A stretch of DNA of 64,000 nucleotides from the NCBI GenBank assembly GCA_044228285.1, contig JBGAVD010000002.1:545653-609652 (forward strand), in the 5' to 3' direction. Both the position numbers and the translations under genes were made by a program. The DNA is from Chlorobiota bacterium. GTDB lineage: Bacteria; Bacteroidota; Ignavibacteria; Kapaibacteriales; NICIL-2. The notes below the pieces were generated by a model. It worked only from the letters and a program-made list of their open reading frames with translations. It had not been told where the DNA came from and did not search any database. This document shows, piece by piece, positions 1-64,000 of this stretch; within the stretch, counting starts at the first letter, position 1, and each line of letters opens with the position of its first letter.

Positions 1-919
1 CGTCTCGTCTGTGCGAAATGTGAAGGATTATGGACTTGTTATCCAAATGACAGCCGCAATGTCTCAAGGCAACAGTGGTAGTCCACTTTTGAATCCATCT
101 GGGGAAGTGGTGGGTGTAGCATGTTTCCTCATGGATGGAGGCCAGAATCTCAATTTTGCTATTCCTATTGATGCTGTTCAGAAAATGAAGAGCGAAAGTC
201 CTTATGTGTTTGTACCAACACGTAAGAACTATTGCGGTACAGATATGCCAATCGTTGATGCGTTCAAAGTAGATACTATGTGGATTGCAAACGCACCAGC
301 GGGTCTTTCTCCGTCAGACCTCACTTTATGGAAGTTGAAACTCAGTGCGCAACGTCAGAACTGGGATACTTCGATGGTGATTGGCAGCTATAAGCGTGTG
401 ATCCGTGCAATCAAGCGTGTTAAAGAATCATTTAACGTGGAAACGGATACCATAAGCATGTCAACTGCCGACATGGCCATTCGTGAAGCCTTCGGACAAA
501 ATGACGGAGATGGACGCTTTGACTCGGAGCAAAAGATAATGCTTCATGGTATACGAGCGAGTCTCTATACTACGATGGCCTTGATGTATTCACAAGAACG
601 TGCTCTTCCTGTCGGCACTGTAAGTGATCTTATAAAAGATCGAGCACAAGTATGGCAAACGTTTAAGAAGGATCACCGTTACGTCATTGTTGCAACCTGT
701 GATACGTCACAGATTGCTGATCTCGACGCCGTAGCCATGTATAAAGATGATTCAGGCAACTGGAAGGCAGTGGCTTCCGATACTGATGAGAAAGGCGTGA
801 CAGTCTTGGGTTTCACAGCTCCAGAATCAACGGAGTATGCGATCATTTGGCGGGTAGCAAAGTATAAGAGTAACGCTACATCCGGCGTGTTTGGTTCTAT
901 TACTTTTGTTTTTAACTGA
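1..919 (+). CDS. Trypsin-like (S1/HtrA-type) serine peptidase, 3' portion. The gene starts upstream of the window.
   Basis: The frame is open from the window edge. A GNSGSPL motif, matching the catalytic-Ser GNSGGPL box of chymotrypsin/DegP-like proteases, lies near the N-terminus of the visible part. It is followed by ~250 aa of unrecognised C-terminal domain. The first in-frame start at 11 is GTG, so the gene is 5'-truncated. Confidence 0.6.
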   Translation, partial: VSSVRNVKDYGLVIQMTAAMSQGNSGSPLLNPSGEVVGVACFLMDGGQNLNFAIPIDAVQKMKSESPYVFVPTRKNYCGTDMPIVDAFKVDTMWIANAPAGLSPSDLTLWKLKLSAQRQNWDTSMVIGSYKRVIRAIKRVKESFNVETDTISMSTADMAIREAFGQNDGDGRFDSEQKIMLHGIRASLYTTMALMYSQERALPVGTVSDLIKDRAQVWQTFKKDHRYVIVATCDTSQIADLDAVAMYKDDSGNWKAVASDTDEKGVTVLGFTAPESTEYAIIWRVAKYKSNATSGVFGSITFVFN

Positions 920-985
920 GAGTCTCTTTAGGTTGGCAGAGACGATTGAGCACAACATCATTTTCTCAATTAATACACATCCATC

Positions 986-1519
986 ATGATAACAGTACTA
1001 ACTACTACTTCACATCACCTCGCAAGAAATATGGTGATGATTCTTGCACTTAGCCTTCTTGCACTTGGATTGAATTCCTGCGCGGGCTTGAACGGAAAAG
1101 ACTTGACGCCAGCTGTTGGACCGAAGGGTTTGTGCCAGTTAACAATCCATAACAACTACGATCAGGATGTCGCAGTGAAGCTCTATGACGTCAAGAATCC
1201 AACAGTATGTCTTCGCTATGTCTACATCAGCTCGAATAGCTCTGCTACGATCAAAGAGTTAGCACCAGGGAACTTGACGATGAAATACACTCGCGGCAGT
1301 GATTGGGATAATGCCGGTATGATGTTTCAACATGATCGCGTAAACTATGAGTCTGATGAAGTCCTTAAGCTCGAAGAGATAGAAACACAGACGAAAACAA
1401 GTGATGGCGTCAGAACTGAGCGCAAGTATAGCGTTTTGGAGTTCACATTTAATGCTCAGGGTAACAAAGGGAACACGACAGTATCTCCAATAGACGACAA
1501 AGAGTTCCAAACCAAGTAA
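986..1519 (+). CDS. Hypothetical lipoprotein
   Basis: ATG at 986. N-terminal hydrophobic segment LALSLLALGLNSC with a lipobox-like L-N-S-C. The rest is polar. No recognisable catalytic motif. Confidence 0.5.
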   Translation: MITVLTTTSHHLARNMVMILALSLLALGLNSCAGLNGKDLTPAVGPKGLCQLTIHNNYDQDVAVKLYDVKNPTVCLRYVYISSNSSATIKELAPGNLTMKYTRGSDWDNAGMMFQHDRVNYESDEVLKLEEIETQTKTSDGVRTERKYSVLEFTFNAQGNKGNTTVSPIDDKEFQTK

Positions 1520-2298
1520 GTGTAATTGAGCGAAACATTTCTTATCCCAGGTTTGGAAGTGGGTTTTGGATTCAAATGAATCTGACTCCGCATTGTGTAC
1601 CTAGCTATTGATCTCTTGACTGAAACCAAAGCGAGAAAAATGGAATTGCTCGTACGAGCATCTGTTTCTTCTTCTAATGATCAACTGATGCTCCACAATA
1701 TTTACATTCCTCTTCAAGCTCGTGAACATTAGACATGGTGGCGCTGAATTGCAAAAGCGCCACACTCTATACGATGAACGATTGTGAGTACATCAGTACA
1801 TCAGTGCATCAAACATGCGTTTACTTCGAGATCAGAAAGTCATCGCATGTCTTGAGTCCTGCACTCTATAGGTGAGTGTGCGTATACAATGGATTCTTCT
1901 ATGTATACGATGTAGCTACTGTAAACTGACGCGATAAGCTCTCCATGAAGTCTGGTATACTGCGTTTTTCCTCGCAGGTGAGAAGCATTCATGTAAAGTA
2001 CACCTCTGGTCCGAGTTGATCTATTGTTGTTGAAGAAGATCGCTTTTGTTGCGATAGAGGATAACCGTTGCGAAAAACTGTTTCGATGATGAATGATCAT
2101 TGACGAGGAGCGTAGCTGCCAAGTTGTCCGCCTGGAAAGCGTAGACAGTATTCCTAGCACAAAGCACAGCAAGTTCTAAGACCTCATAGGTCTACCTCAA
2201 AAGAGAATACACGTTCCTGCCTATATTGCTCCAATAAGCTCCAAAGTCAGTAAAGCCCAGTATCTATCATGAACAAACGAGTTCTATTCCATTAGCCT

Positions 2299-4410
2299 AT
2301 GCGTACACTCTATACTGTCGTCCTCTTTTTATTCCTTTGTTCATCCACCCTCCCTGCCCAATGGGTACGTGACATGAACAACTTCGAAGGTGGCATCATA
2401 GAGTGTTTGAGCTCAAGTGGTGATACAATAGTTGCAGGGACTCGAGGAGGTGGTGTGTATGTAAGCACAAACGGCGGACAGAACTGGGTGTCGAGAAGCG
2501 TTGGACTTGCTGTGCAAAACGTCATTAGTGTGTCCATTGGCGAGCAGGGCTTGTTTGCCTCTACCTACTATGACGGAGGCTTTTATCACTCTACAGACCT
2601 TGGTTTAACCTGGGAATCATGCTCTAATGGTATAGACGTTCAATGGTGGATATTTCAGATTGTACAGTGTAAAGGAAGATGCATTGCTGCCTCAGGGAAT
2701 GGATTGATTTGGATGTCTGAAGATGGCGGACAATCCTGGACGAAACGACTGTCGCTCGGTCAGGTAGTGGAATTCCGATCTGCAGCAATCCTCGATTCAA
2801 CAATCTATGTGGTTGTACCAAACTTTGGCTTGTACTCATCTGTAGATGCTGGATGGGACTGGAAGCTGCTTAGTAATGCCAGTGAAAGTGCTAAGAATGG
2901 TCGTGTTTGTGCCCTGTTTGGTAAGTCAATCTACATCGCGACGAATGCTGGGGAGCTGTTCTCAAGCTCCGACAATGGCAAGTCATGGACCCCTCGTTCA
3001 GATGCCTTTAGAGGTCAATCGGTGCTCTGTATGCACACTAGAGATACGATCTTATACCTCGGTACTCTGAATTCTGGGCTCTACGAATCTTCTGATTCTG
3101 GAATAACGTGGAAATCCTGCTCGGATGCACTCTCTACGACTGGCTTTCAGAGTATCACCTCAACACCGAAGAACATCATTGCGGGAGGTTTTAGTGGAAT
3201 CTCTCGCAGTGTAGTTGGTTCTGAGAAGTGGGCCGCATCCAATAAAGGTCTGATTCAGAACTTGGCGATGTGGGGCGCAGCCGCACAAGAAGACTACCTC
3301 TATGTTTGTTCCTCGGCTAACGGCGTGTTTCGTCGCACGAAAGGTGATAGTGTTTGGAATGCAATGAACTCGGGCATCTCGAATGTCGAAGCCTATGCCA
3401 TTGCCTGTGATTCGAACTACATCGCCGTAGGTACCGACAGTGGAGGCGTGTTCATTTCTACAAACCACGGAACTTCTTGGATTGATCGATCTCTAGGCCG
3501 CGAGAATGGTCTTATAGAAGCCGCAGGTGTGAAAGATTCTCTTATTATCATAGCACCAACACGCGGAGATGTTTTTGTGTGCTCTGGTATCAATGACACA
3601 TTGCGTAAAGTACCAGTGGGAGATGAGAGTCCATTCATCTATCACATCGCAACAGCTTCTGATCGAGCATATCTGGCTGCTGATAAGGCACTGTATGCTA
3701 TGGATTATGGAACTCAAGCAGTCACGGAGCTGAGCGGCGTTCTTAAACCAATCGAAGTATGTGTGTCTATCTCAGCATCCGATAAGCTTGTGTGCGCAGC
3801 AACGGCTATTGGTGTGTATGTTAGTTCCGACAATGGTGCACAGTGGGAGTACTTTGGCGTCACAGACGATCAGAATCAGATCACATGTGTTACGTGTTTG
3901 AATGAAACCATCCTTGTCGGTACAACGCAAGGAGACATCTTTGTGTCGACAGACAAAGGGTTGAACTGGACCAAAGAGGGAAGTCAGATATCAAGTCAGC
4001 CTGAGTTCCCAGCAACCTATAACGGCATAGCCGCAATCAGTGCTTTCGATGGTCAGCTCTTTGCTGTGAGTACGAGATCATCCGTCTTGCATCGTCCCTT
4101 GGACCAAATTGTTGATGTTGACGATTCCAAAGATGAGTTTGCTACCAATACAAAGTGTCTACTAAGCTGCTCACCAAATCCCTCATCTGACAAGTTGCAA
4201 TTGGCATATTCTCTTAGCAACTCCGAAGTGGTTAAACTTAAAGTTCACAGCATCCACGGTGAGCTAGTTGAACAAATTCTCCAAGAGCCTCAATCTTCAG
4301 GCTCGCACTTCGTGCTCGTCGATGTATCAAAACATCCGAGCGGAGTGTACCTTCTTACAATAGAGACCCCTACACGTCACGAGTCTCGCTGTGTCACTAT
4401 TTCTCGATAA
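2299..4410 (+). CDS. BNR/Asp-box repeat protein (Ycf48/sortilin-like) with T9SS C-terminal sorting domain
   Basis: Signal peptide MRTLYTVVLFLFLCSSTLPAQ. Nine S-x-D-x-G-x-T/S-W Asp-box motifs (STNGGQNW, STDLGLTW, SEDGGQSW, SVDAGWDW, SSDNGKSW, SSDSGITW, STNHGTSW, SSDNGAQW, STDKGLNW). The last ~85 aa resemble a type-A T9SS CTD. Confidence 0.8.
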   Translation: MRTLYTVVLFLFLCSSTLPAQWVRDMNNFEGGIIECLSSSGDTIVAGTRGGGVYVSTNGGQNWVSRSVGLAVQNVISVSIGEQGLFASTYYDGGFYHSTDLGLTWESCSNGIDVQWWIFQIVQCKGRCIAASGNGLIWMSEDGGQSWTKRLSLGQVVEFRSAAILDSTIYVVVPNFGLYSSVDAGWDWKLLSNASESAKNGRVCALFGKSIYIATNAGELFSSSDNGKSWTPRSDAFRGQSVLCMHTRDTILYLGTLNSGLYESSDSGITWKSCSDALSTTGFQSITSTPKNIIAGGFSGISRSVVGSEKWAASNKGLIQNLAMWGAAAQEDYLYVCSSANGVFRRTKGDSVWNAMNSGISNVEAYAIACDSNYIAVGTDSGGVFISTNHGTSWIDRSLGRENGLIEAAGVKDSLIIIAPTRGDVFVCSGINDTLRKVPVGDESPFIYHIATASDRAYLAADKALYAMDYGTQAVTELSGVLKPIEVCVSISASDKLVCAATAIGVYVSSDNGAQWEYFGVTDDQNQITCVTCLNETILVGTTQGDIFVSTDKGLNWTKEGSQISSQPEFPATYNGIAAISAFDGQLFAVSTRSSVLHRPLDQIVDVDDSKDEFATNTKCLLSCSPNPSSDKLQLAYSLSNSEVVKLKVHSIHGELVEQILQEPQSSGSHFVLVDVSKHPSGVYLLTIETPTRHESRCVTISR

Positions 4411-4687
4411 CGCTCTGATGCATCCCCTGATCTCAGGAGCGCAGAAAGCTGTTGTCAAGTACGATGTGCCTTAGAACAGCTAGTTGTGGTATCGACTATG
4501 GACACTTGAATCACTGTTGAAGTTCTGACAAAAGACCAATCAACGGCTTAACTGTAGAAGTAGGTTCGTGCCCACAAGCTATCTCTCGAATGACAGTGTG
4601 TAGAACCCAGGTCATGGGCTGTTTACCTGCCTCCAAGTTTCGTATCGAGTCGCTAAGAATTGAATCGAAGTATTGTTTGTCACATCG

Positions 4688-5356
4688 TTAGTTGTTAAGA
4701 ATAGCCTTTAGATACGAGCGATGCTGTTGTGCCATGTTGTAGACTTCAATGATATAGAAACCAGTGGTGTTGACATCTAGTGTCAAGCTCTGCACTGAGG
4801 TTTGGTATGTGGCGAGCACAGATCCATTGCTGCTTATCAAGCGAATGACTCTTTCGTCTGCCGTTGTCATGAGGAGCGTATTGCCTGCAAGAGCCAGACT
4901 GTTTGGGACTGATGCGTCTTCAGATTGTACGTCATTAGGCGCATCTTTCACCCACGTATAGAGTGTGTACACTTCTTTGCGCGCGAATGGACATTCATCT
5001 TTGACAAGACTGAAGCGTAGCGTGTCGGCAGAAATAGTGAATTCAAAAACACCGGTATCGGCATCACATTTAGCACCCTTGAGACCAAGAGTCCAGTAGA
5101 GATTGCCGTCTGTATGATAGATCGAGAAGGGGGCAAATGTTAGACCTTGGTTGGTGCTATACGAGATTGTGTCGCTCCCAAAGCTAAAGTACTTTTTGTC
5201 TATTCCAAAGGTATTGTCATATGCTATCCATCTGGTTCCAGACAGCGACTGTGCAGATGAAGTGACGATACTACAGCTGATAAGGCAGATGCAGAGTGCG
5301 AATAACTTGTTCAATGTGGTCTCCGAATGTAGGTGGTTATAAAAGGTGAATTTCAA
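4688..5356 (-). CDS. Small secreted protein with T9SS C-terminal sorting domain
   Basis: N-terminal hydrophobic signal LNKLFALCICLISCSIVTSSAQS. C-terminal ~70 aa are T9SS-CTD-like (...GFYIIEVYNMAQQHRSYLKAILNN). The TTG start abuts the stop of the upstream giant gene, suggesting translational coupling. Confidence 0.55.
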   Translation of the reverse strand: MKFTFYNHLHSETTLNKLFALCICLISCSIVTSSAQSLSGTRWIAYDNTFGIDKKYFSFGSDTISYSTNQGLTFAPFSIYHTDGNLYWTLGLKGAKCDADTGVFEFTISADTLRFSLVKDECPFARKEVYTLYTWVKDAPNDVQSEDASVPNSLALAGNTLLMTTADERVIRLISSNGSVLATYQTSVQSLTLDVNTTGFYIIEVYNMAQQHRSYLKAILNN

Positions 5357-8300
5357 TTAGGGTTGAATGATGCTCAAGTCTATGTTAACAGCCTGAGGGT
5401 TTACAGCAGACGCAGTTGCATTCACGAACTTGATCCGAACCGTATCAGTAGCTGATACTCGCACTGATGCGATACAAATGCCATCCTCCATATCCTCGCG
5501 AGGTGAAAGGTGTACTGTGCTTCCGACAACTGCGCCTGAAACTGTCAAATCTACATAAGCAGTTCCACCGCTTGCTGCGATTGTTGGACAATCGATGGTC
5601 TGATCCAGAAACTGCAACACTTGACGTCCCCAACTCATAGCACCCGACGTGCTGCTCGTTAACATTCTGTCTGAAGATGTTGGTGTGCTTGCAGGTAGCG
5701 AGAACTGAATATCGGTCGCGATACTATCTGGCGCTTTCAAGGAAACGTAATTCGTGCCATTCGGGAAGGCACCAGTTGTATTGTACTTTTCATAGAACCT
5801 CAAAGAACGAGGTGAGTTGTCGTTGGTTGTTAGCCACAAGTCTACATTATTAAACACTGCGGTTTGCGACTGGCTGATACTGATTGGTTTCACAGTAGAC
5901 GACGTGCTACCGTTAAATCCTATCGAGCCTGCGGCTGAGTTTTCAAGTGTCATGCGGGCTCCACCGAGAACGGTAGCATTATCAGCCGCTACAGAGTTTA
6001 GGTATCCGCCGACAACACAGGAATATGGGCCACTCGCAGTGTTGCTTTCGCCGCCGCAAACGACAGACGAGACACCCGAGGCCGTATCTTGTAAACCACC
6101 ACAGACAGTAGCCGAATATCCACTGGCAACATTCTGACGTCCACCGCCTAGCACACTGTAGCTGCCGCTTGCATTGTTCTGAGCACCCCCACCAACGCTT
6201 GAGTGGTTGCCATCGGAGCTGTTGTGCTCTCCACCTGTAACAACAGCGTAGTCGCCGCTCACAAGGTTTTGAGCACCGCCTGAAAGAACAGAATACAATC
6301 CACTGGCGACCTGCGAAGCAGAAGAACGAATCATCTGCCAATCAACAGCCATAGAGCCTCGTTTGTTTCCGCCGTCGATGGCGTTGTCTGGTACTTGAGC
6401 AAGTATTGCTCCGCTGCCGCTAGGGGACAGCGCAAGGTCAATGTCACCAGTCGTTGTAGGACGAAGTTGCACGACGTTCGTCGTGGCATTAGGAGCTGTG
6501 CTATGAAGACTTTCAGCTATGTGTTGCAAGCTGAATGTTGGTGTTGACCAATTCATCGCACCGCTTCCATTGGTTGTCAGTACTTGACCTGATGTACCAA
6601 CGGAGTCTGGAAGAGTGAAAACCAAATCAGCGGATAGGGAGTTGGGTGCTTTCAGTGCGACATAGTTTTTGCCATTAGGAAACGGACCAACATTCTCGTT
6701 TTGTTCATAGAAACGGAGTGTCCGAGTTTGACCATCATTGTTCGTCAACCAGAAGTCAACGTTGTTAAACACAGCAGTACGGGCTGTGGTAATGCTAATG
6801 GGTTTTGTGAGTGCATCATTGTCGCCATTAAATCCGATACTATGCATCGCAAGACTATCAAGCGTCAGATTGGAGCCACCTAAAACAGTAGACCACTCAG
6901 CAGCAGCGGAATTGTACGTTCCGCCGCACACCGTTGAGCCAGTAGAGAGGGCGAGATTGTGCGCACCACCCGCAATGACATTGTACGTGCCCATACTGGT
7001 ATTCGTGTCTCCACCACCGATTGTCGAAGCATACCCTTGAATCACATTCTGTATGCCTCCACCAATCGTTGAAGCTTTGCCCTCGATAAGGTTGTACGAG
7101 GCAATGTTGTTGTATAGGCCGCCACCGATAGTGGCACCGTCAGCACTCGAAAGAATGGAGTTAACAAAGCCACCGCCAACAGAAGAGTGTAGAGAGGCAG
7201 AGGTGTTAGCCCAGCCACCACTGATTGTAGCACTCTCGCCGCTAGCGACCTGAGAGGCAGAGGTTCTCCCACGTTGCAGATCCACAGCAAATGCACCGCG
7301 TTTGTTTCCACCGTTCGAGCTGTTGTCGGCACGTTGTGTACAAAGTGCTCCTGTTCCTTTCGGCGTTATTGCTATATCAATGTTTGTCTCTGTACCTGTA
7401 GCACTAATCTGATGGACTGGAATCGTCGTGTTTGGAGTACTCGTGTTTCTACTTTCTGAAAAGTATGATAGAGTATTGCTGTTCAAGCTGGTCCAACCGA
7501 GGTTGCCTGAACCATCAGTGCGTAGCACCTGGTTTGCAGTTCCATCGCTACTGGGTAGTGTCCAGACGAGGTCAGAGGGGATAACAGGTGGGGCTTTGAA
7601 GCCCACATAGTTGGCTCCATTTGGGAAGTTTCCTGTTGCGCTATCCTGCTCATAGAATCGAAGACTGCGGTTTAGACCATCATTGTTTGTGAGCCAAAAG
7701 TCTACATTGTTGAACACCGCTGTATGGTGAGAAGAAATTATCATCGACTTTGCGAGCTCGCCGGTACCATCGCCGTTGAAACCAAATGAGTGTTCAGCAG
7801 CAGAATCAAGTTCGAGATGGCCTCCACCTACAATCGTGGAATACATGCCTCTCACGCGGTTACCATTTCCTCCGCACACGGCTGAGAATTCTGCTGTTGC
7901 TGTGTTTAGCCGACCGCCACTCACTGTTGAAGCGAAGCCACTACTTACATTGTCGTAGCCGCCTCCAACAGTTGAGGCTTCATTGCTACTAATATTCTTA
8001 CCGCCACCAGAAACAGTAGAATTGTCTCCACTACTCTCATTCCAATAACCTCCACTCACTGTAGCGCCCAGTCCACTCGCTGTGTTACTCTGACCGCCGC
8101 TAATCGTTGATGAAAAACCACTTGATACCATTTCTGGGAACAATCTGTCCATTTGCCAATCAACAGCAAAACCTCCGCGCTTGTTTCCACCAGCATCTGT
8201 GTTGTCTGCCACTTGTGCGCATATCGCTCCGTCTTCTTTGGGTGTGAGCGCGAGATCTATTCGCGTCTCACTACCAACTGCCCGCAATTGATGCACAGGT

Positions 8301-11300
8301 ACTGCAGTGTTTGGTCCACTCGTATTTCTGCTCTCAGCCCAAAAGCTAAGACTACTACCACCTGCTACTTGCCATGAAACACTTGTTCCATTGGTCGTTA
8401 GTACTCGGCCTCCATTTCCACTTTGACTTGGAAGGAGATTACTAATAGCTCCATTTTGATTGGTTGCACCAGTTCCACCGCTTGAGATGCCGAGAGTTCC
8501 ACCGAGAGTAATCGTACCAGAGGAAGTTATCGGACCACCACTAGCTGTTAATCCAGTGTTTCCGCCTGATACGTTTACTGAGCTGACAGCACTTGAGCTG
8601 CTTACAGTGGTCCAGCCTAGATGTCCAGAACCATCTGTCTTTAGAACTTGATTTGCAGTACCATCACTGTTTGGAAGAGTCCATTCGACATCGTCGGTGA
8701 TGTTGTTCGGTGCTTTAAAGGCAACATAGTTTACATTGCCGTTTGGAAACAAGCCAGGTGAGTTGTATTTCTCATAAAAGCGAAGGGTTCGTGGGCTATT
8801 GTCATTGTTCGTCAGCCAGAAGTCGACATTATTCACAGCGAATGTTCGCGGAGTTGCGATAGAAAAGTCACATTGTTGCACTTGATGGCTACCATTATAG
8901 ACTACAGAATGATCAGCAGGGAATTGGATAATTGCGTTCGTTCCACCCAGAATGGTGGAGTTGCGAGAGAGAATTGAGTTTTGGAAACCACCAATAATGA
9001 CTGAATGCGATCCATAAATGGAATTTCCCGAACCTCCACTTACTACTGACATATCAGCATTTGGTCCTATAAAGTTGCTTGTTCCACCGCCAATCAAGCC
9101 TCCCAGACTTTCAACTCTATTCCCCGCTCCACCGCATATTGCAGAGTATTGGTTTAGAGCTTTGTTTCCAAAACCTCCGCAAACCGTTGAGAGGTCACCT
9201 CGCGCTGTATTTGAACGACCACCCAAAAGAGTAGAATAAATACCACTCGCAACCTCTGTAGGATCGTCACGCCAGCGTTGAAAATCCACTGCATACGACC
9301 CTCTCTTGTTTCCACCAACTTCAGTGTTGTCTGCGGTATGACTACTAAGGGCTCCATTACCCTTAGGTTTCAACACGAGGTCGATATTGGCAGCCGTTCC
9401 AAATGCCCGGAGGGCATGCGCAGGGACACTATCGTTTGGCGTTAGCGTGTCGCGTTTCTCCTCCAAGAATTGAAAACCGCTTGATCCAGGAATCCATGAA
9501 GTTCCATTCCACTTTATAACTTGACCAGCAGTCGCACCCATGCTGTGGATTTTGTCGGCCGTCACCGACGCTGCAGCTAGTTTAGATGAAGTGACAGCTG
9601 AATTCGCAATAGTCGGATTGGGATAGCTGCCATTGAGTTCACCACCTGCGGTGCCCGAAGGTGGGAGTGCAGAGGGGATGACTCCGGTGGCAAGTTTGGC
9701 ACTTGTAACTGACGCATCTTGAATGTTTAGTGTGCCGACAGCATTGTTGGCAAGTTTTGCGTTCGTGATGGTAGCCGTGCCAACCGTTGGATTAGGGTAG
9801 GTACCACTAAGGTCGCCACCAGCTGCACCGTTAGGCGGCAATGTGGTCGGTATTACACCTGTGGCAAGCTTAGCAATTGTTACAGACGCGTCTTGAATGT
9901 TTGTTGTACTCACTGCATTGCTTGCAAGTTTTGCGTTCGTAATTACCGCAGTGCCAACCGTTGGGTTAGGATAGGTACCACTTAGGTCTCCACCTGCTGC
10001 TCCGTTAGGTGGTAATGATGTAGGAATGATGCCACTCGCGAGTTTTGAACTCGTTACCGATGCGTCTTGAATATTCGCAGTGCCAATTGCGTTCGCGGCA
10101 ACTTTTGAGTTCGTGACAGCGTTGTTCGCCAAGAGAGGATTAGGATAGTTGCCACTTAAGTCGCCTCCAGCTGAGCCACTCGGTGGGAGAGAAGTTGGTA
10201 GAACACCAGAGGCAAGTTTCGCTGACGTGACAGAAGCATCCTGAAGATTACTTGTGCCAACGGCGTTCGTTGTCAGCTTTGCATTATTTACACTATTGTT
10301 AGCGACAATCGGATTCGGATAAGAGCCCGCAAGATCACCACCCGCCGCTCCGCTTGGGGGTAAGGTAGATGGAATCACACCAACAGCGAGCTTGGTAGCG
10401 TTTACAGATCCATTGGCTAGCTTCTGCGTGGTCACGCTTGAATCGACAATGTGAACGGTACCAACGGTGTTTGGAGCCAGCTTGCTGCTCGTGACACTTG
10501 CATTTGAAAGCGTTGGGTTTGGATAGCTGCCATTGAGATCGCCGCCTGCAGCGCCATTTGGCGGAAGTGCGTTTGGAAGAACGCCTGGTGCCAACTTCGC
10601 GAGTGTCACTGCTTCATCGGCGATCTTTCTTGTGCTAACACTGGCATCTTGCATGTTGTAGCTTGCCACTGCATTGATCGAGAGCTTCGCATTGCTTATG
10701 GCTTCATTTGCGATAGAAGGATTGGGATAGCTACCCACGAGATCACCGCCGGCACTACCAGCAGGAGGGAGTGAACTAGGTATCACTCCTGCAGCCAATT
10801 TTGAACTAGTAACCGATCCATCTTGGATGTTCGTGGTTTGTACTGCGTTCTGAGCAAGTTTCGAGTTCGTTACTGCACTCGCTGCAATCGTTGGATTTGG
10901 ATAGAGTCCACTCAAATCTCCTCCAGCTACTCCGCTCGGTGGTAACGTTGTTGGAAGAAGTCCAGGACTCAGTTTAGCGCTTGTAACGGCGGCATCTTGG
11001 ATGTTTGCCGTTCCGACCGCATTTGTAGCGAGTTTTGAGTTGGTAACAGCTGCAGCTGCTATACTGGGATTTGGATAGCTGCCGCTTAAATCTCCTGCTG
11101 CTGCACCATCAGGCGGAAGACGTGTGGGTAGCAGTCCAGGGGCAAGTTTCTCACGAGTGACTGAGCCGTCGGCAATCTTCCCACTGCTAACACTTGCATC
11201 TCTGAGATTAGTCGTCTCGACAGCGTTCTGCGATAGTGCGGTATTTGTAACTGATCCTGGTGCAAGGCTTGGATTTGGATACGAACCTGTCAAATGTCCA

Positions 11301-11815
11301 CCGGCTGACCCATTTGGTGGAAGGCTCGAAGGAATGACTCCGCTTGCTAGCTTTTCAGCGCTTATAGAATTGTCGGCGATGTTGATTGATTGAATTGCAT
11401 TAACCGCCACAGCGTTTGCAGAATCTGCAATACCAGCACGCTGTGAGTAGAGAGCGTAGGGCACAGCAGTCAATTGAGTCCGCGGCATCATTTCATCGTT
11501 GCTGGCTACTGAAACACCTAAAAAGTATGGACGGTTGAATGTGATGCTGTTTGGTATCGGAACCTGAGAACCTATGATGAGGCTAAAGATTCCTTTGATA
11601 ACGGAGGCGCGGTGCGCCTCCGTGTAGATAGGATCGGTAGAGCCCATAGTGGTGTATAAGCGCAGAGTAATGAGATACTCCCCATCTGGAAAGAGAGTAC
11701 CATCAGTTCTTACTAGCATTCCTTGATAGGAAATGTTACTCGGCACCTTCGCACTGAGTTGAATCGTGCTTGATAACAAGGCAATGAAAAGTACTATGCT
11801 GGAAGTCTTCAACAT
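5357..11815 (-). CDS. Giant (2152 aa) secreted repeat protein, adhesin or tail-fibre-like, with YadA-head/Hep_Hag-like 14-residue beta-roll repeats
   Basis: Signal peptide MLKTSSIVLFIALLSSTIQLSA. The N-domain starts ISYQGMLVRTDG...LRLYTT. It is followed by ten ~58-aa tandem repeats (KLAxGxxPxxLPPxGxAGGDLxGxYPNPxIAxxAVTNxKLAxNAVxTxNIQDAS). Then come four ~330-aa units, each ADNxxxGGNKRG + (ASGxYSxVxGGxxN)n + TAVFNNVDFWLTNNDxxxRxLRFYE...ANQVLxTDGSGxLGWT. No T9SS CTD at its own C-terminus. Confidence 0.85.
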   Translation of the reverse strand: MLKTSSIVLFIALLSSTIQLSAKVPSNISYQGMLVRTDGTLFPDGEYLITLRLYTTMGSTDPIYTEAHRASVIKGIFSLIIGSQVPIPNSITFNRPYFLGVSVASNDEMMPRTQLTAVPYALYSQRAGIADSANAVAVNAIQSINIADNSISAEKLASGVIPSSLPPNGSAGGHLTGSYPNPSLAPGSVTNTALSQNAVETTNLRDASVSSGKIADGSVTREKLAPGLLPTRLPPDGAAAGDLSGSYPNPSIAAAAVTNSKLATNAVGTANIQDAAVTSAKLSPGLLPTTLPPSGVAGGDLSGLYPNPTIAASAVTNSKLAQNAVQTTNIQDGSVTSSKLAAGVIPSSLPPAGSAGGDLVGSYPNPSIANEAISNAKLSINAVASYNMQDASVSTRKIADEAVTLAKLAPGVLPNALPPNGAAGGDLNGSYPNPTLSNASVTSSKLAPNTVGTVHIVDSSVTTQKLANGSVNATKLAVGVIPSTLPPSGAAGGDLAGSYPNPIVANNSVNNAKLTTNAVGTSNLQDASVTSAKLASGVLPTSLPPSGSAGGDLSGNYPNPLLANNAVTNSKVAANAIGTANIQDASVTSSKLASGIIPTSLPPNGAAGGDLSGTYPNPTVGTAVITNAKLASNAVSTTNIQDASVTIAKLATGVIPTTLPPNGAAGGDLSGTYPNPTVGTATITNAKLANNAVGTLNIQDASVTSAKLATGVIPSALPPSGTAGGELNGSYPNPTIANSAVTSSKLAAASVTADKIHSMGATAGQVIKWNGTSWIPGSSGFQFLEEKRDTLTPNDSVPAHALRAFGTAANIDLVLKPKGNGALSSHTADNTEVGGNKRGSYAVDFQRWRDDPTEVASGIYSTLLGGRSNTARGDLSTVCGGFGNKALNQYSAICGGAGNRVESLGGLIGGGTSNFIGPNADMSVVSGGSGNSIYGSHSVIIGGFQNSILSRNSTILGGTNAIIQFPADHSVVYNGSHQVQQCDFSIATPRTFAVNNVDFWLTNNDNSPRTLRFYEKYNSPGLFPNGNVNYVAFKAPNNITDDVEWTLPNSDGTANQVLKTDGSGHLGWTTVSSSSAVSSVNVSGGNTGLTASGGPITSSGTITLGGTLGISSGGTGATNQNGAISNLLPSQSGNGGRVLTTNGTSVSWQVAGGSSLSFWAESRNTSGPNTAVPVHQLRAVGSETRIDLALTPKEDGAICAQVADNTDAGGNKRGGFAVDWQMDRLFPEMVSSGFSSTISGGQSNTASGLGATVSGGYWNESSGDNSTVSGGGKNISSNEASTVGGGYDNVSSGFASTVSGGRLNTATAEFSAVCGGNGNRVRGMYSTIVGGGHLELDSAAEHSFGFNGDGTGELAKSMIISSHHTAVFNNVDFWLTNNDGLNRSLRFYEQDSATGNFPNGANYVGFKAPPVIPSDLVWTLPSSDGTANQVLRTDGSGNLGWTSLNSNTLSYFSESRNTSTPNTTIPVHQISATGTETNIDIAITPKGTGALCTQRADNSSNGGNKRGAFAVDLQRGRTSASQVASGESATISGGWANTSASLHSSVGGGFVNSILSSADGATIGGGLYNNIASYNLIEGKASTIGGGIQNVIQGYASTIGGGDTNTSMGTYNVIAGGAHNLALSTGSTVCGGTYNSAAAEWSTVLGGSNLTLDSLAMHSIGFNGDNDALTKPISITTARTAVFNNVDFWLTNNDGQTRTLRFYEQNENVGPFPNGKNYVALKAPNSLSADLVFTLPDSVGTSGQVLTTNGSGAMNWSTPTFSLQHIAESLHSTAPNATTNVVQLRPTTTGDIDLALSPSGSGAILAQVPDNAIDGGNKRGSMAVDWQMIRSSASQVASGLYSVLSGGAQNLVSGDYAVVTGGEHNSSDGNHSSVGGGAQNNASGSYSVLGGGRQNVASGYSATVCGGLQDTASGVSSVVCGGESNTASGPYSCVVGGYLNSVAADNATVLGGARMTLENSAAGSIGFNGSTSSTVKPISISQSQTAVFNNVDLWLTTNDNSPRSLRFYEKYNTTGAFPNGTNYVSLKAPDSIATDIQFSLPASTPTSSDRMLTSSTSGAMSWGRQVLQFLDQTIDCPTIAASGGTAYVDLTVSGAVVGSTVHLSPREDMEDGICIASVRVSATDTVRIKFVNATASAVNPQAVNIDLSIIQP
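5620..9580 (-). repeat. Coding repeat: four diverged ~1-kb (≈330-aa) units inside the giant gene
   Basis: Four blocks each contain GGNKRG, Gly/Ser-rich 14-residue repeats and the near-invariant AVFNNVDFWLTNND...LRFYE...FPNG.NYV..KAP motif. Boundaries are approximate. Confidence 0.65.
9600..11440 (-). repeat. Coding tandem repeat: ~10 copies of a ~174-nt (58-aa) unit inside the giant gene
   Basis: Ten successive G[STLN]YPNP motifs at ~58-aa spacing in the translation. Boundaries are approximate. Confidence 0.7.
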
Positions 11816-11849
11816 TGAATTTCTTGATTGAGTGGTTAAGCTAAAGGTG

Positions 11850-12419
11850 TTACGCTAGTGTTAGTGCCAGTTTTTTGTGAACGATGATAGCAAGGCTGTT
11901 ACTCTCAGCACCATCTTGGTAGTGCAGCAAGTAGATGCCATCGGGTATGCCTAGTTTTCGTATATCAATGGCTACTGTTTCAACCCATGGGCCGCTATAC
12001 ACCTCAGCGACGTGCTCACCCAAGAGAGTATGAAGCTGCAAACTCACCGTGTTGATGCTAGGCTTGTCTATGTGTATGGTTGCTTCAGAAAGGACAGGGT
12101 GAGGGCTTACACGTATGCTGGACCGTGTCGTGTCAGTGAAAAACGAGTTAGACGTAGAAACCCAGAAGCCTTGTTGTATGTGCGCCTTTGGATGTTCCAC
12201 AAGACCTACAATGGACTGTCCGACTGTGCCATAGCAGACGGTAGTCTTGTTTATGCTGGCCGAGCTTCCCGCGGACACGACCGCTTTCGTCAAGCTTTGC
12301 GAAAGCAGAGTGCTCGAATTGAAACTCGTGAGCAATCCAAAGAAGACGCAAGACGAGGAAATCCAACTTGCTCGTCCAAGAGTGTACATGCTGCCAGGGA
12401 AGAAGTCTTTAGCGTTCAT
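11850..12419 (-). CDS. Small secreted protein with T9SS C-terminal sorting domain
   Basis: The ORF is open to 12530, but the likely start is an internal ATG at 12419 or 12389, followed by signal peptide MYTLGRASWISSSCVFFGLLTSF. The C-terminus (...GIYLLHYQDGAESNSLAIIVHKK) is T9SS-CTD-like. Confidence 0.5.
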   Translation of the reverse strand: MNAKDFFPGSMYTLGRASWISSSCVFFGLLTSFNSSTLLSQSLTKAVVSAGSSASINKTTVCYGTVGQSIVGLVEHPKAHIQQGFWVSTSNSFFTDTTRSSIRVSPHPVLSEATIHIDKPSINTVSLQLHTLLGEHVAEVYSGPWVETVAIDIRKLGIPDGIYLLHYQDGAESNSLAIIVHKKLALTLA

Positions 12420-12739
12420 GCAGAATGCGTTTATATTGTGTAACAATCGAAATAGCGCAACCCTCTGCCGATTCACCTTCAGCAAAGTAGATCCAGGCAA
12501 CATCCTGATCTGGTTCGGGATAGTCTTCAATCAGAAGCAACTGTCGAAGTCTCGAGAACCATATTTGGAAAGTTGTTAGATACTCTGCTCGATCATCCAT
12601 AGTTGAGGTGTAGAAGTTGACAGTGGAAAATTAGCCGTCGAAGAGTCTGAGAATCGAGCAACAATGTCCTTCATTCTTAAATCTCTGAGTCGCATATATT
12701 GCGCTAAGTGCCATTCATTACATTGTATTAGAGCAGAGC

Positions 12740-14356
12740 ATGACTCCTTCACAAGATCTCCATCAATTGATTCACTCTCTCTCGAGTTCGGAGAAGCGGT
12801 ATGTAAAGCTATTTGTGGCAGGAACGAGTGGTGGAAGCGAGACTATCGCTCTGCGTGTCATAGATGCAATTGCAAAACAAGAAGTGTACAACGAAACGGC
12901 ACTTCTTCGGAAGTTTTCCAAGGAAAAGTTCGCTTCAAACTTTGCCGTCTATAAAAAGCATATCCTCTCTGTTATTCTGCGTGCTGCTGCCACATACCGC
13001 GATAACATCGATCAAAAAGAGTCACTCCGATTGCGGCTGCGAGAGATACTCTTTCTCTATGAGAAAAGTCTCTACAAACTGTGTCATAAGTTGAACCAGA
13101 AACTACAGGCTGATGCTGAATCATCAGAATGCTATACGCTGTTGATTGAAAGCCTTGATGTCGAGCGAAGACTCTTGACCTGCTCAGAGGCGAATGAGTT
13201 GTTTCCTGAACAGCATCATATTCTCATTCGGGAGCTTGAAGAGCGTATGACAACCGTTGTTGAACAATTGAATCGTGTCAATATGATGCAGATGGCATAT
13301 GAGCGGTTGCTTTTTGCAGTAAAGAACCCTGGTGTCGAGTTTCAGTCCATAGCTGGTATGAAAACCTGGGCAGAGACTGTCCTAAAACCGTCCTTGTTCT
13401 TCTCCAATCAAGAGTACACGTCCTTCTCGGAGCAACGACTGTTCCACGTAGTGCGAGCCTACTATCACTCTGCCTTTTGCGTGAACTCAACAAGTGATCC
13501 AGATCAACAACGTAACGAGTTCGTGCACTCAATCACGCATGTTCGCGCTCTCGTTGACTTGTATGGAAGAAACAATAATCGCAGTGTGTTTGTTGGCGAG
13601 TACTTTGAAGATGCGAGAATGATATCCGCTGTGCTAAGCCAGACTTTCCTTCATCATGATGCGCTTCAATTCATACAGGACTGGCGAAGCCAGGCCATGA
13701 ACATGAAAAGCTTTATCAGCAAGAACTGGGATGTGATTATTCTGAACACCTTCGTGCGTGAAGGGTACATTCTCATAGAACTCTTCGATGACAAACTCTC
13801 GATTGACTATCTAGAGAGAGTACGTACAATAATCGATGACAATTCGTCTGACCAAGCACATGAACTGATTCGATCCATAGAGTATGTATGCGCCTGGCTC
13901 CTCTATTCTCTCGGTCGTTATGACGAGTGCATTGGTGTGTGTGCGCGAATCCTGAATTCAACAACACTTGAGCTCCTACATGAGAATGTGCGGATCATTC
14001 AGCTTGCTGCTTTCTTTGAGAAGAAAGAGTATGAGATACTCAATTCAATAGCTCGTTCTTCGCTGCGACAAGTTCAACAGAACAAAGCTCTGCACGGCTA
14101 CAAGTCTTTTCTGCACTGCATGATTGGAATCTCATCTGCTGGATCGCAGAAGCAGATAGATAAGTGCATACGCACTTTTCAGAAGAAGGTGATCGAGTTC
14201 AACCAGAAAGAGTATGGTAGTGATTTCTCGGACTATCTGGAGACTGGTATCGAATTCCCGATCGTTTGGGCGGGAGCCCAGTTAGCCCGTAGACGCTACT
14301 CAGAAGAGCATCGGGAACGAATGTCTTTGCTTAAGAAAGCTCTACAAGTGGACTAA
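12740..14356 (+). CDS. Hypothetical cytoplasmic alpha-helical protein (538 aa)
   Basis: ATG start. Long uninterrupted ORF with no signal peptide or TM segment, helical/TPR-like composition and no recognisable catalytic motif. Flanked by long non-coding DNA. Confidence 0.55.
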   Translation: MTPSQDLHQLIHSLSSSEKRYVKLFVAGTSGGSETIALRVIDAIAKQEVYNETALLRKFSKEKFASNFAVYKKHILSVILRAAATYRDNIDQKESLRLRLREILFLYEKSLYKLCHKLNQKLQADAESSECYTLLIESLDVERRLLTCSEANELFPEQHHILIRELEERMTTVVEQLNRVNMMQMAYERLLFAVKNPGVEFQSIAGMKTWAETVLKPSLFFSNQEYTSFSEQRLFHVVRAYYHSAFCVNSTSDPDQQRNEFVHSITHVRALVDLYGRNNNRSVFVGEYFEDARMISAVLSQTFLHHDALQFIQDWRSQAMNMKSFISKNWDVIILNTFVREGYILIELFDDKLSIDYLERVRTIIDDNSSDQAHELIRSIEYVCAWLLYSLGRYDECIGVCARILNSTTLELLHENVRIIQLAAFFEKKEYEILNSIARSSLRQVQQNKALHGYKSFLHCMIGISSAGSQKQIDKCIRTFQKKVIEFNQKEYGSDFSDYLETGIEFPIVWAGAQLARRRYSEEHRERMSLLKKALQVD

Positions 14357-15552
14357 GTGCTTGCTTCTATCAAACTCCAGACATTGCGAGTGCCTCACTG
14401 AACTTCGAGATAGTACGAGTTATACGATGATTCTGTCGCTGTCTTAGTGTGGTGAATAAGCGAGAGTGGAGTAGTGTTTGAGATACACGAGTTAGGCCCA
14501 ACTTGATAGACACTGTCGCTCTGTTAACCCTCATCAGGAGCTCGAAACCGTTTAGCTCTGGCAGAATGTCAGCCTCAACCTTTTCAATGCTACACTCCAA
14601 CTCACCTTGGTTTGATCTACTAACATGCTGCCCAGCTACGTGAGCTCACGGATTACGCTCGGGCACTTAGCACACGATCTCCACGGTCACTATTGGACGG
14701 GACTAGGACTGAGTGATGACGAACGCAACAATCCAGTGAGTAGTCATATGGCTACCCGCATCGACACTGTGCAGCGTCCACACGACGTGTCACAATCGCA
14801 GGACAGACAATAGTAGAGTTCCGCGCAGATCGGGGACAACAGTCGTGATTGCAGACAGTACGATTCGTCAACATGGGGTAGAAACTCACACTATTGACAC
14901 AAGACATTTTACTTCTGACTATTAATACAAAAAAATACTATTAAACATCTTGGCAGCATGAATGCGAAAACATGTGCTCTGTGTCGACAGATAATTGTAA
15001 GTTGTTGCAGTTACAACTGCAATGTGGACATTGTACAGAGTACGGTTGGACTTTTGATGGGAATGCAAACGTCTTTCCTCGATGACTGAGAAGTGAGATT
15101 CGTGATTCGGTCAGTCGGAGCATGGGTGAGTTGTTGAATTGTTGTGCTGTTGTTTCGGTTGAACATACAGTAGAGCTTTTGAGTTGACATGTTTATGCAA
15201 CCAAGCCTAATAATCAACGCTCTGGAGAAACACCTGTGAATTGTAAGATGCCTGTAGTTACAGGCTGTTTAGTCTTCATTATAGAGATTCAATAATATTG
15301 ATTGAACGTTATAGGCGGCATTGAAATTGAGCGCCGCTTTTTGTTTGGGAGACTATTGTTAACAGAGGTTGGTTTGAAAAAGCGCACAACGTCCATACAA
15401 CCTGGACGAAGACGAGCCGTGCGTTGAGTCCACAAAGAATACGAGAAGACACTTTCGATTTCTTGGAAGACGCAGTTTTACAACGCGGACATTGTGCATA
15501 CCGTTTGATTTTTAAGCTCTGTTGAGGGCTTTACTCGAGGATACGCAAAACG

Positions 15553-15587
15553 TTAACCTTAACCTTAACCTTAACCTTAACCTTAAC
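15553..15587. repeat. Hexanucleotide microsatellite (TTAACC)5 plus TTAAC
   Basis: Perfect tandem copies read directly from the sequence, ~95 bp upstream of the ATG at 15681. Confidence 0.95.
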
Positions 15588-15664
15588 GCAAGCCTTTTAC
15601 TGAGTGTCATTTTTGCTTGTGACACTCTATCCAGCATCAACCGAGCAATGCATTGATTCATTAG

Positions 15665-15674
15665 TTTTTTTTTT
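15665..15674. repeat. Homopolymeric T10 tract immediately upstream of the start codon at 15681
   Basis: gtttttttttta read directly, 6 bp before the ATG. Confidence 0.9.
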
Positions 15675-15680
15675 ACCATT

Positions 15681-16178
15681 ATGGAGAATAGTATGAGTAC
15701 GTTCAGGACTACAGTAGTCGTATTGGCACTACTAGTAAATGTAGGCAGCATGTTTGCACAATCAAACCCGGCTCCAAACAAGCAGTTCGGCATTGGAGTT
15801 GGAACAAGAGGTGCAGAGTTTGTGTACGCTTTTAGTCCTTCCATTCAGTTTGGCAGCTACGTCGGTCTACGACTCGGCGATGGCGAGACCATGGTAAGCT
15901 TTACTCCAAATCTGCGCATTCTGTTTGAAGGAAATGTCAACATGTTCCTCCAACCAGGCTTGAGCTTTTCGTCGACAAGCATGACAAGAAATGGCATTAC
16001 ACAATCTAGCTCGTCAACATCGGTTCTATTAGATGGTGGGCTAGTGTATTACATCCGACCTTCTTTGGGCTTGATTGGATCGATTAAGGTTGTCGATTTA
16101 GGACTAGGACAAGATGGCGTAGCAAAGTTTGGTTTGTTTGGCGGTGACATCGGAATTGAGTGGTTCTTCGCTCCTTAG
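15681..16178 (+). CDS. Small secreted or outer-membrane protein (hypothetical)
   Basis: ATG start. Signal peptide TVVVLALLVNVGSMFAQ. Gly/Ser-rich with alternating hydrophobic beta-strand pattern. C-terminus ...IEWFFAP. Confidence 0.5.
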   Translation: MENSMSTFRTTVVVLALLVNVGSMFAQSNPAPNKQFGIGVGTRGAEFVYAFSPSIQFGSYVGLRLGDGETMVSFTPNLRILFEGNVNMFLQPGLSFSSTSMTRNGITQSSSSTSVLLDGGLVYYIRPSLGLIGSIKVVDLGLGQDGVAKFGLFGGDIGIEWFFAP

Positions 16179-16702
16179 AGTTACTGTACGAGTCCTGCTT
16201 GCATCCAAGATTCACGTGACTCAGCAATACGTGAAGCCCGTACTCTTTAGTTCATCAGAGTACATGCGCCCGCGCGCTACATGAAGCCACTTTGGCGACA
16301 GGGTAACTATGCCATTCACTTGTCCGCTACAGCAATTGAATTCGTAGTAGCGGCAACGTTCGTATGGCATTGTCTCCGCTCAGGAATGCATGTGTATCGG
16401 AGTATGTTGGCCACGCACCGAATTGCGAATGAGTAATGAAATTCATGCTTACACGGACATCATTTCATCTGAGCGTTCTCGGGTGTAGGTGTATTGTTAG
16501 TACGCTAGGTCCAAGTAGCAGGCTGGCAAGAAGACAGTGAAGTAGTTCTTGCAGGTTGTTCGCAAATCGATAACAGGTTGCATGCGCGTCGTGCACACTG
16601 TGCTTTGCGAGTGTTATATCGTTGCACAACGAGAACGGAGCGTGTAGACCACCACGGACGCCGTCATAAAAATCATAGAATATCAACGATAAGGAAACGA
16701 GA

Positions 16703-17314
16703 ATGAAAGCACTTTTGTGTCTGATAATACTCTCTGGTGCCGTCTCGGCACAGAGCTCTGAGAAATCCGTAACGTCCAAAGTCCTCAACGCAGTTCAGCA
16801 ACTGAACCCTTGGCAGAATCAGTTCTGTTTTACCATCGACGCCGCCTTTCCGGTTGGCTCAACAGCCAACCTGCTCAGTGGCGGTATGGGATTCAATGCC
16901 ACCTATTATTACCATGCCTTCTCACACAACGAATTTCTCTCATTCGGTATTGGATATTTTTCCATGCCCTATGTGTCGATAGTGGACTACCACTATACAA
17001 CCGTTCCTATCCAAGTTGGATACCGTTACAACTTCGAAGTGAGAAGTGTACAGCCCTACGTCGGCGCAGAGATTGGTGCTGCATATACGACTTCCGCGAT
17101 ATTGAGTGATACAGTTCGAAACTCCTCTGAGTACAAAACAGAAACTGGATTCCCATTTATAGCCACGGTGAAAACAGGAGTCCGCGTGCCACTTGATAAG
17201 AATGTGGATATGGATGCACATATCAAGTACAACTCCACCTTTTCAAGTCCTACAGCTATACAGTTTATGAACGTAGGTGTGGGCGTGTCCTTCCGCTTTG
17301 ATACCAAAGAATAA
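16703..17314 (+). CDS. Outer-membrane beta-barrel protein (OmpA-N / opacity-porin-like)
   Basis: AGGA-type RBS before the ATG. Signal peptide MKALLCLIILSGAVSAQS. Amphipathic beta-strand periodicity. C-terminal ...GVGVSFRF with a terminal aromatic typical of OMP barrels. Confidence 0.6.
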   Translation: MKALLCLIILSGAVSAQSSEKSVTSKVLNAVQQLNPWQNQFCFTIDAAFPVGSTANLLSGGMGFNATYYYHAFSHNEFLSFGIGYFSMPYVSIVDYHYTTVPIQVGYRYNFEVRSVQPYVGAEIGAAYTTSAILSDTVRNSSEYKTETGFPFIATVKTGVRVPLDKNVDMDAHIKYNSTFSSPTAIQFMNVGVGVSFRFDTKE

Positions 17315-17837
17315 ATCCGTCAGAAGCTAAGCTAATGTTGCGCACTCGATACACTCATTGCATGAGTAGTACAGAGCTGTTAGCGATCCACGCACTCTAA
17401 GTGTCGTGCAAGGGAACAGGGCATTTGTTGTACAAAGTGCCCCACAAAACAGCTTCTATTTGAAGAGAGACCATCTATAGTCTCACGATGAATCAGGGCA
17501 TCTTCACCGAACTGCGAAACGCTAAGCAATTGAAAGTGCCAGTGGATGTGTTCTACAAGCATGCTTTGCGTATGTTGATTGAAAAGCGCAGCAATTAGTA
17601 TAGCGTGATAGGCTATAGTGGGTGGAAATCAGCTTGAGATTCCGCGTACAGGCCATCTAACCCCCACCGAAGAAATGCCGAAACAAGTACTGCGCCGTAG
17701 CACGACTCTGTAGAGGACGTCTCCGAGTACTGAGTAGTCTCATGAACATTCGCTACGCAGAAAGATGCACAGTCCTCGGCTGCCTTGATCTTTGCATCAG
17801 CGCATTAATCCGCCGAATCGCTGTAGGTGTACAATAC

Positions 17838-20360
17838 TTAGCGATCAACGACCAGTTTTCCGCTCACAAGGTCCTCACCAAGTTGGAGCGTATATATGTA
17901 GGTGCCGTTTGCGACGTGGTTGTTTGCTGAAGCATCCCATCGTGCCAGGTAGTTCCCGCTGCTTACACGTGCATGGACAACCGTAGCCACACATTGTCCT
18001 TGAGAGTCGTAAACCTTCAATGTACACTCTGCACCTTCGCGATTCTGAGGGACGATAAAAGCAAAGAGAGCCGAGCTGCGGACTGGGTTAGGAGACACAA
18101 AGCTTTGAACTGTGCTGGTCACTGAGTTTTCAATGACATCCATGACAAGATTGGCTCCTGGGCTTTGCAGTTCACCAAGTGTATCAGTCATGTAGAGTCG
18201 TGTCAAACTCGGACGCATGGATGTAGAGTGGTACAGCTCTGACCATTCTTGGTCCGATAAGCGCTGGAAATTCTGAGTAACATACTCATAGTAACTATAA
18301 ACGGGTCCAAAGTATGCCGTTGAGCAGTCGTCAATATCTTTGGCTATTACTACTGCTAAGTTTGGTGCACCAGTTGCAACATGTAAGACCTTACCTACAA
18401 GGCTCCCACTTTCGTCGGAAGGTTGCGTGTGAACATCAGCAACACAGAATCCTGTTTCAAAACTCTTCAACACATGTGGATTCATGCCATATTGAAGCTG
18501 AGGGTAGTATCCTCTGTAGTAGACAATATCACAGTCAGATTCTTTCGATATCCAATTGGATATCAACTCTTCATCATCAGTGCTAAACGCAAGGTGCATG
18601 AGTTCCTTGTCTGCAAGCGACGCAAGTCTTTCACATATCTGTGCCATCGTTCTTAATGAGGAGTGCAGGCTGGGACTAAGGTCTTTAACATAACAAGAGT
18701 CTACTATGGGTTCCAGACGCGTGCAGATTGCAGACAAACGCCGATACAGAGACGGCATCGGTTCCACGTAGCCCTTAGGATAGAAGCAGGCTGATATTGT
18801 TGTGTAGGGTTGCTTTGCATACAGTAGATAGTCATGTCGCAATTCCGCCCACGCAGCAAGTTGGGTATTCAGATTCTTTTGCCACCATGCTGCTGTTTGC
18901 ATATGTAATGGAAGTGATGCACGTAGCCCTTCTGTAGGCGGATTCAAATGTCGCAGAACGTCCAATCGTGAAGTGTACACAGAGTTATACCAACCATCTT
19001 GCACATACGAATCGATCATATACCGTATTGCTGCAAGATTCGGAGCGTAAGAATAGCGATTCACATCGTCCGCTAAATATTGCAGTGCAGCATTGTTTCC
19101 CAATGCGAACATTGCATCAAGTGGTTTTGGCATCAAGCGTAACTTAACTTGATCCGCAACGAGCTGTCCAAAGACGTAAGAATCAATAACAAAGCGCTGC
19201 CCTAAGAAAAGAAAAGCAGGCGCTGGTTTGACGGTGTCTTTACCGTTTGATTCTAAGAGTTGACTCAATATGCGTTGTTCGGCACCTGCATCTCGTGCCT
19301 GTTTCTGAAAGAGCAAGAGGAGTGAGTCATTAGACATTGATGAAACACTCAGTTTATTACTCTCGATAATTGATAAAAGGTCTGCTTGTTTCAGATTGTC
19401 TTGCGGTCCAGCAAATGCTTGAATACACTTGTCAACGAGTGAATAGTGAGCTTCATACGCGCCCGATCGAAGCAAAAGTGTGCTCAAGTAAATCGACAAG
19501 GCGCATTGACGTCGTATGTCTGCATCAGAAACTTGGGATGCACTTATTGGTTTCTCGATGTAGATCTCCGTTCGCCCAAGCCACATCATTGCCTTGAAAT
19601 AGGATGGCAATCTGGATGGAGTAGGCTTGTCATAGTGACCACGAAGCTTGAACATACTCCAATCAACCAGCCTCCATGATTGTGAAAAAAGTTGAACAGA
19701 GCTCGGCTGTAATAACTCAATTGCCTGAAGCAAACCATCCATCTGGCTACTATTCTCTGTGTAACATGGACTGATGGTTGCAGTATCGTGCTCATTTAAG
19801 AGCTTCAGTGCCATGCATAGATACAGATCCGCATCTAAACTCGCTTGCAGACTAAGAGAGTCGGTAGGAGGTAGTTGCTTGTCGGACAAAAGGATAGAGT
19901 GCATTGCGCGCAGAGTAGTATCAAGATGATAGGACAGCGAATGCTGCTCGAGATCACTTAAGATGTTGTCAAAGCTTGTGTGCGTCGCATTGAGAATGGC
20001 ATCAGAAGAAATAAAAACAGGCAAATCCTTTCTGTAGATATCGTAAAACCAAGCGTTGAAGTCTGGTTTTTTCAATCGATCACTAACAACAAAACTATGC
20101 TTCTCGAGAAGTGCTTTCTCTCCACTCGTGAACTTATACTTCGTATCACCCATGTCAAAAAACTGGGCTGTGGAGAGATCAGCAGGAGCGCTCTTTAAAA
20201 AGCTGCCTGCGTCGAAACGCTGTTGCAAATCTTTGTAGTCGTAGTTCTTCGTCGTGTCAAGAAAACGCTTGTATGCGCTTACATCGAACTGTGAACGGAC
20301 GGTGACCGTTGATATGCAAAGCGCGCACATCAGAATGAGGGGAACACTTAAAGTCTTCAT
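17838..20360 (-). CDS. Large secreted protein (840 aa) with T9SS C-terminal sorting domain. The N-terminal domain is unassigned.
   Basis: Signal peptide MKTLSVPLILMCALCISTVTVRSQ. C-terminal ~85 aa (...PNPVRSSALFAFIV...YIYTLQLGEDLVSGKLVVDR) are a type-A T9SS CTD. Confidence 0.75.
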   Translation of the reverse strand: MKTLSVPLILMCALCISTVTVRSQFDVSAYKRFLDTTKNYDYKDLQQRFDAGSFLKSAPADLSTAQFFDMGDTKYKFTSGEKALLEKHSFVVSDRLKKPDFNAWFYDIYRKDLPVFISSDAILNATHTSFDNILSDLEQHSLSYHLDTTLRAMHSILLSDKQLPPTDSLSLQASLDADLYLCMALKLLNEHDTATISPCYTENSSQMDGLLQAIELLQPSSVQLFSQSWRLVDWSMFKLRGHYDKPTPSRLPSYFKAMMWLGRTEIYIEKPISASQVSDADIRRQCALSIYLSTLLLRSGAYEAHYSLVDKCIQAFAGPQDNLKQADLLSIIESNKLSVSSMSNDSLLLLFQKQARDAGAEQRILSQLLESNGKDTVKPAPAFLFLGQRFVIDSYVFGQLVADQVKLRLMPKPLDAMFALGNNAALQYLADDVNRYSYAPNLAAIRYMIDSYVQDGWYNSVYTSRLDVLRHLNPPTEGLRASLPLHMQTAAWWQKNLNTQLAAWAELRHDYLLYAKQPYTTISACFYPKGYVEPMPSLYRRLSAICTRLEPIVDSCYVKDLSPSLHSSLRTMAQICERLASLADKELMHLAFSTDDEELISNWISKESDCDIVYYRGYYPQLQYGMNPHVLKSFETGFCVADVHTQPSDESGSLVGKVLHVATGAPNLAVVIAKDIDDCSTAYFGPVYSYYEYVTQNFQRLSDQEWSELYHSTSMRPSLTRLYMTDTLGELQSPGANLVMDVIENSVTSTVQSFVSPNPVRSSALFAFIVPQNREGAECTLKVYDSQGQCVATVVHARVSSGNYLARWDASANNHVANGTYIYTLQLGEDLVSGKLVVDR

Positions 20361-21077
20361 GGGCTGACCTCTTAGAGTGCAAAAAGAGCAAAACGATTTG
20401 GTCGAGTGACCTGCGCTTAATATAGGGCAACAAAGGTTGATAAAGCATATCGGTTCTCACTATTTATCTCTCATTGCTTATGCTAAATTCTGGCTTGCGT
20501 CCTGCCAGTGGCTGAATTCGATGTTGCCCAAATCGAGTACGGGTCAGAATTGTGAGAACCAGCGTCATAGCCTTAATATGACGCAACTCCTGAATTGCGC
20601 GCCACACATTACCACCTTGTCGAGTCTATGCCGAGCTAGCGATTCGCTATGAGCTAACTACGCTTATGTAACACATTTCTGCTATCTCGAGTTCACCTAC
20701 AATTGAGAGCCAAAGTTTGCTACGATGCACTTGAGGCCAATTGATTGTGAAGGACAGTTACGATTTGAGAGGTTAAATTGCGTCTATGAGTTCGAGTAAA
20801 GTTAAGCTTAGTTAAGGCTGTCGTCAGTTCAGCAACAGTGAGTATGAACCGATGGTTTTGGCGCTACACCGAATCAATTCTAGCGAAGTGCAGAGTCTTT
20901 CAGAAGGCCTTGGGTATAGGATAGCATTCCAACATCTGAAGCGTTGAAGTGGCAATGTTAGGACTTTGTTGCAACCAGCTGAAGTGAATCGCAAAACTAC
21001 CAACAAGAGTTAGTTGCTTGATGCGCCTTTGCAGGCGCAAACTCGAGAAGTAAGGATATCAGCAAAGTAACGTTGAG

Positions 21078-22685
21078 ATGAACCATACAGACCCCACGCA
21101 ACAGAACAACAGTCAAGAGAATCAGACGATTGAAGAGTTTCCCTCAGAGTCAGAGACTCACGTAGGTATGCGTCAACATGATCCTTCTGAAGAAGACGTT
21201 GTGCATGCAACAGATGAACAAGTAAGCGAACACAGATTAAAGACTAAAGATCATTTCTTCACGATTTGCACAGAGTGCAAAGGAAGAGGCAGTTTGCGAG
21301 TGAAGCTTTCGAAGAGGCTGAGGCGCCGTTATCACAATGCAATGCGTTCCTTCGAACAAGGAATAGGCGATAGTCAAGCTCCTGAACGTCCAAAAGGTTC
21401 GCTGCATACTTGTCCATACTGCAAAGGCAGCGGATTAACGAGTGCTATGAGCACTCGCAAAGCCGACGAGATTCGCTTTCCGAAAGTTGCCATCATTGGT
21501 GCAGGCATTGGCGGTGTTGCCTTGGCGGTAGCCTGCTTGCATCGAGGGATACCATTTACATTGTATGAGCGCGATAGTGGTTTTAATGTGCGATCACAGG
21601 GCTATGGACTCACTTTACAGCAGGCGAGTAATGCCATCAAGGGACTAGGACTCTTCTCGCTCGATGAGGGCATCACCTCAACTCGCCACGTCGTACAAAA
21701 CACGGATGGTGAGCTCATTGTTGAGTGGGGAAGACGTGTGAGTGTTCCTAATGATGAGCAGAAGCTAGCAAAGCGATTTAACATTCACATACCACGACAA
21801 ACTCTGCGCCATGAGCTGTTGAAACAGTTGCCGGATCAAGAAGTGGTACAGTGGGGACACCAACTGGTGGATGTACAGACGACAACTGATGGAGATGCTG
21901 CTCTGCGTTTTGAGGTGAATGGTGTACTCAAAACCGAGAGAGCAGATTTGGTGGTCGGTGCTGACGGAATTCGAAGTGTCGTACGAAAACTCTTGATTGG
22001 CGATGAGGTCTGTGCACTTCGCTATGTTGGTTGTATCGTAATTCTAGGCATCTGTCCGTTGGATCAACTTCATGGCTTTGAGCATCAGCTACTCGATTCG
22101 AAAACGGTCTTTCAAACGGTCAATGGTTTTGATCGAATGTACATGATGCCATATACAGCAGATTCCGTGATGTGGCAATTCAGTGTTCCAATGTCTGAAG
22201 CCGAAGCCCAGCGTCTGAGCGCTGAAGGTCCGCAAGCACTCAAGGAAGAAACCTTGCGTCGAACACTATGGAGTGCGCCTGTTCCACAAGTAATTGAAGC
22301 TACAGATATCTCGCTGATTACTGGCTATCCAGTGTATGATCGACCAGTGTTAGCAGCAGAAGCTCTACAGGGCATGGGTTCCGTTACTCTGATCGGTGAT
22401 GCTGCACATCCTATGAGTCCTTTTAAGGGACAAGGTGCCAACCAGGCACTACTTGATGCGCTAGCCCTCTCACGTAGAATGTATAGCGTGTATAGTGAGC
22501 ACAAGCAGAAGGGAGAAGTCGATATACGTACCACAGTACTCAGCGAGTTTGAAAACGAGATGCTTCGTCGTACTGCTCCCAAAGTACATGACTCAGCAGA
22601 AGCAGCTCTGCTGCTTCATTCAGCTAGTGTTCTCCGAGAGGGTGACAGTCAGAAAAGACGCGGATTGCAACGTGTAGCTGGATAA
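21078..22685 (+). CDS. FAD-dependent (class A flavoprotein) monooxygenase with N-terminal DnaJ-type zinc-finger-like extension
   Basis: Rossmann GxGxxG (IIGAGIGGVALA), DG motif (VVGADGIRSVVRK) and GD motif (LIGDAAHPMSPFKGQGANQALLDA). The N-terminal ~130 aa carry two CxxCxGxG motifs (CTECKGRG, CPYCKGSG). Confidence 0.8.
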   Translation: MNHTDPTQQNNSQENQTIEEFPSESETHVGMRQHDPSEEDVVHATDEQVSEHRLKTKDHFFTICTECKGRGSLRVKLSKRLRRRYHNAMRSFEQGIGDSQAPERPKGSLHTCPYCKGSGLTSAMSTRKADEIRFPKVAIIGAGIGGVALAVACLHRGIPFTLYERDSGFNVRSQGYGLTLQQASNAIKGLGLFSLDEGITSTRHVVQNTDGELIVEWGRRVSVPNDEQKLAKRFNIHIPRQTLRHELLKQLPDQEVVQWGHQLVDVQTTTDGDAALRFEVNGVLKTERADLVVGADGIRSVVRKLLIGDEVCALRYVGCIVILGICPLDQLHGFEHQLLDSKTVFQTVNGFDRMYMMPYTADSVMWQFSVPMSEAEAQRLSAEGPQALKEETLRRTLWSAPVPQVIEATDISLITGYPVYDRPVLAAEALQGMGSVTLIGDAAHPMSPFKGQGANQALLDALALSRRMYSVYSEHKQKGEVDIRTTVLSEFENEMLRRTAPKVHDSAEAALLLHSASVLREGDSQKRRGLQRVAG

Positions 22686-23625
22686 GGGAATTGTTGTGGT
22701 AGCTACGCATTCACTACGAATTCACTTTCCTTGCGGTACCTGGTGCTTCTGTGAAATGCTGGTACCTCGCATGGCTCTCGGATCTTTGGGCTTTGGAGAA
22801 TAAATGAGTCACATCTCTTTCTCACTCTCAGCGATTCAAGATCAACAGTAGCGCAGAGGAAGAGAGAATCCGTCGACGTTTACATATAAAGTATTTTTGA
22901 GAAGCATGATGATCGATGAGGACTGGGTGTGATGTTCAATGATGTTTCAAAGCCAGCCCGCAAACGCCTCATGAATGGATTCAGGTGCAATATGAAGTGA
23001 CGCTCAGGCTTTCGAACCAACGTAATGATTGGAGCGAGCATATCGGAATTTATATACTGCAATCTGAAGCTTCTGAATGATCCGACACAGTCCCGGTGGA
23101 TGAGGTGCCACGCCGTACCGACATCTACCATTCGCAATGCATGTATCACTTTGTTTGCTGATGGAGAGGGCTTAGAAGATTCGTGATGAAGCACACAATA
23201 CAACAAACATCTCTGCTCTTCAAGCGTATCAGCAAGTCAGTGTGTTAATCCTGTGCTATTGTACACTGGTATACGAATCTCTGATATGTGTCAGGTACCG
23301 GAATTGACATCATGAGCGACACCATACATTTCAGATCTGCTTCTCAATGAGGCTTTGCGTATGACTACTTCAGTTCGCGACTAGAGTTCGAATTCTAGCT
23401 AAGGTAAAAATGCTCAGCAGAAGGGTTCAGTTCTCTGCATGACTGCCTCTGTTCCTGCTAAGAGCTAGTTGAGTGTACTGCGATGAAATGTTCTCGCTGT
23501 GTACATCTGACCGGCTGCGTTGGAACAAGAACGTCGTTTCAATAGACTATGACAATTACGAATATCTTAGAACCAAAGAGCTCTAGAGTTCTAGGCTCAA
23601 TTGGTTGTTCTCCGTCGCAACATGC

Positions 23626-25248
23626 CTACTCGATGAAAAAAGTGTTGAGAATTCCTTTACCTTTTAGCTCGATAGGACCGCGTGCCACTACCCGGAACGA
23701 TGCGTCCGATTTTGCTAACTCTTGTACAAACTCTTCAGAACAGTGAATCTTTCCTGCAATACCGTGGCTCTCTAATCGCGAGGCAAGGTTGACAGCATCT
23801 GAGTACATATCGTATACGAATCGTTCGCGCCCCACAACACCGGCAACCACCGCTCCGCAATGAAGACCAATACGAACTCCGAAATCTGAGTGATCAGGAA
23901 GATATGACTTTGCTTCCTCCGGGAGCTTGAGGGTTCGCAACATCTCTTGTGCAGCTTTGGCTAAGCGCTCTGCATGATCATCACATGGCGTTGGCGCACC
24001 GGCAACCGCCATATATCCGTCACCTATCGTCTTGATTTTCTCACAGCCATGTTCTTTCACGATTCGATCGAACACTGAAAAAATACTATCTAGTACACGA
24101 ACGATGAGCTGCGCAGGCATCGTCGCACTCATGGGTGTGAATCCCTTTATATCTGCAAAGAGGATAGAGACGCAAGGAAGATAATCGGCAATTTCGGCCG
24201 AATCTTCCATCATCCGATCAGCAATGACTGCAGGGAGAAGGCGATGAAGTAGCTCCCTCGTAGTTGAGCTTTGAGCTCGTTGAATTTCGAGTTCTTTCTC
24301 GCGTAAAGCTACTCTCCGTTCATATCCATGTTTCTGTGCCATCTGTTGAACCTCAACAGAGTTAGTCTGTTGGGTGAGCTCGTGGTATCGTTCAAAATAC
24401 TCGAGTGCAAGTTTCCATTGCTCCTGCTGTCGATGGAGCAGACTTAGTGACTGTGTGATATAGGTTTGGCTACTAAGAGATTGCATCTCAACACTTAACT
24501 CAAGCGCTTGTTCAAAATAGTGTTGTGCCGTCTGGGTGTTGTAGAGACGAAATGTATCAATCTGATAAACTTGACCTAGACTATGCAGAGCCATGATCAT
24601 GTTCCCCTTGTCGCCAATCTCCTCTGAAATCTGCAGTGCTTCCTCATACAGTCCAACACACTCTTCAAAACAGTCGCGAGAAGCCCAGACTGACGCAATG
24701 TTGGTCAGCACCAGCACTTCGCCATGCCGATCAGCAAGTTTGCGGTATTGATTCAATGATGAATCTAGATACTGAAGTGCAGCATCGTAGTCTTGTATAT
24801 GCACCCTGGAAGAAGCAAGATTGCAGAGGATGTTTGCTCTATATAACTCTAAGTTATGCTCAGTTGCTAAACCAAGAGCTTGATGTAAGTATTCATCTGC
24901 ACGGTTATAGTCGAGTATTTGGGTGTAAACATTGCCGAGGTTACATAAACAGGCAACTTGCAGGTCGGGCTGATGAAGAGTCTCTGCGCAATGCAATACC
25001 TGAGTATAAAGTGCAATTGCGTCTTTGTTTAGTCCACGAATTGCAGCAACATTAGCTTGCTGGTTCAGCACTCGAGCTTGAAGTACTAGGTATTCATCTT
25101 GTACTTTCGACTCATTGCTGGGCATAGCTATCTCGATTTCGTTCAGCGCTCGAGAACACAAGTCCATGGAATCATCGAGTTCTCCCCGTTGTTGTGCGCT
25201 TCGCGCTTCGCTGATCAACAGCTCTATTTTGTTTTTGACATCCATCAT
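23626..25248 (-). CDS. TPR-repeat protein fused to a class III adenylate cyclase catalytic domain
   Basis: N-terminal TPR-like helical repeats. C-terminal cyclase motifs FADIKGFT, KTIGDGYMAV, RIGLHCGAVVAG(VVG). The Lys in KTIGD suggests ATP specificity. Confidence 0.85.
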   Translation of the reverse strand: MMDVKNKIELLISEARSAQQRGELDDSMDLCSRALNEIEIAMPSNESKVQDEYLVLQARVLNQQANVAAIRGLNKDAIALYTQVLHCAETLHQPDLQVACLCNLGNVYTQILDYNRADEYLHQALGLATEHNLELYRANILCNLASSRVHIQDYDAALQYLDSSLNQYRKLADRHGEVLVLTNIASVWASRDCFEECVGLYEEALQISEEIGDKGNMIMALHSLGQVYQIDTFRLYNTQTAQHYFEQALELSVEMQSLSSQTYITQSLSLLHRQQEQWKLALEYFERYHELTQQTNSVEVQQMAQKHGYERRVALREKELEIQRAQSSTTRELLHRLLPAVIADRMMEDSAEIADYLPCVSILFADIKGFTPMSATMPAQLIVRVLDSIFSVFDRIVKEHGCEKIKTIGDGYMAVAGAPTPCDDHAERLAKAAQEMLRTLKLPEEAKSYLPDHSDFGVRIGLHCGAVVAGVVGRERFVYDMYSDAVNLASRLESHGIAGKIHCSEEFVQELAKSDASFRVVARGPIELKGKGILNTFFIE

Positions 25249-26222
25249 AGTCGCTTTGTATCATTACCTTCGTATCAGCCGTTCACTTGAATACGTCTTG
25301 CCCGACTTGTGTTCCAAAGATCTGTCGACAATCGAAATGATGGTTGAAAGAAAAATATCTGTCGAACACGATTCTATAACTATGGATACGTACTACATAC
25401 TGAGCTAGATATCTCTCGCTAGATGAGCTCCGTCTATCGCTTGCTGCGCCTACGGTGCTGTATCGATAGGAGATGGTGGAGCAAAGGTATGTATTTCGCT
25501 TCAAATGTCATCAAGGTCAGACCTCGGTCACCACTGTGCTCTACAGCGATCGCTCTTCAGTTCGAGTCCGCTCGTTTAGGGATTTATCGAACGAGTACTG
25601 CTTCAGAAACAGTGTTTTTGCAGTGCTGACAACTTGACCGGAGCTACGTAGTGCCTGTTAGGTAACACCTGTAGATTTCGTTGTTTGTATCTCGTCGATG
25701 ATTTCCATGTGAGCTTCACGGTTATGAGCGTCGAAAGTTCGGAATCAGAGTCATATGGGACGAGCTCACATGGATGTTCCTCCGTACCTGTATTCTTAGT
25801 GTTTGACCCATCTGGATTCGCGAGCTTTTGTTTAGAGATGAGATATGCTTCATTCTAGCCTTACGCTTCGGCTCTGTCTTTCGTTTCTGTGTGAATCGGT
25901 GAGTGCGGCTACGAGCAGCGTTGTTTCTTCATTAACAAGGACTTGCCAGGAATGCCACGTTCATGTCATAGTGAATTCTCAGATGGCTCTGTACTCCGTC
26001 GTGTATTAGAATAACTCTATGGCATTAAGAGCTACACTGTAGGCTTCTGGTTGCGGTGCATGGAAATTTGCTCGCATCGGAGTGAGGTAGAAGGAGGAGG
26101 CGTCATTCAACGAAAAGATCACTAAGAAAAGAAAGCCCTCAGCGCAAAGTTGTTGCAAAGCACTGAGAGCTTCGTTGACCGTATCGTTCATTGTCTGCTG
26201 AAAGCGAGACTACAACTCAGAC

Positions 26223-26906
26223 TCACAGTTTGATGCGTACACCAGCTACCACCGTGAAGGCACTGATCTTCATCACGGCTTCCTTGCTTCCAGGAGGATC
26301 ATCTGGATTGTCAACGTTGGTTAAGCCAATATTGTATCTCAATCCACCAATAACATCCATGGTAGGATTGATAGGGTAGATGGCTTCGGTCCCAAGAATG
26401 AAGCTGACTTCCAGCGAGTTAAATGTACTGTTAGGCAAAGATGTGTCAGAGCTGCTGGAAATGGAGCCGTACGTGTACGTACTGGAACTGTTGTTCCCAA
26501 CAAGTACTCCGATACCTGGACCACCGTACACACAGATTCCTACATTCGAGACAGCAGTAGCTCTGTAGCGAAACATAGGATTGATTTGAAGGTACGATAG
26601 GCGATAGGTTGAGCTACTACTGTATGATTGTCCGAAATTGGATCCCGACTCAGAGAAACCTCCACCTTTACTCATATACCAGAGCTCTCCAAGTATGGAC
26701 ATGTTTCCTTCAGCGTTGATGGCTGACTCTGCTCCAATGCCGAATGATAAGAATGTCGCAGTCGTTGTTGTTTCGCCTTGCAGGAGTGAGTCATGCGAGA
26801 AGTTTGAGAAATTCAGACAAAGCTGTGCTCTGCCAAACATGTCGCCTGCAACAACTGAGGACGAAACGACAACCAAGAGGATCAGTGTACTAACAGTATT
26901 CTTCAT
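26223..26906 (-). CDS. Outer-membrane beta-barrel protein (hypothetical)
   Basis: Signal peptide MKNTVSTLILLVVVSSSVVAG. Ser/Gly/Tyr-rich with alternating beta-strand pattern. C-terminal ...AGVRIKL. Confidence 0.55.
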   Translation of the reverse strand: MKNTVSTLILLVVVSSSVVAGDMFGRAQLCLNFSNFSHDSLLQGETTTTATFLSFGIGAESAINAEGNMSILGELWYMSKGGGFSESGSNFGQSYSSSSTYRLSYLQINPMFRYRATAVSNVGICVYGGPGIGVLVGNNSSSTYTYGSISSSSDTSLPNSTFNSLEVSFILGTEAIYPINPTMDVIGGLRYNIGLTNVDNPDDPPGSKEAVMKISAFTVVAGVRIKL

Positions 26907-27523
26907 ACGAACTCCTTATTATGAAAAATGTAAAAACTGCAAGCTGCTCGTGTTGTGATGTTGATAGAGTAGTTTTTGTTGGCAATACTGTATGATGAGC
27001 TTGGTCCAAGCCGTTGCTTTTCTTCGGTCTTGTTGCTTTCTTCATTCCCCTGTGTGTACTAACAGTTGTGTCGCAGAGACACATAAGTCCACTCTATTCA
27101 GAGCTTTAGGAAGATCTTAGAGTGCCTGCGAATATATAAGACATGTTGGTATCATTACAAGCTTTTTCTCGAAAAGTTGATGAAGTGCCGGGATAGTAGT
27201 AGAGGTCAACTCCTTTTTTTTGCTACGCGTCGCCAGCCGTCTTGCAACTTGGATGCTACGCGATCTATGGACAATCGTCAGTTCAGCAACAGTGACTCAA
27301 GAGGGAGGTGTTAGTTGTTGATCTATGTTGCGTTCCTACCTCATCCACATCGAGCTGCCTGGCGAATTGAGTCAAATTGCCGACCGACAATCTGTCTAGC
27401 TAGCCATACCACTGAGTTCCTTTTGAACTCACGGAGATCATACGGTGCAACAAGAGTACTAGAAAGGTTCGAAGATTTTCGTTGGTTCAAAGGTCGCGTA
27501 GGAACTGGATTGAACGAAGAAAT

Positions 27524-29404
27524 TTAGAATATCGTATATAGTATCAATAGTGCGAGAACTGTTCCCACAACGACGGCAGCAAAGCCGAAGAGGCGCAAGC
27601 CAATTTCTACTGGCAGTGGAGTAGGTTTGGTGACCACGTAGTCCTTTGTGTTGCCGGTTTCATTGTAGCGTTTCCATTGGTCCATTCGTTCATGTCGCAT
27701 TTCCTCCTCACTGATTTGACCATTGAAGATGACGAAATCCATAGGGAATTTCTCTACTCGTAGGTGCGTGTTAAAGAAGTGAATCGTAAAGATGAATCCT
27801 ACAGCGAGGAGTGCTTCGTCGGAGTGGATGATGGTTGCTACATTAAACACCCAACCAGGTAAAAAACCTCCAAAGAACTCAGGCATCCATAGTATGAGAC
27901 CACTTGAGCCGATAACGCCGACGCCCCAGAATACAGCCAGAAAGTCAAACTTCTCCCAATATGTCCAACGATCAAACGTTGGCTTTGGCCCTTTGAAAAA
28001 GAACCACTTAAACATTGCGATCATGTCGCGAAGATCGCGACGGTTTGGAAACAGGCTATCAGGTCCAAACAAACGCTGCAACATGGTCTCTTTCGGCGCA
28101 CGCTTCGTGATGAGGAAGCGTATACTCATGCCGAGTGTGACAAAGAAGTATCCGAAGGTGACAACGGCTGCCAGACGGTGGATGAGACCAGCCGAGGCAA
28201 CACCGCCGAGAAGGTCCATGAGTGCATGTCCCCATTGGGTCTCGTTGAACTTCAAGGGTAGACCAGTTATAGCAAGGGTTAAGAAACTTGTGATGACAAA
28301 AATGTGGAGGATGATGTGTATTGGACGGAAACGACGATACACTTTCTGCGCTGCATGCTGTTTTGTTACTTCGGTGGCTGCGCCACCGAAGAGGGCTGCA
28401 TTGGCAAGATGCTTCTTCTCAACAAAGCCTCGATACATCCATAGTAATGAGTGCAACCAGAAGAATAGAAACGTACCAGCCAGTAATCCATTCATGCTAA
28501 TGGTCACCCAAAAGAGCAGAGGATTGGCTTGTCGGTTCCCAGGTTCAGCATGCGGAAGGTATTTGGCAAAGCCGTTACCTGCATCCTTATGACACTGCCG
28601 ACAGGTCGTTGTGAGGTTGTTAGGATGTATCGATGAATGAGGATCATCCTTTGGGAGAATCTTGTGCGACTCATGGCAATCACTACAACCAGCAACTTGT
28701 TCAGGATGACCTAGGCGAACGTTCTTGCCGTGGTAGCTTTCGAAATACGAAATTGGTGCGATTGTGGTGACTTTGTTACGCGCCATTTTATCGGCATCAG
28801 CATGACACTTTAAACACGCTTGAGTATGAAACATGCGGCCTTGCTGGACGTTGTCTATGCGATCGATGGCGTGCAAACCATGGCAATCCACACAGCCCGG
28901 AGCATCCTTACTGCCTTCTTTTATAGCTTTGAAGTGACTCGATTCGAAGAAGGACGATTGCTTGTCATGACATTGAGTGCAGAGTTGGGCAGTGGCAATT
29001 TTGTCGTTCTTGATGGAGCGTAAGCCGTGTATCTCCGAGTGACACTTAGCGCAGGTAATTGGCAGACGTTTTGAGTTGTGTACGCTTTTCTCGTGATCGT
29101 TGACCACAGAAGAGTGGCAGCTCACACACTGTGTTGGCTTGAATGAAGCAACGCACTTCTTGTCTGTACCCTCCGCTGCAAATGGAGCCTTAGTGTGATC
29201 TTCGATATGGCATGCTGCGCATTGCAGTGACTTGTGTACTGAGCTGTTATATAAAGCAGAGTACTTATGATCACCATGGCATTTCTGACAATCTGAGTTT
29301 GACTGCGTATGTGTTTGAGTGTTCTGCGCACGCGTATTGGTACCGCTCATTACAAGTATCACCAGGCAGGCGGCTAGTTTCGAGAGTTTGGATAGTACTG
29401 ACAT
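27524..29404 (-). CDS. Nine-heme c-type cytochrome fused to a membrane dihaem cytochrome b (FdnI/HydC-like) domain. CbcL-like quinol oxidoreductase.
   Basis: Signal peptide MSVLSKLSKLAACLVILVMSG (internal ATG at 29404; the ORF is open to 29491). Nine CxxCH motifs (CQKCH, CAACH, CVSCH, CAKCH, CTQCH, CVDCH, CLKCH, CSDCH, CRQCH). The C-terminal ~330 aa have at least four hydrophobic helices with conserved His, resembling the b-type cytochrome of formate dehydrogenase or hydrogenase. Confidence 0.8.
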   Translation of the reverse strand: MSVLSKLSKLAACLVILVMSGTNTRAQNTQTHTQSNSDCQKCHGDHKYSALYNSSVHKSLQCAACHIEDHTKAPFAAEGTDKKCVASFKPTQCVSCHSSVVNDHEKSVHNSKRLPITCAKCHSEIHGLRSIKNDKIATAQLCTQCHDKQSSFFESSHFKAIKEGSKDAPGCVDCHGLHAIDRIDNVQQGRMFHTQACLKCHADADKMARNKVTTIAPISYFESYHGKNVRLGHPEQVAGCSDCHESHKILPKDDPHSSIHPNNLTTTCRQCHKDAGNGFAKYLPHAEPGNRQANPLLFWVTISMNGLLAGTFLFFWLHSLLWMYRGFVEKKHLANAALFGGAATEVTKQHAAQKVYRRFRPIHIILHIFVITSFLTLAITGLPLKFNETQWGHALMDLLGGVASAGLIHRLAAVVTFGYFFVTLGMSIRFLITKRAPKETMLQRLFGPDSLFPNRRDLRDMIAMFKWFFFKGPKPTFDRWTYWEKFDFLAVFWGVGVIGSSGLILWMPEFFGGFLPGWVFNVATIIHSDEALLAVGFIFTIHFFNTHLRVEKFPMDFVIFNGQISEEEMRHERMDQWKRYNETGNTKDYVVTKPTPLPVEIGLRLFGFAAVVVGTVLALLILYTIF

Positions 29405-29429
29405 TGTGCAAATCCAGAATGAATAATGT

Positions 29430-30626
29430 TTAGCCGCAGAGTCCGCCCGCGCGTTTCTTGGAAGCAATCTTAATTTTCTGTACGTATGCATCTTTCGGGA
29501 ACTGCTTTAAGATCTCCGATGGAGGTGCTGCAATGTTCACTTTGTGTCCAGCTACGGTTTTGCCGGCAAAGAGTGAATTCCAGTTCGTTAGGCCTTTCTC
29601 AAGGATGTAGAGGTTTGCAACACCTTGAACCTTTAGATACTCCCAAGCTTTAACTGCTACAGTTTCATTGTCTGAAACAAGGACAACTACGCCTTGCGCT
29701 GGAAGTTGTGCGTACGGTGATACTTTCTTCGCATCGAGAAGATCCTCGAGAGTTACGTTGAGTGCACCGTTCAGATGAAACTTCTCAAACTCATCCGCAC
29801 CACGCAGGTCTAGACACACAAGCTTGATACTTGCTTCATTGTAGGTCTTCACGTATTCGAGCGGATGTATAAACACAGCCTTTGAGCGGAGTAGTGGCGA
29901 GTAGGTGTTCTGCATGATTTCCCACTTGCGCACTGGGTCGGGTTGGCCTATGAGCCAGACGCATGCAGCTGCTAGAACGAGTGCGCCGGAACCCAGCTTA
30001 TAGGATCGTTTCGAGATTGTCCACGACATCGGTGTGTCAGTGCCACGATTTCGGAAATACTCTTCTGTTTTCTCCGCAGCGTAGAACATGACGAGTGCCA
30101 TGATCGTGACGCCGAACACGGTAGCACCAACTGACCATCCAAGCCATTCATTGAGGATGTAGCGATCGGTGAACGAGGAGTACCAAAAGTCTTCGAAGCT
30201 TGACAGAGACTCTCCGAAGATTCCTGCACCAATGACTGTTCCGATGAGAAAGGCGAGGCCGTCGATCTTGAAGCTTGCAGTTGCGACGACTGAAGTTCCA
30301 GGACAGTAGCCTCCGATGATGAAGCCAACTCCCATGATCAAGCCACCAATGATTCCTGGCCAGAGAAATGTCTGATTAACCGATAGTTGTGAGAAGTCTA
30401 AGTAGCCCAATCCCGCTGCGCCAAACGTAAGTAAACAAGCCACGATGATGCCCGTGAACATAGTTTTCAGAACCGTCATATCTTTTAGATAGAACTGCGC
30501 TGCGAGACGTCGGGAGTCTCCAAAGCCTGCAATCTCCAGGGCGAAGCCGAAGGCTGAGCCTATTAAAAAGAAGACAAAGTATCCGCCTGCTTTACCCAGA
30601 ATGCTAATGATGTCGATAGGTAACAT
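29430..30626 (-). CDS. YeeE/YedE (TsuA-type sulfur/thiosulfate transporter) half fused to a C-terminal rhodanese-like domain
   Basis: GYCPGT motif in a TM helix, a YeeE/YedE signature. After one further TM helix there is a ~100-aa rhodanese-fold-like region (...VVVLVSDNETVAVKAWEYLKVQGVANLYILEKGLTNW). The start is ATG 30626 (GGAG 11 nt upstream) or TTG 30641. Confidence 0.75.
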   Translation of the reverse strand: MLPIDIISILGKAGGYFVFFLIGSAFGFALEIAGFGDSRRLAAQFYLKDMTVLKTMFTGIIVACLLTFGAAGLGYLDFSQLSVNQTFLWPGIIGGLIMGVGFIIGGYCPGTSVVATASFKIDGLAFLIGTVIGAGIFGESLSSFEDFWYSSFTDRYILNEWLGWSVGATVFGVTIMALVMFYAAEKTEEYFRNRGTDTPMSWTISKRSYKLGSGALVLAAACVWLIGQPDPVRKWEIMQNTYSPLLRSKAVFIHPLEYVKTYNEASIKLVCLDLRGADEFEKFHLNGALNVTLEDLLDAKKVSPYAQLPAQGVVVLVSDNETVAVKAWEYLKVQGVANLYILEKGLTNWNSLFAGKTVAGHKVNIAAPPSEILKQFPKDAYVQKIKIASKKRAGGLCG

Positions 30627-30651
30627 TGTCGTCTGCTCCAAGTGTGATTAA

Positions 30652-31173
30652 TTAGTCAGCCCACAAACGGCGAACGAAGTACGCGACGGCATATCCGCCG
30701 GCAAAGACGCTGAACATGAATGCCCAGCTACCCAGAGATAGAACGGCACCTCCGGACAGTGCCTGACCTGATGTGCATCCTCTCGCTAAACGAGCACCAT
30801 AGCCCATAATGACACCTCCAACTAACGCTGCTATGATTCGTTGTGTATTGGTGATGCGTGCACCTTTAAAAATCTCTACCTTAAGTCGGCCATTGAAAAA
30901 GGCCGATGCCATACCTCCAGCAAAGGTTCCAAGCAACAAGAGCACGCTAGCATGATCGAGAGGATTGCGGTCGCCTGCTCCCATTGCCGCGAATGTTCCG
31001 ATGGCATCCACATGTGAAGACCAAACGATTTTCGTGAGCGCAACCTGAATACGACTAATAGCGCCAGAAGCGCCCAGACCACTATGGGTCAGCGCGAAGG
31101 CGCTGAAAAGCACCACTCCAAGAATGCTTCCAGCGAAGTACGGGTTCGTAACGGGTTTAGGAATCTTTTTCAT
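30652..31173 (-). CDS. YeeE/YedE family protein (other half of a split TsuA-like transporter)
   Basis: ATG start. 173 aa with 4–5 hydrophobic helices and a GCTSGQA motif, the second YeeE/YedE Cys motif. 10–25 bp from the neighbouring genes. Confidence 0.75.
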   Translation of the reverse strand: MKKIPKPVTNPYFAGSILGVVLFSAFALTHSGLGASGAISRIQVALTKIVWSSHVDAIGTFAAMGAGDRNPLDHASVLLLLGTFAGGMASAFFNGRLKVEIFKGARITNTQRIIAALVGGVIMGYGARLARGCTSGQALSGGAVLSLGSWAFMFSVFAGGYAVAYFVRRLWAD

Positions 31174-31193
31174 AATATTCTTAGCTCCTAGAA

Positions 31194-32621
31194 TTATTTC
31201 GAAGTCACTTGGACTGGATCACGACTATACCCGAGTTCTTTCCACTTGAAGCGACCATTGTCTGAATGACACTGTTGACAACTGAGTGCCTTGCTCTGCG
31301 TGGTAACCATGTGGGTAATAGGCCAGTACATTTTGGTTGGTGTAAAACCAAAATTGCCACTATATGTTAAGCCAGCGAGTGCTGAACCCTTCTTTAAGGC
31401 AGCAGCCCAGTCGAACTTAGTCCAGTAACCACCTTCTCCACTAGTGAGTGGTGGTACGAGTATGCCATTCACAAGATCAAATGGTTGTTCAGCGAAGTGA
31501 ACCTTGAAAGGCCAGATCTTAGCTTTAGCATTTGAGCGACTACCAATGGGTTTATTGATGTGGTGTACGGAATCGGCATCGAGCTTGTCGCCAAGTATGT
31601 AACGCTCCATCTTACCTGTGTACCAAGCATAAGTTGGTACTACGTCTTCCTCGTACTGAAACTCACCTTTAATCTTCAAGTACTCGTGCGGATTGTCTTT
31701 TCGCGTGGAGTCTCCCGCCTTCGACCAATCCCAAGCCATCTTGGTAGGGAGCTTGCGCGCGAACTCGGGGATATGACAGGTTTGACAAGCGATGCGCAAA
31801 GAATGCTGATTGAGGCGATGGTCTGCGTGTGGTTTCTCTGTGTGACAGTTCTCGCAACCAAATCGCGCAACCTTTGTTTCGTCGGAGTAGGTAGCATTCA
31901 CTTTTCCCGGGACAACGTGGCGCTCGGTCTTGTGACAATCCACACATTGGAAGTTGAGCTTACCCATATGATAATCCAGCTCCTGATTCGCATTCAACAA
32001 GGATTCATCCAAATCTCCGTGCTTAACACCCATACCACCTCCGCCACTGAAGTGACAGGTTCCACAGTTTTCGCGAGTTGGCCGATGAACGCTACCAGCC
32101 ACAAGTTTTAAATCCACATTCTTGTTTGGCATTCCACTACGACCTTTTGAATAGCTACCGGATCCGTCATGGCAAATCAAACAGTCGACGTTCTCCTTCT
32201 TGCTGAAATCAAAGTCTGCGTTGTCGAATCCATAGCCAGCATGGCAGGCGGAGCATGAGATCCAGTTACCAATCACACTTATGCAGAAGTTATTGACTTG
32301 GTTTTTCTTGCCTAATGGAATGGTCTTGCCATTGCGTACGGCATCACCACTAATCCAGGTCCAGTGTGCAGTTTTCATGACTTCGTCTGCTGCCTTCGGG
32401 TGACACTTCAGACAGCTCATGGTCACCTTCTGCGGAGAGTCAATGGAGTCACGATAGTAGGCACTATGATCTAAATGCGGAATCTCGCGTCCTTGCAGTG
32501 GATTCAATGCCACTGGCTTGATTGGTGTCTCAGTTCTCGCACCTCTATTGCAAGCGCTGCTCGTGAACAAGAGAACTACGGTACAACCAAACAATAGTAC
32601 GCGTGCAAGAACCGACATCAT
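31194..32621 (-). CDS. Octaheme c-type cytochrome (octaheme tetrathionate reductase/OTR-family-like)
   Basis: Eight CxxCH motifs (CLKCH, CSACH, CLICH, CGTCH, CVDCH, CENCH, CQTCH, CQQCH) in ~475 aa. Signal or lipoprotein-like peptide MMSVLARVLLFGCTVVLLFTSSAC. The start is 32621/32618, with the ORF open to 32675. Confidence 0.8.
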   Translation of the reverse strand: MMSVLARVLLFGCTVVLLFTSSACNRGARTETPIKPVALNPLQGREIPHLDHSAYYRDSIDSPQKVTMSCLKCHPKAADEVMKTAHWTWISGDAVRNGKTIPLGKKNQVNNFCISVIGNWISCSACHAGYGFDNADFDFSKKENVDCLICHDGSGSYSKGRSGMPNKNVDLKLVAGSVHRPTRENCGTCHFSGGGGMGVKHGDLDESLLNANQELDYHMGKLNFQCVDCHKTERHVVPGKVNATYSDETKVARFGCENCHTEKPHADHRLNQHSLRIACQTCHIPEFARKLPTKMAWDWSKAGDSTRKDNPHEYLKIKGEFQYEEDVVPTYAWYTGKMERYILGDKLDADSVHHINKPIGSRSNAKAKIWPFKVHFAEQPFDLVNGILVPPLTSGEGGYWTKFDWAAALKKGSALAGLTYSGNFGFTPTKMYWPITHMVTTQSKALSCQQCHSDNGRFKWKELGYSRDPVQVTSK

Positions 32622-33381
32622 TCGCTCTCGGTATGTTGGTCGGAACTCTTGTTGATTTATCATGCGTGTTCTCATAAGTCACCTTTGTTGGAAGGGGAGT
32701 GTCTTTGATTCATGCTGGTCTTCGAAAGAGGCATGTTATCGCCATGGAGATGGGTCATGACATTCTCACGAATGCCAGTTTTCAGATTCATAGCAGGGCG
32801 TTGCCCGCTTGTCTGCGATCCCGATGGGTAAATGCTCGTTAGACTTCGCAGTGTTGTTGAAAATACCTGTGCACTAAAAGCGGGGTGCGAATTCACTCGG
32901 CAAGGATCTGTTGCGGCGAATAATAGCTCGTGTTGATATCTTCTGAGCCTTCTTTTGCTGTTTAGGGAGAGTATGGGAAACGGAACCTTCATTTCATCTT
33001 TCCGGGCTCGAGTTTGTAAGCAGAACTATCGACCAGAAAACTAATTAAGATAATTTTGTCCTAAAATATGCAATAGGTCAGAAAAGAACGAAGAAAAGTT
33101 TTCAATAGCAAGTCTGCAGCATCGAACACCCGGGTAGCCGAGACGCCATTCTGCCGAACTTAGATTGTGAAGTCGAGCATACATTGCTGCTCTGTGTAAC
33201 GAAACATGGGGTCGCTGGCTTCTAAGTGCTTATAAAGATAGACACATAGTTGCCTTGAAAAGCTTGGTGCTGAACGTGAACAGGTCTCTTACTCATTTTA
33301 CGAGTGTGTAACTGAGATTGAATGGACTATGCGAATTCAACCTCTAGTTTTCATTATCAGATTGCACATCACAAAGTTCTT

Positions 33382-33432
33382 GCGTAACCATTCAGTTACG
33401 TGTTATATTGCTACGCGTAACCGATCGGTTAC
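33382..33432. promoter_or_regulatory. Two adjacent inverted repeats sharing GTAAC half-sites (CGTAAC-N6-GTTACG and GTAACC-GATC-GGTTAC). Candidate ArsR-family operator.
   Basis: Read directly. A perfect 16-bp palindrome GTAACCGATCGGTTAC sits at 33417–33432, 33 bp before the arsR-like ATG. A second IR at 33382–33399 has the same half-sites. They lie in the divergent region between the regulator and the cytochrome operon. Confidence 0.5.
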
Positions 33433-33464
33433 TGGAAAGTTCGAGATTAGAAGCTAGGGCATCA

Positions 33465-33830
33465 ATGCGACGTGACGTCTTTCAGGCAATAGCAGATCCA
33501 AACCGTAGGGCTATTCTTGCGGAGTTGGTGAAGCGGCCACTCAATGTTCAGGCAGTAGCGAAGCAGTTCTCGATAAGTCGTCCAGCTGTATCAAAACACA
33601 TGAAGATATTGGCTGAATGTGGCCTGGTGGTCTATACTCAGAAGGGACGTGAGCGATACTGCGAGGTACAGATACAGAAACTCAATGAGGTGTCTGAATG
33701 GGTGCAACAATACCGCGAATGGTGGTCTCAAAGTATGGACTCTTTGGATGCCTACTTACAGGAAGTGCAGAAGAAAGATGCAGTGGGCCCGAGCTCGAAC
33801 AGAGAAGCTGATGCCGTGAATGAGAGCTAG
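33465..33830 (+). CDS. ArsR/SmtB-family transcriptional regulator
   Basis: HTH region VFQAIADPNRRAILAELVKRPLNVQAVAKQFSISRPAVSKHMKILAECGLV is typical of ArsR-family wHTH. ATG at 33465. A TTG at 33408 would overlap the palindrome. Confidence 0.8.
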   Translation: MRRDVFQAIADPNRRAILAELVKRPLNVQAVAKQFSISRPAVSKHMKILAECGLVVYTQKGRERYCEVQIQKLNEVSEWVQQYREWWSQSMDSLDAYLQEVQKKDAVGPSSNREADAVNES

Positions 33831-33994
33831 GAAACAACATGCCTTTGGCAAACGCAGATATGCCATCATACTCGTAGCACGGCGAGAATGAGCATCTGCC
33901 AGTCCCTCGCAAAGAGCAGCTTTCGTGTTTGCTGAGCCTCGAGTAACTAATGAGAATCGCTAATCAAGACCTCTTAACATAAACACAATAAAGT

Positions 33995-34534
33995 ATGAGC
34001 AATAGCCAAACCACCGTAGAAATTCTGGCAGGTGATCTGATCATGAAGCGCCGTATTGCAGCGCGCCGCGAACTAGTCTATGCTGCGTGGACCCAAGCGC
34101 AACAGCTGGCGCGCTGGTTTGGTCCACACCACGTGGTTATATCTGAATGTTCTTTTGATGGATATGTAGGCGGACAAATACGTATTGTGATGCTGGCGTC
34201 TGACGGCAGTCTTTACCCAATGAATGGAACGATCGTTGAGCTCAGCGAGAATGAACGACTGGTGATGAACTTTGATCTTAGAGATCATCCACCAGAGTGG
34301 CACAGCATGATGGCTGAACAGTATCGCGCAAACGGTGGAAACGGAGATATGACGCCGATCGTTCGCATCGAAGTGGATTTTATCGAAAGCTCCAAGCAAG
34401 GGGAGCACACGGATCTCATCATCCGACAGTGCTTCAACTCTGATCCTGAGAGTCAAACCTATCTCAAAATGGGCTCTGTTGATGGGTGGTCGCAAAGCTT
34501 TGAAAAACTCCAAGAGCTCTGTCAACAAAGCTAA
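33995..34534 (+). CDS. SRPBCC-superfamily protein (AHSA1/activator-of-Hsp90-ATPase-like domain)
   Basis: RELVYAAWTQAQQLARWFGP is typical of AHSA1-like SRPBCC proteins, which are commonly encoded next to ArsR regulators. Confidence 0.75.
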   Translation: MSNSQTTVEILAGDLIMKRRIAARRELVYAAWTQAQQLARWFGPHHVVISECSFDGYVGGQIRIVMLASDGSLYPMNGTIVELSENERLVMNFDLRDHPPEWHSMMAEQYRANGGNGDMTPIVRIEVDFIESSKQGEHTDLIIRQCFNSDPESQTYLKMGSVDGWSQSFEKLQELCQQS

Positions 34535-34687
34535 TGGACCATAGCAAACAGAAATGATGACTGTTCATATCGAGTTCGTTTCTTCTTGCGAGTACTTGTG
34601 CTCACTAATTCTGAAGCGACAAACCCAACAGTCAACGATACAATGATATTCTCAAGCAATAATGATTCACTATTAAAAATACACTTC

Positions 34688-35050
34688 ATGCTTCTCAATG
34701 ATCCTGAACTCGACAGACGTTCACTTATTAATCGCCGACAGCTCTCTGCTCCTAGAGAGTTAGTGTTTGACGCATTTACGAAATTGGAACACGTTGCTCA
34801 TTGGTATGGTCCTCGTGGCTTCACAACTACCACCGAGCATATGGATGTGCGCGTTGGAGGTGAATGGCTCTTTACCATGCACGGACCTGATGGAGTCGAC
34901 TACCCAAATCGCATTCGATACTCTAAAGTCGTACGCCCAGAGCTTCTTGAATACATCCACGACGACGCGCAAGAGCCTCCGAAACAGACTTTTCATGTTA
35001 TTGTGACCTTCGAAGTTGAAGACAGATCAAGTGGCAACCTATGCTGTTGA
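34688..35050 (+). CDS. SRPBCC-superfamily protein (AHSA1-like), possibly frameshifted at the 3' end
   Basis: RELVFDAFTKLEHVAHWYGPRGF. The ORF ends ...FEVEDRSSGNLCC. The +1 frame continues ...ATYAVEGGKQTMDKLVEYLTRIQGQKV to ~35117. The N-terminal extent is uncertain (the ORF is open to 34586). Confidence 0.65.
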   Translation: MLLNDPELDRRSLINRRQLSAPRELVFDAFTKLEHVAHWYGPRGFTTTTEHMDVRVGGEWLFTMHGPDGVDYPNRIRYSKVVRPELLEYIHDDAQEPPKQTFHVIVTFEVEDRSSGNLCC

Positions 35051-35178
35051 AGGTGGGAAGCAAACGATGGATAAATTGGTGGAATACTTGACAAGAATTC
35101 AAGGCCAGAAAGTGTAAAGAATGGTACTTCTGCTCTCTTCTCTTTTTGAGACGTGCATCTTGATGTGTTATGCGAGCT

Positions 35179-35820
35179 TTAGTGCGGTACATCGAGCGTG
35201 GATTGTGAGTTATCATCAAGGCGAGCGCGAAGCGCCGCCTTTACAATAAGCCACTCGCTGTCAATGATGCTGTAGTAGGCAGAGTTTCTCGATGTGCCAT
35301 TCTCGCGAAGCATATCGTTGCGGAGCACACCTTCAAAGCGAGCACCAATCTTCTCTATGGCTTTGCGAGATCGGGTATTAAGTTCATCCGTTTTCAGACA
35401 GACACGTAAGAGCTGTAGCTCTTCAAAGCAGTAGCTTAAGAGTAGAAGTTTGGCTTCGATGTTCAAAGCGCTACCCCAGACATCAGGGTGCATCCAAGTC
35501 CAGCCTATTTCAGCTTTGCGATGACTCGGCTGAATATCTAAAAGTCTTGTAGAACCAACGAGTGCTCCATCCGAATTGCGCTGAATCACGAGAGGAACTT
35601 GGCTGCCTCGGTCTCGCTCCCTAAAGGCATGGTCTATTTCTCGCAGAAGTATCTGAGGCTGAGAGCAATCATAGATGTAGTGCGCCCATATTCTCTTGTC
35701 TGCAGCAAGTGTCTGCAGTTCAGGGATGTGTTTTCGTTCCAAAGAACAGAGTCGCAACAAACTGCCTTGCAAAACAAGGGATGCTGGATCAGTGCGGTTG
35801 ATGGGCTGGTGTTCAGACAT
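35179..35820 (-). CDS. GNAT-family N-acetyltransferase (RimJ/RimL-like)
   Basis: The length and motifs (LRLCSLERKHIPELQTLAAD...; ...NTRSRKAIEKIGARFEGVLRND) resemble RimL-type acetyltransferases. Confidence 0.7.
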   Translation of the reverse strand: MSEHQPINRTDPASLVLQGSLLRLCSLERKHIPELQTLAADKRIWAHYIYDCSQPQILLREIDHAFRERDRGSQVPLVIQRNSDGALVGSTRLLDIQPSHRKAEIGWTWMHPDVWGSALNIEAKLLLLSYCFEELQLLRVCLKTDELNTRSRKAIEKIGARFEGVLRNDMLRENGTSRNSAYYSIIDSEWLIVKAALRARLDDNSQSTLDVPH

Positions 35821-36083
35821 GGATTAAATGAGACTGAATGGGCAAGACAAGTGCTCCAATCTAGCGCACACGATTTGTCTGCACAAGGAACACTTCAGCT
35901 TCGATACTGTTGCGCAATAGTGTTATTGATCCTCTTGTACAATGTAGCACAGTAGGCCGTGATCTTTGTGCGCATGGATCAGCTTGCGCTCTTTGTCGAA
36001 GCTCTCGCGGTATTGCAGTTGTATCTCTTCGTGTGTAAACCCGAAGAGTGCATATTTGCAGAGAACTCTCAAAGGGAATTACT

Positions 36084-37925
36084 ATGAAGCAACAAGCTGG
36101 TTTCTTGTGGGTGATGATTGTCTTATGCATTTCGGGACTCGAAGCGCAGCCACGCTTTCAACTTGGAATAAACTTCGATGCCCAGAATACTGGTGCTTTC
36201 GTTAATGTGGCATTGCATTCACATCGTTACTCGAAGGCTGCAGGATATGATAGTCTTGGTTATCCAACCAGTGACTTTGAATATTTACTCATGGATGCAC
36301 GACCTGTCGCAGAATGGAGCTCGAGTATTGATGATCCTGAGCAGTACCGTGTGAACTTCTCTGGTCGATATGCTTGTCGCTTCCGCGGACAAGCTAACGT
36401 TAGTGCTCCCTGGGTAGCGTCAACTATTGAGAATCTTAGTTATGACGCAACCACGAACACGACCATCTTTGAGCTTGTCATTGGTGGATATCCAAATGCT
36501 AGTCACGGCTTAGTCAATTTGGTGTTTACAAACACGCGACGTACCGCTGCAGATACTCTTCGCAGTGGCATCACGGATCTTGTGGTGAATAGACCGGGTT
36601 ATGCCCTGAACACGAACAAAGTGTTTACCGACGAGTTCTTGGCTTTGTGCACGAGTGCGGACTTTGCCTGTTATCGTTACTATGGTGTTCAGAATGTTTG
36701 GGATGGAGAGCCTGTGTATCCAAAGAAAACACGTTGGGCTGATCGCAAGCCTGTGAATTATTCTGCGCAGATGCCAGTGCCAGAGTTGGGACAATCCGAG
36801 GCGTGGAGCTGGGATCACATCATTCAACTGGCTAATATTCTCAAGAAGGATATGTGGATCTGTGTGCTAATGTCGGCCGATTCAGACTACGTCATCCAAC
36901 TAGCCACCATGCTCAAGAATCAACTTAACCCGAGCATCAACATCTATGTTGAAAATAGCAATGAAGTATGGAGTCCGACATTTATGGCCTATGGCGCGTA
37001 CAATGCAGCCGACGCAAAGGCACGAGGAATTGGTTTTGATCAGAACTACGCTCGCCGCACCATTGAGTTAAGCCAACTCTTCGCTTCGGTTTTTGGTGCT
37101 GACCAGATCAATAAGCGTATACGGGTAGTCTTGGGAACTCAACAAGGCTACAGTGGCCGTAGCGATGCGCATATACAGTACATCCGCGCACAGTATGGAG
37201 AGCCCAAGAATTATATCTATGCACTCAGCCCTAGTCTTTACTTCGGATCGAAAAATGCAAATGCGACGCAAGCTGTCGAGATCGCCAAGGGAATGAAAGA
37301 TGATATTGATGATATGATCAATAATAGCTCAAGTCCATTTTACCGAGACAACCACTTCAGAAGAGCGCGCAACCTTGAACTGCTTGGCGGATGTGCATCG
37401 TATGAAGGAGGACCAGGTGTTCCAAGTTCACTCTCGGCTAATCTTGGAAATCAGATACTTGCACATCGAACGAGCGAAGTAGCAGATGCGATACGCTACA
37501 ACTACTTGGAAGGGTGGCGCAATCTTGGCGGAGGCTTAGCGTGTTTCTTTACTCTCGTATCATCCTACAATCGCTACGGATGCTGGGGAGCTACAGATGA
37601 TTACAAGTATCCTGATCGCAATTCTAAAATGCAAGCTCTTCGTGATCTCATTGCAACGACTACGGTGGACGTTGTTGATACAAACTCTAGCCCATCGCAG
37701 TTTGGTCTCAAGATCTTTGTCAACGCTGTCCAGACCTCGTTGGAGTTTGGTCTGGAGAATCCGATGTCGCCATGCTCCATAGAAATCTATTCCGTACTAG
37801 GGGAGTGCGTGCACCGCGGGAACGATTGCAGAATTGATATCTCAATGTTTCCCAATGGTTGGTATGCCGTCAAACTCCGTGATTCAACTGAGACTCAGCT
37901 CGGCACTTTTCGCATTTGCCGCTAA
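36084..37925 (+). CDS. Secreted protein with T9SS C-terminal sorting domain. The N-domain may be a (beta/alpha)8 glycoside-hydrolase fold (weak).
   Basis: AGGG-type RBS. Signal peptide MKQQAGFLWVMIVLCISGLEAQ. An internal ENSNEVWSP motif is reminiscent of the NEP catalytic-acid box of clan GH-A. C-terminal ~75 aa are CTD-like. Confidence 0.6.
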   Translation: MKQQAGFLWVMIVLCISGLEAQPRFQLGINFDAQNTGAFVNVALHSHRYSKAAGYDSLGYPTSDFEYLLMDARPVAEWSSSIDDPEQYRVNFSGRYACRFRGQANVSAPWVASTIENLSYDATTNTTIFELVIGGYPNASHGLVNLVFTNTRRTAADTLRSGITDLVVNRPGYALNTNKVFTDEFLALCTSADFACYRYYGVQNVWDGEPVYPKKTRWADRKPVNYSAQMPVPELGQSEAWSWDHIIQLANILKKDMWICVLMSADSDYVIQLATMLKNQLNPSINIYVENSNEVWSPTFMAYGAYNAADAKARGIGFDQNYARRTIELSQLFASVFGADQINKRIRVVLGTQQGYSGRSDAHIQYIRAQYGEPKNYIYALSPSLYFGSKNANATQAVEIAKGMKDDIDDMINNSSSPFYRDNHFRRARNLELLGGCASYEGGPGVPSSLSANLGNQILAHRTSEVADAIRYNYLEGWRNLGGGLACFFTLVSSYNRYGCWGATDDYKYPDRNSKMQALRDLIATTTVDVVDTNSSPSQFGLKIFVNAVQTSLEFGLENPMSPCSIEIYSVLGECVHRGNDCRIDISMFPNGWYAVKLRDSTETQLGTFRICR

Positions 37926-38160
37926 CAGAGTTGTTATGTTCATGCTCGTTGCTTCGCAACGAGCTGTTCTAGATAGGATCCAAGTACAGATTCCGACCTA
38001 GTGTGCTGAACTTCAATCTCTAGTAGCAGAACGCGCTTGATGTTTCGGGCGACAGCGTATACATACAGATGCAGGCTTTAGGACGCTGCGCACAGACAAG
38101 CAATTCACTTTCACACGGTATAGACGCAGGTCATCTTATTGTAAAGATCTCGTCCTTTTC

Positions 38161-39645
38161 TTAGTGCAGAACCTGCACTCGTCGACAGAACTTTGTGACA
38201 CCTTGATACTTCAGAACAACGAGATAGCTCCCAGAAGCAAGCTGCGAGCAATCTACTTGTGCTGTTAGAGTCTGACTTTCGAATTCTAGATGTAAGGCAG
38301 TAGTTCCTTCAAGACTGAGAAGCTCGACCGAATTGAATGGGTTTTCAGAGAGCAGCAGCAGCTGAGAAGAACTAGGATTTGGATAGATCTGCAGACCTGC
38401 AGACTCTTCGAGAGCTACTGGCGCAGCAGGACTGTACTCAACAGCGCCTATAGATCGCGGTGAAGCATAGACTTTACCATAGAAGTCTTGCAGTTCTTCT
38501 TGCAAATCCGTGCTACCAGCTTTAATCGCTGGAGAGCCTTCTTTCAATCGGAACGAGATCGTATCTTCAAGCAGTGGGTTGCGGTTCTGCAGACCATTCA
38601 GTTCAGTGGCTGGTAGATTCGGACCTGACCATCGCGAGTCATCTGGATTGTACCAGATATTGTTCGCAAAGCGAAAAGACGAGGGATCAGTATTTGGTCC
38701 TACGTTTACAGCAACGGTACCTGTAGTGCCGTATACGACAATGTTGTTCCGAAAGGAATTGTTAGCGCAGGGGACAAAGCCAGCTGATGTGTTCTCTTGA
38801 AGAATGCGAAAAGCCCAACGAGAAGGTCTGTGAATGGTGTTGTTCTCAACTCTACACTCGATGGCACCTACAAAAGCGATTGGGGTTACTGCACCAACAA
38901 AGATGTTCGCAAAGACCCGAATGTTCTTTGCCTCATACTTTGCATCAAGTGGTCTGAAGAAGGCTAAACCGGTTGAGCCTCCTACGTTGATAGCGCGTTC
39001 ACCACAGTTATAAAAACGATTTGCGTGAATGAGAATGTCGGAGGATGCACCCTTTGCTTGCACCGCATTGGATCCAGCACGTTCGAACAGATTGTTGTGG
39101 AAGAGTCCGCGGTGACATCCTACCATGTCAACCAGAGATCCACCATTTGCTCCGTTCTGAAAAACGCATTCCCTCACTTCAAAGTCGTCGACTCCTGAGA
39201 GTTTGAGTTCGTCATTGTTTCCAGTAGCCGACATACTACGCCACGTACAACGAACAATATGGATGTGGTGTGTTGGGGTTTCAAGAGTTCCTGCATCATC
39301 AATGTTTACACCATTTCCCGTCTGTTGCTCAAAACTCAAACCCTCAATACGGACGTAGGATGCCTCGCTCATTTGAAAAGCCTGTGATCCACCTCGAAAC
39401 ACAGCGGAACCTTGCTGCTCCGCCATAATTGTAATCCACTGACTCTGGCTACCGTGTAGATTATTGATTGCATTATCTCCGCTATGTACACCTGAGTGCA
39501 CCAGTATCGTATCGCCAGCACGTGCCTGTTGAGCTGCTAGTTGCAGTCGTGGATAGGTCTGCCCGGTCCCTACATGGAGCACTGCGGCTTGGGTCGTTAT
39601 ACTGGCAAAAAGCATGGCTATGCTGAGCAGGGAACACTTTATCAT
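38161..39645 (-). CDS. Right-handed parallel beta-helix (pectate-lyase-fold) protein with T9SS C-terminal sorting domain
   Basis: Signal peptide MIKCSLLSIAMLFASITTQA. Repeated beta-helix rungs (NN..xG, IHAN, VENN, FRNN, FANN). C-terminal LQIYPNPSSSQLLLL...GSYLVVLKYQGVTKFCRRVQV is a T9SS CTD. The ORF is open to 39714. Confidence 0.7.
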   Translation of the reverse strand: MIKCSLLSIAMLFASITTQAAVLHVGTGQTYPRLQLAAQQARAGDTILVHSGVHSGDNAINNLHGSQSQWITIMAEQQGSAVFRGGSQAFQMSEASYVRIEGLSFEQQTGNGVNIDDAGTLETPTHHIHIVRCTWRSMSATGNNDELKLSGVDDFEVRECVFQNGANGGSLVDMVGCHRGLFHNNLFERAGSNAVQAKGASSDILIHANRFYNCGERAINVGGSTGLAFFRPLDAKYEAKNIRVFANIFVGAVTPIAFVGAIECRVENNTIHRPSRWAFRILQENTSAGFVPCANNSFRNNIVVYGTTGTVAVNVGPNTDPSSFRFANNIWYNPDDSRWSGPNLPATELNGLQNRNPLLEDTISFRLKEGSPAIKAGSTDLQEELQDFYGKVYASPRSIGAVEYSPAAPVALEESAGLQIYPNPSSSQLLLLSENPFNSVELLSLEGTTALHLEFESQTLTAQVDCSQLASGSYLVVLKYQGVTKFCRRVQVLH

Positions 39646-39963
39646 GGCTTTTCCAAAGTTGAGGGTTTTGCAAATCTCGTTGCTGTTCTGAACACGATCC
39701 GGCATCAAATCCAAGGAGCTTCAGAACCGGCCCCTTAAAATTAGGTGAGCGTTGTTTAACTGTCATAAAAAATATCATCTTAGAGCAAAAGAGCGTCCAG
39801 TAGTGGCAGCTGTGGGCAATGATGCGCTTTGGCACCAGTCGAGCAGCTCGCGGAGCGAGACTGCGAGCATGACAAAAAGCCTCCTATCACTCAAGTAGGC
39901 TCAGAATAAAGCGATAATCCAAGGGTATAGGTTGTCGGTGTATAAATGTCAGAAATGGTAGCT

Positions 39964-40377
39964 ATGAAATATCTCGTTAGCGTGGCAGTGACTCTGCTGG
40001 CTTTGTGCGTGGGAGCGCAGGGACAGGTAGTGGTTATCGTAAACAAATCGGTGGCAGTGAGTTCGGTCGACAAGAACCAGGTGGCGAATGTGTATCTGCT
40101 TGACACCAAGGAACTCGGAGGAGTGAAGCTTGTCGTATTCGATCTGAAAGAGTCTACCCCAACGAAGATAAAGTTCTACGCCGCAATTGGCCAGAGTCCA
40201 GCAGCTTTACGCAAAGAATGGCTGAAAGCTAAGCTTACAGGAGGTGGTACGCCTCCAACTGCGGTACTGCTGGAGGAGGATGTGGTAGCAAAAGTTGCTG
40301 CCACGCCAGGTGCGATTGCTTATGTCAGCGCAGAGAAAGTGAATTCCTCTGTGAAAGTGATTATGAGAATCAATTGA
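39964..40377 (+). CDS. Small periplasmic PstS-like (PBP-fold) domain protein
   Basis: Signal peptide MKYLVSVAVTLLALCVGAQG. The GAIAYVS motif and overall pattern resemble the C-lobe of phosphate-binding PstS proteins. Only ~135 aa. Confidence 0.5.
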   Translation: MKYLVSVAVTLLALCVGAQGQVVVIVNKSVAVSSVDKNQVANVYLLDTKELGGVKLVVFDLKESTPTKIKFYAAIGQSPAALRKEWLKAKLTGGGTPPTAVLLEEDVVAKVAATPGAIAYVSAEKVNSSVKVIMRIN

Positions 40378-40452
40378 TTATAAGTGCTGCACTAGGTTCT
40401 GCGAGGCATAGAAAATAAAAACCTGAGTAATCATGTCAAGAAAGACAACCCT

Positions 40453-41709
40453 TTGAAAGAGCAAATGAAAACGATGTCCATGCACAAAACGAAGTTGGCA
40501 GTAGCGAGTTTCGTGACGACAGTGCTGCTCATGTGTGGCAGTCCAAGTCTATGTTACGCGAGCGACAATGATTTAAGTGTCTTTGGTTTCTTTCAAGGAA
40601 ACATGTGGAAGTATGATTCCGATCCAAGTCCGGTAACCCCAAGTACCGTAACCTTACGTACTGCTAGTTTTGGGATTGGACAAGCGAATGTCTTTCTCAG
40701 CAAGAGCACCGATTATGGTCTATCAGGCTTTGTCAACTTAGAGTTTGTCAATAACTACTCCTCCGACAAAGGTTGGGGTTCGTTCAATCTGCAGGAAGCC
40801 TTTATCCGTTATGAGCAGAGTGAAAAGCTGGTGTTGAAAGGCGGCCTCTTCGTACCAACTTTCAACAATCTCTATGAAGTGTACAATCGAACACCGCTCT
40901 TGCCATATCTCTTTCGTCCAATGTTGTACGAAACACAGCAAGGTCAAGTCACACGAATCTTCGATATCCTACCATCTCGTGCCTTCGCTCAAGTGTCTGG
41001 CTTTCAAGCCTTCGATGAGTGGAAGATCGACTATGCAGCGCATTTCGGCAATGCATCTGGGTTCATTGAGAGTCCTGGCAATGTGCTGCAACCGGACTAC
41101 GTGGGCTACGGACAAAATGCAACAGAGTTTATGAGCTTCGGTGGGCGAGTGGGATTGCGTTATAAGACGCTCAAGCTAGGAGCCTCAGCAGTTGTTGATA
41201 AGCACAATAAGCGAGAGTTTGCAATCGACTTGGAGTCAACTCAGCTGGCTCATTTCGGAGACCTCAATCGCATTCGCCTCGGAGCCGACCTCTCACTCTC
41301 TCTTGCGGGATTTACCTTGACGGCTGAGTACTTTCAGGCGAAGACAGCGTTGAGTTCTAATCAACTTGACTCCCTTGCATTATGGGCTGCCATACCAAAC
41401 TCGCAAGTTGGGACCAACTTCGACGCCACATCATACTTCGCGACCCTACTGTATGACATTGATGACGAGTGGTTTGTCTATACCATGTATGATCACTTTG
41501 CAGATAACGGCCGACCATACTATGTAGGTATTGACGGCTATACAGGAGTATCAGCAGGAGGAGGTTACCGAGCATCGGAATCACTCGTACTCAAAGCTCA
41601 GTTCCGTAACGATAAAGGTACCTTCCTCTCAAATGACAACAACGGATTGCCTATCAAATCAACGACTTCAGACAAGTACTACCTTGCTGGATTCAGTTAC
41701 TCTTTCTAA
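40453..41709 (+). CDS. Outer-membrane porin (possibly an anion/phosphate-selective OprO/P-like beta-barrel)
   Basis: Signal peptide. ~400 aa with beta-strand periodicity. C-terminal ...YYLAGFSYSF with a terminal Phe. Sits directly downstream of the PstS-like gene. Confidence 0.6.
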   Translation: MKEQMKTMSMHKTKLAVASFVTTVLLMCGSPSLCYASDNDLSVFGFFQGNMWKYDSDPSPVTPSTVTLRTASFGIGQANVFLSKSTDYGLSGFVNLEFVNNYSSDKGWGSFNLQEAFIRYEQSEKLVLKGGLFVPTFNNLYEVYNRTPLLPYLFRPMLYETQQGQVTRIFDILPSRAFAQVSGFQAFDEWKIDYAAHFGNASGFIESPGNVLQPDYVGYGQNATEFMSFGGRVGLRYKTLKLGASAVVDKHNKREFAIDLESTQLAHFGDLNRIRLGADLSLSLAGFTLTAEYFQAKTALSSNQLDSLALWAAIPNSQVGTNFDATSYFATLLYDIDDEWFVYTMYDHFADNGRPYYVGIDGYTGVSAGGGYRASESLVLKAQFRNDKGTFLSNDNNGLPIKSTTSDKYYLAGFSYSF

Positions 41710-41838
41710 CGAACTGGAAGTTGTGTACTCAACGTTTGTACGCTCACATCCGATAATCAAAGACAAGGTGTTCCTTACAGAAATATCATTGTAGCGATTC
41801 CAAACCCAGCTCATATGCACTTCACCTTTAGCTAACGG

Positions 41839-43848
41839 ATGCTCCAAAGTCAAACCATAGCACAGGATCTCAGCTTCGATGCCATTGATGCCATCAATGA
41901 CAAAGCTATGATGCTATTAAATGTTGACATCCGCCAGACAATCGAGCTTGCGGAAATGGCTTTGCAACAGAGTGAGCGTCCAAGTTTAGCAGAACCCTAC
42001 ATAGAGGGCAAAGCCCGTGCGCTTTTAGCCCTTGGCGCTGCATACTACCGTAGAAATGAGCATGAGCTAGCAATAGAGTATAGCCAACAGGGAATTGAAA
42101 TCTGCGACTTCATCCAAGATCTTCGCTCTCTTAGTTTCGGTCTCAACACAATCGGTGCGACCTCCATTACCTTAGGTAACTACGATCAGGCACTTAATAC
42201 ACACCTGCGGAGTTTGAAGATTCGTCAGAGCATCGCTGATGAACATGGATGTGCAACATCCTTGATGAATGTAGGCAATGTGTACTATCTGCTTGGCGAG
42301 TTTGCTCTCGCACTGGATTACTATTTGCAGAGTCTAGACCTCCGACAGAAAATCCACGACGAGACAGGTATTGGAACTTCGCTCACAAACATTGCCAATG
42401 TATATGGAAGCATGGGGGATTATGACTCAGCACTTGAATACTTGCTGAAGAGTGCAGAGATCAAAGAGCAGACAGATAACAAGCAAGGTCTTGGTCAGAC
42501 ACTTGTCGACATTGCCAATGAGTACTTACGCAGAGGTATGGCTACCATTGCCATAGAATATGCGCGACGTAGCTACGAGCTATCTGTGAGCATTGGAAAC
42601 AAAGCAGCACAAGCCGCTGCACTACACGCTGTTGCAGCCATTGAAGAGTCAAGCGCACAGAATGAACACGCACTCAATACCTATCGACGCAGTTACGAGT
42701 TGCGTCGGAGTATTGCATATCACAAAGGTGAAGTTGAGTCGCTCATCGCGATGGGACGTTTGATGTGTCGTGTCGGTGATGCAGAAGAGTCGGATGGAGT
42801 CCTTCGAGACGCCCTGGCTCTCGCAGAAGAGATCAAATCACGACCATTGCTCTTCGAGGCTTGTGGAGCACTCGCAACAAGCTGTGAGATGCGTGGTCAA
42901 AGCAAGGATGCACTGCGATACTATAAGCGATTCCATCAGATCAAAGAAGAGCTTTTCAATGAAGAGTCAGCGCGGAAGACTCGGAATTTGGAGACACTCC
43001 ACAAGGTTGAGCAAGCCAGACAAGAAGCAGAGATTTATCGCTTGCGATCGGTGGAGTTGGGCGCTGCAAATCAGGAAATTCTTCGGCAGCAGAATGTTCT
43101 TAGTCATCAAGCGGAAGAGCTCCATCAACAGAACAACGAGCTGCAAGCGCTCGTTCACGAGAAGAATGAGCTCCTGGCTATTGTTGCGCATGACTTAAAA
43201 AACCCGCTGAGCGGTATAGTAATCAGCACATCAAATCTACAACGCAATCATCATCGGATGTCGGCAGATGAGACTGCCACGCAGCTGGGAATCATAGAGC
43301 GCACCGCAAAGCGCATGAAGCAGATTGTCTTGAACCTGCTCGATCTCCATGCGATTGAATCGAACAAGGTTACCATCAGTATCGAGAATCTCAATCTCTG
43401 CGACTACGTGCAACAAGTTATAGAGAGATATCATCCGCGAGCTGAAGAAAAGCACATTGCATTACGTCTGGTCGTCGAGCATATCAGCATGACTGTTCGG
43501 GCCGATGCGAATGCTCTGTTGCAAATTCTTGAGAACATCATTTCAAACGCAGTCAAGTTTTCCGCTGCTCACAGCGAAGTACTCGTACATTGCTATGACC
43601 GGAATGGCACGGTGGTGTGCGAAGTTCACGACTCAGGTCCTGGTATTCGTCCCGATGAGCAGCACAAGCTCTTTGAGAAGTTCTCCAAAATCTCTAATCA
43701 GCCCACAGCAGGCGAAGAGTCCACTGGACTTGGATTGTCCATCGTCTTGCGCCTTTGTCAGGCTATGCACCTGAAGATAGAGCACCGTAACCTCAAACCT
43801 CGCGGTTCCTGCTTTACACTGCTCTTTCCAATCAGGTCCTCACATTGA
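41839..43848 (+). CDS. TPR-repeat sensor histidine kinase (soluble, no receiver domain)
   Basis: N-terminal TPR repeats, a coiled coil, an H-box AHDLKNPLSGI (HisKA), and HATPase_c boxes (N box ...ENIISNAVKFS; G boxes DSGPGI, GLGLSIV). Confidence 0.85.
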   Translation: MLQSQTIAQDLSFDAIDAINDKAMMLLNVDIRQTIELAEMALQQSERPSLAEPYIEGKARALLALGAAYYRRNEHELAIEYSQQGIEICDFIQDLRSLSFGLNTIGATSITLGNYDQALNTHLRSLKIRQSIADEHGCATSLMNVGNVYYLLGEFALALDYYLQSLDLRQKIHDETGIGTSLTNIANVYGSMGDYDSALEYLLKSAEIKEQTDNKQGLGQTLVDIANEYLRRGMATIAIEYARRSYELSVSIGNKAAQAAALHAVAAIEESSAQNEHALNTYRRSYELRRSIAYHKGEVESLIAMGRLMCRVGDAEESDGVLRDALALAEEIKSRPLLFEACGALATSCEMRGQSKDALRYYKRFHQIKEELFNEESARKTRNLETLHKVEQARQEAEIYRLRSVELGAANQEILRQQNVLSHQAEELHQQNNELQALVHEKNELLAIVAHDLKNPLSGIVISTSNLQRNHHRMSADETATQLGIIERTAKRMKQIVLNLLDLHAIESNKVTISIENLNLCDYVQQVIERYHPRAEEKHIALRLVVEHISMTVRADANALLQILENIISNAVKFSAAHSEVLVHCYDRNGTVVCEVHDSGPGIRPDEQHKLFEKFSKISNQPTAGEESTGLGLSIVLRLCQAMHLKIEHRNLKPRGSCFTLLFPIRSSH

Positions 43849-43967
43849 GACTCGCAGAAGTCTCATCTTCATCCGTGCGCTTCGCGCCCGCTTATCCCTT
43901 CAGATCTGCAATTGCTGCCGATGTCGTGCTCTGCAACAGACTCAAGAAGTCAATCACAGTTATTCTG

Positions 43968-44708
43968 TTAATGATGGAACCTGCCAACTTTAAACCACTG
44001 ATAGAAGATAGATGTTGAGATCACACCTGCTTCATCTGCGCTCAGAGTGAACTCATCGCCAGAGTTTACAACCACAATTTGCTTCGTGCTACCAAGGCTG
44101 TCCATTGGTGTGTACTGATAGACAGAGGCTGTATGAGGGATTTCAAGCTCATCATAGCTGAAGGGGTTGCCAAAGATCCATAGAATGTCATAGGGATTCT
44201 TTGGAAGGTTCGCGAGACCACCAGTTATACTGTTGTTGGAGCAACGAAACTCAATGAGCTTTTTCAGCTGCTTGAACTCAGGTGGAATTGTGCCGCTCAA
44301 TCGGTTGTCGCGAACACTGAGAGCTTTGAGATTCTGCATAGATCCAAGTTCTTTTGGTATGGCACCTGTTATGGCGTTGCCATGAACTTGAAGCGTCTTG
44401 AGATTCGTGAGCTTACCCAGTTCAGGTGACAGAATATCTATGAGGCTCTTATTGTCTGCTATTTGAACTACCTCCAAACTGCTTAGATCACCGATCTCAT
44501 CTGGAATAGATCCACTTACATCTGTTGACCAGATGTGGAGATTAACGAGTTTTTTCAGTTTCCCGATTTCCTTGGGCATTGTGTCAGATAACGCATTGCC
44601 GCCAAGAGCAAGATGCACGAGATTGAAACAATTGAATAATGACTTTGGAATTGGCACGAAGGCTAACGAAAGAACAATGAGCAAGAATAGATGTTGACGA
44701 AGGTACAA
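43968..44708 (-). CDS. Leucine-rich-repeat protein with plant-specific-type 24-residue LRRs
   Basis: N-terminal hydrophobic segment. Repeats fit LxxLxxLxLxxNxLSGxIPxxxGxLxxL (e.g. LKALSVRDNRLSGTIPPEFKQLKKL). No T9SS CTD. Confidence 0.7.
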   Translation of the reverse strand: MYLRQHLFLLIVLSLAFVPIPKSLFNCFNLVHLALGGNALSDTMPKEIGKLKKLVNLHIWSTDVSGSIPDEIGDLSSLEVVQIADNKSLIDILSPELGKLTNLKTLQVHGNAITGAIPKELGSMQNLKALSVRDNRLSGTIPPEFKQLKKLIEFRCSNNSITGGLANLPKNPYDILWIFGNPFSYDELEIPHTASVYQYTPMDSLGSTKQIVVVNSGDEFTLSADEAGVISTSIFYQWFKVGRFHH

Positions 44709-45360
44709 TGAGACAGATAGGGTTCGCTCGACACAATATCACCAAGTCTACTCGCTCTTTCGTAATGGTCTGCCAACTCTATAGAGTCTGCTAAGAATCA
44801 TTGAAAGTGTTTAAGGCTTGAGTTATTGGAAGATCCAACAGCTTTGGATGCTGCCATGCTCTTATGACTGAACTCAGTACATCTTCAGAGCAGATTCGAG
44901 AAGCCGCCGATCTGAGCCGTAGGCTCAGGAGCTTGATAAAGAGTCGTCACTTGAACTCATGCACATCTTCTCAACCTAGGCTATTGAATTGAAAAGAAGC
45001 TATAACGAGCGGGACTATGCTTGTACCCTCTAAACCTTCAAAAAGCAAAGTACAGACCGTGTCGAGGGCTTGATCGTAGCATATACCATATTCGAACGAA
45101 AGTAGAGTAGTGTCGTCCAATACACGAGATATCATCAGCTCCGCGGCTCACCACCGATAGTTGGAGCTGATGACGATCTCGGAAACAGAGCTCAGTGGCT
45201 CACCACCGCTGGCTAGTTTGTGTCACGAAGTGCAGGGTTCCAACTGCAGACTCATTGCTGATGACATCAGCGCGTGACATACACACCAGTGCAATCAACA
45301 TTGACAACTGGTTTGGCTTTGTAGTGCGGGTTCAAACTAACTGACGCGATTCAGAAAGCG

Positions 45361-45410
45361 ACTACTCAAAAAACACTCAAATACTCAAAAAGCACTCAAA
45401 AAATACTCAC
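45361..45410. repeat. Phased A-tract/ACTCA array (5 copies at 11, 8, 11, 11-bp spacing)
   Basis: ACTACTCAAAAAACACTCAAATACTCAAAAAGCACTCAAAAAATACTCAC read directly. It lies in an 1.1-kb ORF-free region ~440 bp upstream of the OMP gene start. Confidence 0.6.
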
Positions 45411-45847
45411 GTGCCTGCCGGGTACAGTAGATGATCATAAGAGCAGATTTTGAGCATTAGATCGTGCTCTTTACAAGCTAGGATCAAGCTTTGGTAAGAG
45501 TGTGAGCTGTAATTCTCTTAGCTCCTTGCACTCAGCTAACAGTTGAAGAAGCTCTGACGTCTCTCTTGTTACTGTGGCAACAGTTGGAGGAAGACTGGTT
45601 TACCATCACAGCTAATGACACTCGCTGTCAAATTAGTTTTTCAAAGTCCGACTCTCAGGTTCCAGCCCTGAGGAGCTTGAGACACAACAAGACTGTCCCG
45701 AGGCAGATGCAAGGTTCAACTCAGAGTCAAGTGGACAGCAACGATATCGCATCAATAATTGACGAGAGTTAACAGACGGGGTACTGAGAATTAACTCTTC
45801 GAGCATAGGGTCCAAGAGTAGATTTGCACACAACCTCTCGAAACGGC

Positions 45848-48301
45848 ATGAAGTTCTCAATTCTCCTTATTCAGTTCTGTATCGTACTCCTCGTACTGTC
45901 TGGCTCACAGGCTTGCATCGTTCAAGCCCAAACCCAAAGCTCCCTTCGAGGAGTTGTGCTCGACGTACAGACACGAAAAGTGCTCCGGGGTGTTACGGTC
46001 ATGTTGCGAAATCTCAAAGACAGCAGTATTGTTCAAGGAGCCCGCACTAGCGCAAGTGGAGAGTATCGTTTGCTTCTGCCAAAAAATGGTCCAGATAAGG
46101 AGTTTGTACTACAAGCACAACGCATTGGATATGCGAAGTTGAGTCGGAGGATACACCTCGACTCAATGATACATCAGGTTGACACAATGGCATTGCACGA
46201 GTCTGCCAGCGTCACTGATGATATTGAAGTGTCTGCCTGGCGGAACTATGAGCAGATTGCTGTGGACAAGCGCAGTTACACGGTTGTGGACAATCCAAAC
46301 ATCACGGCTGTTAATGTGAGCGATATCCTCGACCAGATTCCCTCCGTTCAAGTTGACGAAAGCGGAAAAGTGTTGTTACGAGGGGACTCGAAGGTTCAGA
46401 TCATGGTTGATGGGCGACCATTGACGATGGATGCCGAGCAGACTGGAAAATTCCTTCAGCAGCTGTCCGCTAACAGCGTCGAGAAGATTGAAGTGATTAC
46501 AAATCCAGGGGCTCGTTACGACACGCGCTTTCAAGGAGGGATCATAAATTTAGTAAGTAGGAAGAGTTTAGGTGACAATCTCGGAGCACTGCTCGACGCA
46601 AGTGCGAGTACAATAGAACGTCGAAGTTTGTCTGCACAACTTATGTACTCAGATTCCACATTCACGAGTTCCTTGGGGCTCGGTTGGAATAGATGGTATG
46701 AGGCGTCGCAGTCGAACCACTATCGTTCAACTCCAACAGATAGCGCTTCGCGCAGCATGTCGAAACAGGCAGGCAACACATATACGAGCAACTCGTTCTA
46801 TCTACGGCCGCAGCTAAGTGTACGTCTTAGTGCATCAGACCAGTTGGTGCTAAACTCAACGATTAATGGCTCGAAGGCCGAGGGTCCGTTGTCAGGCAGC
46901 GGGCAACGTATGGGATCGCAGAATGAGCTCTTGCAACGAACAGGCGATACGTTGCGTTCTGATAAAGCAAGCATGTGGCTTGACCTTGCAGCAGTCTATA
47001 CACACCAGTTTACAGAAAAGGCGAACCTCGCTACAACTCTCGGTTATACCGAATATGCACCTTCGCAATACGATACAAGTACCGTCCTCCTTCGGGAACT
47101 CAGTGGTGAAATCGCCACTGATTTGTCGCTAATACAACGTTTAGGAATTCGTGAGAAACATCCTCAGGCGAATCTTCAGATTGCCTACACCACAGAGCTC
47201 TCAAGTAGATTCGAGATTGAAGGTGGTGTACGAGGCTCCATGACCAAGAATCAGAATACTTACGATGTGCAGACCTTTGATTTCAGCTCGAAGAACTTTT
47301 TCTCAGATAGTTTGGCTTCTCGCAATTCAAACACCTTTATGGACATGGCGACAGCCTATGCAAGTTCGAAGGTGAAGATTGATTCGCAGTGGTCCACGCA
47401 ACTTGGACTCTCATGCCTGTACGGACTCGTGGGTTCGACCGATATCACGAATCGTGTGGAGCGTTCCTACACTTATCTCTTTCCAAATGTGTCGATCTCA
47501 TATGATCTTAGCGCCGACTTTCATATTAATGCCGCATACAACAATCAAGTTGAATTTCCTGATGTTGATGATCTCAACCCACGAGTGTATAGAGTCAGTT
47601 CGACCTACACGATAGCAGGCAACCCGAATCTTAAACCGCAGGTCACACATTTCTATCAACTCGATCTCAATACCAATGGTGGCCCCTGGACTCTATTCTG
47701 TAGTCCCTTCTATCGCCGCAGCACCCAAATGATGCGTACCAGTGGACGTCTTGAAGGTGCGGTTGTTACTAACGTCATCGAGAACTTTGCAGCAGAATCC
47801 ACAACAGGCATGGATGTTCAGGTGGCGTTTCGTCAGCGAAAAGGACTCTCATCACGACTGAACCTTAGCATGTTTTCGTATCACAATGAAGGCAGCAGTC
47901 TCGCCGGCGATGTTGCAACTCAAGCCACATCCGCAACCGCAAACTGCAATGTCAGCTATCAGTTTGCCTCACCATTCTTAGTAGCGACGACATTTCGATA
48001 CAGTGCACCCACGAAGACCGCAAACGGCGATGTTCAGGCTTTCTATACATCATCTCTGTCCCTCACTGCAAAGTTCCTTGCGGAGGCACTAACCGTCAGA
48101 TTCCTTGTTGCAGACATATTCAATACTGAACGCAGGGGGCGCACTGTACTTGGAGAAGGGTATAGCTTGACTTCTGTTTCGAAACCTCAGTCGAGATATC
48201 TGATGCTCACTCTTAGTTATACTCTCGGACGCGAAGGTGTCTCACGACAAGAAAACCCGTCTCAGTCTGGACCTGGTTCAGGTGCAAGTCCTGGTGGCTA
48301 G
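45848..48301 (+). CDS. TonB-dependent-receptor-like outer-membrane protein (CarboxypepD_reg-like N-domain + plug + beta-barrel)
   Basis: Signal peptide MKFSILLIQFCIVLLVLSGSQA. The N-domain LRGVVLDVQTRKVLRGVTVMLRN...ASGEYRL is carboxypeptidase-regulatory-like. A plug-like segment reads ...VSDILDQIPSVQVDESGKVLLRGDSKVQIMVDGRPL. Long barrel region follows. Confidence 0.7.
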   Translation: MKFSILLIQFCIVLLVLSGSQACIVQAQTQSSLRGVVLDVQTRKVLRGVTVMLRNLKDSSIVQGARTSASGEYRLLLPKNGPDKEFVLQAQRIGYAKLSRRIHLDSMIHQVDTMALHESASVTDDIEVSAWRNYEQIAVDKRSYTVVDNPNITAVNVSDILDQIPSVQVDESGKVLLRGDSKVQIMVDGRPLTMDAEQTGKFLQQLSANSVEKIEVITNPGARYDTRFQGGIINLVSRKSLGDNLGALLDASASTIERRSLSAQLMYSDSTFTSSLGLGWNRWYEASQSNHYRSTPTDSASRSMSKQAGNTYTSNSFYLRPQLSVRLSASDQLVLNSTINGSKAEGPLSGSGQRMGSQNELLQRTGDTLRSDKASMWLDLAAVYTHQFTEKANLATTLGYTEYAPSQYDTSTVLLRELSGEIATDLSLIQRLGIREKHPQANLQIAYTTELSSRFEIEGGVRGSMTKNQNTYDVQTFDFSSKNFFSDSLASRNSNTFMDMATAYASSKVKIDSQWSTQLGLSCLYGLVGSTDITNRVERSYTYLFPNVSISYDLSADFHINAAYNNQVEFPDVDDLNPRVYRVSSTYTIAGNPNLKPQVTHFYQLDLNTNGGPWTLFCSPFYRRSTQMMRTSGRLEGAVVTNVIENFAAESTTGMDVQVAFRQRKGLSSRLNLSMFSYHNEGSSLAGDVATQATSATANCNVSYQFASPFLVATTFRYSAPTKTANGDVQAFYTSSLSLTAKFLAEALTVRFLVADIFNTERRGRTVLGEGYSLTSVSKPQSRYLMLTLSYTLGREGVSRQENPSQSGPGSGASPGG

Positions 48302-49248
48302 AAGATCTGCTTTGCATTAGCGCTCGTTGAATTTTTCTGTGCGACGACATTCTTCAAAACCCCCTTCAGCATCGTATGCGAGGAAAGTTCAAAGCATGGG
48401 CACTTCTTATCTGTTTGAGAAACCTATTGTAGTGTGGCGCGTCCTCAATGTCCATATGTCGGCGTAGCTGTGAGGTCAATCAGCGTATTTCGTTCTCCAA
48501 CGACCACAGCCCAACAACGAATGAGGCTGTACACTGAAAGCAGATTCCGACCTCAAGCGTAGTCTCAATAAACGACAAAGGCCACGAATCTCTTCGAGCG
48601 TAGGATGACGCAACCATATCGAGTGTTCAACGTTAAGCGTCTCTACACTGACTTCCAGTAGAGCTTTCCATATTCACCGCTATCGAGTGTCTTCATTGTC
48701 AGCAACCTAAGTACACCCTAGCTTCGCGAGGAAGTTAGTTAGGCGTGATTGCATTCTTTTGTAAGCCCGTCAAGTCCAGAGTACCAACAGCACGAAGGCT
48801 AGACTTTTGGAGCAAAGATGATGGGGAGTCGAGGTCTGTGTCGTGCAGGGTGAAAGTACTAGCCAGTAGCTGCGTTGCCTAACATGATAGGTCTATTGGC
48901 AAACAAGCTCTGGTCATTCCTTCGAAACTTGCTCCATGTATTGGCATACGTTGATGGAGAGTACTTCGGAGATGTACCAATGCGTCAATAGACATCATCT
49001 GAATTTGTACTGAGTTCTATCGGGGTTGCTGCAAGTCCTTCCATAAACCACAACTTCAATTAGCAATTCCTCTGTACTCCTTGCGCTTTAAGCGGGGTAC
49101 ATTGAAACTTAACACTGAGAGTTTTACTATTCTACCTCCCAGACTTGGCCGTATCTACTCCTCGACTTTCAGTCAAGAATACTTTCTAACCCATTGTAGA
49201 AAGGGCAGAGAGCAGAGCTTAGGTGTTTAAAAGTAATCCAGAGGCAAG

Positions 49249-49318
49249 AAAAAAAGAAGAGCCCATCGACGAAGTCGATCGGCTCTTCTAAAAAGGCTGC
49301 TGAGTTAAATTCAGCAGT
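49249..49318 (-). terminator. Rho-independent terminator (two tandem hairpins, the second followed by U7 on the minus strand) downstream of the Omp28-like gene
   Basis: Hairpin 1: CTGCTGA-gttaaat-TCAGCAG at 49298–49318. Hairpin 2: GAAGAGCC-CATCGACGAAGTCGATC-GGCTCTTC at 49256–49288, followed on the minus strand by TTTTTTT (49249–49255). Confidence 0.7.
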
Positions 49319-49325
49319 ACATTTC

Positions 49326-51773
49326 TTACTTGATAACCACAACAGGAACAAAAGTGCTAGCTGCACCTGAGCTCATTACCAAGCGGTATGAACCAGCTGC
49401 AACAGAGCTTGCATTGAATACTGTAGAGTAGGTACCAGGAGCCATCATGCCATTTGCAAGACGAGCAACGGTGTTACCAAGAGCGTCTACAACTTGAATA
49501 GTTACGAACTGTGTGGAGTTACCAGCAACAGTGTAGCTAATCTTTGAAACATCACTTACAGGGTTTGGAGCTGCGCTGAGGCTAAGTGAACCATCGCTGC
49601 TTGTACCTGGTTCAACGGAAGCAACAACTTCAGCTGTACCATTCACTGCAAATGTGATTTCTCCATCAGATGCTGACTTTGCATTCGAGATAACAGTGCA
49701 ATAGGTAGCAAGATCGTCTGGATATGTTGTTGTTGGTGAGAAGGTCAAGGTCAACATACGCTTTTCGCCAGCTGGGATAACGAGAGGGAACTTCTCCTTC
49801 ATTGTCCACTTGAATACAGCAGCATAGGTTGTGTCAATGTCAATACCGGTGATCGTAAGATCAGCTGTACCTGAGCTCTTGAGCTCAACATCAACGGACT
49901 TCGAGGTGCCGATGCCAACTTTACCAAAATCAACGCTTGAGGAGATACCTGTACCTGTGATTTTGAGGTCAGGATTCTTCACAACAGTGATTTCTGCGGT
50001 CAACCAATCCATCATCTTACCATAGAATGCATTGCGAGCGGTTGCGTTGCCAATTGCCTCAGCGTTGAAGCCAAGAATGATTGCGCGGGAAGCATCTGTT
50101 TGAATACGCACACCTGCAGAAGAACCTTCATCATCACCATAATTCAAGAAGGTAGCGATGTTTGGAATGCTGCTTTCGAAGGTTACATCTTCTGAGAAGG
50201 TGTTGTACATCGAGGTTGATGTGTTCAAGTTCAGAGCAAGATTGTCACCGATCACATCACCCTTAACGCCGTTTACAACATATGCAATTGGTGCACCTGT
50301 TGAACTGTTTACGTGGATGGTTGGATCAGGGCTATTGGTATTCAAGCCAAGGTTCATGAAGAAGTTGTTCCAGCCTTGTGGAGCACTTGGAACCTTCATA
50401 GCATTGTAGATACCTGCATCTGCAAAGAACAGGAGGCGCTTGCCACCGTTGAAGAGTTCATTAACCAAGCCAGCAAGTTCGTCGTTAACGAATTGACCGC
50501 GGTTAGCGAAGTCGATAGGGCAGATGATTGTTGAGAATGGGGTGTTACCAAGTGCATTGAACACAGCTTGTGCAGCAGGAACATAAGCAACTTCATTCTT
50601 GTACTTTGTCAAGCCATTGATGGTCTTGTATGCATCAGCAACTCCGTTAGCTGAATAGCCAGAGAGTACACAGTATTTTGTGTTATCAGCAACATAACCG
50701 AAGGTGTATGAGGTTTCGATGTTCAAACCAGCGGTAGTTGGAACTGCCTTTACTGTTGCAAATACAGATCCGCCGTTGTTGCCAGCATTGAAGCTCACAT
50801 CAACGGTCGCTGTGCCCTTTGCAGGTACGCTAACGGTATTTGACGAAAGTGTTGGAGCTGACCAATCTGCTGGAACTGCAGGAGTTGCAGCGAAATCAAC
50901 GTTAACGGTCAAAGTCGATGAAGAAGGATTTGTAAGTGTAATGGTCTTCTTCACTGTCTTTGCACGTGCCGTCATCATGAACTGAGCTTCTGTTGAGCTA
51001 ATGTTCACCTTGTTTGAAACGCTTTCGAAATCGGTACCAGCTTGAAGAACTTCCTTGGTGGTCATGTTCTGAATGAACGCAATCACGTATGGAGTGTTCC
51101 AAAGCGTGGTATTTGTACCCATTGTGTAGGTGTAGTTAACGGTCTTTTCTTCACCGGCAGCGATGGAGAATGTTGCGCCATTGATGTTTGGCAAAGCCTT
51201 CAACAAGCAATGATCGAAATCGGTGTAACGGGTGTATTGGTTGCTCTTTACAGCTGAATAATCTTTCAAGTCTGCAAAGTAGTTAACGACCTGTGTGTGC
51301 AAGCTCACACCACTGATTGCCTTGGTGCCATCATTCTTGACCTTCACGGTCACCTTGATAGGTGATGTAGAGCGATCTTCTGTGATGGTGATAAGCAATG
51401 GTGATTGTTGAGCAAGAAATGGCGCAGCAACAGATTGAAGCGATGCAACAGATGCTACAGAAGCGGTCTTGCCACTAATGAACGCAGCAGGAATACCTTG
51501 TACACCGTACCAATCGTGACGGGATCTGTTCAGAGTGTTATCCAACAGATTATATGGATCACCAGGTGCTGGATAGTTCTGGTGGTACGTAACTGAAATG
51601 ACATTTGGCATCTTTGCAAATGCATCACAGTTTGGCTTGTACACTGCGCATGGCGGACATGTCATAGCAGTGAACTCTTCGAACAACACCTGACGTGGGT
51701 GCTGCGCGTAAGCAGTACTGATCGCTACTGCAGAAAACAGAGTAGCATAAAAGAGTGTACGAAATAGCTTCAT
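49326..51773 (-). CDS. Omp28-related (thioredoxin-like CPPC N-domain) secreted protein with T9SS C-terminal sorting domain
   Basis: Signal peptide MKLFRTLFYATLFSAVAISTAYAQ. N-domain VLFEEFTAMTCPPCA matches the start of Omp28-family proteins. C-terminal ...APNPVSDVSKISYTV...GSYRLVMSSGAASTFVPVVVIK is a T9SS CTD. Confidence 0.7.
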   Translation of the reverse strand: MKLFRTLFYATLFSAVAISTAYAQHPRQVLFEEFTAMTCPPCAVYKPNCDAFAKMPNVISVTYHQNYPAPGDPYNLLDNTLNRSRHDWYGVQGIPAAFISGKTASVASVASLQSVAAPFLAQQSPLLITITEDRSTSPIKVTVKVKNDGTKAISGVSLHTQVVNYFADLKDYSAVKSNQYTRYTDFDHCLLKALPNINGATFSIAAGEEKTVNYTYTMGTNTTLWNTPYVIAFIQNMTTKEVLQAGTDFESVSNKVNISSTEAQFMMTARAKTVKKTITLTNPSSSTLTVNVDFAATPAVPADWSAPTLSSNTVSVPAKGTATVDVSFNAGNNGGSVFATVKAVPTTAGLNIETSYTFGYVADNTKYCVLSGYSANGVADAYKTINGLTKYKNEVAYVPAAQAVFNALGNTPFSTIICPIDFANRGQFVNDELAGLVNELFNGGKRLLFFADAGIYNAMKVPSAPQGWNNFFMNLGLNTNSPDPTIHVNSSTGAPIAYVVNGVKGDVIGDNLALNLNTSTSMYNTFSEDVTFESSIPNIATFLNYGDDEGSSAGVRIQTDASRAIILGFNAEAIGNATARNAFYGKMMDWLTAEITVVKNPDLKITGTGISSSVDFGKVGIGTSKSVDVELKSSGTADLTITGIDIDTTYAAVFKWTMKEKFPLVIPAGEKRMLTLTFSPTTTYPDDLATYCTVISNAKSASDGEITFAVNGTAEVVASVEPGTSSDGSLSLSAAPNPVSDVSKISYTVAGNSTQFVTIQVVDALGNTVARLANGMMAPGTYSTVFNASSVAAGSYRLVMSSGAASTFVPVVVIK

Positions 51774-52390
51774 ACATTGACTCCTGTATAATAATGTGGA
51801 TAAACCTGAATTAGAGTTATAACTAGAATGATTTCAACAATGTTCGACAATGAATGACTTGCTTGTCTGGAATCCCTCTCACCCTACCACTTGGTACTTT
51901 GTGCCTAACATGTATCATGACATAGCCTTATGCTCGATAAGCACGCTCTATCTTGTCCGTAAATTGCGGGATTACTATGTAATAACAAAAGAAAATTTTC
52001 ATTTGTTTCCCACCATTAACAGAATCAGAGGCGTCTTTGAGCTTGATGTCAAAAAATTCATACAGTTGCCTCTTTTCTGCCCAAAAATGCAGTGTATTGT
52101 CTGATCTGCACTTTGGTATGAGTGCAGCGATCCGAGCTCATGACGCCCGTACTCTGGTGTCAACGGAACACTGAGGACTCTTCATTTGGCTAGACGAAGG
52201 TGGGTGAGAATGTTCGATGTGCAGATGACTGGAGTGGAGAAATTCTGAATGCAGACATTTCTTGGCACATAACTCTGCAATCCAACGCTTGGTTCCGAAC
52301 CTCTGCGTCAATGTTTGAACATTAAAAAAGTGTCCTAGAACCTGGCATGCTTCAGCTAATGCAGAAATACAGGAACGGGAATGAGGAAGG

Positions 52391-54949
52391 TCAGCGTTGT
52401 ATCATGAAAGCCTCTGATATTACTTTGTCATGGCTTTGAATGATGCAGTAGTATGTTCCATTGCAGAGCTGATCGATTGCCAAGCGACTCTGCAACTGCT
52501 GCTGAGCGTGACTGAGCTGCTGCTCTGAGCGCTGAACTTCACGACCGAACACGTCGACGATTGAAATTCGACAATAGCCGCTAAGCCCAACATTTGCAAG
52601 GATCTGAATGTGCTCACGGGCTGGATTTGGACTAATGTGTATTTGCTTCTGGTCGGCGTACTCTGCTGCCTCAATACCAACGCTACTTTCTGGGATCCAA
52701 GCTGCGATGAACGAACTCACCGATGTACCAGCTTTGCTAAAATCCCCACTGAAGAACACGGTGTCATTGAGAACGCAGATTCCTGTTACAACATTGTTCA
52801 GCCCACTGCCTAAGGCGTACCAACGTTTCTGTTTGAGGTTCCACACAGCTGCGTTGTTGGCAACTACGTCGCCAACTCCACTGAAACGTCCGCCAATATA
52901 GAGTTCATCGCCCTGCAAAGCCATTGCATACACTTCACCTCCAGTGAGACCGCCAGCAAGGTCAAACCACTCGTGTCCATCCCAATAAGCTATACCATTT
53001 ACCGGCTTGTTGCCACGTCGGCTCATGTAGCCTGCCGCAAATACTTCATCACCGCGAGTCACGAGAGCGTTTATCCCGTTGAATCCATCGCCAGCTGCGA
53101 AGGGGAAGCAGTCCCATTGAGCGTTGCTCCATTGCGACAAACCATTGCACGCATTTGATCCAATCGAATAATAAGAGCCTCCAACGAGGATGGTTTGGTT
53201 TGAACCCTCCGCTAAGGCTGTCACAGGATTGTAGAAGTTTGAAGAGTCAATTCCGTTGTTGAGTGCAGACCAACTGCTGCCATCCCAGAGTGCAATCGAG
53301 TTGCAGACAGTATTGCCCATACTAATGAAAGCCCCGCCAACATATAGCTGAGTCCCGCGCTTCAGGAAAGCACTGACATTAGCTCGATCCCAGGCTGAAG
53401 ATCCTGTTGCACTTCCGCCAAGGGCGTGAACGGTGGAACCGTCGAAGGCAATGAGACTATTTGCTTGCACACTACCGCAACCAGTGAAATCACCGCCGAT
53501 AAGGAATTCGTCGTTGTATTTAGCGACACTATAGATAGCTGGCGACTTCCAAGGGGGAGTTGTACGCTGATTGGTTCTGCCAAGAAATGCTCCGGGAATG
53601 CCACTGCCAATTTGCTGCCACTGCTGGTCGCGCCAGCGTGCAATGTTCGCCACCGGAATTTCACCGCTGTGTGTGAAGAGTCCAGCTGCAATGAGCTCTC
53701 CGTCGAGTACACTACACACACATGAGTTATCGAAACCCATTGAGGAGTTTGCGTGCAGACGAAACCAATCGTTAGATATGTTTGAAAAGCCGGCGATGTT
53801 GAGCGAGAAGTGTCCGCCAGCTTGTCGGAACCTGCCAGCAACAATGGTTGTATCCGTGCTCAACGCGATGCAACGCATCCACGGACTACGCTCATGATCA
53901 GAAACACCGCTAGCTAAACCATACCAACGGGATGTCGAGCGATCCCAGCGACCAATGCCAAAAACGATGGTGTTGTTGATCTGGGTCAACGAGTCGCCAA
54001 TCACATAGAGATCCTTCGACGATAGCGCGCAAGCTCGCAGCGCAGCATTCTTATTCTCAAGTTGGTCAATAGGTGCGGACCAATCCGTTCCGTTGTATAG
54101 CAACAGGTTAGGTGCGTACACTTGCTTGTTGTTGACAATCACTGAATCAAAAGCGCCGACGAGTGCGAGAAGGGAATCGGATGTAGCAAGATCGTAGATT
54201 AGGTTGGCTTTTCTGTGACCTAGGCGAAAACCTAGGAGGGACTCTGCATTTTGCCAACGCTGCCCATCCCAACATACGAAACTAGTAGCCGTAAGATCAC
54301 CCGCTACATCTTTGAAAGTGCCTGCTACAAATAGCTTGTCTTGATAGACACAAAGTGCAGAGATCTCGCCATTGAGACCATTCGCGATTCCGTTGCCGAG
54401 AGATTTCCATTCCTGCCCATCCCATCGTGCTATGTTTCGGCATGCGCGATTGCCCGCAACTGAGAAATCGCCGCTTGCATAGAGCTCGCCACGATATACA
54501 CAAAGCAGCGTAACATCACCGTTTGTACCGCCACCCATTGCATGCCACTTTTGATCGTTTTTGTCAAAGCGTGCGATGTGCTGACACGAATTCGCTCCTG
54601 ATCGAATGAACATTCCTGCGGCAACCACGTCACCGTTGAACATTGCCAAAGCACGAACGGACGAGTCTAAACCTCGACCCATTTCGCGCCATTGTTGGCT
54701 AGGAACATCATAGGCTACTACGTTATCTGTTGGCACCACAAATCGCCCACCTATGTAGTATGTACTCCCATCAATAAGAACAGCCGCAATCGGCAGTGAG
54801 TCTCGCGAGATTGAGGTATCAGCAGCTTGAATACCGGGCAAACCAAAACGTGTACTCCAGCGCCTATCGTCATAGATTCCAGCCTTGCTGCTATCACTAC
54901 ACATGATAGATACGAACGTGATGCAAAGGGAGAGGAAGGTCAGTCTCAT
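52391..54949 (-). CDS. Kelch-type beta-propeller repeat protein with T9SS C-terminal sorting domain (paralog B)
   Basis: Signal peptide MRLTFLSLCITFVSIMCSDSSKA (internal start). The ORF is open to an ATG at 55012, which overlaps the upstream stop as ATGA. At least 12 repeats follow LYVGGxF...GxxxANNIAxWDGxxWxxLGxG. C-terminal ...IHISPNPAREHIQI...GTYYCIIQSHDKVISEAFMIQR is CTD-like. Confidence 0.7.
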   Translation of the reverse strand: MRLTFLSLCITFVSIMCSDSSKAGIYDDRRWSTRFGLPGIQAADTSISRDSLPIAAVLIDGSTYYIGGRFVVPTDNVVAYDVPSQQWREMGRGLDSSVRALAMFNGDVVAAGMFIRSGANSCQHIARFDKNDQKWHAMGGGTNGDVTLLCVYRGELYASGDFSVAGNRACRNIARWDGQEWKSLGNGIANGLNGEISALCVYQDKLFVAGTFKDVAGDLTATSFVCWDGQRWQNAESLLGFRLGHRKANLIYDLATSDSLLALVGAFDSVIVNNKQVYAPNLLLYNGTDWSAPIDQLENKNAALRACALSSKDLYVIGDSLTQINNTIVFGIGRWDRSTSRWYGLASGVSDHERSPWMRCIALSTDTTIVAGRFRQAGGHFSLNIAGFSNISNDWFRLHANSSMGFDNSCVCSVLDGELIAAGLFTHSGEIPVANIARWRDQQWQQIGSGIPGAFLGRTNQRTTPPWKSPAIYSVAKYNDEFLIGGDFTGCGSVQANSLIAFDGSTVHALGGSATGSSAWDRANVSAFLKRGTQLYVGGAFISMGNTVCNSIALWDGSSWSALNNGIDSSNFYNPVTALAEGSNQTILVGGSYYSIGSNACNGLSQWSNAQWDCFPFAAGDGFNGINALVTRGDEVFAAGYMSRRGNKPVNGIAYWDGHEWFDLAGGLTGGEVYAMALQGDELYIGGRFSGVGDVVANNAAVWNLKQKRWYALGSGLNNVVTGICVLNDTVFFSGDFSKAGTSVSSFIAAWIPESSVGIEAAEYADQKQIHISPNPAREHIQILANVGLSGYCRISIVDVFGREVQRSEQQLSHAQQQLQSRLAIDQLCNGTYYCIIQSHDKVISEAFMIQR

Positions 54950-55008
54950 GGTTCTACGATCTCTGCAAGCTTGTGCAGGAGAGTGCTCATATTTCAATTC
55001 TGTGTTTC

Positions 55009-57621
55009 TCATTGCTTTACGAATCGACAGTGTATAATCTGTTGATCGCGGGTTCTAATCACGCAACTGTAGCATCCGGGAGGGTAGCTTTGCGTGTCAA
55101 TTCGTAGGTCAGCCTCTTGCAAAGGACTCTGGACGTTGTCGCGTGAATACAGAAGCTCTCCGAAACTGCTGAACACTTTGAGCTCGTCAATATGAGAAGT
55201 GCCTGCGGCATAGCGTAGGTGTACGCGCGCGCTGCATGGGTTTGGGGAGGCAAGAAGAGCTGTGTCTTCATAGACATTCTCGCTGACAGGTGAGGCTAGT
55301 TGATCTGACCACACGGCAATATTTGTACAAACAATATCACCAGCTCGTGTAAATACACCTGAACAAAAGACACTGTCATGAAAGACGAAAACTTGTTTCA
55401 CTTCACCGTTGATCCCGTCACCGAGATTCGTCCAACGCTTGGTCTTTGCATTCCACGCTGCAATGTTACTCGCCGCTACATCACCGATTGCGGAGAACGA
55501 TCCGGCTACGATGAGTCGATCATTGACCCAGGCCATTGAATTGATATAACCATCTCCAACTATCCCGCCGTCCAAATCCGTCCATTGACTTCCATCCCAT
55601 CGTGCGACACTATTGACCACTTTCGCGCCACGAGTATGGAAGCTGCCTGCAATGTAAACATCACTCTCATGGACCACTACACATGAAACGCTGCCGATAC
55701 TGTCTCGAGTGTCAACGCCGATTCCTTTCCAGCTCACGCCGTCCCATTGCGCAAGACCAGAGCACCGTATGGTGTCGGACACGTGCTTAAACGTGCCTGC
55801 TGCGAATACAGTGTTGTTCGGACCTTCTGCGATGTCATAGACAACTGGTTCATACTTGGAAGAATATGGCTTCATTCCACCAGCTAACGACAACCACTCG
55901 CCGTTAGACCACTTGCAGATACTGTTTACAGCTTTTGTTCCGGCGTTGATGAACGCTCCTCCAACATACAGGCTGTTGCCAATCACTTTCATGCACTTGA
56001 CCTGAGAATTGTAATTCGTTCCCACAGCTTGTGTGACTCCTCCATTGAAACTGGTACTAATCTGTCTGTCATACTGGAGAATGTTCTCAACTTTTGTAGA
56101 GTCGACGACTTCAAAGTTGCCTCCGATCAGCATCTTTGATTGAAATATAACCCCACAATTCAAGTAGCTTATAAGATAGATTTTTGGTCCAAGTAATTTG
56201 CCTTTGATGTTTGAGTAGAAACCCGGTCCACAAGCCAACCATCGTTCCTCCTTAGCCCCCGCCCACTTTGCCACACCGTTGGCCGCTACATCCCCTGCAC
56301 TCAAAAAAGTACCTGCAAGGAAAAGGGTATCAGCATCACTGAAGAAGAAACTTGAGGTGGCGCTCAGCAGGCGGTCTGAAGGTGTGCCGAAACTGGTGGA
56401 TTTGTTTAGATCGCGGAATCTTCTCGACTTTATGTCGTAGAGACTAAGGTTAGCGATTGGCTGACTTCCAACTGTAGTATAGCGTCCACTAATGAGGATG
56501 GTACTGTCGTCAGCGACAATACAACCATAGCCCGGACCTAAGCCATTGTTTGCAAAAAGACTATCAACGAGTATCCACTGTCTTGCAGCCAGGTCATAAT
56601 ACTCTAATTGGAAAGAGGTTGTCTGAAGGTTAGAAGTCCGCCCAATACGAGTGAAGCCTCGCGGCCACGTTCCGTTGCGAGAATTAATAAGTCGTGATCC
56701 AGGATAACTCTCGTCAACACCTTGCCAACGCGAGCCATTAAACACCAGCGAGCGCGGACGAGATATCTCCGACGAGTCATCTCGAACAATTTTAAAAGAA
56801 CCTTCTAGAATGAGCAGGTTAGAGACTACGCTTAGTCCAGACACCGACACATCCCAGGCGTCGGAAGTGCAAATCACCAATTTGTTCGGCAGAGATGACC
56901 AGTGTGTTCCGTCCCAGAATGCAGCACGGATCAAGGTTGTATCGAGACCTACTGCATTAAAGTTACCACCCACCACAAGTTTGTTGTCGTACACACAAAG
57001 ACACTTTACTTGAGCTCCAAGCCCACTCACTCCATTGTCTGCACCTTTACCAACGGCTCTCCACACAGAGCCATTCCATCGACATATGTTGCGAACTGCA
57101 ACCGTGTCAGCAGATGTCAATGTGCCCCCAACATAGAGCTCATCTTTATACCAGCACAAACAACTCACGACACCTTTTAACCCAGTCTTCAGAGCGTACC
57201 ACTTTCGTTCGCGTATGTTCCATCGGGCAATATTCTGGGCTTCAATAGAGCCTGCACGCGTAAAGTATCCGCCAACATACAGGTCTTCATCATGAAAGAG
57301 TAACGCAGTAACGTATCCACTAACTCCGCCATCAAGGGTATCCCAAGTTTGAGTGAATCTATTGTAGACTGAAACTGATCTTCCAGCGCCAGAGAAACTC
57401 CCTCCAATCGCTATTAGTTCACCATTCAATGCTGCAGTCGTGACGGGAACATCCGAGCTCGAGCCGATTATACCCTTAACTGTCGAGATTGGACTCAGAT
57501 TCGTCATACCCAACTCAGCACACCAACCCTTGTTGGAATCAGCCCTCAAGTTAGAGCTGAATATTGCGCATACGCAGAGCAAGCTGGAGCAGAGAAGAAA
57601 CTGACAGAATTTCTGGTTCAT
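55009..57621 (-). CDS. Kelch-type beta-propeller repeat protein with T9SS C-terminal sorting domain (paralog A)
   Basis: Signal peptide MNQKFCQFLLCSSLLCVCAIFSS. Repeats AQNIARWNIRERKWYALKTG, VRNICRWNGSVWRAVGKG, VNSICKWSNGEWLSLAGG, VNSVARWDGSQWTDLDGG and others. C-terminal ...LLASPNPCSARVHLRY...CVIRTRDQQIIHCRFVKQ is CTD-like. Confidence 0.75.
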   Translation of the reverse strand: MNQKFCQFLLCSSLLCVCAIFSSNLRADSNKGWCAELGMTNLSPISTVKGIIGSSSDVPVTTAALNGELIAIGGSFSGAGRSVSVYNRFTQTWDTLDGGVSGYVTALLFHDEDLYVGGYFTRAGSIEAQNIARWNIRERKWYALKTGLKGVVSCLCWYKDELYVGGTLTSADTVAVRNICRWNGSVWRAVGKGADNGVSGLGAQVKCLCVYDNKLVVGGNFNAVGLDTTLIRAAFWDGTHWSSLPNKLVICTSDAWDVSVSGLSVVSNLLILEGSFKIVRDDSSEISRPRSLVFNGSRWQGVDESYPGSRLINSRNGTWPRGFTRIGRTSNLQTTSFQLEYYDLAARQWILVDSLFANNGLGPGYGCIVADDSTILISGRYTTVGSQPIANLSLYDIKSRRFRDLNKSTSFGTPSDRLLSATSSFFFSDADTLFLAGTFLSAGDVAANGVAKWAGAKEERWLACGPGFYSNIKGKLLGPKIYLISYLNCGVIFQSKMLIGGNFEVVDSTKVENILQYDRQISTSFNGGVTQAVGTNYNSQVKCMKVIGNSLYVGGAFINAGTKAVNSICKWSNGEWLSLAGGMKPYSSKYEPVVYDIAEGPNNTVFAAGTFKHVSDTIRCSGLAQWDGVSWKGIGVDTRDSIGSVSCVVVHESDVYIAGSFHTRGAKVVNSVARWDGSQWTDLDGGIVGDGYINSMAWVNDRLIVAGSFSAIGDVAASNIAAWNAKTKRWTNLGDGINGEVKQVFVFHDSVFCSGVFTRAGDIVCTNIAVWSDQLASPVSENVYEDTALLASPNPCSARVHLRYAAGTSHIDELKVFSSFGELLYSRDNVQSPLQEADLRIDTQSYPPGCYSCVIRTRDQQIIHCRFVKQ

Positions 57622-57802
57622 AAGAGATTTTCAATCTAAAATGTTATCCATCGCAGATGATGCGGTGCTTTCGTATCAATGTAACAAATGACACTTCGAT
57701 ACTTGGAATATCACCACCGCCAGCAAGGTGACAGACACTATTTTGCGATATACTTTCGGTTCCAATGAAACATTGTGTTTTTGAACTTGATATACATGAT
57801 CT

Positions 57803-58234
57803 ATGAGAACAATTTCTCGACCAATTTCGGTTGTGCCCTTGCTAGTCCTCAGCATCCTTTGCTTTGCTTTTACCTCTGTAAGCGCGCAAAGAAATGATTC
57901 ACTTGTCGGGAAGTACCGGATTGTAGTTCACGCTGGACCAAAAAGTCCGCCAGCTCCAACAATGTTCTGTATTCTCCAGAAGAATGGCCAGTACCTTTGG
58001 GGAGCGGATACTAAGGGCAAGGCGCAGCATCCGCAAGTCAATAGTGGTTCCTGGGTGTTCACGAAGGATCGAGAGATCAAGCTCGTCCCAGGTCCAATGT
58101 CCCCAATGAAGGAAACGCGCTACTTTGCGGAAACTTCTCAAGGTGTGTTTGTGTTTAAAAGTGTAGAGAAAGAGGGACGCAAAACGGCTGTGAAGAACAA
58201 AGAACTCGTGTTACAACTTGAACGAGTGCCGTAG
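57803..58234 (+). CDS. Small secreted hypothetical protein
   Basis: ATG start. Signal peptide PISVVPLLVLSILCFAFTSVSAQ. 143 aa with no recognisable motif. Confidence 0.45.
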   Translation: MRTISRPISVVPLLVLSILCFAFTSVSAQRNDSLVGKYRIVVHAGPKSPPAPTMFCILQKNGQYLWGADTKGKAQHPQVNSGSWVFTKDREIKLVPGPMSPMKETRYFAETSQGVFVFKSVEKEGRKTAVKNKELVLQLERVP

Positions 58235-58317
58235 GCATTCGCTCAAACAAACTGCAACACGAAGTTGTCGTTCTTTATCGTCCCACACACCAAGTCTCCA
58301 ACGCTTCATCAAGGCTT

Positions 58318-59232
58318 ATGCAGCGTGTGTACATCATCAATTCACGTGGTCGCAAGCATCCATACGTGCAATCGCTCGTGGATCAATCTCTGCGTCTCAG
58401 CCAAGCATCTGATCACTTTCAATATACAAAAGGTCCTGAGCACGCTGTAGACCTTGCGCAAGAAGCTACTGAACTCGGTGCAGACGAGATTATTGCTGTC
58501 GGTGGTGACGGCACTCTGCACGAAGTCGTGAATGGTATTATGCAAGCGCAGAAGGGAAGCGTGAGAATCAATTCTCCGAAAGTTGGTCTGCTCCCTCTGG
58601 GCAGTGGAAATGATGTCGCTCGTTTTTACGGCTTATCCTTAACGCCTGCCGGACTTCGCCGGCGCTCTCCTCAGGTGCAGGTAGTGACGATAGACCTCCT
58701 CGAAATCAGCTATAGATCAACGGAGGGATCAGCGCGCACTCGTTATTGTGTCAACGTTGCGGATGTTGGCTTGGGTGGACTTGTAGCAAAGCTCGTCACA
58801 CAACGCTCACGAGCCCTGAACGCAGATCTCCGTTACGCTCTTTCTGTAGCTGAAGGAATGCTGCGCTATCGTAAACAAGTAGTTCGTGTGAGCTATGACA
58901 ATGATCATTGGGAAGGTAAGGCGATGAGCATTTGCATGGCTAACTTTCCCTACTTCGGTAGTGGAATGGGCATTGCTCCTCACGCACATCCGAACGATTC
59001 GAAAGCCGCTATAACAGTTATTGGAGATGTGAGCCTATGGGACTACCTCCGTCAACTTCCTGACCTGCGTGCCTGTCGTTTTCTCAAACTTGAGCAGATA
59101 GTCTACAAGGAAGCGCAGACCTGCGCGATCGACAGCGAGTACAGCATTCCTTTGGAGATAGATGGTGAATGTGTCGGTAGCACACCTCTTAGCATGAAAG
59201 TGATCCCCTCAGCCATTCAACTCATAGTGTAA
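58318..59232 (+). CDS. Diacylglycerol-kinase-family lipid kinase (YegS/DagK-like)
   Basis: DAGK catalytic signature EIIAVGGDGTLHEVVNGI. ~300 aa, typical for YegS-type lipid kinases. Confidence 0.8.
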   Translation: MQRVYIINSRGRKHPYVQSLVDQSLRLSQASDHFQYTKGPEHAVDLAQEATELGADEIIAVGGDGTLHEVVNGIMQAQKGSVRINSPKVGLLPLGSGNDVARFYGLSLTPAGLRRRSPQVQVVTIDLLEISYRSTEGSARTRYCVNVADVGLGGLVAKLVTQRSRALNADLRYALSVAEGMLRYRKQVVRVSYDNDHWEGKAMSICMANFPYFGSGMGIAPHAHPNDSKAAITVIGDVSLWDYLRQLPDLRACRFLKLEQIVYKEAQTCAIDSEYSIPLEIDGECVGSTPLSMKVIPSAIQLIV

Positions 59233-59337
59233 TCGAGGTCTAAGTTCGTTCTAAAGACCTGAACTTCTAGTCGCTTGTTCGCGTTTGACGATAGTTAAGA
59301 ACTCTACGCTAGCTGCCAGTACAAAAACACCACTACG

Positions 59338-59370
59338 ACAAACAAAAAGAGCGGGGCATAGCCCCGCTCT
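59338..59370 (-). terminator. Rho-independent terminator downstream of gcvP
   Basis: Perfect 10-bp GC-rich stem AGAGCGGGGC-ata-GCCCCGCTCT at 59348–59370. On the minus strand it is followed by CTTTTTGTTTGT. ~70 bp past the gcvP stop. Confidence 0.65.
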
Positions 59371-59435
59371 TGATAATCTGTCGCGCTACAACCAACCTTT
59401 AGCTGAACTTCAAGCAATAAGGTAGTAGCTCTATC

Positions 59436-62312
59436 TTACATATAGTCAGTCGTTGGAGGGCAAGCACAGATCAAAGTGCGGTCACCAACAGTGTTGTTGA
59501 CACGACCAACGGTTGCCCAGAACTTGTTGCGTTGAACGTAAGGAAGAGGGAATGCCGCCTTTGAACGTGAGTAAGAGTGCGACCATTCGTCAGCACAAAT
59601 CACTGCTTGGGTGTGAGGTGCATTCTTCAAAACGTTATCCAACTTGTCGGCAAGACCTTGCTCAACCTCAGCTATTTCTTGTCGAATGCTAATCAATGCA
59701 TCACAGAAGCGATCAAGCTCAGCCAGCGGCTCTGATTCAGTTGGCTCGATCATCAAGGTGCCTGGAACAGGGAACGATACTGTTGGAGCGTGGAAACCAT
59801 AGTCCATCAAACGCTTTGCAACATCTTCGGCCTCAATACCAGCCGCCTTGTACTTGCGCAGATCCACTATCATTTCGTGAGCACAGAAACCATTGGTACC
59901 AGTGTACAACATGTCATAGTGCTTCTCTAATCGCGACTTGATATAGTTCGCATTGAGAATTGCATATCGTGTTGCCTCGCGTAGACCTTCGCCACCCATC
60001 ATGCAGATGTATGCATGTGAGATAAGCAGAATACTTGCGCTGCCCCAAGGAGCAGCACTAACTGCGTGTGTAGACAATTCGGATCCGATAGGAACGACTG
60101 CGTGACCGGGGAGGAACGGTGCGAGTTCTTTTGTTACACCGATAGGTCCCATGCCAGGACCACCACCACCGTGAGGAATACAGAAGGTCTTGTGTAGGTT
60201 CAAGTGACAAACGTCTGCACCAATCATACGCGGACTTGTCAGACCAACTTGTGCGTTCATATTTGCGCCATCCATATACACAAGTGCTCCGTGTTTATGG
60301 ATCAAGGCACAGATGTCTTGAATGTGTTCCTCAAACACGCCGTGTGTTGAAGGATAGGTCACCATGAGACATGACAACTCGTTCGAGTACTGCTCAGCCT
60401 TGCGCTGCAAATCTTCCATATCAATGTATCCACGAGCATCGCTCGCAACAACAACAACCTTCATGCCTGCCATGACGGCTGATGCAGGGTTTGTGCCATG
60501 CGCAGAAGCTGGAATAAGTGCGACGTTGCGATGTCCCTGACCATGGTGTTCGTGATAGGCTGAAATGACCAGAAGACCAGCATACTCACCTTGAGCACCA
60601 GCGTTTGGTTGCAATGACATTGCGTCAAAACCTGTGATCTCACAGAGAGCCTTTTCAAGTTCTTCGAAGACTTGAGTATAACCTTGGGCTTGAGTGCGTG
60701 GGGCAAAGGGATGCAAGGAACCAAACTCAGACCAGGTAACAGGAATCATCTCGGTTGTTGCATTGAGCTTCATGGTGCATGAGCCCAGCGCAATCATAGA
60801 GTGCACCATAGAAAGATCCTTGTTTTCCAGGCTCTTGAGATAACGAAGCATATCGGTTTCGCTGTGGTAGCGATGGAACACTGGATGCTGCAGATACGCT
60901 GATTGCCGCTGTTGCGCTACTGGGATAGCCGATTGCAACTCTGGCACTAACTGCGCCGCGGAGCTGGCAGTTGCATTCAGTGTCGATGCCATGACCGATA
61001 ATACTTCGTTGACGCAATCATCGTCACAACTTTCGTCCATCGACAAGCCAACTTGTCCATCTGCATCATAGCGTAGATTGATTCCCTTTGCTTCAAACGC
61101 AGATCTCAACTGGTCCTGCGTGATTGAAGCTGGCAGGCTAAAGCTCAAGGTATCAAAGAAGTGCTTGTTCACACTGCAGCCGAGTTTGCTAAGACCAAGC
61201 GCTACTGTGGCAGTCATATTGTGAACGCGCTGTGCTATGGCGCGAAGACCTTCTGGGCCATGGTATACGGCGTACATAGCTGCCATATTGGCGAGCAATG
61301 CTTGCGCTGTACAAATATTCGATGTTGCTTTATCGCGTTTGATGTGCTGCTCACGAGTTTGCAATGCCATGCGCAAAGCTGGGTTGCCTTGAGCATCGAC
61401 TGAAACGCCAATGATTCTTCCGGGCATGCTTCGCTTGAAGGCATCTTTTGTAGCAAAGAATGCCGCATGTGGTCCACCATAGCCCATTGGTACACCAAAT
61501 CGCTGCGCGGAACCTACTGCGATGTCAGCCCCAAACTCGCCAGGGGGAGTGAGGAGACAGAGAGACAGCAAATCACAGACAACACAAACAGTGATACTAT
61601 GACTGTGCGCTGCTTCGCAGAAGGAGCGATAGTCTTGAATTGTACCCTTCGCATCTGGATACTGCACAATAGCACCAAAGAAACTATCATCGAAGCTGAA
61701 GCTACTGTGATCTCCAAGAACGATCTCAACGCCAATAGCTTTGCAGCGGGTTCGAAGCACGTCGAGAGTTTGAATAAACACGGTGCTCGAAACAAAAAGC
61801 TTGTTCTGGTGATCTTTTGCCAATGAGTGCATGAGGTGCATCGCCTCCGCAGCAGCGGTCGCCTCGTCTAACAAAGAGGCATTGGCAATCTCCATACCTG
61901 TTAAGTCCATGACCATCGTCTGGAAATTTAAGAGTGACTCCAATCGACCTTGAGCGATCTCAGCTTGATACGGTGTGTATTGAGTATACCAACCTGGATT
62001 CTCTAATACGTTCCGAAGAATAACAGTAGGGGTTAAAGTGCCATAGTAACCAGAACCAATGAGAGAGCGGGTTTTGGCATTGAGAGCGGCTTTTTCACGA
62101 AGTGTTTGTAAGTACTCTGTTTCACCTTGGCCTACTGGCAACTGCAATGGACGTGGACTGCGAATGTTCGAAGGAATTGTTTTTTCAATGAGCTCGTCGA
62201 TGGACCCAAGGCCAATCTGCGAGAGCATTTTTTGAGTGTCGTTGGCGTTTGGGCCAATGTGACGTTGCACAAAACGGTCATGTCGAGGAAAAGACGAAAG
62301 GTGCTCGCTCAT
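59436..62312 (-). CDS. gcvP: Glycine dehydrogenase (decarboxylating), single-chain P-protein of the glycine cleavage system
   Basis: 958 aa, with colinear similarity to GcvP throughout (N-terminus [10 protein letters not shown]...; PLP-Lys region ...[25 protein letters not shown]). Confidence 0.95.
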
Positions 62313-62673
62313 AGAGGTGATTCGTGTCAGGTAAATGAACAGATCTAGCTATTGTGTGAAGCTGGTTTGTGAACCAGAATACAAATTTACGAGGAAATGT
62401 AGCGTCAAGGAAGCGATGAGATCGAGGCTTCAAAGATAGATTTCCACAGTGCTAGGCTGTTGGCAGGGGTCTGCTCTGGGTCTCTATAAGCGACACTGCA
62501 AACTCAGAGACTGAGTAGCAAAGGAAGTTGGGAACAAACGCGGAGGCTTGAGAGCTGGATAGTTCCACTGCACTAGCTAAGCTTTAATAGGCAGTAGACT
62601 TAAGAATCTGCAAAGGCAGACAAATAGTTGACAAAGGCTGGCTATTGCTGGAGGTCTGGAAATGGCTGAAGCT

Positions 62674-62712
62674 GCGCCGCCCCAGGTTGGCTTGTCCAAC
62701 CTGGGGCGGCGC
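62674..62712. other. Perfect 17-bp GC-rich inverted repeat (GCGCCGCCCCAGGTTGG-cttgt-CCAACCTGGGGCGGCGC). A strong hairpin without a U-tract.
   Basis: Read directly. 40 bp downstream of the stop of the minus-strand T9SS gene and ~360 bp upstream of gcvP. Confidence 0.6.
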
Positions 62713-62751
62713 GAGAATCATCGACTCTTGGAGCCTAAGCGCTGAACTTGC

Positions 62752-64000
62752 TTAGCGAGTCACCTGTAGTCGTTTTGAGAATTGTAGACCACCGCTCGAG
62801 AGTACGCAGTGGTAGCTGCCGTTAGCGAGACTCGAAACGTCGAGTGTGGCTTCATAGATACCGCCATCGTGGTAGGTGTTGAAGACGGTAAGCACATCTC
62901 GGCCAAGTTCATCGTAAATTTTGAGGCAGATATCGCCCGGTGTTCCAACGCCATATTGAAATGCCACACTTTCCTTTACCACAGGATTCGGAACGACAGA
63001 GATGAGTTTGAAGTCGCTGAGACGGACCTGGATGCGTCGCAGAGAGGCGGCGCAGGTCACAATATTCACTTCTCCATTTGCCACTAGTCGTTCGGCGCAT
63101 GGAACGCTAAGACTTGGTAAGTCGAAACGCAACGTTGGCCGACTGAGTATGTCATTAGAGAGCATGGTGCGGAAGTACGGTGTGAACAGAATGCCCTCGG
63201 TGCCAACCAAGGATTTCAACGGAGTGGTTCCAATTGCGTGGAAAACTGCAACTCCGTTGGAGCTCGCCGCTTTATCGTAACTGAACTGCCAGGTGTTATC
63301 GCTCAGAGTACCAGGCACTATGACTTTTGCTGTATCATACACCATAAATCCTGGGGCATACTGAACTCTCACGTCAACTGCCCGAATGCGTAGTTCGGTC
63401 CAGTACTTAGAGATACCATGGACCGGGAATGCGAATGAAGAGTCGATGGTAACACTCGTTGAGTCAAGCTTGAAGAGTACGGGAAGCTGCGTTGTCGATG
63501 ACGATATAACGACAGAATCAATTCTACTCTTGTTCGCTGTCCACACCCTCAGTGTGATACTGAATGACCCGGGGTTGAGGGCTAAGATGCGAAGAGCAAA
63601 CTCCGGACTCAAAGCCGCTCCGGGCTGAAGTGTTGTCGGGAATCGTGAAGCATTCTCCGCCGCTAAGGCAACGAGATCAACATCTGCATTGTTTCTTCGT
63701 AAGACAGTTACACTGTCAACCTGGATCGCGATTTGTCCAAGGTTACGAATGCGTAAAAAGGTGTCGGTCGAGTCACAAGCAAGGAAAGGAGCAATGCTTC
63801 CAAGCTGAGTCACCGTAATGCTGTCACCGCAAGGCTGAACATCAACGGTCACTTTCGCGCTATCGATACATCCAGCTGCATTTGTGAGGATCACCGTGTA
63901 CGTTGTGGTTACACTCGGGCTTGCCGTTGGATTCTGAATGTCGCTGCGATCCAAACTTGATGCAGGACTCCAGCGGTAACTCAGTGCACTATTGGTGTGT
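62752..64000 (-). CDS. Secreted protein with T9SS C-terminal sorting domain, 3' portion. The gene continues past the window end.
   Basis: The frame is open through position 64000 (the apparent start at 63954 is TTG and the frame continues upstream). C-terminal ...KLISVVPNPVVKESVAFQY...GSYHCVLSSGGLQFSKRLQVTR is a T9SS CTD. Ser/Thr/Val-rich beta-rich body. Confidence 0.7.
   Translation of the reverse strand, partial: HTNSALSYRWSPASSLDRSDIQNPTASPSVTTTYTVILTNAAGCIDSAKVTVDVQPCGDSITVTQLGSIAPFLACDSTDTFLRIRNLGQIAIQVDSVTVLRRNNADVDLVALAAENASRFPTTLQPGAALSPEFALRILALNPGSFSITLRVWTANKSRIDSVVISSSTTQLPVLFKLDSTSVTIDSSFAFPVHGISKYWTELRIRAVDVRVQYAPGFMVYDTAKVIVPGTLSDNTWQFSYDKAASSNGVAVFHAIGTTPLKSLVGTEGILFTPYFRTMLSNDILSRPTLRFDLPSLSVPCAERLVANGEVNIVTCAASLRRIQVRLSDFKLISVVPNPVVKESVAFQYGVGTPGDICLKIYDELGRDVLTVFNTYHDGGIYEATLDVSSLANGSYHCVLSSGGLQFSKRLQVTR

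Follow-up and report, generated by a model that had tools for sequence, protein, structure and literature searches.

[quoted passage not shown] The periplasmic domain of CbcL holds nine low-spin bis-His haems (Eapp -194 mV) and passes electrons to a periplasmic cytochrome (PMC9129911), and a quinol site on the cytoplasmic side was proposed for this protein (bioRxiv 2022.08.31.506072).

In the window, a stretch of 64,000 nucleotides from a Chlorobiota contig, a gene for a CbcL-like bc-cytochrome was found as the last of four closely spaced genes, the first of which encodes an octahaem cytochrome of the OTR family. To our knowledge, the physiological role of the OTR family has been open since the structure was solved in 2004. 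In Shewanella, electrons for OTR are proposed to come from the membrane quinol dehydrogenase CymA, and a genetic study from 2026 found no role of OTR in the tetrathionate respiration of Shewanella (PMC12949373). We consider it fairly probable that the CbcL-like protein is a dedicated menaquinol dehydrogenase that feeds the co-encoded OTR, and that the four genes form a respiratory or detoxifying module. The first-pass annotation, made from the sequence alone, had placed the host in the FCB group; two proteins with T9SS sorting domains encoded in the window and the nearest homologues agree with that.

The mechanical open reading frame (ORF) at the gene runs from 27524 to 29491 on the minus strand (655 aa), and the start at 29404 is an internal ATG, corresponding to Met30 of this ORF. 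The extent given in Table 1 is likely the true one, because the database gene call (P0001, 626 aa, 100% identical to the window protein) has the same start and the homologue alignments begin at Met30. The in-frame upstream ATG at 29491 was rejected as start codon; it would create an overlap of 62 nt with the preceding gene and add 29 residues that no homologue aligns with. A signal peptide was read at the N-terminus of the shorter protein, and attachment of c-type haems needs export to the periplasm.

Table 1. Position of the CbcL-like gene, its domains and selected codons, and of the three other genes of the cassette in the window.
Feature	Position	Strand	Basis
CbcL-family bc-cytochrome gene, 626 aa + stop codon	27524..29404	minus	ORF list, database start, homology
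Signal peptide, residues 1-26 (MSVLSKLSKLAACLVILVMSGTNTRA, then Q)	29327..29404	minus	read from sequence; hydrophobic segment
Periplasmic nine-haem c-type domain, residues 27-290	28535..29326	minus	CxxCH motifs, Pfam
Span of CxxCH motifs	codon 39 (29288-29290) to codon 272 (28589-28591)	minus	motif positions
Six-helix membrane domain at the C-terminus, its core an FdnI-like dihaem cytochrome b; residues 291-626	27527..28534	minus	AlphaFold2, Foldseek, hhalign
Codon of His367, counterpart of FdnI His18 (cytoplasmic-side haem b ligand)	28304..28306	minus	hhalign, 100% conserved
Codon of His409, counterpart of FdnI His57 (periplasmic-side haem b ligand)	28178..28180	minus	hhalign, 100% conserved
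Codon of His527, counterpart of FdnI His155 (periplasmic-side haem b ligand)	27824..27826	minus	hhalign, 100% conserved
Codon of His542, inferred counterpart of FdnI His169 (cytoplasmic-side haem b ligand)	27779..27781	minus	100% conserved
Codons T481-E484 in the invariant RWTYWEKFDF motif, candidate cytoplasmic-side quinol site	27953..27964	minus	aligned to FdnI Asn110 and Gln113
Cassette gene 1: 493-aa octahaem c-type cytochrome of the OTR family with eight CxxCH; lipoprotein-like signal with LLFTSSAC at its end	31194..32675	minus	TIGR04315
Cassette gene 2: one half of a YeeE/YedE-type transporter, 173 aa	30652..31173	minus	Pfam Sulf_transp (77 bits), synteny
Cassette gene 3: second half of the YeeE/YedE-type sulfur transporter in fusion with a rhodanese-like domain	29430..30641	minus	Pfam Sulf_transp and Rhodanese

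Exactly nine CxxCH motifs are present in the protein (first Cys at 39, 62, 93, 118, 142, 171, 197, 240 and 268), compared with 0.04 expected by chance from its own Cys and His content. When 77 full-length sequences, the window protein and those from among the 80 loci taken from the genome scan, were compared, all 27 motif residues were invariant (27/27). Eight His residues of the c-domain outside the motifs (57, 109, 126, 157, 178, 225, 247 and 285) were invariant as well and are candidate distal haem ligands, one fewer than the nine c haems; His193 (83% conserved) or His104 (79%) could be the ninth. The c-domain matched Cytochrome_C7, c3_2 and NrfB-like families in Pfam, and its top sequence match in the PDB was 6r2q_A, which we take to be the entry of the MtrCAB complex, with the chain labelled differently in the PDB file. 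The haem motifs are spaced by 23,31,25,24,29,26,43,28 residues in the window protein, compared with 23,25,23,24,29,28,43,28 in GSU0274 (PMC6295460, Table S2) and likewise in other Geobacteraceae CbcL proteins; the two agree in five of eight intervals, and the other three are off by 2-6 residues.

The AlphaFold2 model of the protein (pLDDT 78.6, pTM 0.67) shows six C-terminal helices of 25-45 residues (295-339, 361-385, 402-432, 481-506, 517-547 and 597-625), at positions comparable to the TM segments tabulated for GSU0274 (PMC6295460, Table S2). In a Foldseek search of the PDB the sole clear match was E. coli FdnI (1kqf_C; probability 1.00, target TM-score of 0.75 over 236 columns, 17% identity) at E = 9.8e-3, with nothing at E <= 1e-3 and a runner-up at E 0.68 and probability 0.05. 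An hhalign comparison of this domain alone with FdnI gave E 9e-5. Sequence-only searches of the PDB, using either the single sequence or a profile of 37 sequences, returned c-type cytochromes only and never FdnI; Pfam PF01292 did not match the window protein at E < 0.01, and a precomputed PF01292 match is present in many close homologues. Scores against the FdnI models of NCBIfam stayed under the curated cut-offs (TIGR01583, 20.1 bits vs 115.85; NF007924, 20.1 vs 341).

Six His residues of the TM region (318, 367, 409, 527, 542 and 547) were 100% conserved in the 77 sequences. Three of them were paired with haem b ligands of FdnI by hhalign, which ends at FdnI residue 158. For the fourth pair, His527 and His542 are 15 residues apart compared with 14 in FdnI, with a helix break at residue 530, and we infer that His542 is equivalent to FdnI His169 after a shift of one residue. 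The first-pass annotation had described nine c haems and a C-terminal dihaem cytochrome b in one polypeptide and had taken a lack of the four haem b-ligating His residues as evidence to the contrary: nine motifs, a six-helix model and the FdnI match bear this out, and all four His residues have counterparts, that of His542 by inference. The FdnI residues Asn110 and Gln113, aligned to a candidate quinol site on the cytoplasmic side, are presumably part of the HQNO site of the FdnI structure paper. About 100 positions of the membrane domain, the candidate quinone-site motif among them, are at least 97% conserved across the 77 sequences.

For comparison with the protein of G. sulfurreducens, a species not represented among the 80 loci, orthologues of GSU0274 from T. 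thiogenes, Oryzomonas, Geomonas and Geomesophilobacter, together with the published positions of Table S2, served as stand-ins. In BLASTP the window protein aligned over its full length with the Trichlorobacter (Geobacter) thiogenes protein (49% identity, 630 columns, 609 bits), which is listed as a CbcL homologue (PMC6295460, Table S2), and identity to other Geobacteraceae CbcL proteins was 47-51% over the full length. OYZ15093.1 (P0059 in our set), 57% identical to the window protein, was also listed as a CbcL homologue by Shi and co-workers (PMC6295460, Table S2). The window protein is an ordinary member of the known CbcL/MtrH/MtoC family. Its domain content had been recognised as CbcL-type in the first-pass annotation, which fits both this identity and the published description of GSU0274, and the question whether CbcL itself has the c-domain N-terminal and the b-domain C-terminal is answered by the same order there (PMC6295460). 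The idea that such proteins are rare outside metal reducers did not hold: homologues were already known from 15 phyla in 2018 (PMC6295460), relatives were found in at least 577 species genomes in a scan with one genome per species, and the b-domain alone gave 311 cluster representatives (50% identity) at E <= 1e-30. The closest relatives among the matches listed come from Chlorobiota, Ignavibacteria, Bacteroidota, Myxococcota, Bdellovibrio-like and Verrucomicrobia genomes.

The 77 sequences were placed in a neighbour-joining tree, which is a distance tree without bootstrap or outgroup; in it, the proteins encoded in the four-gene cassette were separated by one split from the CbcL proteins of Geobacteraceae and Desulfuromonadales. 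Identity is about 47% from one branch to the other, compared with about 63% inside the cassette branch, and only two alignment positions cleanly split the cassette subclade from Geobacter-type CbcL.

The gene order OTR, YeeE half, YeeE half with rhodanese-like domain, CbcL-like gene was found in all 16 examined loci of the subclade, which come from several phyla (window, L001-L006, L008-L011, L016 and L082-L084; L007 is cut by a contig end) and are labelled Chlorobiota, Ignavibacteria, Bacteroidota, Myxococcota, Bdellovibrio, Oligoflexia and Opitutaceae. Within the cassette the genes are separated by 10-25 nt, compared with 617 nt after it. The OTR neighbour scored 535 bits with TIGR04315 (cut-off 375) and matched Shewanella OTR (1sp3_A) with E 4e-125; Lys56, which we take to be the active-site haem ligand of the Shewanella enzyme, and Cys64 are kept and the GKKNxxNNFC motif is conserved. 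Cassette gene 3, with a likely start at 30626, immediately precedes the CbcL-like gene in all loci with the cassette; its rhodanese-like domain has no catalytic Cys, and the protein has an invariant penultimate Cys (codon 29436-29438). The CbcL-like protein had been suggested to be the quinol-level entry for the adjacent octahaem cytochrome. The constant gene order upholds the association of the two genes, and from synteny only, electron transfer between their products would follow as a likely partnership.

None of the examined loci shared a conserved flanking gene outside the cassette, and the cassette was absent next to those Geobacter-type CbcL genes that were examined. Neither mtrAB/mtoAB porin-cytochrome genes at the locus nor a conserved outer-membrane conduit gene nearby were found. 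The divergent ArsR-family gene (33408-33830) was rejected as a regulator of the cassette, and the downstream beta-barrel gene (26223-26906, 227 aa) as a part of it, as neither has a counterpart in the other loci. Two single loci showed further genes of their own, an unrelated HTH_5 gene upstream of the cassette in L083 and an OTR-like gene upstream of a Geobacter-type CbcL gene in L012. Because a promoter and terminator scan of 26000-34000, whose models leave out FCB-type promoters, gave no more sites than shuffled sequence, the operon structure is read from gene spacing and synteny only. Full-text literature searches returned no paper describing a module of OTR, YeeE, rhodanese and CbcL, a weak sign of novelty as most subscription journals lie outside their coverage.

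According to the mechanism that we propose, the nine c haems would reside in the periplasm after export, tethered by one helix to the FdnI-like four-helix core, in which two b haems would be stacked across the membrane; one extra helix would follow the core at the C-terminus. On the pattern of FdnI and the published models of CbcL, a site beside the cytoplasmic-side b haem would oxidise menaquinol, and electrons would pass over the two b haems across the membrane to the nine c haems and on to a periplasmic acceptor. The acceptor would most likely be the octahaem reductase of the OTR family, whose gene lies three positions upstream, and the remaining genes of the module would provide a split YeeE-type transporter for sulfur anions with a rhodanese-like domain. 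Besides the HMM scores under the cut-offs, the one-residue shift at His542 and the eight invariant distal His candidates for nine haems, the energetics count against this explanation: oxidising quinol at the cytoplasmic face dissipates membrane potential, which would be strange for a system whose acceptor is the high-potential tetrathionate (+198 mV).

The same energetic argument leads to the opposite direction of electron flow, on which the gene order is silent. OTR might oxidise a low-potential sulfur compound of the periplasm, such as sulfite, sulfide or carrier-bound sulfane, and the bc-cytochrome might reduce menaquinone at the cytoplasmic side, as a charge-separating half-loop like that of formate dehydrogenase-N and in line with the proposal that MtoC of iron oxidisers is a quinone reductase. 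The FdnI-like membrane core counts for this direction, since quinone reduction is the natural direction of FdnI in Fdn-N, and YeeE and rhodanese genes would fit sulfur trafficking as in sulfur oxidisers. Furthermore, reverse flow would conserve the energy that forward flow dissipates (argument in bioRxiv 2022.08.31.506072), and the CbcL/MtrH/MtoC family was proposed to operate in either direction, with no sequence feature that tells the directions apart (PMC6295460). We nevertheless regard reverse flow as unlikely, although worth keeping in sight. Enzymes of the OTR family are cited as reducing nitrite, hydroxylamine and tetrathionate and as being only very weak thiosulfate oxidases (PMC12949373), the OTR of the window keeps the Lys56 and Cys64 of the Shewanella enzyme, and the characterised member CbcL is a quinol oxidase (PMC6295460, PMC9129911). 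Also the thiosulfate/tetrathionate couple, cited as +198 mV, is unable to reduce menaquinone.

That the protein simply plays the role of CbcL in Geobacter, as a general quinol oxidase loading periplasmic cytochromes for extracellular electron transfer to minerals, would make the adjacency to OTR meaningless. The protein shares family and length with CbcL and comes close to its haem layout, and just two alignment positions set the subclade apart, but a four-gene order kept in all examined subclade loci with varying flanks is hard to explain without a functional link. Moreover, no conserved outer-membrane conduit gene lies nearby, the 227-aa beta-barrel gene being without counterparts, and the genomes with the cassette are mostly metagenome-assembled, from lineages not named as metal reducers in the cited literature, so that this role appears very improbable. 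Even harder to maintain is the view that the C-terminal domain binds no haem and serves as a membrane anchor only, which would make the protein a tethered multihaem carrier fed by another quinol dehydrogenase. Pfam sees no cytochrome b domain in the window sequence and the sequence-profile search of the PDB gives c-type cytochromes only; against this stand the FdnI fold, the four invariant ligand-equivalent His residues, the highly conserved membrane positions with the candidate quinone-site motif, and the PF01292 matches of close homologues.

Returning to a menaquinol dehydrogenase that feeds OTR, a more specific and rather doubtful proposal is that the cassette is a self-contained system for reducing low-potential sulfur (or selenium) species with the membrane potential assisting, in which OTR would act on a substrate borne by the penultimate Cys of the rhodanese-like tail. 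Menaquinol would be oxidised on the cytoplasmic side and the potential would drive electrons outward, as proposed for CbcL (bioRxiv 2022.08.31.506072). The rhodanese-like domain of cassette gene 3 is probably periplasmic, and the invariant Cys at the tip of this tail of the split YeeE protein might carry the sulfur species in the manner of a SoxY-style swinging arm. If true, this would identify the physiological substrate that has long been sought for the OTR family and add a new mechanism with a protein-bound substrate.

The protein itself adds little to what is known, as CbcL-type bc-cytochromes were already known to be widespread, and the value lies in the gene context. Across several phyla, the cassette ties OTR to a quinol dehydrogenase of its own and to a YeeE-type transporter with a cysteine-tipped rhodanese-like domain, which points to a possible sulfur (or selenium) substrate for OTR and names four proteins for joint testing. 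CbcL-type proteins would accordingly be seen as general modules carrying electrons from quinol to the periplasm and not as markers of metal reduction, which matters when extracellular electron transfer is inferred from CbcL-type genes in metagenomes.

Compared with CbcL (GSU0274), the window protein has nearly the same size (619 aa in CbcL vs 626 aa), the same order of signal peptide, nine CxxCH motifs and six TM helices, a haem spacing that agrees in five of eight intervals, and the same invariant His residues of the membrane domain as CbcL proteins of Geobacteraceae and Desulfuromonadales. It differs from Geobacter CbcL in belonging to a separate branch, always as the last gene of the OTR/YeeE/rhodanese cassette, and in its FCB-group host; the likely acceptor would be a soluble or lipid-anchored reductase instead of the PpcA route to minerals (PMC9129911 for PpcA). 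MtoC and MtrH, from iron oxidisers and Rhodoferax, share the design of an N-terminal multihaem c-domain and a C-terminal six-TM FdnI-like b-domain and were placed in one family with CbcL in the 2018 survey (PMC6295460). Unlike the window protein, however, a Gallionellales entry has the spacing 40,23,53,31,31,25,30,28 (PMC6295460, Table S2), and MtoC and MtrH genes sit in mtrAB/mtoAB clusters (PMC6295460), whereas the neighbours in the window are OTR, both YeeE halves and an unrelated gene for a small beta-barrel.

With FdnI (1kqf chain C, cytochrome b556), helices 2-5 of the window protein have the four-helix dihaem fold in common and the four ligand His residues correspond. In the window protein, however, this fold is flanked by an additional helix at either end, its periplasmic partner is the fused nine-haem domain and not a separate Fe-S subunit, and its presumed direction is quinol oxidation, in contrast to the quinone reduction of FdnI. 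The CymA-fed OTR of Shewanella and the NrfH-NrfA pairs follow the same logic, in which electrons reach a periplasmic multihaem reductase from a quinol dehydrogenase in the membrane. CymA and NrfH, however, are small tetrahaem proteins of the NapC/NirT type with one helix and no b haems (PMC6295460 for CymA), whereas the window protein is a bc-type fusion; and whereas the link between CymA and OTR in Shewanella was proposed to be indirect and CymA was not reported to be encoded beside otr (PMC12949373), the pair in the window lies in the same cassette.

The gene for the CbcL-like protein closes a run of four same-strand genes, with gaps of 10-25 nt between them and a 617-nt gap after the last. 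The first gene encodes an octahaem protein of the OTR family (octahaem "tetrathionate reductase"), which matched Shewanella OTR (1sp3_A) at E 4e-125 and keeps the chain residues Lys56 and Cys64. In the next two a YeeE/YedE-type transporter is split over adjoining genes, each covering roughly half the Sulf_transp model of Pfam, and this split is kept in every cassette locus. When the cassette proteins were run by tblastn against 80 related loci, cassette loci and Geobacter-type loci separated cleanly. The four genes recur in unchanged order at L001-L006, L008-L011 and L016, i.e. at every locus grouping with the window protein, and at L007 the cassette is interrupted by the contig end; it was absent from all Geobacter-type loci among the 80. 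Three further look-ups recovered the cassette in one MAG each from Bdellovibrio, Opitutaceae and Oligoflexia, and one protein with Geobacter-type haem spacing, looked up separately, is encoded by a stand-alone gene. Clustering of all ORFs left the four cassette genes as the only ones common to the twelve cassette loci. In a distance-based neighbour-joining tree of 77 full-length relatives (the window protein together with proteins from the loci of the genome scan), built without bootstrap or outgroup, the cassette-linked proteins formed one split, with a mean identity of 63% inside and 47% across it. A full-text literature search, with partial coverage of subscription journals, did not find this cassette.

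Coordinates of genes and sites in the window and, where named, in two related loci
Feature	Position	Strand	Remark
T9SS C-terminal sorting-domain (Por_Secre_tail) protein	2299-4410	+	
2152-aa ORF	5357-11815	-	sole Pfam match, DUF5907 repeat
TPR-repeat protein	23626-25248	-	C-terminal adenylate/guanylate cyclase domain
CbcL-like bc-cytochrome gene	27524-29404	-	start at internal ATG, residue 30 of mechanical ORF
Mechanical ORF around CbcL-like gene	27524-29491	-	655 aa
His547	27764-27766	-	end of helix 5
His318	28451-28453	-	helix 1
Rejected upstream start	29405-29491	-	
YeeE-rhodanese cysteine tail	29430-29450	-	equivalent ends in L001-L011, L016, L082-L084
Second Sulf_transp protein	29430-30641	-	fused to rhodanese domain
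Sulf_transp (YeeE/YedE) protein	30652-31173	-	173 aa
OTR-family octahaem			TIGR04315, 535 bits (cut-off 375); eight CxxCH
T9SS C-terminal sorting-domain (Por_Secre_tail) protein	38161-39714	-	
L012, OTR-like gene	5900-7246		
L012, CbcL gene	7911-9770		
L083, cassette flanks	1-2725 and 7965-13207		

Two related loci showed further features. L012, from a deltaproteobacterial MAG, holds a CbcL gene whose haem spacing is of the Geobacter type. About 660 nt upstream of it, and not separated from it by YeeE genes, lies an OTR-like gene; the product of this OTR-like gene is 38% identical to the window OTR, and the locus may represent another, independent pairing of CbcL with OTR. The cassette flanks of L083 (Opitutaceae) encode a pyridine-nucleotide disulfide reductase with a rhodanese domain, a single rhodanese, an ArsR-type regulator, a FadL-like outer-membrane protein, a YeiH-family membrane protein, a TehB-like methyltransferase and a metallo-beta-lactamase-fold protein, a neighbourhood that suggests sulfur, selenium or tellurium handling. 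In the window itself, the TPR/cyclase gene some 2.3 kb downstream from the last cassette gene had no tblastn counterpart in the other cassette loci.

The window protein was numbered from the Met at 29404, because its 626-aa product is identical to the public protein P0001, homologue alignments begin at this residue and the 655-aa version would overlap the end of its upstream neighbour by 62 nt. That longer reading begins at an in-frame ATG located 87 nt further upstream; the 29 residues it adds were without homologue support. The N-terminus, MSVLSKLSKLAACLVILVMSGTNTRA followed by Q, looks like a signal peptide. Nine CxxCH motifs begin at residues 39, 62, 93, 118, 142, 171, 197, 240 and 268 (0.04 expected by chance from the protein's own composition), and all motif residues are invariant across the 77 relatives. 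Pfam reported c-type cytochrome domains only, and NCBIfam gave weak formate dehydrogenase cytochrome b matches at ORF residues 384-453, far under the curated cut-offs.

An AlphaFold2 model built from 37 homologues (mean pLDDT 78.6, pTM 0.67) contains six long helices (295-339, 361-385, 402-432, 481-506, 517-547 and 597-625). The sole clear Foldseek match in the PDB was 1kqf_C, E. coli FdnI (E 9.8e-3, probability 1.00, TM-score 0.75 on the target, rmsd 4.0 Å over 236 columns); no PDB match reached E <= 1e-3, and the second-best had E 0.68 and probability 0.05. The C-terminal-domain profile aligned by hhalign with the FdnI sequence, checked to be identical to 1kqf_C, at E 9e-5, pairing FdnI His18, His57 and His155 directly with His367, His409 and His527. 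The alignment stops at FdnI 158, so that His542 is the inferred equivalent of FdnI His169; the expected place is residue 541, and a break in the modelled helix at residue 530 can absorb this one-residue shift. The invariant motif RWTYWEKFDF aligns with the FdnI segment holding Asn110 and Gln113, two residues reported to contribute to the HQNO site in the FdnI structure. From the topology, the pair His367/His542 would be close to the cytoplasmic side of the membrane and the pair His409/His527 close to its periplasmic side, as in FdnI, where two haems are stacked across the membrane. Loss of the haem-b histidines was looked for, and all four are kept in 77/77 sequences; a haem-free anchor is thus a highly improbable reading of the domain. 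Motif count, model and histidine conservation together confirm the first-pass annotation of nine c-type haems and a C-terminal dihaem cytochrome b in one polypeptide. His318 and His547, also invariant in 77/77, match none of the haem ligands of FdnI; both are expected close to the cytoplasmic side and could therefore serve in quinol binding, in proton transfer or in binding another cofactor.

Domain anatomy, ligand conservation and cassette conservation are shown by the present data; the mechanism is proposed from FdnI and published CbcL work. In it, menaquinol would be oxidised close to the cytoplasmic-side b haem, the two b haems would carry electrons across the membrane and the nine bis-His c haems would relay them to a periplasmic partner. 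The c-domain of Geobacter CbcL has an Eapp of -194 mV and reduces PpcA (PMC9129911), and a quinol site on the cytoplasmic side would make the step dissipative, not energy-conserving (bioRxiv 2022.08.31.506072). Across the cassette loci the conserved partner is OTR, which in Shewanella is thought to be fed by the membrane protein CymA (PMC12949373). The window protein is probably a dedicated quinol dehydrogenase for OTR, and the earlier suggestion that it supplies the adjoining octahaem is backed by the conserved cassette. Electron flow in reverse, with periplasmic oxidation feeding the quinone, is how FdnI works, has been proposed for MtoC (PMC6295460) and is compatible with the synteny; we consider it the main rival reading, though an unlikely one here. 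A generic role in metal reduction appears still more remote.

As to the substrate, a 2026 genetic study in Shewanella found no role for OTR in tetrathionate respiration and suggested sulfite (PMC12949373); in a sediment study tetrathionate induced otr (PMC8528874). The YeeE-type genes argue for a sulfur anion. Selenium may also be possible, since a selenium-related YedE model gives the 173-aa protein a higher score than the TsuA model does, both scores being far below the cut-offs. The YeeE-rhodanese protein has only two cysteines conserved in 15/15 orthologues, one within the transporter motif GYCPG and the other the penultimate residue of a tail [KR][KR]x[AG]GLC[SG]; in the rhodanese domain the usual catalytic Cys position is occupied by Ser, Ala, Thr or Gly, and the charge distribution weakly suggests a periplasmic location. 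The tail resembles the carrier arm of SoxY, and in lucinid symbionts otr is reported beside soxY genes of divergent sequence (PMC11237559). On these two grounds we offer, as a rather doubtful proposal, that the cassette would reduce low-potential sulfur or selenium species using the membrane potential, with OTR acting on species borne by the penultimate Cys. The conserved cassette is a direct route to OTR function and for this reason the only part of real interest.

Proteins of this type had been described as rare outside metal reducers, which is incorrect, because the CbcL/MtrH/MtoC family was present in 15 phyla in a 2018 survey (PMC6295460), a one-genome-per-species scan confirmed at least 577 relatives and the membrane domain alone gave 311 cluster representatives (50%-identity clusters, E <= 1e-30), almost always C-terminal in proteins of 360-1126 aa. 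A word-indexed protein search with the window protein returned 2074 matches. The closest homologues carry the labels Chlorobiota, Ignavibacteria and Bacteroidota; these labels and the two T9SS proteins in the window fit the assignment to an FCB-group organism.

The CbcL of G. sulfurreducens (GSU0274, 619 aa) has nine CxxCH motifs in its N-terminal half, then six TM helices forming a HydC/FdnI-like dihaem b domain (PMC6295460). Its motif-cysteine spacing is 23,25,23,24,29,28,43,28 (Table S2, PMC6295460), compared with 23,31,25,24,29,26,43,28 in the window protein and 40,23,53,31,31,25,30,28 in MtoC/MtrH-type entries. The database homologue P0059 (OYZ15093.1), 57% identical to the window protein, appears among the CbcL homologues of Table S2, and its spacing there is exactly that of the window protein (PMC6295460). 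CbcL proteins of cultured Geobacteraceae retrieved by genome scan (Trichlorobacter thiogenes, Oryzomonas, Geomonas, Geomesophilobacter) are 47-51% identical over about 610 residues, and BLASTP against the T. thiogenes protein, itself a Table S2 entry, gave 49% over 630 columns. Given these identities and the P0059 match, sequence comparison places the window protein securely in the CbcL/MtrH/MtoC family, as a new member of a family already known. Full-length identity and domain order bear out the CbcL-type assignment, the c-type domain being N-terminal and the b-type domain C-terminal exactly as in CbcL.

Follow-up and report, generated by a model that had tools for sequence, protein, structure and literature searches.

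The split channel genes and their predicted topology

Within the window, a 64,000-nucleotide stretch of Chlorobiota DNA, four neighbouring minus-strand genes encode an octahaem cytochrome c, the two halves of a putative YeeE/YedE-type channel and a nine-haem membrane protein. The channel ORFs lie at 31173..30652 (173 aa) and 30641..29430 (403 aa), where a first-pass annotation had placed a YeeE/TsuA transporter split into two genes. The split was borne out, both products passing the gathering score of the YeeE/YedE family (Pfam PF04143, Sulf_transp; cutoff 27) with 77.2 bits for the 173-aa protein and 60.1 bits for the 403-aa protein. The motifs read by that annotation were also confirmed: GCTSG occupies residues 132–136 of the 173-aa protein and GYCPGT residues 111–116 of the 403-aa protein, in which VVLVSDNE is found at residues 319–326. 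Homologs of the 403-aa ORF are 398 aa long, and a GGAG lies ∼9 nt 5' of an ATG at 30626; translation therefore likely begins at this ATG and not at the TTG at 30641, which makes the second-half protein probably 398 aa in length.

The two genes were adjacent in all 80 loci, and each encodes a four-TM half with one conserved Cys. Judged by these sequence features, the two-gene split is the known PmpA/PmpB arrangement, in which adjacent genes of Serratia sp. ATCC 39006 encode four-TM halves, with one conserved Cys each, that match the Cys91 and Cys293 regions of full-length YeeE and are proposed to form a heterodimer (PMC11582611). The gene order, PmpA-like then PmpB-like, is also the same, with the 173-aa protein (30652..31173, minus strand) as the PmpA-like half and residues 6–150 of the 403-aa ORF (30192..30626, minus strand) as the PmpB-like four-TM half. 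The described halves, however, are ∼130 aa long and lack the central H7 helix (PMC11582611), whereas the second half found here retains an H7-like helix, adds a sixth TM helix, a predicted periplasmic rhodanese domain and a Cys arm, and is tied to otr.

Cys133, set in RGCTSG (nt 30766–30780), was the sole invariant Cys of the 173-aa half in 48 orthologs, in which R41, R128 and R131 were also conserved. Cys113 of the 403-aa protein, set in GGYCPGTS (nt 30294–30311), was kept in 76 of 76 orthologs. These re-entrant-loop cysteines were taken as the equivalents of Cys91 and Cys293 of Spirochaeta thermophila YeeE, an assignment that rests on PMC11582611 and on the predicted topology, without a significant direct alignment. 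A single-chain TsuA/YeeE of ∼330–350 aa with nine TM helices was ruled out by the gene split and by scores of 23.0 and 29.1 bits for the NCBIfam TsuA models NF041049 and NF052577, far below their cutoffs of 645 and 400. TsuA/YeeE, which is partnered by TsuB/YeeD (E. coli; S. thermophila, 6LEO and 8J4C), belongs to the same Pfam family and has an hourglass channel, re-entrant loops with relay cysteines and a partner with a reactive Cys, but its nine TM helices and three Cys lie on one chain, and it works with a small TusA-like protein of the cytoplasm. In the present pair the chain is split, a Cys22 equivalent is absent, and the partner domain that bears the Cys is part of the channel protein, with a predicted periplasmic location.

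The distribution of basic residues predicts opposed orientations for the two halves, as the inverted-repeat YeeE fold needs. Among 48 orthologs of the 173-aa half, K+R counts were 3.7 at the N-terminus, 3.9 in loop 2–3 and 2.1 at the C-terminus, while loop 1–2 was net acidic; this half is predicted to be N-in/C-in, with Cys133 in its second re-entrant loop, entered from the periplasmic side. Among 76 orthologs of the 403-aa protein, K+R totals were 5.9 for the predicted cytoplasmic loops as compared with 1.3 for the predicted periplasmic ones, and here the N-terminus is predicted to lie outside, the re-entrant loop of Cys113 being entered from the cytoplasmic side. Assignment of the N- and C-terminal halves by sequence was rejected, Pfam and NCBIfam giving opposite answers. 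A family profile searched against the PDB reached S. thermophila YeeE at E = 6 only, and hhalign against E. coli TsuA gave a probability of 5%. Because all four YeeE repeat elements share a GG..GGC motif, sequence is uninformative on the identity of the halves, and the topology therefore rests on the charge bias and on split and stand-alone forms of the protein. The TM part of the AlphaFold2 (AF2) model was of moderate confidence (pLDDT about 60–80).

Two further TM helices, recognized by AF2 and hydropathy, follow the PmpB-like half, where a single extra helix had been annotated. The fifth helix (residues 171–198, 30048..30131, minus strand; AF2 helix 166–193 in 398-aa numbering, hydropathy peak 171–189) is predicted to cross the membrane inwards as the counterpart of linker helix H7 of full-length YeeE; after it comes a K/R-rich loop, predicted to be cytoplasmic (loop 5–6, mean K+R 2.26 in 76 orthologs). 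The sixth helix (residues 212–231, 29949..30008, minus strand; AF2 helix 207–226 in 398-aa numbering) is predicted to cross from inside to outside and is directly followed by a conserved GQPDP junction (nt 29934–29948). In the YeeE structure the N-terminus is out and the C-terminus in, H7 reversing the topology (PMC7449682).

Relatives of the protein are divided at these points. In three-gene variants the protein is interrupted within the K/R-rich loop that follows the H7-like helix, a basic tail ends the upstream protein, and the stop and start codons overlap; in one locus (L083) the gene boundary lies at the position of the sixth helix. Stand-alone rhodanese-arm homologs of ∼200 aa begin with an N-in signal anchor (MKK/MRK, a hydrophobic stretch and GQP), which the sixth TM helix matches. 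On the charge bias, the signal-anchored stand-alone forms and the three-gene breaks, the rhodanese module is predicted to face the periplasm.

The rhodanese-fold domain and its C-terminal arm

A Cys-less rhodanese-fold domain occupies residues 274–356 (29574..29822, minus strand; PF00581, 38.9 bits, cutoff 22.2). It was modelled by AF2 with pLDDT 85–93, and Foldseek matched it to single-domain rhodaneses at probability 1.00; the annotated fusion of the second half to a rhodanese fold thus withstood the structural check proposed for it. The annotated lack of a Cys in the active-site loop also held on profile alignment, as hhalign to E. coli GlpE (probability 87%, E 3.9e-6) placed no Cys there. 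Asp, which had been thought to take its place, is one residue removed: Ser323 stands opposite the catalytic Cys65, and Asp324 is next. The loop S323-D324-N325-E326 (nt 29664–29675) occupies the position of the CxxxxxR cradle and reads [SAG][ND][DN][ED] in the family; in 76 orthologs the Cys65-equivalent column held S, A, G, D or T, never Cys, and no conserved Cys was found anywhere in the domain. With Ser323 at the GlpE Cys65 position and a column free of Cys, a catalytic rhodanese (sulfurtransferase) was rejected.

The description of the module as non-catalytic overlooks its chief feature, a disordered tail whose penultimate residue is an invariant Cys, replaced by selenocysteine (Sec) in some relatives. 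The tail forms a putative carrier arm (residues 389–403, 29433..29477, minus strand), in which KIKIASKKR is followed by GGLCG-COOH; Cys402 (codon 29436–29438) is the penultimate residue. The arm Cys is present in 74 of 76 aligned orthologs, the other two rows being gaps at that position. The tail consensus is GG[L/G]C[G/S]-COOH, with GGGCG or SGGCG in distant phyla and GGCGG in two orthologs. In orthologs drawn from at least eight phyla, the penultimate Cys was invariant in Chlorobiota, Bacteroidota, Verrucomicrobiota and Bdellovibrionota, and also in Myxococcota, Chloroflexota, Planctomycetota and Proteobacteria. The last eight residues have pLDDT below 50 and are disordered in the AF2 model.

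A flexible C-terminal Gly-Gly-Cys with an invariant Cys is also the hallmark of the SoxY arm, a resemblance that is functional only. SoxYZ is alike in its periplasmic flexible Gly-Gly-Cys arm, its covalent sulfur and its proposed hand-over to a YeeE-type channel; in the published model, a persulfide on periplasmic SoxYZ passes sulfur to the YeeE-like channel SoxT (PMC11582611). The Cys of the SoxY GGCGG arm, however, is third from the end rather than penultimate, whereas the present scaffold has a rhodanese fold and no SoxY fold, the arm is fused to the channel, and there is no SoxZ, SoxB or SoxAX. Homology of the tail to SoxY was rejected, since neither the tail region nor one stand-alone homolog gave a Pfam SoxY match at E up to 10, and the likeness is best described as analogy. 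The Sud/Psr system of Wolinella succinogenes (Sud, 1QXN, rank 31 among the Foldseek matches) is alike in that a periplasmic rhodanese carries Cys-bound sulfur to a membrane-linked respiratory reductase. Sud differs in having a canonical active-site-loop Cys, in being a soluble dimer and in serving a molybdoenzyme reductase, in place of the tail Cys and cytochrome found here.

The window gene has Cys codons at both the arm and the channel positions. In relatives, the arm Cys codon is an in-frame TGA in four contigs (L054, L103, L104 and L109), each with a GC stem and GUU loop 21–25 nt downstream of the TGA, and the channel Cys113 codon is TGA in 28 contigs (L050 and 27 metagenome contigs); three contigs carry TGA at both positions. 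All TGA variants read through into conserved sequence. The two UGA contexts found first gave z-scores of -0.16 and -1.33 when folded singly, not significant alone, and the case for a SECIS element was built by comparing 21 Sec variants with 79 Cys variants. A SECIS-like hairpin was present in 14 of the 21 Sec variants as compared with 7 of the 79 Cys variants, the folding energies of the two sets differed (p = 5e-4), and compensatory changes were seen in three of four predicted stem pairs. On UGA read-through and a SECIS-like hairpin, some relatives qualify as bacterial selenoproteins. The Sec forms mark the cysteines of channel and arm alike as chemically active, and the TGA replacement, the hairpin enrichment and the compensatory stem changes argue for a nucleophile role of both. 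For the YeeE/YedE-type family a published selenoproteome review gives only GUxSG, and neither the arm Sec position nor a C-terminal -GGGUG motif appears in it.

In mammalian thioredoxin reductase, a C-terminal Gly-Cys-Sec-Gly arm moves back and forth from a buried redox centre to the substrate. The present arm is alike in that Sec or Cys is the last residue but one of a flexible tail that follows glycines, which reads GGG-U-G-COOH in L103, L104 and L109, but fold, compartment and chemistry are unrelated, and it has no adjacent Cys with which to form a selenenylsulfide.

Linkage to otr and multihaem genes

Upstream of the channel pair, a 493-aa ORF (31194..32675, minus strand) encodes an Otr-family octahaem cytochrome c, as judged by its score of 535.5 bits against TIGR04315 (cutoff 375), its eight CXXCH motifs and the motif for a distal Lys ligand. 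The likely start is M19 or M20, followed by a signal peptide, possibly of lipoprotein type; there is one N-terminal hydrophobic segment, and the product is predicted to be periplasmic. A crystal structure of Otr reportedly dates from 2004. The ORF matched Otr of Shewanella oneidensis (1SP3) at E 4e-125, sharing with it the eight CXXCH motifs, the GKKN Lys ligand, whose K123 aligns with Lys56 of 1SP3, and the Cys of NNFC, the single non-haem Cys; a free Cys eight residues from the Lys ligand is universally conserved in the family. Otr proteins that are linked to the channel genes and those that are not differ at three positions only, none of them obviously catalytic.

Downstream of the pair, a 655-aa ORF (27524..29404, minus strand; ORF to 29491) has its likely start at M30 (29404), followed by a signal peptide, and encodes a nine-haem cytochrome c with a membrane domain. 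It has nine CXXCH motifs and about five hydrophobic segments in residues 325 to 655. Several multihaem Pfam and NCBIfam families match the protein; the membrane domain alone had no Pfam match, and residues 384–453 showed a weak similarity to FdnI/cytochrome b556 (E 4e-4, below the cutoff). CbcL of Geobacter sulfurreducens combines a nine-haem c domain with a dihaem b domain, and the neighbour resembles it in predicted architecture, with nine CXXCH motifs ahead of a polytopic, weakly FdnI-like membrane domain. The name CbcL is used in PMC11492766. We presume that the nine-haem protein connects Otr with the quinone pool for electron transfer.

A conserved unit of four genes, not noted in the first-pass annotation, is made up of the channel halves, the Otr octahaem cytochrome and a multihaem membrane protein. 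An otr homolog adjoined the pair in 72 of 80 loci, and 7 of the remaining 8 lack upstream sequence; L038 has the pair with no otr within 8 kb upstream. L001–L031 all keep the nine-haem gene downstream of the pair, and in other phyla a multihaem protein of ∼900 aa with a PF01292 cytochrome b561 domain lies between otr and the pair. A multihaem membrane protein always accompanies the pair, as one of two types of unrelated sequence. A common origin of these two membrane electron modules was rejected for want of BLASTP similarity, which points to non-orthologous replacement of one by the other. Synteny with otr and a multihaem gene holds across at least eight phyla, despite rearrangement of the gene order. 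The otr locus of Shewanella psychrotolerans (L081), the one Shewanella genome considered, lacks genes for YeeE, rhodanese and multihaem membrane proteins; that Otr of the biochemically characterized Shewanella type has no such neighbours there indicates that Otr in general needs no such module.

Clustering of the neighbouring genes revealed no conserved TusA, DsrE, thioredoxin-like or SoxZ-like partner. The sole extra conserved neighbours were ArsR-family regulators, in some lineages only; in L021 a repressor of the persulfide-sensing SqrR/BigR type lies directly upstream of otr. A scan of the operon for promoters and terminators gave counts equal to the shuffled expectation. Literature searches found no published description of the fusion, the tail or the link to otr. 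In lucinid symbionts, soxY/soxZ copies adjoin otr (PMC11237559), and otr transcripts rose 36-fold in sediment microcosms given tetrathionate (PMC8528874). The physiological role of Otr is disputed: nitrite and hydroxylamine are preferred in vitro, and a Shewanella otr deletion has no tetrathionate phenotype (PMC12949373).

A proposed sulfur relay and competing readings

The reading we prefer, to which we give an even chance, is that sulfur is carried covalently on a periplasmic Cys arm, which presents it both to Otr and to the mouth of the channel. A sulfur channel of the PmpAB type would be built from the 173-aa and 403-aa proteins as antiparallel halves, the 403-aa half running on through the H7-like helix, a cytoplasmic loop and the sixth helix into a periplasmic module that would comprise a Cys-less rhodanese scaffold, a basic strand and a flexible arm ending in GG-x-Cys-Gly/Ser. 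The arm Cys would be a covalent sulfur carrier like that of the SoxY GGCGG arm, placed as is the penultimate selenocysteine of thioredoxin reductase. The domain architecture, the invariance of the three cysteines, the Cys/Sec exchange and the synteny are observed and the topology is predicted, while we infer a contact between the arm and Otr, together with a substrate and a direction. By attacking tetrathionate or polysulfide, for example, the arm would take up a sulfur compound in mixed-disulfide linkage, as a persulfide or else an S-thiosulfonate, and the adduct would be handed to the co-encoded periplasmic Otr, which would trade electrons with the quinone pool via the co-encoded multihaem membrane protein. 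Sulfur species freed or kept at the arm would pass by the channel mouth to Cys133 in the outer loop, then to Cys113 in the inner loop and into the cytoplasm. The hosts are mostly Bacteroidota, Ignavibacteria and Anaerolineae, which are menaquinone users. Taken with a potential of +198 mV for the tetrathionate/thiosulfate couple (PMC8528874), this inclines us towards the reductive direction, in which electrons would flow from quinol through Otr to arm-bound sulfur. Against the reading as a whole stand the operon's lack of a conserved cytoplasmic sulfur acceptor such as TusA or DsrE, the locus L038 with its pair but no nearby otr, the Shewanella otr locus free of these neighbours, and the in vitro preferences and deletion phenotype of Otr.

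A broader proposal is put forward tentatively, and we would sooner expect it to fail than to hold. In a large branch of the Otr family, the natural substrate may be a sulfur adduct on a swinging Cys/Sec arm of a membrane protein, and not a free anion; the split YeeE may be a trans-membrane sulfur relay loaded Cys-to-Cys or Sec-to-Cys; and the two together may constitute a quinone-coupled respiratory and transport assembly of an undescribed kind. The conserved operon of Otr, channel and Cys/Sec arm makes a protein-bound Otr substrate a testable hypothesis, and the presence of the proposed carrier arm and the channel in one polypeptide would suit structural and biochemical tests of the hand-over from carrier to YeeE. 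The module is found in common sediment, freshwater and wastewater lineages and may be an overlooked route for sulfur intermediates.

Exactly one invariant Cys per inverted half, in a re-entrant loop near the membrane centre, would also suit a transmembrane thiol/disulfide electron relay of the CcdA/DsbD type instead of a transporter. Reducing equivalents from the cytoplasm would then reach the arm Cys by way of Cys113 and Cys133, and the arm would keep the non-haem Cys of Otr, or a substrate, reduced. A YeeE crystal showed a disulfide between two loop cysteines (PMC7449682), a selenoprotein family that fuses rhodanese and DsbD, TsoB, is listed in PMC13188914, Sec, which typifies redox-active sites, occurs at two of the three positions in the relay, and the free Cys of Otr near its Lys ligand is consistent with such a role. 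We nevertheless consider this relay unlikely: YeeE members move thiosulfate and have no reported electron-relay role (PMC7449682; PMC11073785), the operon shows no conserved donor of thioredoxin type for the cytoplasmic side, and the nine-haem membrane protein is already there as an electron supply.

Rhodanese domains that lack the Cys are commonly binding modules. The genes could encode an ordinary importer of thiosulfate or another sulfur anion for assimilation, with the rhodanese-like domain as a capture or docking lid and the cytochromes as a separate respiratory unit, a reading that suits two halves which are genuine members of PF04143 and retain the residues needed in YeeE. We regard an assimilatory importer as improbable, because it leaves the invariant terminal Cys and its replacement by Sec unexplained, because the acidic rhodanese loop is ill-suited to anion binding, and because the synteny with otr and a multihaem gene has persisted through rearrangement and module replacement.

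The first-pass annotation had proposed a non-catalytic, sulfur-binding or regulatory rhodanese in place of the usual separate TusA partner. A cytoplasmic module of this kind would fit the loop free of Cys and an operon with no tusA/yeeD-like gene, but is very unlikely. TusA/YeeD acts on the cytoplasmic face, whereas the charge bias, the signal-anchored stand-alone forms and the three-gene splits predict that this domain lies outside the cytoplasm, where it could not replace TusA/YeeD; a TusA/YeeD-type partner was also rejected on the rhodanese fold and the lack of a CPxP motif. Moreover, the co-conserved partners are periplasmic c-type cytochromes, and the module does bear an invariant Cys/Sec, at its C-terminus. 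Equally remote is a selenium system, in which the arm would catch selenite or a selenium adduct for reduction by Otr and for import by a channel of YedE type: the best NCBIfam match of the 173-aa half is selenium-metabolism YedE/FdhT (E 1.2e-13, far below the cutoff), selenium transport has been linked to a YedE-like protein (PMC11582611) and some family members are themselves selenoproteins, but Sec content is no guide to selenium transport, the family is spread over many lineages, and the SqrR/BigR-type regulator of L021 and the link between otr and soxY indicate sulfur.

The four-gene unit and its conservation

Four tightly packed genes on the minus strand made up one unit in the window. 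The first (32675-31194) encodes a 493-aa octahaem cytochrome c with eight CXXCH motifs, scoring 535 bits against TIGR04315 (cutoff 375). It matched the octahaem tetrathionate reductase (Otr) of S. oneidensis (1SP3) with an E-value of 4e-125, retained both GKKN, which holds the Lys ligand, and the cysteine of NNFC, and is a true Otr. The next two genes encode a 173-aa YeeE/YedE half with the motif GCTSG (31173-30652) and a 403-aa fusion with the motif GYCPGT (30641-29430). Both products matched Pfam Sulf_transp and the fusion also matched Rhodanese at residues 274-356, in agreement with the first-pass annotation, which had described a YeeE/YedE transporter split over two genes with a rhodanese fused to the second. 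The start of the fusion gene was corrected; it is likely the ATG at 30626, which is preceded by GGAG. The fourth gene (29491-27524) encodes a 655-aa multihaem membrane protein with nine CXXCH motifs, a polytopic membrane domain and weak similarity to FdnI/cytochrome b556. Its longest reading frame runs 62 nt into the end of the fusion gene; the true start is probably M30 at 29404, so that 29405-29491 would not be coding for this protein, because homologue alignments mostly start at residues ~28-30 and the signal peptide begins at M30. With the likely start codons, the intergenic gaps were 10-25 nt. The flanking genes (an outer-membrane beta-barrel protein, a TPR-adenylate cyclase and a divergent ArsR/AHSA1 pair) are unrelated.

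At least 584 relatives were found among species-representative genomes, and the neighbourhoods of the best 80 were analysed. These came from Chlorobiota/Ignavibacteria, Bacteroidota, Opitutaceae, Oligoflexia/Bdellovibrio, Myxococcota, Chloroflexota, Planctomycetota, and Gamma- and Betaproteobacteria. The gene for the 173-aa-type (PmpA-like) half adjoined the fusion gene in all 80 loci, of which 72 had an Otr homologue; in seven of the other eight the sequence upstream was shorter than 2.1 kb, leaving a single locus (L038) truly without one. Gene order was as in the window in L001-L031. In other phyla, a ~900-aa multihaem protein with a PF01292 cytochrome b561 domain lay between otr and the pair (e.g. 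L064, 4643-7372). No similarity was detectable between this membrane domain and that of the window protein (27524-28531), which had no Pfam match. This points to conservation of a 'multihaem c plus membrane anchor' function by non-orthologous replacement.

The Otr family has one conserved non-haem cysteine (NNFC; Cys131 in the window), eight positions C-terminal to the Lys that ligates haem. When 48 linked and 120 Shewanella-type Otr sequences were aligned, both groups kept the Lys ligand, and this cysteine was conserved in 98-100% of each; it could be a catalytic thiol relevant for sulfur chemistry. At a Shewanella-type otr locus of S. psychrotolerans (L081), no YeeE, rhodanese or multihaem membrane genes were nearby; a small cytochrome c gene and a 570-aa DUF3373 gene precede otr there (5865-9407). 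In one locus with the window's gene order (L021, 5601-5981), a SqrR/BigR-type ArsR repressor with both persulfide-sensing cysteines lay directly upstream of otr on the same strand, and another was found at L063 (343-672); the best PDB match of this type was SqrR 6O8L (E 6e-21). Chloroflexota loci such as L032, L033, L036, L041 and L045 carried a different, one-Cys ArsR-family gene in the same position before otr.

Predicted topology of the pair and placement of the rhodanese module

Two-gene YeeE systems (PmpA/PmpB) have already been described, their halves aligning to the Cys91 half and the Cys293 half of full-length YeeE (PMC11582611). The window pair has the same two-gene split, in an arrangement whose remainder is not known from PmpA/PmpB; the channel is a PF04143 member of PmpAB type. 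Its identity as a TsuA equivalog was rejected, and sequence comparison gave no assignment of the window halves to the YeeE halves. The crystal structure of YeeE has its N-terminus outside and its C-terminus inside; H7 flips the topology between the halves, and the loops enter from the cytoplasmic side in the N-half but from the periplasmic side in the C-half (PMC7449682). Lys and Arg residues were concentrated at the N-terminus, loop 2-3 and the C-terminus of the 173-aa half (48 orthologues), and in loops 1-2, 3-4 and 5-6 of the fusion (a total of 5.9 vs 1.3 in the remaining loops; 76 orthologues). This charge bias predicts that the two proteins form an antiparallel pair. Helix 5 of the fusion is predicted to be the counterpart of H7, running from outside to inside, and helix 6 to bring the chain back outside. 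The extra helices number two, where one was originally proposed.

The fused domain adopts a rhodanese fold without being a catalytic rhodanese. An AlphaFold2 model of the fusion (62 homologues) had a mean pLDDT of 78, rising to 85-93 over the rhodanese part, and Foldseek matched it to single-domain rhodaneses in the PDB with a probability of 1.00. The nearest PDB sequences (1YT8 domain 1, CEP41 and Alr3790) aligned no Cys in the active-site loop. The loop consensus in 76 orthologues was [SAG][ND][DN][ED], with S, A, G, D or T in the column of the catalytic Cys. The absence of this Cys was therefore correctly recognized earlier; the residue named in its place was not, since a profile alignment with GlpE of E. 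coli (probability 87%) paired its catalytic Cys65 with Ser323, which the proposed Asp, Asp324, adjoins.

An exhaustive search with residues 235-403 of the fusion retrieved many stand-alone proteins of ~200 aa, in which MKK/MRK and a hydrophobic helix are followed by GQP..KWE, a rhodanese with an SNDE-type loop and the same C-terminus as the fusion. Their N-terminus reads as a standard N-in/C-out signal anchor. The module is thus a unit in its own right. One locus (L083) had three overlapping genes, whose products are PmpA-like (179 aa), PmpB-like and inclusive of H7 (196 aa), and an anchored rhodanese (202 aa); in L082 and many metagenome contigs, the PmpB-like gene stops just past H7 with a basic tail. 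The stand-alone and three-gene forms place the fusion point of the window protein in a cytoplasmic loop and the module after TM6 in the periplasm. Such a predicted periplasmic placement would rule out a cytoplasmic TusA/YeeD-like role; the first-pass annotation had suggested the domain in place of the usual separate TusA partner. The same search also returned very large proteins (P0245, 2327 aa; P0246, 1654 aa; P0260; P0274) with 7-10 tandem rhodanese-like domains akin to that of the fusion.

The cysteine arm and its selenocysteine variants

The fusion ends in ...KIKIASKKRAGGLCG, and its last eight residues were disordered in the AlphaFold2 model. In alignments of 23, 62 and 76 orthologues, two tail residues never varied: the penultimate Cys, which the first-pass annotation does not mention, and the Gly two positions upstream of it. 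The tail consensus over phyla was K[VI]K[LI]..K[KR]..GG[LG]C[GS], with common endings GGGCG or SGGCG, and GGCGG twice. Across the whole fusion, the only cysteines invariant in 76 orthologues were Cys113 (channel loop) and this arm cysteine, Cys402; the 173-aa half had one invariant cysteine, Cys133. The arm resembles the Gly-Gly-Cys swinging arm of SoxY, VTIGGCGG (PMC11237559). The likeness is functional and the fusion is not a SoxY; as its tail had no SoxY profile match, the resemblance is taken to be convergent.

In two of the best 80 loci, an in-frame TGA lay exactly at an invariant Cys codon: that of the channel Cys in L050 (8325-8327; GG[FY]-U-PGTS) and that of the arm Cys in L054, just past the end of the reading frame at ...KQVTGGG. 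Scanning metagenomes with the motif GVGF..GG[FY]-TGA-PGT yielded 27 contigs (L086-L112) with TGA at the channel Cys, and read-through led into conserved sequence in all 27. Three of these (L103, L104 and L109) also terminate in GGG-TGA-GG[CT]-stop and are candidate double-Sec proteins, so that with L054 the arm codon was TGA in four cases (GGG-U-G/S-stop). About 20-25 nt downstream of the UGA lay a hairpin whose stem is GC-rich and whose loop is GGUC, AGUU or GUU. Such a SECIS-like hairpin was found in 14 of 21 distinct Sec variants vs 7 of 79 Cys variants, with a difference in folding energy of p = 5e-4 and compensatory changes at three of four stem pairs. In the four arm-UGA cases, the stem covaried and carried a GUU loop, and a separate terminator lay beyond it; single-sequence folding of the UGA contexts was not significant alone. 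The exchange of Cys for Sec marks both the channel and the arm positions as reactive nucleophiles, and argues against a merely structural tail. The Sec-type contigs of sufficient length (L103, L109 and L111) also carry otr.

YeeE/YedE proteins with GUxSG are listed as predicted selenoproteins, and this is the only motif given for the family (PMC13188914). It belongs to the other, 173-aa-type half, which had Cys there in all 23 UGA contigs in which the motif was found; neither the channel position GG[FY]-U-PGTS nor the arm Sec is in the family entry of that review. The domain pair itself is already in databases: 119 of the top 120 homologues carry PF04143 and PF00581, and JGI names homologues 'rhodanese-related sulfurtransferase/...YedE/YeeE'. 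Literature searches turned up no account of a periplasmic location for the module, of an arm with a terminal Cys/Sec or of an association with otr. Among published ideas, those that come closest are the passing of sulfur from SoxYZ to SoxT (PMC11582611), soxY beside otr in lucinid symbionts (PMC11237559), and a periplasmic rhodanese with a SoxYZ-like carrier in ped clusters.

Proposed role and neighbouring genes

On the predicted topology, the three invariant Cys positions follow one another from the arm on the outside through Cys133 in the outer loop to Cys113 in the inner loop. In relatives, Sec replaces the first and last of these, and the pair is tightly linked both to a periplasmic enzyme with eight haems and to a membrane module for electron transfer. 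We propose that the arm Cys would carry a sulfur compound covalently, that Otr would act on this adduct while exchanging electrons with the quinone pool, and that the product would enter the channel. In chemical terms, a cysteine S-thiosulfonate amounts to half of a tetrathionate. Such an adduct could explain both the poor activity of Otr on free tetrathionate in vitro (PMC12949373) and the response of otr to tetrathionate in sediments (PMC8528874). The reductive direction is favoured on two grounds, although nothing computed fixes it. Most hosts of the operon are presumably menaquinone-using anaerobes or facultative anaerobes. The second ground is the potential of the tetrathionate/thiosulfate couple, +198 mV (PMC8528874). 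Read in this way, the operon gives a specific, testable answer to the long-open question of the substrate of Otr.

Chief among the rival readings is a CcdA/DsbD-like thiol relay, in which the same cysteines would move electrons instead of sulfur. A plain importer with the module as a docking lid is less likely, as is a cytoplasmic rhodanese serving the channel, given the predicted periplasmic side; a selenium-specific system is also less likely.

Other genes lie near the operon. A 227-aa outer-membrane beta-barrel protein (PF13568; 26223-26906, minus strand) is encoded ~600 nt downstream on the same strand and might be a porin for the operon's substrate. Its homologue in the closest relative, L001, is on the same side of the operon, ~2.4 kb away; conservation of this neighbour was not found in other lineages. 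Divergent from the operon (33408-35050, plus strand) are an ArsR-family regulator (140 aa, two Cys), not BigR/SqrR-like in appearance, and, following it, two AHSA1/SRPBCC genes. Further on (36048-37925, plus strand), a 625-aa protein had a weak match to the T9SS C-terminal sorting domain (Por_Secre_tail; 20.9 bits, below the cutoff of 27), which, together with the 84%-identical locus L001 from a Chlorobiota MAG, would fit a source within the Bacteroidota-Chlorobiota group.

Follow-up and report, generated by a model that had tools for sequence, protein, structure and literature searches.

Paired GTAAC inverted repeats are probable autoregulatory operators of an ArsR-family gene in an ArsR–SRPBCC module of a Chlorobiota bacterium

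Two inverted repeats with a common GTAAC half-site stand directly in front of an arsR-like gene (33465–33830, + strand) in the 64,000-nucleotide stretch of Chlorobiota DNA analysed here (the window). A divergent operon begins on the opposite strand, at a distance of 789 bp. Its products are a tetrathionate-reductase-family octahaem cytochrome (TIGR04315, 535 bits), two halves of the YeeE/YedE type, of which one carries a fused rhodanese, and a multihaem cytochrome whose membrane part is cytochrome-b-like. Which protein reads the repeats, and do they control the arsR-like gene, the cytochrome/YeeE operon or both? An earlier note on this DNA had taken the repeats for operators of the ArsR-family protein within a 790-bp region shared with the sulfur operon promoter. 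The intergenic spacer measures 789 bp (32676–33464). We found two dyads with identical cores that are conserved at orthologous arsR promoters. Their half-sites covary with the recognition helix of the adjacent ArsR protein, an AHSA1 gene is linked to arsR, and the dyads match the operator of a footprinted relative. Judged from the sequence, the two repeats are very probably the cognate operators of the ArsR protein encoded at 33465–33830 and form an autoregulatory pair, with putative promoter elements and presumed repression.

The promoter-distal dyad (IR1) has the core GTAAC-N6-GTTAC at 33384–33399 and extends to CGTAAC-cattca-GTTACG at 33383–33400 (letters GTAACCATTCAGTTAC). The proximal dyad (IR2) is the perfect palindrome GTAACCGATCGGTTAC at 33417–33432; the ATG of arsR at 33465 follows 32 nt past it. 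Both dyads open with GCGTAACC, the form GTAACC-N4-GGTTAC is present twice in the window (IR1 and IR2), and the start-to-start distance of the pair is 33 bp. The paired repeats with GTAAC half-sites that the earlier note had described before the arsR-like ATG can both be read in the sequence; the gap from CGTAAC..GTTACG to the palindrome measures 16 bp, not 15 bp. The identical arrangement is seen in L001, a Logan assembly that covers this locus independently.

Exact GTAAC-N6-GTTAC occurs twice in 64 kb, at IR1 and IR2 and nowhere else, against 0.08 occurrences expected, and none of 100 dinucleotide shuffles of the window contained two or more. When one mismatch was allowed, the count of GTAAC dyads (three, against 1.19 expected) was unremarkable. 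The perfect 16-bp palindrome had been thought improbable on its own. The window holds two such palindromes, IR2 and one at 18548, and first-order Markov simulation gave a mean of 1.0. The dyads draw their weight from being two copies of the same dyad at a distance of 33 bp, together with their conservation across loci; a single palindrome does not carry it.

The arsR product is a 121-residue ArsR/SmtB winged helix–turn–helix protein with the recognition helix SRPAVSKH. It matched the Pfam families HTH_20 (1.8e-11) and HTH_5 (8.1e-10) and the NCBIfam model HTH_metalloreg (75.8 bits, cut-off 55). Two narrower NCBIfam models were not reached by the protein, repress_SdpR for the SdpR-type autorepressor (62.3 bits against a cut-off of 100) and the equivalog for the Cd/Pb sensor CmtR (43.7 bits against 150). 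The subfamily is very large, with more than 7,900 homologues in the protein database at E ≤ 1e-10, and tightly conserved, with no variation in the N-terminus MRRDVFQAIADP or at R39, H45 and C52 and almost none at C66. In a sequence search of the PDB, the top match was 3F6O, a structural-genomics ArsR protein from Rhodococcus with neither a DNA complex nor a published function.

Direct reading of the 121 residues showed His45 as the only histidine and cysteines only at positions 52, the end of the recognition helix, and 66, in the wing strand. Cys52 is present in 82 of 82 loci and Cys66 in 79 of 82. The same reading found neither of the classical metal motifs, a CXC in α3 and a His/Asp/Glu cluster in the C-terminal helix. 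The metal sensors SmtB, CzrA, ArsR and CmtR resemble the window protein in fold and in family-level model matches, and they are dimeric repressors that bind inverted-repeat operators, sometimes paired, over their own promoters. They differ in that their cargo is a transporter or metallothionein, whereas the cargo in the window is an SRPBCC protein and the metal motifs are absent.

To see how the dyads fare at other loci, we used 80 genome loci (Bacteroidota, Chloroflexota, Ignavibacteria including Melioribacter, Balneola) and one locus from activated sludge (L002); counts out of 82 also include L001, the window's own locus. Of the 81 other arsR genes, 46 have a GTAAC dyad with at most one mismatch in the 150 bp before them; among background windows taken from these loci the count is 17 of 2912. 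Dyad pairs precede 53 of the 81 genes and occur in 9 of the 2912 windows. Loci without GTAAC dyads have the same layout with variant half-sites, for example GCAAG-N6-CTTGC. When the motif was generalised to a G.AA. palindrome, at least one dyad was found in 81 of 82 loci, that is, in 80 of the 81 others, and at least two in 65 of 82. The dyads lie 2–70 bp upstream of the orthologous arsR starts, and in most loci the proximal dyad ends 2–21 bp from the start codon and a promoter-distal dyad equivalent to IR1 is present. At the activated-sludge locus, for instance, CGTAACCAATCGGTTACG and GTAACCGATTGGTTAT are placed 26 bp apart before the arsR start codon. The spacing of the pair is 26 bp in 41 loci and 24–29 bp elsewhere; the 33 bp of the window is unique among the 65 paired loci.

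We trained a position weight matrix (PWM) on 77 orthologous sites, all of them from outside the window. Its consensus is GTAACCGATCGGTTAC, exactly the sequence of IR2, which reached the maximum score of 26.9 bits. IR1 scored 23.5 bits, the median of the training sites. The next-best site in the 64 kb scored 10.6 bits, and only IR1 and IR2 fall within the training range.

The half-sites change together with the recognition helix encoded next to them. Beside the helix SRPAxS(K/R)H the half-site is GTAAC in 126 of 158 cases, the remainder being mostly GAAAC; SRPAxSQH is paired with GTAAG (39 of 40) and (S/T)RQAxSLH with GCAAG (48 of 52). SR(A/T)AxYKH is accompanied by G(A/C)AAC and SRPAVSNH by GTAAT (4 of 4), and the mixed helix SRQAISKH is found with GCAAC or GCAAT. 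Two independent pairings emerge: half-site base 2 varies with residue 40, and base 5 with residue 44. Residue 44 and base 5 are consistent in 81 of 81 loci, although these locus counts are not phylogenetically independent; on a tree built without the helix columns (neighbour-joining, noisy), each character changes about 10 times. Since bases 2 and 5 of the half-site vary with two residues of the helix, the adjacent ArsR protein is indicated as the binder. In the SqrR–DNA crystal structure, base-specific contacts come from α4 positions i and i+5, and permutations of α4 have been proposed to set operator specificity across the ArsR superfamily (bioRxiv 10.64898/2026.05.15.721447). By their five-residue spacing and the S-x-H motif, R39 and K44 of the window protein would correspond to these two positions. 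Two helix positions that predict two operator bases could aid the annotation of thousands of uncharacterised ArsR regulators. Such a helix-to-base rule is routine comparative genomics and no surprise.

The one characterised member of this ArsR–SRPBCC module is Rv2034 of Mycobacterium tuberculosis, an ArsR-family autorepressor (Gao, Yang and He 2012, PMC3338718). When footprinted with DNase I, Rv2034 protects its promoter from −30 to +3, around a centre at CCGTAAGT-N4-ACTTACGG; it is encoded in an operon with Rv2035 (polyketide_cyc2/AHSA1) and Rv2036 (PMC3338718). Rv2034 is also reported to activate phoP and dosR. The window protein shares 31% identity with a database protein, P0122, over 86 residues (E 3e-13), a level that suggests membership of one broad subfamily, short of demonstrated orthology. 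P0122 belongs to the Rv2034 cluster and is 98% identical to the Rv2034 sequence with which the cluster was retrieved (98–99% identity to database entries). No structure of Rv2034 was found in the PDB.

The two systems are alike in several respects. Both proteins are ArsR-family winged helix–turn–helix proteins with the recognition helix SRPAVSxH. Both operators are inverted repeats with the core (C)GTAA(G/C), a 4-bp centre and a 16-bp span; each overlaps the promoter of its own regulator (a putative one in the window) just before the start codon, and an AHSA1 gene comes next. They differ in that Rv2034 has one dyad and the window two, and in half-site base 5, which is G with Q in the helix of Rv2034 and C with K in that of the window. 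The cysteines differ too: Rv2034 has a single one, at window position 56, and A and Y where the window clade has C52 and C66. A mycobacterial contig (L083) carries the footprinted Rv2034 dyad 3 bp before a GTG start, and the gene that follows the regulator encodes AHSA1. The helix on this contig is SRPAVSQH and the operator is of the GTAAG class, in agreement with the prediction of the covariation rule. The operator type footprinted with Rv2034 is a cross-phylum trait of a very common ArsR–SRPBCC module.

How might two dyads in this position act? A putative −35-like hexamer, TTGCGT (33380–33385, + strand; 3 of 6 positions of a −35 element), abuts and overlaps the left arm of IR1, and a putative extended −10 element, TGtTATATT (33401–33409, + strand), lies between the dyads. 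TTGCGT-18-TATATT, whose elements alternate with the dyads, is the sole match to TTGnnn-N16-18-TAnnnT on either strand of the 789-bp spacer. The hexamers are weak, and a standard σ70 scan called no promoter at the dyads; σ70 rules may not be those of the source, which appears to be a Kapabacteria-like organism. The best named matches of GcvP, encoded in the window, are Candidatus Kapabacteria proteins with 73–74% identity. Bacteroidota promoters carry TTTG at −33 and TAnnTTTG at −7. The 41 loci with 26-bp spacing have a consensus that agrees with these elements, AAAAAAAATTTGC-[dyad 1]-nTATATATTT-[dyad 2], whose first part can also be given as AAAAATTTGC-[dyad1]-. At the position homologous to TTGCGT, the Bacteroidota loci carry TTTG(C), a conserved element immediately before dyad 1, and the TATATT box of the window corresponds to the TATATTT(G) block conserved between the dyads in the 41 loci. 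In these Bacteroidota-type loci, dyad 1 would fill the spacer between the promoter elements and dyad 2 would run from the last base of the −7 box over the start site, a layout in which the two dyads bracket the −7 box. The window has seven extra base pairs (GCTACGC) between its −10-like box and IR2, which accounts for its 33-bp spacing. Because the spacing elsewhere is 24–29 bp, strict helical phasing between two dimers is probably not required.

We envisage that one repressor dimer would bind each 16-bp dyad through the helix SRPAVSKH, with GTAAC(C) as the half-site and an A/T-rich centre of 4 bp. IR1 would cover the −35 element and spacer of the arsR promoter, and IR2 the start-site region past the −10-like TATATT. 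Occupancy of the dyads may then block RNA polymerase and so repress arsR itself, and the downstream AHSA1/SRPBCC gene or genes would probably be repressed too. The signal for release is unlikely to act through a classical metal site; the foremost candidate is the Cys52/Cys66 pair as a thiol switch, and a hydrophobic ligand or an SRPBCC partner may serve instead.

A different reading extends this control to the other side of the spacer: the dyads would form a shared control region from which an ArsR protein of the SoxR/BigR/SqrR kind also regulates the divergent cytochrome/YeeE/rhodanese operon. We consider this very unlikely. The arsR gene and the operon are divergent neighbours, but the dyads are at least 709 bp from the cytochrome start codon, the PWM found no third site in the 789-bp spacer (best other score −8.4 bits) or further site in the window, and no minus-strand promoter-like match lies close to the dyads. 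ArsR–YeeE adjacency is common across genomes, with 64 cases in Table 2 of PMC2701414, yet relatives of the cytochrome and YeeE genes occur within 3 kb of arsR in none of the 81 other arsR loci. The upstream neighbours of arsR at these loci are mutually unrelated, no Pfam family being present in more than 4 of 77.

The same holds when the comparison starts from the operon. We collected 80 loci from metagenomes that encode an orthologue of the cytochrome (41–75% identity); 45 of them encode YeeE as well. Another kind of ArsR gene adjoins the cytochrome gene in 23 of the 80, among the more distant loci, which suggests that such operons are often ArsR-controlled; the subfamily of the window arsR, however, is found in none of the 80. 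Their one-mismatch GTAAC dyads, 8 in 537 kb, occur at the chance rate. No ArsR gene was found within up to 4 kb of the closest cytochrome orthologues (≥60% identity), and blastn of the 789-bp spacer against the 80 loci gave no conserved block.

Nor does the protein resemble the sulfur sensors that the earlier note had likened it to, SoxR and BigR. Its two invariant cysteines could in principle sense reactive sulfur, but it scored 23.2 bits with the NCBIfam model sulf_sens_BigR, for which the cut-off is 155. The sensing cysteines of BigR and SqrR are in the N-terminal (α2) and C-terminal (α5) helices, and the arsR product has no cysteines at these positions. BigR, SqrR, HlyU and SoxR belong to the same superfamily and use helix α4 for base contacts; they are set apart from the window family by the BigR score, by the cysteine positions and by the absence of a conserved linkage to sulfur genes in the window family. 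Of the earlier proposal, the operator part is upheld by conservation and covariation, and the sulfur part falls with the counts of 0 of 81 and 0 of 80 and with the spacer, where no site was found. The dyad, which the note had wished to see sought on the operon side and at orthologous loci, is absent from the former and present at orthologous arsR loci. The arsR module adjoins the cytochrome/YeeE operon by coincidence. For the window itself this matters little: with the dyads read as operators of arsR, the two palindromes gain a function, a tempting link between ArsR and sulfur respiration that lacked support is removed, and the regulator of the cytochrome operon is very probably not this ArsR.

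The second type of ArsR gene, found beside the more distant cytochrome genes, lies immediately upstream of them and co-directional. Its products have 107–136 residues and the motif LHAxxCSxxxDPxR, and are generic by NCBIfam. Its presence goes some way towards explaining the sulfur reading of the earlier note. In a tblastn search of the window with this type, only arsR at 33465 was matched, at the family level; neither the window nor the loci of the closest orthologues have the gene.

The repeats might also act as RNA, either as an intrinsic terminator made up of IR1 and a T-rich stretch or as a structured leader or attenuator, a reading to which we assign a very small probability. A scan did flag IR1 as terminator-like, with an 8-pair stem followed by TTATATTGCT, but there is no gene upstream on the + strand to terminate, only the 789-bp spacer. 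Folding of the 70-nt region gave −22.8 kcal/mol (z-score −3.7); like palindromes in pairs, however, always fold well, and an Rfam scan of 32500–33600 with E up to 1 returned only a sub-threshold match to XIST. In most loci dyad 1 is upstream of the −7/−10 box and would not be transcribed. Conservation reaches beyond pairing to the sequence of the arms themselves, whose changes follow the recognition helix in a way that a hairpin does not predict, and Rv2034 protects the same motif as double-stranded DNA. On context and covariation, IR1 was rejected as a terminator. That another transcription factor binds the dyads, or that they are functionless chance palindromes, is equally improbable: chance alone would indeed place one perfect 16-bp palindrome in 64 kb, but two dyads with an identical core face an expectation of 0.08, the dyads recur in 80 of 81 orthologous loci of several phyla, their covariation with the neighbouring helix is perfect at the locus level, and the match to the Rv2034 footprint favours the adjacent ArsR protein.

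With the dyads taken as ArsR operators, a wider question is whether the branch of the family to which they belong differs in kind from Rv2034. The FCB/Chloroflexota branch has thousands of members, a double operator around the promoter and the Cys52/Cys66 pair that is absent from Rv2034. It is conceivable, though unlikely, that this ArsR–SRPBCC branch is both a distinct sensor class, with a thiol switch, and the bearer of a two-position recognition code from helix to base. If it were, the cysteine pair could be a thiol switch for an oxidant, an electrophile or a persulfide, and in this genome, where the adjoining tetrathionate/thiosulfate operon produces reactive sulfur, such a sensor could be coupled to the operon physiologically without a shared operator. 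The rule itself, which links residue 40 to base 2 and residue 44 to base 5, might then be used to predict or re-engineer ArsR operators.

The genes downstream of arsR place the dyads in a known context. The pair of ArsR with COG3832 (Aha1/START) has been described as a stable, chromosomal and often multi-copy gene pair whose ArsR lacks metal-binding motifs; toxin–antitoxin-like or resistance roles were speculated on, and the operator was left undefined (Makarova, Wolf and Koonin 2009, PMC2701414). Our search of the literature on ArsR with SRPBCC or AHSA1 found nothing on operators. The window has the same combination: its ArsR is free of metal motifs and an Aha1/SRPBCC gene follows. AHSA1 is directly downstream of arsR in 51 of the 55 other loci in which arsR is followed by a co-directional ORF. 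It differs in carrying two SRPBCC copies, one of them broken. The ArsR–COG3832 (Aha1/SRPBCC) module is widespread, and the dyads of the window are almost certainly an ordinary instance of a known self-regulating module.

The likely regulated cargo is the first AHSA1/SRPBCC gene (33995–34534, + strand; Pfam AHSA1, E 8.5e-20). It is separated from the arsR stop by 164 bp, and this gap contains a promoter-like match at 33845–33872. Because of the gap and this match, control of the AHSA1 gene and its presumed co-transcription with arsR are less certain than control of arsR itself. At the activated-sludge locus, the arsR homologue is 82% identical and is accompanied by three AHSA1 genes, with no cytochrome operon. 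The second AHSA1/SRPBCC gene of the window (34700–35102, + strand; listed ORF 34586–35050) is disrupted by a frameshift or deletion. Its Pfam AHSA1 match spans only profile positions 2–87 of 125, and residues 5–109 of its orthologue from activated sludge align with 34700–35014, whereas residues 130–155 align with 35025–35102 in another frame.

Between the paired 16-bp dyads IR1 (33384–33399) and IR2 (33417–33432), the proposed operators of arsR, the window carries seven bases more than locus L002, which has an 82%-identical arsR homologue. These extra bases (GCTACGC, 33410–33416) bring the dyad spacing in the window to 33 bp, the sole spacing outside the range of 24–29 bp among 65 paired loci. 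At 33 bp, both dimers would sit on roughly the same face of the DNA rather than on opposite faces. Most Bacteroidota loci have two dyads, and there is just one in the loci from Chloroflexota, Melioribacter and Mycobacterium. Apart from IR2, the window contains one perfect 16-bp palindrome, ATATCCAATTGGATAT at 18548–18563.

The gap between arsR and the first AHSA1/SRPBCC gene downstream of it is unusually long in the window (164 bp), since most related loci have these genes adjoining or overlapping each other. Inside this gap lies a sigma-70-like match, TTGGCA-16-CATACT (33845–33872), which may provide the cargo gene with a promoter of its own. The second AHSA1/SRPBCC gene (34586–35102) is disrupted. 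Residues 5–109 of the L002 orthologue align to 34700–35014 and residues 130–155 to 35025–35102 in a different frame, and approximately 20 residues are missing relative to that orthologue. This gene is probably a pseudogene. In the other arsR loci (L003–L082), small families of the stress or detoxification type recur near the ArsR–AHSA1 pair, namely Glyoxalase, 3-dmu-9_3-mt/PhnB-like, DUF1801, RibD_C, DinB_2 and DUF1572.

The divergent operon (27524–32675, minus strand) encodes an octahaem cytochrome of the tetrathionate reductase family, a split YeeE/YedE transporter with a rhodanese fused to one half, and a multihaem cytochrome with a fused cytochrome-b-like membrane domain. Of 80 metagenomic loci with orthologues of the octahaem cytochrome, 45 show the linkage of cytochrome and YeeE again. 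Some 700 bp of the spacer (32676–33380) carried no assigned feature, with no Rfam match, no conserved block in common with the close cytochrome loci and, on its minus strand, no promoter-like match. A 106-aa open reading frame at 32672–32992 (minus strand) was not called as a gene in the Logan assembly.

In 23 of the 80 loci, each with a more distant orthologue of the octahaem cytochrome, the cytochrome gene is directly preceded by a co-directional gene for another type of ArsR-family protein (examples from the range L107–L145 are L122, 3496–3855; L134, 3550–3927; and L128, 2711–3034). Its product, of 107–136 amino acids, has the motif LHAxxCSxxxDPxR and one N-terminal cysteine, and is a candidate for the dedicated regulator of that operon type. 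This ArsR type was found neither in the window nor in the loci of the closest cytochrome orthologues.

Several large secreted proteins in the window carry the type IX secretion sorting domain Por_Secre_tail or have a C-terminus similar to it (2299–4410, 38161–39714 and 52391–55012). They fit the origin in the Kapabacteria/Bacteroidota group that is itself suggested by GcvP.
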